Below, piece after piece: positions 1 through 37,745 of a stretch of DNA of 37,745 bases. Made by a program: the position numbers and the translations under genes. The DNA is from Macrostomum lignano (Eukaryota): positions 197,069 to 234,813 of the forward strand of contig NIVC01001808.1 in assembly GCA_002269645.1 (NCBI GenBank). Direction: 5' to 3'. The notes beneath the pieces were generated by a model. It was not told where the DNA came from and did no database searches. It saw only the letters and a program-made list of their open reading frames with translations. The first letter of the stretch is position 1. Every line of letters starts with the position of its first letter.

Positions 1-33
1 CTGAGGAATGGCTCTGCCTCAAATCTGCCTCAC

Positions 34-275
34 CTGCTTGGACTCTAGGAAGCTAAGCGCAGTTCTGACATTGCTGAGGCAATGCACCCGCTGCATATTG
101 CCCCGGTTCTCCTTCTGCAGCTTGTTGCCAGACAGGACCTCCAGCAGTAGTAGCAGCCTGGTGCCATCCTTGATCTCCGTGAACAGATCGCTGATCTTGC
201 AGGGCGGCTGGCAAGTGATGAGATAGGTGTTAATCCAGTTGGTGAATGTCTTCTTCTGAACTCGTTCCTGCTCAT
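34..275 (-). CDS. SYNE1: Nesprin-1/Msp-300-like protein, exon encoding the first calponin-homology (actin-binding) domain; the gene continues off the left edge
   Basis: Translation (D)EQERVQKKTFTNWINTYL...DLFTEIKDGTRLLLLLEVLSG...HCLSNVRTALSFLESKQ is a nesprin/Msp-300-type CH1. Acceptor ttccag| at 276 (phase 1), donor |gtgagg at 33 (phase 0). Confidence 0.9.
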
Positions 276-1150
276 CTGGAATGATTTTGGGTGTTGGCAG
301 AATTGGAGGACATGCCACATTAAATTTGCAATTGAGTATAAGTTGATACCTCTTAAACTCTTCACATTGGTCATAAGGCTTGATCGCCTCATGTCTGAGC
401 AGCTGAGCTGGGCCTTTCTTTAGGCCCTTCAAGTCAATAAATAGGCAAATTAATTGGGAAAATTGTGTCTTTAAAGTGCCTGATAAGCTGTTGCTTGGAG
501 ATTCGAATTCCAAGAAAATGTTAGACAAATAAAATCCGGAGAGAGGGCGAGAAACCGCTACCGAAGCTCGGGGGCCTCTCGGTGTCGCTTACTCTAATTC
601 AATAACAACAAAAGTTTTAATAGCAAGCGAGGGGGAGGGTGCAAAGCAAAAGAAGACAAGACGGTCCATCCAGTGAGCAGCTCGGCCGCAGTGCAGCCAC
701 CCCATAGTAGAAAAGGCAACAAACTGTCAAATAAAATGCCGCAAACCCGTCTATTTATTCATTTGTGCAGAGTACCTGAGTGGATAGAGATTCGGGTCAG
801 GGCGAAAGAGCAAAGCGAATTGCTGGGGAAGGTTGGCTCACCCTTAACATCACAAATTCTAATTCGATATTCATTAGGGCAGTCTTCATTACACTTCGAA
901 CTTAATACAAAGTATATTCTTTCATCATTTAAGCATACTTTTTAATACAAAACTTACATTTCTTCAGAAAATGTTTATCTATAATTCACTAGTCGAAAAG
1001 GTCACTCGGTGCACACTCTTCGAGTCATCAGAGAGGCTAAGGGGATTACATAATCAAATTTTACATTCTGACACTTTTTAGTAGGGTCTATAAGACCTTA
1101 AGCTTATGTATTTAATAGAGTCGAAAAATCCTGCCGATGAACCTTCTTAC

Positions 1151-1685
1151 ACCGGAAAATAACAATAGCTGCATCGATCACATCCGTGATGTCGACTCCG
1201 TCTGCATCCGAACTGTTGGCTGCAACCTCTGAGGCATTCTCTGACGTCGTTACTTTAGGGACAGCCTTGCTAACCGGTGTCATTGGTTGCAGCTTGACCT
1301 GCGACATCGCCAATGACGGTCGAAGAATCCACTGAGACTCTGCCCGATGTTTGCCCTCATCGGCATCGGCTACCGCAGGACTCGCGTCTTCGGGGAAGTC
1401 AAACAGCTCCAAAGCGATGGAGTCAGAATCGGCAAGAGATTCCTGCGAACGTTGCGTCAGCAGCTCCTGGCTGTGATCTGACTCTTGGCGATGCTGCCGC
1501 CGAGTGTCGTCCCACGCGAAGGCATTGAGCCAGCTGGCCTGGAACAGGGCCAGCCCGGTGCGGCCATCCGCAGACCGACCCAGGACTCTGCTGACGGGGG
1601 CATTTGACTCAGCGGGCTCGGCAACGGGCTCAGCGAGCGATCTACTTCGCGGACGTTGGCGCTCATGTCTGTGTTGTTGCGTCAT
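1151..1685 (-). CDS. Candidate alternative first coding exon A of the nesprin-like gene (178 codons, MTQQH...VIDAAIVIFR)
   Basis: ATG at 1685 with an in-frame stop shortly upstream. Ends CGG T|gtaaga (phase 1), joining the CH1 exon in frame as ...IFR-Y-EQERVQKK. Confidence 0.65.
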
Positions 1686-2079
1686 TTCCTCTTTTGCGGC
1701 ATAGAATTTTGCCTTCCGGACTCAGAAGCCTTCAACCATTGACTACGACTCACACGAACGCCTCTTCAGTTCTTTCCCTTTCTCTTCACTGCATGTCTCT
1801 TTCTCAGTTCTAACGCGCGCTTTCATTCTAATTCTGCGGCAGTCCGGTACACGGTTTTTGGACAGTGTGGGTGTACGGTATAAGGATTGTGACGTGCTCA
1901 CCAAATGCTGCATAATTAATCCTCGATGCACTTGATGAGTTTGGAAGTGACTGACCGCATGGCTGGCTTTGCCAGGCGGTGAATCAGAGGCGGGTGAATA
2001 AATACGTAAGGAAGACAGCAGGGCCGAAAAAGTCCCAACTAGTAGCAGTTCTGCTCGAAATCCCAAATCTTTTTCTCAC

Positions 2080-2212
2080 CTTTAAAGCCGAGAATTCTCT
2101 CCCCGAAAATGCTCCGTCTGGGCTCTGCACTGGTGCAGCTCTGGCTAGCTGCTGCATCTTGAGATTCAGGCGATTCTTTGCCAATTGAACTGTTAGCTTC
2201 ATTGTCTGCCAT
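2080..2212 (-). CDS. Candidate alternative first coding exon B of the nesprin-like gene (MADNEANSS...RILGFK)
   Basis: ATG at 2212. Ends AAA G|gtgaga (phase 1), giving ...GFK-D-EQERV. Confidence 0.6.
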
Positions 2213-2642
2213 GCTTTCACCAGTCAATTGTATGGTACGTTGTATAAGTATAGCTAGTACTAGGCCCCTTGTACTCAGTCGCTTTGCTGAGACGTCGTTT
2301 CTTTTTAATTTTTTATTTAACCCTACTATTTTATATACATTCTTTTGGCTTTCCACTCACCGAAAGGTCTAGTTTGGATCAGAAATCTATAGATAAGGTG
2401 CAATCTTGCTAACTAACTACTTAACGAGCTATCTACACTGCACGTGTCAATTTCAGCCATGAATTTTCCTGCGTTTTTAATTGAACCTCCGTTTCGGCTA
2501 AAACAGCATGTCGCTCATACACGGAGACAGGTCGAACTATGTACTATTAATCTGGCTGTCATAGAAGTCAGTTTAAATTTAGAATTTGCAGCAATGCCCT
2601 CTAATGGAGACATGCAGTTGAACAACTGTTGCCCGGTCTCAC

Positions 2643-2868
2643 CTCGGTAGAAGAGCGCCCGGGCCTCAACAAGGCTGGTGCTGCCCTCTTGCTGCTGCTT
2701 AGCCAGCCAGTGAGGCTGCATGGCAGGTGTGTCCGGGATCAAGCTTGAGCTGGTATCGATCGCTATTTTACTCCCCAATGAGTGGCGGAGTGCTTGACTT
2801 TTGCTTGACAAGGCACTGTCAGGCAACACCGAACTAACGGAGCCAGAAATTAGGCACACCTGTGTCAT
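2643..2868 (-). CDS. Candidate alternative first coding exon C of the nesprin-like gene (MTQVCLIS...ARALFYR)
   Basis: ATG at 2868 with TAA two codons upstream. Ends CGA G|gtgaga (phase 1), giving ...LFYR-D-EQERV. Confidence 0.6.
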
Positions 2869-2979
2869 AGCTTACACACGTTGGCAATATAAACGCCACA
2901 GCAGATGTGCCAAAAGCTTGGCAAGTTGATTTGCAATTCTGATTTTCTTCCTTCGTTTAGCAACCGCAGTCACTGCTCG

Positions 2980-2982
<3 letters not shown>

Positions 2983-3012
<30 letters not shown>
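2983..3012. repeat. (TC)15 microsatellite
   Basis: Read directly from the sequence. Lies about 115 nt upstream of candidate exon C. Confidence 0.95.
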
Positions 3013-3015
<3 letters not shown>

Positions 3016-3684
3016 CCAAACCAAAATGCCCAGGTCTCTATATCTCAGCTCTCTGTCAGTTCATGGCCGCCCCGATCTCAGCTGTTGAAAGCAATTATGC
3101 GCCAGCTCAGTTTGGGGAGGCGGCTGAGAGATGCGGCCGGAAGTATAAACTGGGTGGGTGAATGGGTCGCTATGCAGTCGCCCGGTTGAAAGCGGCTTTC
3201 GCAGGAAGATTGAGAGAGAGAGAGAGGGGGGGACGAGATGAAGAAGAGGTGATCCAGTTTCATTGGCAGTTCAGCATCTCCTGCTTAGTGCAGAGTTTGC
3301 CAGAACCGAAGTAACAGGGTTGATGAATCCCATATACAAAAAATAAAGCGGGATAGGGTATAGAATACATTGATCTCTTTACCTATCTCTAGCCTCTTGC
3401 TCGTAACTAAGGTACTTCTTCAATCGTTTCGTATCGAGCATAAAATTGGCCTTAAAAAGGCTACTAAAAAATGATGCCTTTTTACACAATGAATGAGAGC
3501 TTAAGCACGGCAATTTCAAATTCGCGAGCCAAATTGCAGGCTCATTAATGTCGGGAGAGTGCATCGCTATCATTCAACACTGCAGTCTCACTAGCTGATT
3601 GGCTCCACCCAGTCTGTCTGAACTGATCTTCTGCTTAGAAGCGCTCAAGCTACTTTAAAGTGGACTCCAAAATCTTCTGAACTA

Positions 3685-5312
3685 CCCAAATCCTTCCCAA
3701 TATACCAAATCCTTCAAAATATACCAAATCCTTCACAATATACCAAATCCTTCAAAATATACCAAATCCTTCACAATATACCAAATCCTTCCCAATATAC
3801 CAAATCCTTCCCAATATACCAAATCTTTCACAATATACCAAATCCTTCAAAATATACAAAATCCTTCACAATATACAAAATCCTTCACAATATACAAAAT
3901 CCTTCACAATATACAAAATCCTTCACAATATACAAAATCCTTCATAATATACCAAATCCTTCACAATATACCAAATCCTTCACAATATACAAAATCCTTC
4001 ACAATATACCAAATCCTTCACAATATACAAAATCCTTCACAATATAAAAAATCCTTCACAATATACCAAATCCTTCACAATATACCAAATCCTTCACAAT
4101 ATACAAAATCCTTCACAATATACAAAATCCTTCACAATATACAAAATCCTTCACAATATACAAAATCCTTCACAATATACCAAATCCTTCACAATATACA
4201 AAATCCTTCACAATATACCAAATCTTTCACAATATACCAAATCCTTCACAATATACCAAATCCTTCAAAATATACCAAATCCTTCACAATATACCAAATC
4301 CTTCACAATATACCAAATCCTTCCCAATATACCAAATCTTTCACAATATACCAAATCCTTCAAAATATACAAAATCCTTCACAATATACCAAATCCTTCA
4401 CAATATACAAAATCCTTCACAATATACCAAATCCTTCCCAATATACCAAATCCTTCCCAATATACCAAATCTTTCACAATATACCAAATCCTTCCCAATA
4501 TACCAAATCCTTCAAAATATACCAAATCCTTCACAATATACCAAATCCTTCAAAATATACCAAATCCTTCACAATATACCAAATCCTTCCCAATATACCA
4601 AATCCTTCCCAATATACCAAATCTTTCACAATATACCAAATCCTTCAAAATATACAAAATCCTTCACAATATACAAAATCCTTCACAATATAAAAAATCC
4701 TTCACAATATACAAAATCCTTCCCAATATACCAAATCCTTCCCAATATACCAAATCTTTCACAATATACCAAATCCTTCAAAATATACAAAATCCTTCAC
4801 AATATACAAAATCTTTCACAATATACCAAATCTTTCACAATATACCAAATCCTTCACAATATACAAAATCTTTCACAATATACCAAATCTTTCACAATAT
4901 ACCAAATCCTTCAAAATGTACCAAATCCTTCACAATATACCAAATCCTTCAAAATATACAAAATCCTTCACAATATACCAAATCCTTCACAATATACAAA
5001 ATCCTTCACAATATACAAAATCCTTCACAATATACCAAATCCTTCACAATATACCAAATCCTGCACAATATACCAAATCCTTCACAATATACAAAATCCT
5101 TCACAATATACCAAATCCTTCACAATATACCAAATCTTTCACAATATACCAAATCTTTCACAATATACCAAATCCTTCACAATATACCAAATCTTTCACA
5201 ATATACCAAATCTTTCACAATATACCAAATCCTTCAAAATATACTAAATCCTTCAAAATGTACCAAATCCTTCACAATATACCAAATCCTTCAAAATATA
5301 CCAAATCTTTCA
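3685..5312. repeat. 19-bp minisatellite, consensus CCAAATCCTTCACAATATA, about 85 copies
   Basis: Period of 19 read directly. Variant units include CCC/AAA/TTT substitutions. The + strand is almost devoid of G. Confidence 0.97.
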
Positions 5313-5853
5313 GATTCCTAAACCTGATGAGGCTGCCAAAAAGCCAGAAAAAGTAAGCTAAGGACGCTTTTTGCTTCCGTCTCCCAAGTTTCATACACCC
5401 CATTCAGCTATTTCTCTTTTTTATATGCTTTTGTCTCGCAAACTTCTGTCTCTGGATCCTGCCGATTCCATGCAAGGAACTTGCAGCATCTCATGAAAAG
5501 GACGGGTATTGGTATAGAATTTCATGCGCATCATTGATAAACTGGTAATGGCGACGCCTTCTCTTTCCTTTCCTTAGCGAAAAATTGCCATCCGTCTTCT
5601 CTCCGTTCAGGCTCAACACAAAATCTAAAGCCGTAGCTGGATAACTCAGCCCTCGATTCTGCGCTATACGACTCCTCCCAATAACAAGGTGGAGCTGACA
5701 GCCATCTTACAGCACCCTTTAAATCTTCTAAAGCATAAACCAAGAATATTAATTTAGTTCTGCAGTTCAATACAAAGTTATAGTGTGTAAAATAGTAAAC
5801 ACCAGATGCCCCCCGCCCGCTTTATTGAGTCAGTAGACTCAATGGGTCGCTAT

Positions 5854-6005
5854 CATAAACCCGAAAAATCACAACTCCGAAAGCACTTCCCATCACAAAC
5901 CCGAAATATCATAACTCCCGAAAACCAAAATAGCATTGCCCAATCATAAATTCCCGAAATACCACAAACCCGAGATATCACAAGCCCGAAATATCATAAC
6001 TTCGA
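5854..6005. repeat. Degenerate short tandem repeat (approximately ATCAYAAACCCGAAA units)
   Basis: The motif CCCGAAA flanked by ATCA(C/T)AA recurs several times. Confidence 0.6.
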
Positions 6006-6171
6006 AAGTTCTAGCAATGTCCAACATTATTTTGTTTTTCGGAGTTGATAAGTCGGGTTTATGATTACACATACACATACAATAGCCACCTTCAGAGCAA
6101 ATTGACGGATGTAAAGGTCGGCAAACTCCGCTAGTACAATTCGAGACGCTCAAGTTGGTGCAGTGTCACTT

Positions 6172-6340
6172 GCTCCTCCCTCCTCTGTCCTCCCGAACTT
6201 TCTTAATCTTTATTTTCCATTCACTCCTCTCCTTCTCCTCTCCTCCCTCTTCTCTTCTCCTCTCCCTTCTCCTCTCCTCTTCTCTCACTTCTCTCTTCTC
6301 TCCTCTATTCTCCCTTCTCTTCTCTATCATCATCTCTCAC
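6172..6340. repeat. CT-rich low-complexity polypyrimidine tract
   Basis: Almost pure C/T (CTCCT/TTCTC units) on the + strand. Confidence 0.85.
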
Positions 6341-6496
6341 CTCTAATCTGTTTTCCTACATACTCTGACTGCCAGCGCTGACCAGCAGCCATAAGCTGAA
6401 TTATCTGCCTCTTAGCCCTTAAGGTTCAAATGGTTGCCGACCCACAGAACTAGGATACAGAGAATGTTGTCTCGGTCTCAACTAAATAAAACTCAC

Positions 6497-6530
6497 TCTT
6501 AAGCTTCCAGACAGTCAGCCCGATGTTCAT
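6497..6530 (-). CDS. Candidate alternative first coding exon D of the nesprin-like gene (MNIGLTVWKLK)
   Basis: ATG at 6530, in-frame TGA upstream. Ends AAG A|gtgagt (phase 1), giving ...KLK-N-EQERV. Short, so chance is harder to exclude. Confidence 0.4.
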
Positions 6531-7480
6531 CCTTGCAAAGGCTGCCCGAATTCGATGACCGACGTTGTTAGCCGCTCATCCAGCCAGGCTGCACTTCCCG
6601 CTCAACCGGTGGGACTTCCGGGATGGCGGATAACTCAATAAATGAACTGCAGAAGCAATAGCATCCCAGAGCGTCTATAACTTCATTTCAATGGTTCTTT
6701 CGCTTTGCCTTTCCTTTGCTATCAAAGCGAGTAAGCTGAGGTGCGCTGAGCCGAGCGTGCGGGATGATGGGATTGGTTAGGATTGATGAGGAAGGAAGAT
6801 GCGCTAAACCAAGGCGTTTTTCATTGACTGAAGAGCAGCGGGGATGCTGAGCAATGCATCATCCTCAGCTAGAGGGGAGGGGATTGTAAAAAAACAATCA
6901 AATAGGAAACGGGAGAGCTGGATTTTTGTTTCGATTGCTTCCAAAAAGAATGCACGTTATTGTCCCCTTGCCGGCAACCACCATGCCTTATTGGATGGGA
7001 CTGCAGAGGCTGTTGAGAACCAGGAAACGGCAGGTGTACGCGAGGATTTTTCATCCTCAGCGTGACCTGAGCTGCACTAGGCATGCGTAGGCAGGGGATC
7101 CACCTCATGCCTCAGTTGTCATACGGCTAATTATTCTAAACAATGCAACACCCAATGCAAATGTCATAAAGTTGCAGTAAAAATATTTTCCATATACAGT
7201 TTCATGGGCGTCCACTGTAGCCTATCTTTTTACGGCGTAATGCCATTGGATCGTAAAAATGGGAAAAAGGAAGTTCTGGTCTGAAAGCATGCTGTCGGAG
7301 TGATTGGCGAAGTGAATCAATTCAAAAGAAGTTGAAAACCCCAGTGAAAAACAACAAATTGACTGAATAACTGCCTGCAATTTTTCTAGAGTCTCCGGTC
7401 TGAGTAATATAACTGCTCGATGCAAAATTATACCTATTTTAGTTGCTACGGGCAAACTTGGTTACGCTTCGTCGCCTCAC

Positions 7481-7616
7481 CACGAAGTGAATTTCTCACG
7501 CCGTCGCGACTTTTGATGTCAACTCTGCCGCGACCTGCCGCTTGTGGCGGCTGCACCAGCGCTGATGCTCGGCGCCTTTGATGACTCAAAGCCGCATCCG
7601 TCGCCTCGGCAGCCAT
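7481..7616 (-). CDS. Candidate alternative first coding exon E of the nesprin-like gene (MAAEATDAALS...GVRNSLR)
   Basis: TAG TCG ATG G start context, 45 GC-rich codons. Ends CGT G|gtgagg (phase 1), giving ...SLR-D-EQERV. Too short to appear in the ORF track. Confidence 0.55.
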
Positions 7617-8326
7617 CGACTATTCTAGCCGCGCTGCGGGTTTAGCTCCTTGACGCCAAATTTTTTTTCTACTTTGGCAGGATTCGCCTAGTTGCCCCGG
7701 GAGTTGAGACTGGCAGCAGCAGGCCTTGGCTTGGCTGTCTTGAGTCCAGGTGGAAATAATATGAGGAGAGTGGGCTAGATGGAAGTTAGGATGCACTATA
7801 GAAGTCAGCTTTAGCCGAGCGCAAGCGCCCACATGTACGAATGCGCCTAGAGCGGCGCAGCTCATGGTAGTTGAACAGTGAATTGTTTGCTAAGCCCGTC
7901 ATTTGCTTACATTCGCCCGTTCTCTCTTTGTCACTCTCGCTTGGTTTACTCACTCAAAGCATTTCGAGCACACAGTCACGTCGAATATGCTGGCAGCGCA
8001 GCTTTCTATACTTGTTAAGCAAGAGGAAAACTTGTTAAACCAACTATTTTGCTACGATCGTTGTAAGCCAGACGCAGAGAATGTCAAAGGGACAATCAAG
8101 CAGTCTTCTTTATTTCTTCGTTTGAAATACTCGTAATTATGACAAGTCGTTTTTATTTGAGGGGGTCGACTTTACTAAGGTAAAGTGCCGTCTATGTATA
8201 TATACAGTAAAGTGTAGGAGTATTGCTTGAAGAGCAGTGGAAACGCATTATTGGGTGGTATGCTGCCTGCGAACGTATTTATTACTTATAACAAGCGACA
8301 TTAAGAGGTCATTTTTACAAACTTAC

Positions 8327-8579
8327 TATTGAACATTTTACGCTCGTATTTTGTATAAAAATTATCTACGTGTACACAGGAAAAGGGAAGTTGAGCCATA
8401 GAATTTTGCCTGAAATATTGCAAAGCACACTTGTAACACAGTAGTCCCAGTAAGGTTTCCGAACATGAAAACCATGCAGAAACACTCAGACTCAATACTG
8501 AAAAACTTTTAGCATCTGCAGTCATGAATAATCCACTCGGCGGATTTTCTTTTGGTACGTTGGACGTGCTGTCTCGCAT
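8327..8579 (-). CDS. Candidate alternative first coding exon F of the nesprin-like gene (MRDSTSNV...YERKMFN)
   Basis: ATG at 8579, in-frame TAA upstream. Ends AAT A|gtaagt (consensus donor, phase 1). Confidence 0.45.
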
Positions 8580-8720
8580 CAGAAGCCGGTGAGAGAGTTG
8601 ATAACGTACTTAGAGCTTACATGCATAAGGCTTATTTAATTCTTAAAAGCACATTCTCGGGAGTCAGTTGGGTTGATCTTCTAATTAGAACGGCCAACAG
8701 AAATTGTGAAAATCACCTAC

Positions 8721-9110
8721 ATGCGTCCAAAAAATCAATATAACTACTGCTCCTTCACCCACAGCACGTTCAAAATAGAAAAAAACGTGTCTCAACAACG
8801 GATCGAGCTTGTTGTGTCATTCTGCATCAGGAATGAGAAAAACTTTGAAATATATCGCATGCTCCGTGAGCACATGCTTCTGAGCGACTTCTACATTAAC
8901 ATGGAATCCAAGATGGACCTGTGGTACGCTTTCGAAATCGAGATGAACGGCACGCTAATATTTTCTGCCATCGAACTGCCTGACGGGTACAGGGACAACC
9001 TGAACCTGCAAGTTCTGGTCCGAGAGCTGACTTTTGTCATTGACGAGTACAAGAGAAGCAACCAGATCGTTCATATGAAGTATAGCCTCAATAAATGCAC
9101 CCTGCTCTGA
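8721..9110 (+). CDS. Orphan ORF, 129 aa (MRPKNQYNYCSF...NKCTLL), unknown function; possibly exon 1 of a small spliced gene extending to 10536
   Basis: Non-repetitive ORF with many C/G-ending codons (TTC TAC ATT AAC ATG GAA TCC AAG ATG GAC CTG TGG TAC) in an AT-rich neighbourhood. No family recognised. Confidence 0.5.
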   Translation: MRPKNQYNYCSFTHSTFKIEKNVSQQRIELVVSFCIRNEKNFEIYRMLREHMLLSDFYINMESKMDLWYAFEIEMNGTLIFSAIELPDGYRDNLNLQVLVRELTFVIDEYKRSNQIVHMKYSLNKCTLL

Positions 9111-9436
9111 CTATACTTCGATAACCTCCCCTCATTGCCTTAAATTTTGCAATAGCTTGTTAACATTGATTAAACATCGTTAGATAAATTAGCACCTTAC
9201 CAGTTACATGTACGTGTACAGGTATATGCGCATGCTACTTAAAATTGCTGTTAATAAATTCAATACCACAGAGCCGAGATGATAGATTTTGGTATGATAC
9301 ATTTTGAAAACAAAAATACTTCTTTATTAAGAAGTTTAAAGTTGCATGTATTGCATTACTAATTACGAACGAGCTATGTATTAGTAACTAGTAATTATTA
9401 ATTTTTATATTTCTCATACTAATTTAACTCAAGGAC

Positions 9437-10062
9437 CACTGTATTGTAACAGGACGTAAACTCAAAGATCGTGTAGGTTTTAGGAGGCCAATTTCCTAAA
9501 AAAATAACACTGGAGAAGATAAGAAATTTTTTTCATCTCAAAATCAATGATTGCATTTAATCTGGGGCAGAGTAGATTACCATTCTTTTAATTAAGCATG
9601 CTTAATTAACATGTTACTCTATATATATTATATGGTTGTTGAGTTGAAGTTTCATTTTTACATTGTTTTATTTTATTTCGTAATCCCAGAGTTTGGAACT
9701 ACTCACAAGTGGTATTAGCTGAACTTTTAGTTTTTTTTCCTTCTTGAATCAAGTATTATTGTAATAAAATGTTGCATGCAGGTAATCGTAAAACCATTAA
9801 TGTCGATATTGTTTCATCAAGGCGTAGCTATACTGTCTAAATGCGTCTAAATAATAAAATGCAGACAATGTTTATTTACTAATAGCTACCATTTCCCATA
9901 TTAAATTGTTGTTGACCTATAGTCATTATGAAGCTATCATTTTTTAGGCCAAGACCCAACTTACGGTTAAGATCGTACCTGCATGCATGCAGTGAAATCC
10001 AGGAAATTAGCCCCCAAAAATACTCGATCTTTGATTTTTACGTCCTACGTTACACTGCATGA
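9437..10062. mobile_element. Degenerate MITE-like element with imperfect terminal inverted repeats
   Basis: Left GTAAC--AGGACGTAAACTCAAAGATCG (about 9446-9471) is inversely repeated by CGATCTTTGATTTTTACGTCCTACGTTAC (10025-10053). Similarity continues inward (GCCAATTTCCT / AGGAAATTAGC). Termini and TSD uncertain. Confidence 0.45.
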
Positions 10063-11943
10063 CCATTACTTAATATCCTAGCTAATATAAATTTACAAAT
10101 ACTGAAATGCTGAGACGTTTAGATGGAGTTGAGATACTGATACTTCTAGACTTGACACCATGAATCAATCTAGCTCTAGATTATTCTTATTCCTGAGGCA
10201 CCCGTTTTTGATACCCGGTATTTACCCCAGTTCCCCAGTTTACTATTCGGTTTTTCCAGCTAAAAACTGTTAAAATTAAACGGTAATAAAATTGTTTAAA
10301 ATCCACAACACTAAGACTTAAACTAACTATTTTTTTAAACAAAAACTAACGTTGACTACTTATTCATTTTTGTTTAGTTGATTATCGTATTATTTTTTAC
10401 TTTAAAAAGAAGTCTCTCGTTTAAAATTGCAGATAAACTGCCGCCGATCCAATTAACAGCACTGGCCAGCCGACTTAACTTCCTCGAAGAAATAAACATG
10501 AGACAAAAAGTAAAGAGATTTTTTAGAAAGAATTGAGATATTGATAGTGATAATGATACTTAGCATATAACTAATATGCAATATAATGAAGTGTATAGGC
10601 CGGAAGTGATACAATACAAACAAAAGCAAAACCAATAAAGTTTTAATTTATATATATATGCATAGGCCCCTAAATGAGTTGATAAGTTGATTTTGATTGA
10701 TTTACATTGATTGATTGAAACTAATCAAATTTGAAATTGATTAAGAGATTGCAGATATCCCAAGATTGCTATCCCTAGTTTTTGCCATGGAAGATTCCCA
10801 GTTTCATTATTTTTATAATTGTAGGCCTATCTCATATTTAATCATTTGTACATCTAGGAAACTATTGGGTTACATGTGTAGGCCTTTTGTCTGGTATCCA
10901 ATAAATCTTAGCAATAGGACATTCCAGCAAAAATCTGGCAGCATTAAAAGCATTGTCATAATTGTCACAATTGTTATGTCATAGGACATAGGCCTAGGCC
11001 AATGTCTAAAAACCATTAAAATGACATAGCTCAGCTCACTAGTTTATGAATCTATTTTATCTGTGCACTGAAATAGCTTCACATAGTGACATTATTGTAC
11101 TGTATTGAGAAATTTACCAGTTGACAAATTAACCTATTGACAAATTTACTATGCAACTAGGCCAGTTGTAGAGCCTGACCAAGATTCTAATTGCAATCCC
11201 AACTTGGTTGGGACCTGGGTATTTTTTTCAGATTCCTGACCATGTCAAGAGTAAATGTTAGGAGTTAGGAAAAGTTGGGCAGGATTAATAAAAAGTTTTT
11301 ACATTTTAAGTATACTAGGGCCTATAAATATCATTTAGAAGTGAGTATGAAAAGACTAAATAAGGCAAATATACTAAATTGATTTTTTAAATGTTTATTT
11401 AGTTTGAGGTTTGGTTATTCTAATTTCCTAGAAAATGGTCACTTGAATAAATGAATTAACTTATTCAAACAAAAAGTAATTGAAAAGCAAGATTTTGTGC
11501 TAAAGGTGTTATTTGAAAATTTATAGGCTTAATTATTGGAAGTACTAACAAAAAAAGTTTAATACAAAAAATATATCAATAGTCAAATAGAGCAAGGTTG
11601 AGGTTTGAAATTTACTAACTATTAAATTTTCATTCTATTTGACTACTTAATAAAACTCAACTTGAATACTGAGCTCAAATCTCAAAGTTTAGTCAAGTAC
11701 TAAACTTAACCAAAACCTGAGTTTGTCTAGGCTTTACACTCAATAGTATTAACTTATACTAAACTAAAAGTTAGACTAATAGAATATAGTGGGAGCAATA
11801 TCATGATTACTAATACTAATTGATATACATGCCAACTATTATAAATACATCCTTAGCCATCCTATATCTAAATACGAGGGTTGTGTTATAAATTCACTGA
11901 CAACTACAAACTGCAAACAAACAAGAAACAAAATAAAGAACAG

Positions 11944-22976: not shown

Positions 22977-23937
22977 CTTGCCTCCCTCCCTCCCTGTCCG
23001 TCTGTCTGTCCCTCCATCCGTCTGTCTGTCCGTCTGTCGTTAGTTAAGAACTTTAGTGAGTGACGGAAAGCGTAAGATACTTGATTCAAAAATTTTAAAT
23101 ATGTTACTATGCAATGCATAAATAAATAATAACAAATTTGCAAAGAAAACAAAAATCTATGAATTAAAGTATGTAACAAACTGATGCACAATGAAGAGCA
23201 AGCAAAGCTTTTTATCAATTTCGATTTAAGAGTTATAAATGTACCAGCTATACTACTCTCCGTAAGTTTAACGCAAATTGTTTGCTTTTTGTATTTTTAC
23301 TAACCAGAAACTTTTCACAATAATTTCGTAATCTTCTTAGCTTAGAAGAAAAATGCGATAGAATGGCACTTTAGTCAATGCTATCTGTTTGAAAATCAGG
23401 AAATTGACTCACGAGTAAAAGGTCGCGGGTTCGATTCCCAATCCCACTCGGAATAATTTGTGTCCTTGATGGTCTGGCGACCCCCGTGCGCAGCCTTCAG
23501 ATGCGCCGCGCAACAGCTGCGGCTGAGCTGTCGGTCGCACATCTGGCCATGAAGACAGGTGTAATAGGTTTAATCAATAATAATTATCATAAATCATAAC
23601 TGTCCTTTCTTTAAACTTTAACCCCCCCCCCAGACGCGGCTACGCAGAGTACCGCCAGCTGCTGCGCGACGCTCTTGACGCGGTGAACGCGGCCCGGCAG
23701 CCGTTTGTCGACCTGTTCGAAGCCGAACGCCTCGCCATTGAGGAGGCCAGAAAGCAGCGCGAAGCCGAGGCTGCGGCTGCCGAGGCGGCCAAAGCGGCCG
23801 CTGCCGAGGCGGAAAAAGCGGCCGCCGCTGAGGCTGGCGACGGCGAGGCCGACAACTCGGACTCTGTAAAGCCGGATGAGGCGGAGATATCCGAGGTCGA
23901 GGGCGGCAAAGAGTGGGCCGTGGTTGATGCTGTTTAA
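15080..23937 (+). CDS. CCAR1: CCAR1/DBC1-family protein (cell division cycle and apoptosis regulator 1-like), 9 exons, 929 aa as modelled; additional 5' exons possible
   Basis: Exons 15080-15316, 16103-16435, 17125-17447, 17651-17960, 18640-18956, 20618-20923, 21394-21655, 22519-22916, 23634-23937. All introns GT-AG, phases consistent, total 2790 nt. Domains: S1-like (HGTITKLFEKFGYVNDDIFF), DBC1/Nudix-like (YSAKVMLLS...LGGPWSPSVDG...WYKFMELHYYR...ETVTYFLPDVW), SAP (MKVADLRRELESRGRDSRGLKAQLVARL), EF-hand-like (CEFFDRDRTG), C-terminal coiled coil. Confidence 0.92.
15420..16019. repeat. 40-bp minisatellite in CCAR1 intron 1 (GAAGATTATAAATACCCTCTATGATGCTAGGGTTGGACCT)
   Basis: Homogeneous 40-bp period from about 15655 to 16019, with degenerate copies upstream. 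Confidence 0.95.
16625..17060. repeat. 16-18-bp minisatellite in CCAR1 intron 2 (TGTAGCTGGCGCCCTCTC)
   Basis: Read directly. Explains the spurious RQLQR/CSWRP ORFs. Confidence 0.93.
17460..17567. repeat. (TCTG)n microsatellite in CCAR1 intron 3
   Basis: Read directly. Confidence 0.95.
17985..18578. repeat. 22/24-bp minisatellite in CCAR1 intron 4 (GTAGCTACCAGT[GT]ACCAGGTGGT)
   Basis: Read directly. Two unit lengths differing by GT. Confidence 0.95.
19546..19720 (-). pseudogene. P-element transposase remnant
   Basis: Reads KFPPEVRRFASTLHYYSPKAYKYVRKFFQLP / HPSSLRKWISSV / PGFCVQALQEL across two frameshifts. Matches the F-x-x-TL-x-(F/Y)YSPKAY...LPHP..L.KW...PGF motif of P-element/THAP9 transposases. 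Confidence 0.8.
20030..20087. repeat. (TTCAA)n microsatellite inside the P element
   Basis: Read directly. Confidence 0.85.
20307..20520. repeat. About 28-36-bp minisatellite (CTCCCAGATCCTCAGTTGCTGGGGCCAGTCAC), about 7 copies, in CCAR1 intron 5
   Basis: Read directly. Starts immediately after the P-element TSD. Confidence 0.88.
21039..21385. repeat. 21-bp minisatellite in CCAR1 intron 6 (GATTATCGGTTTAGAATGTGA and variants)
   Basis: Period 21 (AGATTATCGG at 21061, 21082, 21103). Runs up to the acceptor at 21393. Confidence 0.92.
21665..22472. repeat. (AGT)n trinucleotide array with AGC/GGT/GGA/GCGTT interruptions, filling CCAR1 intron 7
   Basis: Read directly. Source of the artefactual poly-Val and poly-Leu ORFs. 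Confidence 0.97.
22945..23040. repeat. (TCTG)n-type microsatellite in CCAR1 intron 8
   Basis: Read directly. Confidence 0.85.
23406..23590 (+). mobile_element. Truncated, internally deleted copy of the SINE at 28606
   Basis: Shares GACTCACGA...GGTTCGATTC...TGTGTCCTTGA and GCAGCCTTCAGATGCGCCGCGCAA(C/T)AGCTGCGGCTGAGCTGTCGGT with 28606-28906. The central domain is deleted. Confidence 0.85.
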
Positions 23938-24051
23938 TTGACTTTTTTTCTGCAACATTTTGCTTGTGGAACGACTGTTTAGTGTTGTGCTACTGACATT
24001 TTTTTCGTTTTACGATTGAATTATTAAAACTGTTGGCTTGCAATTCTTATC

Positions 24052-24057
24052 AATAAA
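24052..24057 (+). promoter_or_regulatory. Candidate polyadenylation signal of the CCAR1-like gene
   Basis: AATAAA about 115 nt after the stop codon. Confidence 0.5.
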
Positions 24058-25371
24058 CAGTGCGTCAAGCTTCTTACGACTATTATGTAATTCTTTTCTT
24101 CAAGTTTGTTTGCATTATCAACCGTAGGCTTAGCGACTGATTAACTTAAATAAGTTTGATAGCAACATTCTGGCATCGGATGTTTCAGCATTCAATACCT
24201 AAATAACTCTCTACTCCAATTTTGTGTCATAGTCATTGTTAGTTAATAAGAAATTCACTCTGGTAATAATCTTTGCTGTTTTTATATAAGCCGGTGGTTA
24301 TATAATAAAAGTAAATAACTAAAGCATTTTGTTCTGACAAAAGACCTGTCAGATTAGCTTTTGGTAGTTGCTACCCAGCAGCTGTGAAATAAAGCAGTGA
24401 TAGCTTGTTTGTTTGTTATTCTTTAACTGCACTAATCTGTGAAAATGTTGCAAAATCATTTTCAAGGGGTTACAACATATTTGTAAAATTTTACAATTAA
24501 ATTACTCCTTAAATTACTCGTACGAAGAAGCATGAGTGTTAGCTTTTTTAAATGTATGAAGAATCCTATAGATTTATCTCAGGGAACACTGCTTCAAACA
24601 ATGAATTTAACCCCTGATAGTGACAGATGCAGTGGGCGAATACATGTATATGTACATAAATTGAGTTTTAAAAGTCTACATAGAAATTGGTACTTTGATT
24701 TTCTGATTCCAATTTCTGATTGTAAGAAAAGCTGCATTTTGTATGAAATTTATTTCGCTCAAAATGTTAAGAATTTTATTGTCTTAATTAGAAAAAACTC
24801 AAGGACTTTCTCTACCCTAAGCTTGCTTAATTAGCTTGGTAAAAACTCGGTCCTTATAAGGCCTTTGAATTGCGTCATTTTGAAGAAACAAATCTCCCAT
24901 TTTAACAAATGAAAGCTTGAAGTGCTTCAGATGTTCGGTATAACAAGTAAATTTGTTAGCTAACTCTATAATTTGAGTTATATTTTAGAAATAATTTCTT
25001 GGCTTTGTATGTACATAGTTGCTTGTAAAAAAGGCCCCTAAAATTTAACTTTTATTAAAGCGCCGCATTTTTTACTACAGAGCCTTGCATGCATGCCATC
25101 AAGTCCAAGTTGTGCGAACGGGAACATAGAAAGTATTTAGCCTCAATTTCACAAATTTCACAAGTCCTGTAAGTGTCAATGTATAATAGTCTATAATAAA
25201 TTTACTTAGATTAAGATGCTGCATTAATTTCTCTAACTTTTTATTACAGCTAATATAATCCTAGTTTCCCGCGTTAAATTATTTTGAGTTAAAATATCAA
25301 CTCAATAAGTTAAAAGAAGTTAGTCCATAGCAGTCAATAGTCCGCTGAGCTCACTAAATGGTATAAAATGC

Positions 25372-26130
25372 TATATTATAGCTCTATATTTTATTCTACA
25401 AAATTCAGTCGCTATCTATCACCATAATAAAATTAGACTTGCGACTTTAAATTTTCCAAGTTTCATACCAGAGCAAATTTTGATTAATTGCATTTTAATT
25501 AAAGCGAATAGCATTATAAAGTATTAGCTGGGCATGGCTATCAAGTGTTGACTTTGGCCTATTCAGTATTCTTCTAGAGTTAATCAAAGTTTATAATTAG
25601 CCTCTAGTCTCAATCCCTACTTCTAATGCAAGTATAAACAAAATTACTTATACTATAGCTTTATAGTTATCAAATTATCATTTTTTGTAATAATCTATTA
25701 TAAAATATTAAAATTTTTATATATTAATGGCCTAACTATTATTATTGGGATAGACCTATTCATTATCCTACAATAAACTAAGATTTTTAGAAAGCAACTA
25801 AGTTTTAGAAAACCTTGAGTTTCCAATAATATAATTATTCACAATAGCAACTATCCTGACATGATAAAAGTTTTTAAATAGTTAAAAAGCTGATAAATTG
25901 ATATTGGTAATATAGTTTATAATATTATTTGTCATTACTTAAAGACATTCTTTTCATTATTATAGTCATGATTATATTAGTATTATTTTTATTAATCTAA
26001 ATCTAAGCTATACTTATATTATAGCTCTATATTTTATTCTACAAAATTCAGTCGCTATCTATCACCATAATAAAATTAGACTGGCAACTTTAAATTTTCC
26101 AAGTTTCATACCAGAGCAAATTTTGATTAA
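25372..26130 (+). repeat. 116-bp direct duplication (25372-25487 and 26015-26130)
   Basis: Copies are offset by 643 nt. Two mismatches seen (GACTTGCGACT vs GACTGGCAACT). Confidence 0.9.
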
Positions 26131-26170
26131 CTTATCAACTAGACTAAATTGTGGACTGCCAATTGCAGCA

Positions 26171-28309
26171 ATGATTGCCGAATTCGAATTCGATGACACA
26201 GCCTTGAACTGGCCTGGATCATGGGGCAGCCCATCCGATCCTTCTGCTGACGGTTTTAGCGAAGAAGACGGCGTTTTTTCTGTAGTTTCCATGGCAACTG
26301 TAGATGAGGAAGAGTTTCCAGCGCCAGCGGATGCGTGCGAGGCGGCCGAGCTGGAGACAGCCCGGATGCGGCGGCTGGCGGATGCGAAGGCGAGGCAGCT
26401 GCAGGAGTTTCAAGTGAGAATTTACAGTTACGCTTGTATCAGGGCCGCTGTACACCCTCTGTCTGCGGTGCCTGCTCGGGGGGCCTCCTTGTTGACATCG
26501 GGTCTTTTATGTGTACATTTTGTCATTGTCTCGATCGATCGATTTCTTACTTCTCTCTTAATAACTAAAGAGCTCTTTGTGATTTATAGTTTATAAAAAA
26601 ACCTGCGCTCACCACAGGCTCGCGAAGCGGCCCGAGTTCGCGCCTATCGACGACTTGCCCGACTGCAGGCAGCCGCCAATGCCGGCTCCGCTGCCGCCGC
26701 CTCCGCTAGACGGGCAGCATCAGCATCGGGATCGTCAGCAGCTTCGCCGAGGTCGCAGCAGCCTCCTCCTGTAGACTGGGAGACGCTCCGCCAGTGCTGC
26801 CACCGGGAGACCCTCGCTGCTCGACGCGCCTTGGTCGGCAGGCGTCAGCCGGAGCCTTCGCTGCGGCGCCCGTTGGCAGGTCCGTTAAACAGCTTCGTCG
26901 ATGTCAATCATTGTTTCGGCAGCCCACAACAGCAGCAACTTGGCCAAGACCATCTGGCCGTCTCCGCCGCCTCCTCGACTGTCGATGGCAGGGGCGGCAG
27001 CGGAGGCGGTCGGCGCGGCTCCGCCACGCTGGCAACGTCGGCCGTCGTTGCCGCCGCAAAATTCGACGCCGCCAACGCGGCAGCCGCGGCCGAATCAGCG
27101 AGACGCCAGCGCGCCGCCCAGCGCTCCCTGTCGGCGCTGTCTGAGCGCGAATCGGCGCGTCGTTGGCGCCGTCGTCGAGAGGCCAGCGCCAGGGCGCGCC
27201 GGGTCAAAGCGGAGGGCGAGGCGATGGCGGCGGCCCGGCTGGCCGCGGACTGCGCAGTTCCGGCGAACGCCACCGCCTCGGACCCGGAGTGCGATGGCGA
27301 CGGCGGCAGAGTCAACGGAGACGAAGGAGGAGACGAGACCATAGCCAGCGTGACTGAGCTGACTCACACTGTGCTCACCCTGGCAACCACGGGTCGGGAC
27401 TGTCCGAACGGCATCGCGGCTGACCAGCCTGAGGAGGAACCGACGAACGGAGATGCGGATCGACCGAAAAACCAACTGCTTTTCCTGCAGAGCCTGCAGG
27501 TCAGTCAGCTTTTTCTTGCTCCGATTTTTTCTTAGAAATGGTTGCCTATACTCAAAAAGTAAACTTTTGTTTTATCATGGCTTACCGGTTTTACCGGAAA
27601 ACGCAATAATTTATTGAAATTCTCATAATTCTAGTTGATGTTCAGATAGAAATTATTGAACTACTTAAAAAATCACCCAAATCTCGTTAGTGTATTTTTC
27701 GTGTGATGCTAATCTTTCTTAGAAACCCAGATTTCCCGACCTACTTAAGCCGTCTTCGGTGTTGCTGAAGGTGTTGTGCCAGAGTGCCCGCAGCTATATC
27801 TGGCTGGTAAAGTGCATCATTAGGGTCACTGGCTATATCAGTGCAAGCGCTCTACACACCAAACCCCGCTACAGAAATCGTCCAACGGAGCCTCCGCCAG
27901 GTGGCATCGAAGGTCTTCACCGACCGCGCAGGCGTCCAATGCTTCTTCGACATCTTCCGGCTCGTCGCTGGACGATATCACCACAGCCGCCGACAAGACT
28001 GACAGTCGGGACTGCACAAGCGTCAGGGACTCGCAGAAGTGGCAGTGGCTGCTCAGCCGCTGCCAGCATCTCGGCCTCACCGTGCCCCCTCTCTGCCCCT
28101 GCAATCCATCAGCTGTGGACGCCTTCACCGGCTGCGATCCGTCTGGCTGCGCCCTGAACTGCATGTTCTACCGCAGGCCGCGGGCCCTGCTAGCAGCCGT
28201 GGCCGATTTTGTTCGCGCAGCCGATCCGACTTTTCCGCCGCCCGGCACCGACTGGTGGCTGCGTGAGGCGGCGCCCGCAGCGAAGGCTGCCGGCGTTGGC
28301 AAGATCTAG
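26171..28309 (+). CDS. CCDC15: CCDC15-like coiled-coil protein, 3 exons, 519 aa as modelled
   Basis: Exons 26171-26413, 26618-27499, 27875-28309; GT-AG, all phase 0. Arg/Ala/Glu-rich coiled-coil stretches. C-terminal LTVPPLCPC...GCALNCMFYRRPRA resembles the remembered CCDC15 motif LPPLC.C...CANNC.FY...RA. Start codon uncertain. Confidence 0.65.
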
Positions 28310-28605
28310 GACTTAAAGTTTGTTTTTTAAATTCACGAGATTGCCTACTGAGGAGTAGCAAGTGCAGAATATTTAGCGAGTGTTTTATTGTATTGTGTTC
28401 AAAAAAGTTGCTTTGCAATAATTAAGTATAACTTCAAGTGTGTGTCTGTGCTACGAAGCTCGTAAAAGTCCACTCAAGCAATGCGAATCGAATAATAACA
28501 CAATAATATCACTGGTTACCATGTTCATTCGAAACACAGCTTGGAAGGCTCGTACTTTGTAATTTAGTGTTTGAAAAGCCTGAAAAGTTCCAATCTAAGC
28601 TCTAA

Positions 28606-28906
28606 GGGGGTTGTAGCCTAGTGGTCAGAGCGTCGGACTCACGACTGAAAGGTCGGGGGTTCGATTCTAAACCCATTCGGAACAATTTGTGTCCTTGAGC
28701 AAGACACTTTAACTCTGCATTGCTTCAGTTCACCGAGCTGTAAAATGGGTGCCAGGATTAGTTGGGGTAACTGAGGGTGTGTGTGGCGACCCCCCAGTCC
28801 TTGGACTGAACAGCCGTACGCAGCCTTCAGATGCGCCGCGCAATAGCTGCGGCTGAGCTGTCGGTAGCATATCTGCTCATTAGAGCAAGTGTAGTCGATT
28901 ATTATT
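28606..28906 (+). mobile_element. tRNA-derived SINE with a CORE(MIR)-like central domain
   Basis: A box TAGCCTAGTGG (28614-28624), B box GGTTCGATTC (28658-28667). Central TGTGTCCTTGAGCAAGACACTT...CTTCAGTT...CTGTAAAATGGG (28688-28749) resembles the CORE domain. (ATT)n tail. A second copy lies at 23406. Confidence 0.85.
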
Positions 28907-29910
28907 AACCAGCTAGTAATTAGCTTCAGACTAGGGGAAGGCAAATGAAATCGGTGGGGCTCGAGCCCCGGACCTGAAATTTTACATTTTCTGTCCTGTG
29001 TCAAAGTGCATTTGCACTGCCACAACTTTTCTATCAAATTGTAAATTTGATTTTAGCTACGCATTGTCCAAGTGATTTTAATTTTTAGCTCAATACTTGT
29101 ATTAACAAGTGCTCGAATATTCCAACAGCCATCTGTAAATTGCATTGATTACATTTTACCGTCCATGAAACTGCTTTCTTGCGTGCCTAACTTTTGACCT
29201 AACATTTTGGCAGCTTTTTAGGAAGTGTAAATTATGAAATAAAACAAAATCCTAGCAATAATAATGAGTGCGATCGGTACAAAAGTAGAAACTAATTGGC
29301 TTTATTTCTGTAAAATTCCGTTTTTTAAAGAGAAACATTTGTTTTAATTCGAGCGAACTAAAATCGCGTCAATTTAAAAATAGAAATAGAGATCTATTGA
29401 AAATGCGAGCGAAATGATTAAAACAAACTCAAAGCAGGAAGTGATTAGTATATACACATTTCATACTACTTAGAATAAGTATACATTTCAACAAATAAGG
29501 CTTCTGTCCGCTAAACTACCAAAAAATAAGTCAGTTGAAGGGTTTTTGGACCGGGCATTTAAAGGCGCTATAATTATCGGGGTAAAGCTATTAAGTTCAA
29601 GTGTGCTCACTTGAATACGTATATCCTTGGAATAAATTTAACAAAAATTTCAGTATAAAATATCTTTAAAATGACGAACAATGAAGAGGTGAAGCTCTTT
29701 TGGAAAATTTCAACTGATTAATAGATAATAGAAAGCCTATATTGACCATTTGATAAGTTTAATGCGCAATTTTTATGTTAGTAGTGCGTTGTGAATAGTA
29801 TCGTTAATATTTTCTTGCAGAGAGTCTCAGATAAAATACTCTTGTGATTACAGCTATTTCCTCAACCATAGTTATGGGAATTTTTTGTCAATTGGTGGCC
29901 AATCTAGGTT

Positions 29911-29916
29911 TTTATT
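29911..29916 (-). promoter_or_regulatory. Candidate polyadenylation signal of the cadherin gene
   Basis: AATAAA on the minus strand about 80 nt after the stop codon. Confidence 0.45.
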
Positions 29917-29997
29917 ATCCATGGATGCTACAGCAAGGTGGCAGTCTCAAGTTTTATGGGCTCTATGAGTGTCCTCGTCAGTCCTGGCGGCAGCAGT

Positions 29998-32900
29998 TCA
30001 AAGCTCAAAGATCACAACGTCGGATGCGGCGCTGCCCCGGCCAGAATCGTTGTTACTCTGCCTGGATTGGTTCTGATTCTGCCTGTTATTGGAGTTGTTC
30101 TGCGTCTGCTGCTGCTGCTGCTGCTGTTGTTGTTGCTTGTCGTTAAAGTCCGGCCTCGGCGTGTCTTGGAATCGTTGCGGCGGCTTCGGCTGCTGCTGCG
30201 AATTGGGCAGGAGGTGCCGCTGGTTCATGGGCTGCCGGGCCAGCTGACTGGTTGCTTTGCCGCCTCCGACTCCAGCCGCCGGAGCTACCGTGGTCTGGCC
30301 GGCTGCTGCAGCCGTCGGCGCAGCGGCAGACGCGCCAGCCCCGGCGCCGCCGCATGCGTTAACCAAGCCGTAGACAAGGGCGCCAATCAAAGCAACGCCG
30401 GCGGCGGCCCCCAGAGCCAGGCAGAGTTTGCCCCACCACGTATCCAACCAGTTTGTTGACGCGTCACTGTCGGAGTCTGGATACGGCTCCACTTTGTTGA
30501 CCCGGTAGTTGCTGAAGCTGCTGCTCGTGAGGACGCTGGTAGGTGTCCCGTCTGACTTAAGTCGCCACTTGTCCAACAGTTGAGACTTGGTCAGGAATTC
30601 TTTGTCCTGGCCAATATTGGAGATGCTATCAGTGCTAAGGCTGCTTAGAGCATAGAAGTATCCAACCCAGTAGATTCCAGACTTCTGCTTTTTCCAGAAC
30701 CTCACTGAGCTGCCCGGGTGGACATCCTGCAGGGTGGAGTTCAGGCTGGCAGTGAGGCTAGTCAGCATCATGTTGAAGCTGCTCTCTGACAACTCTGTGT
30801 AGATTAGCACCACGTAGTCCTCAGGCGGGAAGGAGTCGCAGCGAACTGTGGCATTTTGCGTAGACACCAGGCCTCCGCCGTCGGTGGCCATCGCGTACTG
30901 GATGTACTTTTTGTTGCGCTCCATGACTTGATCGGAGTTTCGAATCACTTGACCGCTAGTTGCGCCCAGATACAAATAGATGTTTGTACTATTCCAACTG
31001 TACGACGTTATCGTACCGAAAGTCCCCGCGTCGGCGTCTGTGGCGGTCAGCGTCGCCAGAATCGCTCGCGTATCGTCGTTGTACGGCACCTCGCAGTTGT
31101 AGAATGTCGAGGCAAACACTGGCCGGTGCTCGTTCACGTTGTTCAGAGACACCCAGACGCTGGCTGTGGAGCTGCGCTGAGGCGACGTTCCAGCGTCTTT
31201 GACCATGACGGTGAAGCTGCGTGATTCAATTCGGTTGTTACGGTTTTTAGTGCATGGTACTGTTGGATTATGTATTGGAATTAACTCAAAACAAAGTAGA
31301 GTAACAAAGATGTGCACTGGCTTACAGAAAGTCCGTGTTAGTCTCGTAGTCCAGAGCTGCAATAGTGCTTAGCTGTCCTGTGGCAGAATTGATCGAGAAA
31401 AATGTACTCGCTGTCGTTGCTGACGAATGCAGCGAGTAGGTCAACGCAGCGTTGCTGCCGCGTCTTGATCCGTCGCTGACACGGTCAGCACCACCGAGCC
31501 AATAGCTAGACTCTCACTAACTGAGGCGTTGTAGTAGGCTGCACTGAAGACGGGATCGTTGTCGTTGGTGTCCGTGATAGAGATGGTTACATTCAACAGC
31601 GGAGAAGACGTCAGAGAAGGAACTCCATTGTCGTAGGCGGCAATTTGCAGCACGTAGGTTGCCAGAGTCTCTCGGTCGAGAGCCGCCTGATTGACGTATA
31701 CCACTCCAGTGACGCTGTTGACGCTAAAGTGGCCGGCCGTGCCCACTAAGTGGCAGCAACAGCATAGCTTACTGTCTGGCTCGGGCCGTCACTGTCTGTG
31801 GCAGTTACAGTTCCTAGAGTGCTGCCCACCGGGGAGTTTTCGGCAATCTGAACGATAGGAAAAAGAAAATAGTCAAGTTGAGTCTTTTTGAGACGTGTAC
31901 TACACAGGAATGAAGGCAATAAATCGTCTTACCGAGAAACTAACAGTCGGGGACGCAAAACTAGGTGCAAACTCGTTGACATCCATCACGGACACGGTGA
32001 GAGTTGACGTGGCCGATTTAGCTGGCGAACCGTTGTCCTGAACCTGCACCACAAGCTGGTAAACTGGTATGGCCTCCCGATTGAGAGTTACAGGCGAGGC
32101 CACGGTCACTTGGCCAGTGCTGGCATCGATAGCGAACGCGGTGCTATTATTGCCGTCAATGATGCTGTACGTGAGTGCGCCATAGGTTGAGTCTCGGTCA
32201 GTAGCGGCGATGGTGTACACTAGCGTGCCCGCCGTGGAGTTCTCCACCAGTTTCACCGTGTCGGGTAGGCCTGAGAACTGCAATAGAAGGAGTTGTAAGT
32301 AAATTCGTTTTTTAAGCAGTCCAATACATTTAAAATTAATTAGGATCAAACGAAAGATTCAGTTATTTTTTAAATATACGAGTACTACTTAAAAGTCTTA
32401 CCAACGGCGTGTGGTCGTTGATATCATTAACGGTGATTACAAGGGTTGTGGTACCCGTGCGTGGTGGCGACCCGCCATCTTTTGCAAGCAGCAACAGGCG
32501 ATAGACGCCGAACTGTTCGCGGTCGAGCGTGGCCGCCGTTGTCACAGCCCCGGCACTAGATACTGTAAACTTAGACGCGTCCGAAATGCCGTCCTGAGAC
32601 GTGAGGGAGTACGTTAGCTGGGCGTTTACACCGGCGTCTGCATCGGTTGCAGCATAGGTGCCAACAGTGGTAGACGGCGCTGACTCCTCCGCTACAGAGG
32701 CGGCAAAAGAGGCCGAAGCAAAAGCTGGAGTGTTGTCGTTTTGATCAGCAATCGTGATGAAAAAGCTTCTTTGAGTTGTGCGCTGCGGGGTACCCATGTC
32801 GGTAAGCGCGATAGTGATATTGTGCAGGCTGCAGTTCTCTCGGTCGGGATTGGCAGTCGTCTTCAGCTGACAGTTGTCGCGTCGATGGTGAAAATCGCCG

Positions 32901-35900
32901 GCGTGGACTGCCCCACAATCGAGCAGTTTGCAATTCCGCTTAAGCCGGAATCAGCATCAGTCCAGGTGATGGTTTGGGTCAAAAAGGCGGAACCAACATT
33001 TTCGTCTATAGTTTTTGTGAACTCCACAGTAGATCCAAACTGTGGATCATTGTCGTTGACGTCAGTCAGGCTGATGGTCAGAGTGCCCGACGCAGTTAGA
33101 GGTGTGGCGTCGGTTACTTTTACCATCAGGACAAAGGGACCCCTTGTTGAGCTTGAGTCATAGTCCAACGCCTGGTTTACTGAAACTCGGCCAGTTGAGG
33201 CATCGAACGCAAACAGATTCGAATTCGCAGATGGAGAGAAGTCGACAAGTGACATTGTAAGCGGTCCTGTTCCACCAGTGCCCAAGTTGGGAACAAATTG
33301 AAATACCTGAGTGCCCACTGAAGAGCTCTCGGACACTGTGACAGCGCTGTTTGCAACTGTAAACGTAGGCGGCCTAGCTGTAACGGCTATGTTAACCGTC
33401 ACAGAGCAAGTGGCTGATCGAGCGGGGCTGCCACCATCTGTAGCTACAACTAAAAGCGTGTTTGATAGGGTATCGGACGAACTGAAGCTGCGCACGCTAC
33501 TGAGACGAGTGCCACTAAGCTGGAAGTCTGGGCTCAGAGCAGCTGAAATCAGATTGTGGAGTTTCTTTTGTTAGTTCACTCATTATGATAGCGGATAATT
33601 ATGGCAATAATATCAAACAGTGCTCTTCTTACCCGCATTGTTTAGACTGAAGGTCAGCTGCGCGTTAACTCCAGAGTCAGCGTCGGTAACTCTGCCCGAT
33701 GCACCGAAGTCTACCAGCTGTTTGGCCGCTTCGCCCTCATACAGGGTGATGGTCTGAGAAGCTGGATTGCAAACTGGCGTGTTATCATTGATGTCAGTCA
33801 CTGAGACGGCCACGGTGCAGTTAGCAGTGGAAGAGAGGCCGCCTCCATCTGTTACGCTAACCAGAAGCGTGTAGCTGGCGGCTGTCTCTCTGTCCAGTGC
33901 CGCGGCTGTTTGCAGCGCTCCCGAAGCCGAATTGATCGAAAATTTACCGGCGTCATTTCCACCAACAATGGACCAGGTCAGGGTGGCGTGATTCAGGCCT
34001 CGGTCGGCGTCAGTTGCCGCCATTGAGACGCTCGTACCACCGATAGTTTTCAAAGCTAGTGCTGTCCCTGTTCCCGAATCCTCAGCTAGACTAGCAGTGA
34101 GAGCCGTGTAGGTGAGCACCGGTGCAAACTCATTAACAGGTGTCACCGAGACAACGGTTGTGTAAGTACTGGACCTGAGAGAGCTGATCGTGGGTGCATT
34201 GTCTGACACAATCAGACGCACTGAGTAGCTGGTGGTGGCACTGGCTGGATCATAATCCAGTGCGCTGCTGGCAGTGACGGCTCCGGATGAGCTGACTTGA
34301 AACGGGGTGCCGGGCACTAGAGCGAACTGTAGCGTTGTTGCAGTGCCGTCTGAGTCGCTGCAACTAGTTGCAGAGTAGGCAGCGGTACCAACTGCTTGAG
34401 CCTCATTCATGGACGCGGTTGTTGGCACTGTGCAGGTTGGGCTGAATTCGTTAACATCAAGTACATTGATGGTCACCGCCATACTGACCGACTTGGCCGG
34501 AGTAGCGCTGTCAGTGACTACTACTTCAAACTGATGGATTCTAGCGGTTTCAAAGTCCAGAGCAGTGGACACAGTGATTGCGCCGCTGGTCGGATTGACT
34601 GCAAAGTGGCTGTCAGATGCACTGGCACTCATTGTGTAGGTCAGGGTGTCTTTGGCATCGCCATCAGTGCAAATCACAACCGGCGAAGTCAGACTGGTGA
34701 GAGCAGTACCAACTGTAACGTCTTCACGGATGTTATTCACCGTGACTGTGCTTGGACTGCAGCTTGGTGCGTGTAAATTTACATCCGTAACAGCGACTGT
34801 GACTGTAGTTGTGGCAGTGTGTGGTCCAGCACCGTTGCCATCCACTGCTGTGACCTGTAATTCGATTTTTTACCACTTTTCTGTAGAATACCTAAACTCG
34901 ATTCTTACTGTAGAATCGTTTCTAACATAAGTAATATATGGCCTCAGATAAATCTACTGGATTATTTGTATAATAGCTACATAAACTGTATGTCTGATGG
35001 TTTATAATTTAACATCTAATCTTTATGAATACAATGTATCGTCGGAAATTATAAAAATTAAAAATAGTTATGCTCACCGTGAAGACCACTTGCGTTACGG
35101 TGTCGTAGTTCAGTATATTACCAGTTGTTAATATTAATCCATTGGTAGAATTGACACTGAAATAGCCCGCCGAGTCTCCAGTTAGCTTGGAGTACAATAT
35201 CTTGTTGTTATTGTTCAGCGCCGTGTCGCCGTCAGTGGCGGTTACCGTGGTGACGGTGGTACCTGCAGCCGAGCCCTCGGGGACACTGGCGGAGTAGTTT
35301 GCTGGGCTAAAGACTGGAGGCAGGTCGTTCGAGTCCAGGATAACGATACTAATCGTCCCTGTACCTGTTAGGCCTCCACCATCTGTTGCCACAATCTGCA
35401 AAACATAGGGCGAACTTCCGGAGACAGCTTCGTAATCGATCGTCATGCCTGAAGCCACCGTGATGACACCAGCGTTACTGATTGCAAACATCCCGCCAGT
35501 GTTGCCTGATGCGATCGCGTAGCTGGTGATCGCATGCGGTGAGTAGTCAGCATCGGTCGCCGCGAATGTCGTTATCGTCGTGGAGCTGGCTACGGTCTCA
35601 TACACCGACAGCGTGACAGTGGCCGTAGGAAACGTCGGCGTGAACTCGTTAGCGGCAGTCACAGCCACAGTTGCTGTAGCCAGACCCGATTTGGATGAGT
35701 CAGCCGGATCAACCGCTCGAATAAGTATCGTATACGTTTGTACTGCGCTATCGTAGTCAACTGGCCCGTTGAGGGACAGGACACCTGTCAAGTTGTTTAC
35801 GGAGAAAGGTACAGAACTGTCTACTAGCTGATAGTAAACCCCGTTGCCATCCCATCTGTGCAGGTGATGGTTGTGGCTGGCGTCAGAGCCGTTGGGAAGC

Positions 35901-37745
35901 TGGCTGCTGTTTCCAATACAGAAGCCGAGTAAGTCGCCGGCGAACAGGACGGCGTGTAGCGATTCACGTCGGTCACTGTCACTGTCACCACGACGCTGCC
36001 AGTTCTCGGCGTTGCCCCGCTATCGACAGCCGTGATAGTTAGCGAGTAGGAGCTGGCCGTTGGATAGTCCAAGCCTGAGACGAGCGTTAGCTTAGTGCAG
36101 CCAGTTAGCCTGCAATAGTTTAATGAATTTTAAATTATTTTTATTATACGAAGCGTGATACAATACGTCTATGTGTGTATATATATGGAAACTCTGACAT
36201 AACATCTTTGGCTAAATCGCCCCAAGACCAGCGGTGATGCGATCCTGCACATTCCGCTGACTCCTGAGCACAAGTGTACTGTACTCAGGCACGCAATTAT
36301 ACACACGCTCCCACAGGGTGTACAGCGGTCTTGACTTTCTATTTGTCAGACATGTACACTCTGCCTTCGGAGTTGATCCTCATGCGTGGAAATTGAAGCA
36401 AAAAATTTCCCCTGTCAAAACTTACCCAAAAGTGCCAGTAGGCGCTATCGAGCACGCAACTGTGCCGTCGGTTCCGTAGTCTTGGTCAACAACGCTAATA
36501 TCAGCAACGTCACCGATAGCCTGGGTTTCAGGCAAGGTAATGCTACTGCCAATCGGTATCGATACGACTGGAGTGTGATCGTTGGTTGTAGTGATGGTTA
36601 CGGAGAGGTTGGCTGTTGCTGTCCTGTAACTGCCAGCACCATTATTATCCAAGCACGTGACGATGAGCAGGTAGCTAAGCGGATGATTTTTGGCCTGTCC
36701 GGATCGATGGCCGTGTTCAGTTCGATGATTGTTGAGTTTGCGGAGTTTGTGCGGAACAAGCTAAGATCGTTGCCACTGGTGATCTGGCAGGTAATTATCG
36801 TGTTGGAGCTGTCTGGATCGGAAACAACCATCTGTTTCACCAGAGTTCCAGCGGCGGAATCTGAATTTCGGGTATTAAGTTTCAGTCATTTTTTTACTTG
36901 AAGCACTAGTGAATACTTTTGTCTTCATACGGTAATTTTTTGCATTGTATTTATCCAATTACCTTCGACAAGCGTCGCAGAGAATGGATCGCCAGTGAAC
37001 GTTGGGTCCAACTCATTGAAGTCCGTAACGTCAACCCGCACAGTCTGGATGATGCTGTTTGGAGTCCCAGTGGTGGGATTATCTCGCGCCTGTACAACGA
37101 AGTTGATGTAGGTGTAGGCTGGCGTCGCCTCTCGGTCAAGGATGCCTTTAGTCTTGACCTGCACCTGGCCAGAGCTGCTGGAGATATTAAATACGGAGCT
37201 GAGATCTACGCTGGTAGAGCCGTCCGTACCGGTTACTGAGGCCAGACTGTAGATCACCTGACCGTCTGGCCCGGAGTCGTAGTCAATAGCAACCGCGGTG
37301 AACACTGCGAATCCTTCGTCGGCATTCTCCGATACCGAGTTGATTGCGGTAGTGGCACTTATCCACGGTGGTTGAATGTCCCCAGACTGGTGGGCGAGGT
37401 TTCTTGGCAGCACGTGCACGGTGACTGTGACGGTCGCTGTGCGCTGCGCCGAGGCGGGTGTCGCGCTGTCGCGCACAGTGATCACCAGAGTTTTGGACGC
37501 GGCCGCCGCGGAATCGTACGTTAGAAAGGTTTTGTCAAGGACCTGGATAAGTCATGTGACCAATTATCAATATGAGTTGAATATAAATTGTGTTATTTTT
37601 TAAGCAAAACTTACTTGACTACCAGTGGTAGACGAAAGGGTCAGATTTCGCTGTGTCCCCCGACAGAAAAGAAGGCCAGTAGCTGGTTGTCACCCAGATC
37701 GGCATCGGTGCAAGGAATGCTTGCCACTAGGGTGGCTGCACTGTC
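29998..37745 (-). CDS. Large cadherin-repeat type I membrane protein (CDH23/Fat/Dachsous-like repeats, no EGF/LamG), 3' part; 5' end lies beyond the window; six apparent -1 frameshifts
   Basis: Exons 37615-37745 (partial), 36963-37542, 36426-36860, 35078-36109, 33633-34854, 32402-33542, 31933-32277, 31326-31847, 29998-31216, all GT-AG. About 18 EC repeats with xE, DxD, LD(Y/R)E and DxNDNxPxF motifs. Membrane-adjacent non-cadherin domain, TM segment (about 30358-30426), Gln/Asn-rich tail ending DVVIFEL. Exon total is 6627 nt; adding 6 restored bases gives 2211 codons. Confidence 0.93.

What the first reader, a model, noticed from the sequence alone, without database searches (positions are those of the whole stretch)
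34..8579. Battery of six alternative first coding exons feeding one nesprin CH1 exon (plectin-like architecture)
Seen: six separate minus-strand ATG-started segments (1151-1685, 2080-2212, 2643-2868, 6497-6530, 7481-7616, 8327-8579). Each has an in-frame stop upstream and ends in a GTRAG donor (gtaaga, gtgaga, gtgaga, gtgagt, gtgagg, gtaagt). All six are phase 1, which is what the CH1 acceptor at 276 needs. The junction peptides converge on hydrophobic+K/R before the CH start (IFR-Y, GFK-D, FYR-D, KLK-N, SLR-D; MFN-N is the exception) although the exons are otherwise unrelated. Established: plectin and the spectraplakins use many alternative first exons spliced onto a DERDRVQKKTF exon to target isoforms. 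Inference: this nesprin has a comparable multi-promoter N-terminal switch, producing leaders of 11-178 aa. I do not know such an extensive array for nesprins, but cannot check the literature.
Basis: partly seen in the sequence, partly recalled or inferred. Interest (0 to 1): 0.75.

Follow-up and report, generated by a model that had tools for sequence, protein, structure and literature searches.

The report
Possible alternative first exons, flatworm nesprin

Summary
All six segments exist exactly as described: ATG, upstream stop, GTRAG donor and phase 1, matching the CH1 acceptor at 277-276. The window is Macrostomum lignano (GCA_002269645.1). The gene is nesprin-like: the homeologous copy's 1914-aa model carries CH and Spectrin_SYNE1 domains.

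Against the reading:
- The RNA-seq-based GenBank models on all three assembled copies start at a seventh, proximal 43-nt exon (392-350, MRRSSLMTNVKSLR, donor GTATCA, 74-nt intron).
- No annotated or database protein contains any leader.
- The count alone is weak: 8 such candidates against 3.4 expected.
- Segment 6 (8579-8327) is destroyed by indels and stops in the homeolog.
- Segment 3 loses its phase there.

In favour:
- 6 of the 8 mechanical phase-1 candidates end in hydrophobic+K/R. Control candidates give 2 of 51, and 2000 shuffles never gave more than 3.
- The annotated proximal exon (SLR|D) and an unlisted candidate (6392-6341, QIR|D) show the same ending.
- That hydrophobic position aligns with beta-spectrin IKALA|DERE.
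- Segment 1's 193-codon ORF is improbable by chance (P=0.005).

Verdict: partly supported. A plectin-like set of alternative ATG exons is plausible for segments 1-5 plus 6392-6341. It is unproven without junction reads.

The parts
34..275 (-). CH1 exon (first part of calponin-homology domain 1): (D/N/Y)EQERVQKKTFTNWINTYL...SFLESKQ. Acceptor AG at 277-276, phase 1; donor GTGAGG at 33.
   Evidence: Pfam CH E=4.5e-11. 100% identical to the NCBI M. lignano protein BOX15_Mlig010703g3. Best PDB matches are the beta-spectrin, plectin and MACF1 actin-binding domains.
350..392 (-). Proximal first coding exon MRRSSLMTNVKSLR (43 nt, phase 1, donor GTATCA). A 74-nt intron (349-276) separates it from CH1.
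   Evidence: P0001 sequence. The gene ranges of copies A, B and C all begin at this ATG. It is identical in all three copies. Its tail aligns with beta-spectrin SRIKALA|DERE. No upstream ATG within 150 nt.
1151..1685 (-). Segment 1: 178-aa ATG leader ending IFR, donor GTAAGA, junction codon TAT (Y). The best-supported upstream candidate.
   Evidence: The 193-codon ORF has P=0.005 in shuffles. 0 differences from copy B over a 635-nt stretch. 5 substitutions and no indel against copy C, with the ORF intact. G-rich first and G-poor second codon position, as in coding sequence. Against: 4 upstream ATGs within 150 nt, no homolog, not annotated.
1754..1913 (-). Unlisted phase-1 candidate (53 aa, ends RRS, donor GTGAGT). 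Probably a chance ORF.
   Evidence: Found by the mechanical scan. Lacks the junction motif. Negative codon score. 3 of 3 substitutions against copies B and C are non-synonymous.
2080..2212 (-). Segment 2: 44-aa ATG leader ending GFK, donor GTGAGA, junction D.
   Evidence: ORF and donor intact in copies B and C, with 1-2 amino-acid changes. Carries the junction motif.
2643..2868 (-). Segment 3: 75-aa ATG leader ending FYR, donor GTGAGA, junction D. Intact in copies A and B, out of phase in copy C.
   Evidence: Copy C has a 16-nt deletion abutting the donor. That gives 210 nt, phase 0, and would frameshift CH1.
3686..5312 (.). 19-bp minisatellite (about 86 copies, consensus CCAAATCCTTCACAATATA). 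It lies inside what would be the long intron between segments 4-6 and CH1.
   Evidence: TRF score 2743. Array length differs between copies.
6341..6392 (-). Unlisted candidate leader MAAGQRWQSEYVGKQIR (17 aa, donor GTGAGA, junction D). It shows the same hydrophobic+R ending.
   Evidence: Mechanical scan. Identical in copy C. Lies beside purine-rich low-complexity sequence.
6497..6530 (-). Segment 4: 11-aa ATG leader MNIGLTVWKLK, donor GTGAGT, junction N.
   Evidence: Identical in copy C, but inside a 1.2-kb block with almost no A/C differences, so conservation is uninformative.
7481..7616 (-). Segment 5: 45-aa ATG leader ending NSLR, donor GTGAGG, junction D. The ending is the same as that of the annotated proximal exon (KSLR|D).
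   Evidence: ORF intact with one silent change in copy C. No upstream ATG in 150 nt.
8327..8579 (-). Segment 6: 84-aa ORF ending MFN, donor GTAAGT. Doubtful as a coding leader.
   Evidence: Four indels and stop codons in copy C. Negative codon score. 4 upstream ATGs. No K/R at the junction. A separate 149-aa GenBank gene model on the same strand has its 5' end at 8522 inside it.

Best explanation
The region is the 5' end of a Macrostomum lignano nesprin-like (SYNE/ANC-1/Msp300-type) gene.

Shown:
- One phase-1 acceptor (277-276) opens the exon that begins the CH1 actin-binding domain.
- A proximal 43-nt ATG exon (392-350) is spliced onto it across a 74-nt intron. This is the form in the RNA-seq-based annotation on all three assembled copies.

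Inferred from sequence statistics only:
- Several further ATG-containing exons upstream are alternative 5' coding exons.
- Each ends in a hydrophobic residue, then K/R, then one base before a GTRAG donor. Each can therefore splice directly to the same acceptor.
- Each then supplies the hydrophobic position of the short helix that precedes DEQERVQKKTF.
- The resulting proteins would share the actin-binding domain but differ in an 11-178-aa N-terminal leader, as in plectin.

Segment 6 is probably not one of them. Whether each exon has its own promoter is untested.
For: - Geometry verified.
- Nesprin-like identity: and for a distant orthologue with the same phase-1 intron.
- Proximal exon in the models of copies A, B and C.
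- Junction motif in 6 of 8 phase-1 candidates, against 2 of 51 controls. Shuffles never exceeded 3 in 2000.
- The motif is encoded by different codons: R by AGA, CGG, CGA and CGT; K by AAA and AAG. This points to the protein level.
- Beta-spectrin and plectin align into the leader tail, with hydrophobic residues at -2 and -5.
- 6 of the 7 GTRAG sites with the motif also have an in-frame ATG ORF. The figure for control site-phases is about 21%.
- The segment 1 ORF has P=0.005 and shows no difference from copy B.
- The motif-bearing exons have fewer substitutions than the surrounding sequence against copy C (11 against 18.5 expected). They have 0-1 indel against 4.4 expected.
- Upstream ATGs are depleted: 8 against about 18 expected.
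- GTRAG density on the sense strand is about twice that elsewhere in the window.
Against: - No transcript evidence was available for any upstream segment.
- The GenBank annotation was built from whole-animal RNA-seq. Per PMC5730564 it keeps alternative transcripts with distinct CDS. It shows only the proximal start on all three copies, and a longer-leader isoform would have been the recorded longest product.
- No leader matches any protein: a word search of 5.8 billion proteins and an exhaustive phmmer search of 1.84 billion representatives.
- Substitutions inside the leaders are mostly non-synonymous (about 7 to 4), so there is no protein-level constraint beyond the tail.
- Segment 3 is out of phase and segment 6 destroyed in copy C.
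- A/C divergence is patchy. There is a 1.2-kb nearly identical non-coding block, so low divergence is weak evidence.
- Segment 1 has four upstream ATGs.
- The hydrophobic+K/R pattern was defined after looking at the data.
Confidence: 0.5

Rival explanations
1. Only the proximal exon (392-350) is a real start. It has either its own promoter or a spliced-leader trans-splice site just upstream. The upstream ATG-ORF/donor combinations are then non-functional: chance ORFs, decayed pseudo-exons, or U1-type donor-like motifs enriched on the transcribed strand of a long upstream region or outron.
For: - All three annotated copies start at 392.
- 30-39% of M. lignano genes are SL trans-spliced.
- No leader occurs in any protein database.
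- About 3.4 candidates are expected by chance.
- Segments 3 and 6 are broken in the homeolog.
- There is no excess of synonymous change.
- A distant species also has a proximal phase-1 ATG mini-exon 112 nt upstream of its CH1 exon.
Against: This rival does not explain:
- the amino-acid-level hydrophobic+K/R convergence (6/8 against 2/51, encoded by varied codons);
- the association of that convergence with in-frame ATG ORFs;
- the 193-codon ORF of segment 1 (P=0.005);
- the depletion of indels and upstream ATGs.
Confidence: 0.33
2. The upstream segments are transcribed exons but not independent first exons feeding CH1. Possibilities:
- they are spliced in series as 5'UTR or uORF exons of one long transcript starting near 8522;
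- they splice in frame into an acceptor just before the proximal exon (CAG|AC ATG at 397-393 also accepts phase 1);
- segment 1 is a separate orphan gene.
For: - A 149-aa GenBank gene model on the same strand has its 5' end at 8522 and spans the whole region. This suggests sense transcription from far upstream.
- A phase-1 donor joined at 395|394 stays in frame with MRRSSL (read directly from the sequence).
Against: - Each segment has its own in-frame upstream stop and ATG.
- The tails mimic the proximal exon's own tail. That makes sense only if they abut DEQERV directly.
- The candidate acceptor before 392 does not fit the YTNCAG or CAG-rich consensus well.
- The 149-aa product could not be recovered and has no CH hit.
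Confidence: 0.12
3. The locus in this window is a redundant, truncated assembly copy (haplotig or duplicate). Whatever its exons look like, this copy does not make a nesprin.
For: - Window position 1 abuts a 2686-N scaffold gap.
- Beyond the gap lies an inverted 98.3%-identical copy of the same 5' region, itself truncated after the CH2 exon.
- The intact 1914-aa model is on another contig.
- The assembly is known to hold 180-312 Mb of duplicated blocks.
Against: This concerns assembly, not gene architecture. The same exons are present upstream of the intact copy C, except that segments 3 and 6 are damaged there.
Confidence: 0.05

Closest known systems
Plectin (PLEC): a dozen alternative first exons spliced into exon 2
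   Same: Many unrelated ATG-containing 5' exons are spread over several kb. All are compatible with one acceptor that opens the D-E-R/Q-x-R-V-Q-K-K-T-F start of CH1. Leaders are short and variable (PMC8468861; PDB plectin chains align from the junction).
   Different: In plectin each exon is proven by cDNA, has tissue-specific promoters and directs isoform targeting. Here there is no transcript evidence for any upstream exon. The protein is nesprin-like, not a plakin. Two of the six proposed exons are damaged in the homeolog.
Spectraplakins (dystonin/BPAG1, MACF1, Drosophila shot): N-terminal isoforms from alternative promoters
   Same: The logic is the same: alternative 5' exons precede a shared actin-binding domain. 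The MACF1 ABD is among the closest solved relatives of this CH1.
   Different: The isoform numbers (3-4) come from my own knowledge and were not checked here. The gene family is different.
Nesprin-1/2 (SYNE1/2) and Drosophila Msp300 isoform diversity
   Same: Same family. The family is known to use many alternative promoters, terminators and splice sites. Msp300 has at least 11 isoforms (PMC11230431). Nesprin-1/2 have multiple novel 5'UTRs (PMC3388047).
   Different: The documented nesprin-1/2 alternative starts are mostly internal (introns 14/15, 18/19 and so on). They give CH-less isoforms. They are not a battery of first coding exons upstream of CH1.
SL trans-spliced genes of M. lignano
   Same: The CH1 acceptor TTCCAG fits the trans-acceptor motif [T/C]TNCAG. 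About a third of the genes are trans-spliced.
   Different: The 35-nt SL ends in ATG. Joined at 275, that ATG is out of frame with CH1 (worked out from the sequence). The annotated models carry a cis-spliced proximal exon instead.

Membership tests
Nesprin / SYNE / ANC-1 / Msp300 family | N-terminal paired calponin-homology domains | tested here: met
   CH1 exon in the window: Pfam CH E=4.5e-11. CH1b and CH2 exons are seen in copy B, and its 222-aa model is marked PF00307.
Nesprin / SYNE / ANC-1 / Msp300 family | Long rod of SYNE-type spectrin repeats | tested here: met
   Not in the window. The 1914-aa model of homeologous copy C carries precomputed Pfam Spectrin_SYNE1 and Spectrin hits. The distant orthologue L004 has Spectrin_SYNE1 and Spectrin_Anc-1 hits.
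Nesprin / SYNE / ANC-1 / Msp300 family | C-terminal KASH domain | not testable with these tools
   The 3' end of the gene lies outside the window and outside all fetched loci.
Plectin-type battery of alternative first coding exons | Several ATG-containing exons upstream, each with a donor in the phase required by one common acceptor | tested here: met
   There are eight phase-1 candidates plus the annotated proximal exon. The count alone is marginal (P about 0.02). The junction motif is highly non-random.
Plectin-type battery of alternative first coding exons | Each exon actually spliced to the common exon (junction reads or cDNAs) | not testable with these tools
   No RNA data could be reached. 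The annotation supports only 350->275. No database protein carries an upstream leader.
Plectin-type battery of alternative first coding exons | Separate promoters or transcription start sites | not testable with these tools
   No CAGE or RAMPAGE data available. The only hint is a gene model whose 5' end lies at 8522.
Plectin-type battery of alternative first coding exons | Exons, ORFs and donors conserved in related genomes | tested here: inconclusive
   Only within-assembly copies were available (98.3% and about 96.5% identical). Segments 1, 2, 4, 5 and 6392-6341 are intact. Segment 3 is out of phase and segment 6 destroyed in copy C. No congeneric genome could be searched.
SL trans-spliced 5' end | SL-containing reads ending at an acceptor with no upstream cis donor | not testable with these tools
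   Only motif fit could be judged.

The most novel reading that the evidence does not exclude
A flatworm nesprin carries a plectin-style battery of seven or eight alternative first coding exons: the proximal exon, segments 1-5, 6392-6341, and perhaps others. All feed one CH1 acceptor. Each has converged on a hydrophobic-basic ending that completes the helix preceding the actin-binding domain. That would make N-terminal leader switching an ancient or convergently evolved way of targeting CH-domain cytolinkers, beyond the plakins.
Probability: 0.35. Interest if true: 0.5.

Novelty: new member of a known kind. Interest (0 to 1): 0.35.

Why it matters
If junction reads confirm it, this would be the first nesprin shown to diversify the N-terminus directly in front of its actin-binding domain by a multi-exon switch. 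So far that design is known from plectin and the spectraplakins, where the leaders decide where the protein docks in the cell.

M. lignano is transgenic-tractable, so leader-GFP fusions could test targeting directly.

The convergent hydrophobic-K/R ending would also mark a structural requirement at the CH1 N-terminal flank.

If it is not confirmed, the case is a caution. ATG-ORF plus GTRAG coincidences occur at about 3-4 per 8.5 kb per phase.

Tried and rejected
1. Protein homology for the leaders gave nothing. The concatenated six drew no hit, though the 8000-candidate figure may be a cap. The segment 6 ORF alone drew none. An exhaustive phmmer search with segments 1, 2, 3, 5 and 1913-1754 found 0 hits. 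Caveats: M. lignano read assemblies appear absent from the collection, and long isoforms could be hidden behind a cluster representative.
2. Pfam on the leaders found no domain.
3. Codon-usage log-odds trained on the window's cadherin and CCAR exons separated poorly. They tracked G+C: overlapping alternative-frame ORFs scored as well as segment 1.
4. Copy-to-copy divergence has limited value as a conservation test, because divergence is patchy.
5. Gene ID Mlig010703 and SYNE1 were not found in paper texts or in the held supplements.
6. The distant orthologue L004 offers only 2.7 kb upstream and shows no similarity to any leader.
7. I considered SL trans-splicing directly onto the CH1 acceptor as the source of the start codon. 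I rejected it because the SL's terminal ATG is out of frame.
8. I considered a dispersed-repeat or transposon origin for the leaders. No other copies exist in the window, and there are no Rfam or tRNA hits.
9. The product of the 149-aa gene model that starts at 8522 could not be recovered. L6 + CH1 + read-through would give 150 aa and a different range, so it is not that.

Full report
**Source and context**

The CH1 exon peptide is 100% identical to the NCBI protein 'hypothetical protein BOX15_Mlig010703g3, partial [Macrostomum lignano]' (P0001). The window is the last 37.7 kb of contig NIVC01001808.1 of assembly GCA_002269645.1.

Other features of the window:
- mariner-type transposase remnants on the minus strand, 11944-13920;
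- a CCAR/DBC1-SAP gene on the plus strand from about 15.1 kb;
- a FAT-like cadherin gene on the minus strand, 30-37.7 kb;
- an annotated 83-aa orphan gene on the plus strand, 8859-9110.

The region of the finding is therefore the 8.5 kb between the CH1 exon and the next gene.

**Assembly state**

- Window position 1 abuts a 2686-N scaffold gap.
- Beyond the gap lies an inverted copy (copy B) of the same 5' region, 98.3% identical. It continues into CH1b and CH2 exons and then also ends at the gap.
- A third copy (copy C, contig NIVC01001422.1, about 96.5% identical) carries an intact 1914-aa gene model with Pfam CH, Spectrin_SYNE1 and Spectrin hits.
- The published assembly is known to contain 180-312 Mb of such duplicated blocks (PMC5730564).
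- These copies supported the nesprin-like identity and served as the only available 'related genomes'.

**Observation check**

- Count: a mechanical scan for ATG-ORFs of at least 8 codons ending at GTRAG in phase 1 on the sense strand of 276-8800 yields 8. Markov-1 shuffles give 3.4 +/- 1.8 (P about 0.02). An in-frame upstream stop is trivially true of any ORF. The count alone would not carry the claim.
- GTRAG motifs: there are 21 in this 8.5 kb of sense strand, about twice the density of the rest of the window on either strand.

**What the annotation says**

- P0001 reads MRRSSLMTNVKSLR|DEQERV....
- Its first 14 residues come from a 43-nt ATG exon at 392-350. The donor is GTATCA and a 74-nt intron precedes the CH1 acceptor.
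- The models on copy B (222 aa) and copy C (1914 aa) begin at exactly the same ATG. The exon, donor and intron are identical or nearly so in all copies.
- According to the genome paper, this GenBank annotation derives from StringTie/TACO/TBONE assemblies of whole-animal RNA-seq. Alternative transcripts with distinct CDS were retained. Non-coding and repeat-overlapping transcripts were removed.
- The look-up tool records the longest product of a gene. An isoform with a longer leader on any copy should therefore have appeared, and none did.
- One unexplained item: a 149-aa model without Pfam hits, on the same strand. Its 5' end is at 8522, inside segment 6, and it spans the gap and copy B. I could not recover its sequence.

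**Database searches for the leaders**

- No leader has a Pfam domain.
- None matched anything in the word-indexed 5.8-billion-protein search.
- None matched in an exhaustive phmmer search of 1.84 billion representatives.
- This absence is weaker than it looks. The CH1 search found only the NCBI protein and no read-assembly proteins from this species. Clustering could also hide long isoforms.

**Evidence that several segments are nevertheless real**

1. Junction motif.
   - Of the 8 mechanical phase-1 candidates, 6 end in [FYLIMVW][KR]: FR, FK, YR, IR, LK, LR.
   - Among 51 equivalent candidates in the rest of the window (both strands, all three phases) only 2 do.
   - The background rate before any GT in this region is 7.5%.
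   - 2000 shuffles gave a mean of 0.14 and never more than 3.
   - The basic residue is encoded by AGA, CGG, CGA, CGT, AAA and AAG, so the convergence is at the amino-acid level.
- The pattern was defined after the data were seen.
2. Structural rationale. With the proximal leader attached, the HMMER alignment to beta-spectrin extends into the leader: TNVKSLR|DEQERV against SRIKALA|DEREAV. Hydrophobic residues align at -5 and -2. Plectin chain 3f7p aligns as RIA|DERD.
3. Start codons. 6 of the 7 motif-bearing GTRAG sites have an in-frame ATG ORF, against about 21% of control site-phases.
4. Segment 1.
   - Its 193-codon ORF is longer than 99.5% of shuffles.
   - It shows no difference from copy B across 635 nt, against 1.76% for the surrounding sequence.
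   - It shows 5 substitutions and no indel against copy C.
   - It has a coding-like G1-rich, G2-poor periodicity.
5. Pooled comparison with copy C. The motif-bearing exons have 11 substitutions against 18.5 expected. They have 0-1 indel against 4.4 expected.
6. Upstream ATGs. They have 8 in the 150 nt before their starts, against about 18 expected. Segment 1 is an exception with four.

**Evidence against particular segments**

- Segment 6 (8579-8327): four indels and stop codons in copy C; the lowest codon score; four upstream ATGs; N instead of K/R at the junction. I regard it as a chance ORF or part of another transcript.
- Segment 3: a 16-nt deletion abutting the donor in copy C, which is the copy with the intact gene. 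This changes it to phase 0. It is dispensable at best.
- 1913-1754: lacks the motif and changes three residues in three substitutions. It is probably chance.
- Within all leaders, non-synonymous changes are about as frequent as neutrality predicts. Only the tails and the reading frames look constrained.
- Divergence between copies is patchy. One 1.2-kb block (5621-6820), including simple repeats, has a single difference. The identity of segment 4 and 6392-6341 therefore says nothing.

**Mechanism proposed**

- One acceptor (TTCCAG|AT, phase 1) receives either the proximal exon or one of several distal ATG exons.
- The last exon base completes the D/N/Y codon.
- The last two full codons supply the hydrophobic-basic end of the pre-CH1 helix.
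- The rest of each leader (11-178 aa, unrelated, probably disordered) would be isoform-specific.
- Shown: the geometry, the proximal exon in annotated models, and the statistical convergence.
- Inferred: use of the distal exons, separate promoters, and any targeting role.

**Spliced-leader trans-splicing**

It is common in this species. Its 35-nt leader ends in ATG. Joined directly at 275, that ATG is out of frame with CH1. Trans-splicing could instead serve the proximal exon, which is part of the main rival explanation.

**Comparison and novelty**

- Plectin's twelve first exons spliced into exon 2 are the closest architecture.
- Nesprins are known for many promoters. The documented ones are mostly internal and give CH-less isoforms.
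- If confirmed, this is a new member of a known kind of arrangement, in a new gene family and phylum.
- It is an in-silico case, with the available transcript-based annotation pointing elsewhere. I therefore score interest at 0.35 and confidence in the partly real battery at about 0.5.

Noticed in passing
window 1 and L001 10393-20371: The window starts directly after a 2686-N scaffold gap. Beyond the gap lies an inverted, 98.3%-identical copy of the same nesprin 5' region, so the two copies face each other. Each is truncated at the gap. This is probably a haplotig or duplicate mis-join at the end of scaffold NIVC01001808.1.
   Followed up: partly
window 8522 (L001 1871; L002 9664): A GenBank gene model with a 149-aa product and no Pfam hit lies on the nesprin strand. 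It spans the whole region, the gap and copy B. Its sequence could not be recovered, and no counterpart is listed on copy C.
   Followed up: partly
window 3686-5312: A 19-bp minisatellite of about 86 copies (CCAAATCCTTCACAATATA), 93% matches. It has strong GC skew, and its array length differs between the three copies.
   Followed up: no
window 5621-6820: A 1.2-kb block, including purine-rich simple repeats, shows only one difference between copies A and C. Neighbouring stretches differ by 2-6%. This suggests gene conversion or an unrecognised constrained element.
   Followed up: no
window 8859-9110 (+): An annotated 83-aa orphan gene with no Pfam domain. It is encoded identically on copy C and lies head-to-head with the nesprin upstream region.
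   Followed up: partly
window 45-392 (-): An alternative frame stays open for 115 codons from the proximal ATG straight through the 74-nt intron and most of the CH1 exon (MRRSSLMTNVKSLRGINLY...). An unspliced transcript would therefore encode a different peptide.
   Followed up: no
window 11944-13920 (-): Mariner/Mos1-type transposase remnants: Transposase_1, DDE_3 and HTH_48 hits in separate ORFs, so the element is a degraded copy.
   Followed up: no
window ~15077-29000 (+): A CCAR/DBC1-type gene (S1-like, DBC1, SAP, LAIKA domains) divergent from the nesprin gene. It contains several tandem arrays, including an 808-bp GTA triplet run (21665-22472), plus 40-bp, 24-bp and 18-bp repeats.
   Followed up: no
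window 29998-37745 (-): A FAT/CELSR-like multi-cadherin-repeat gene that runs off the end of the contig.
   Followed up: partly
L004 2535-2725: A distant nesprin-like gene from a Logan assembly (SRR23372228, 33% G+C) has the same phase-1 intron before (N)EQERVQKK. It also has a 26-aa ATG mini-exon 112 nt upstream, so a proximal mini-exon may be the ancestral arrangement.
   Followed up: partly
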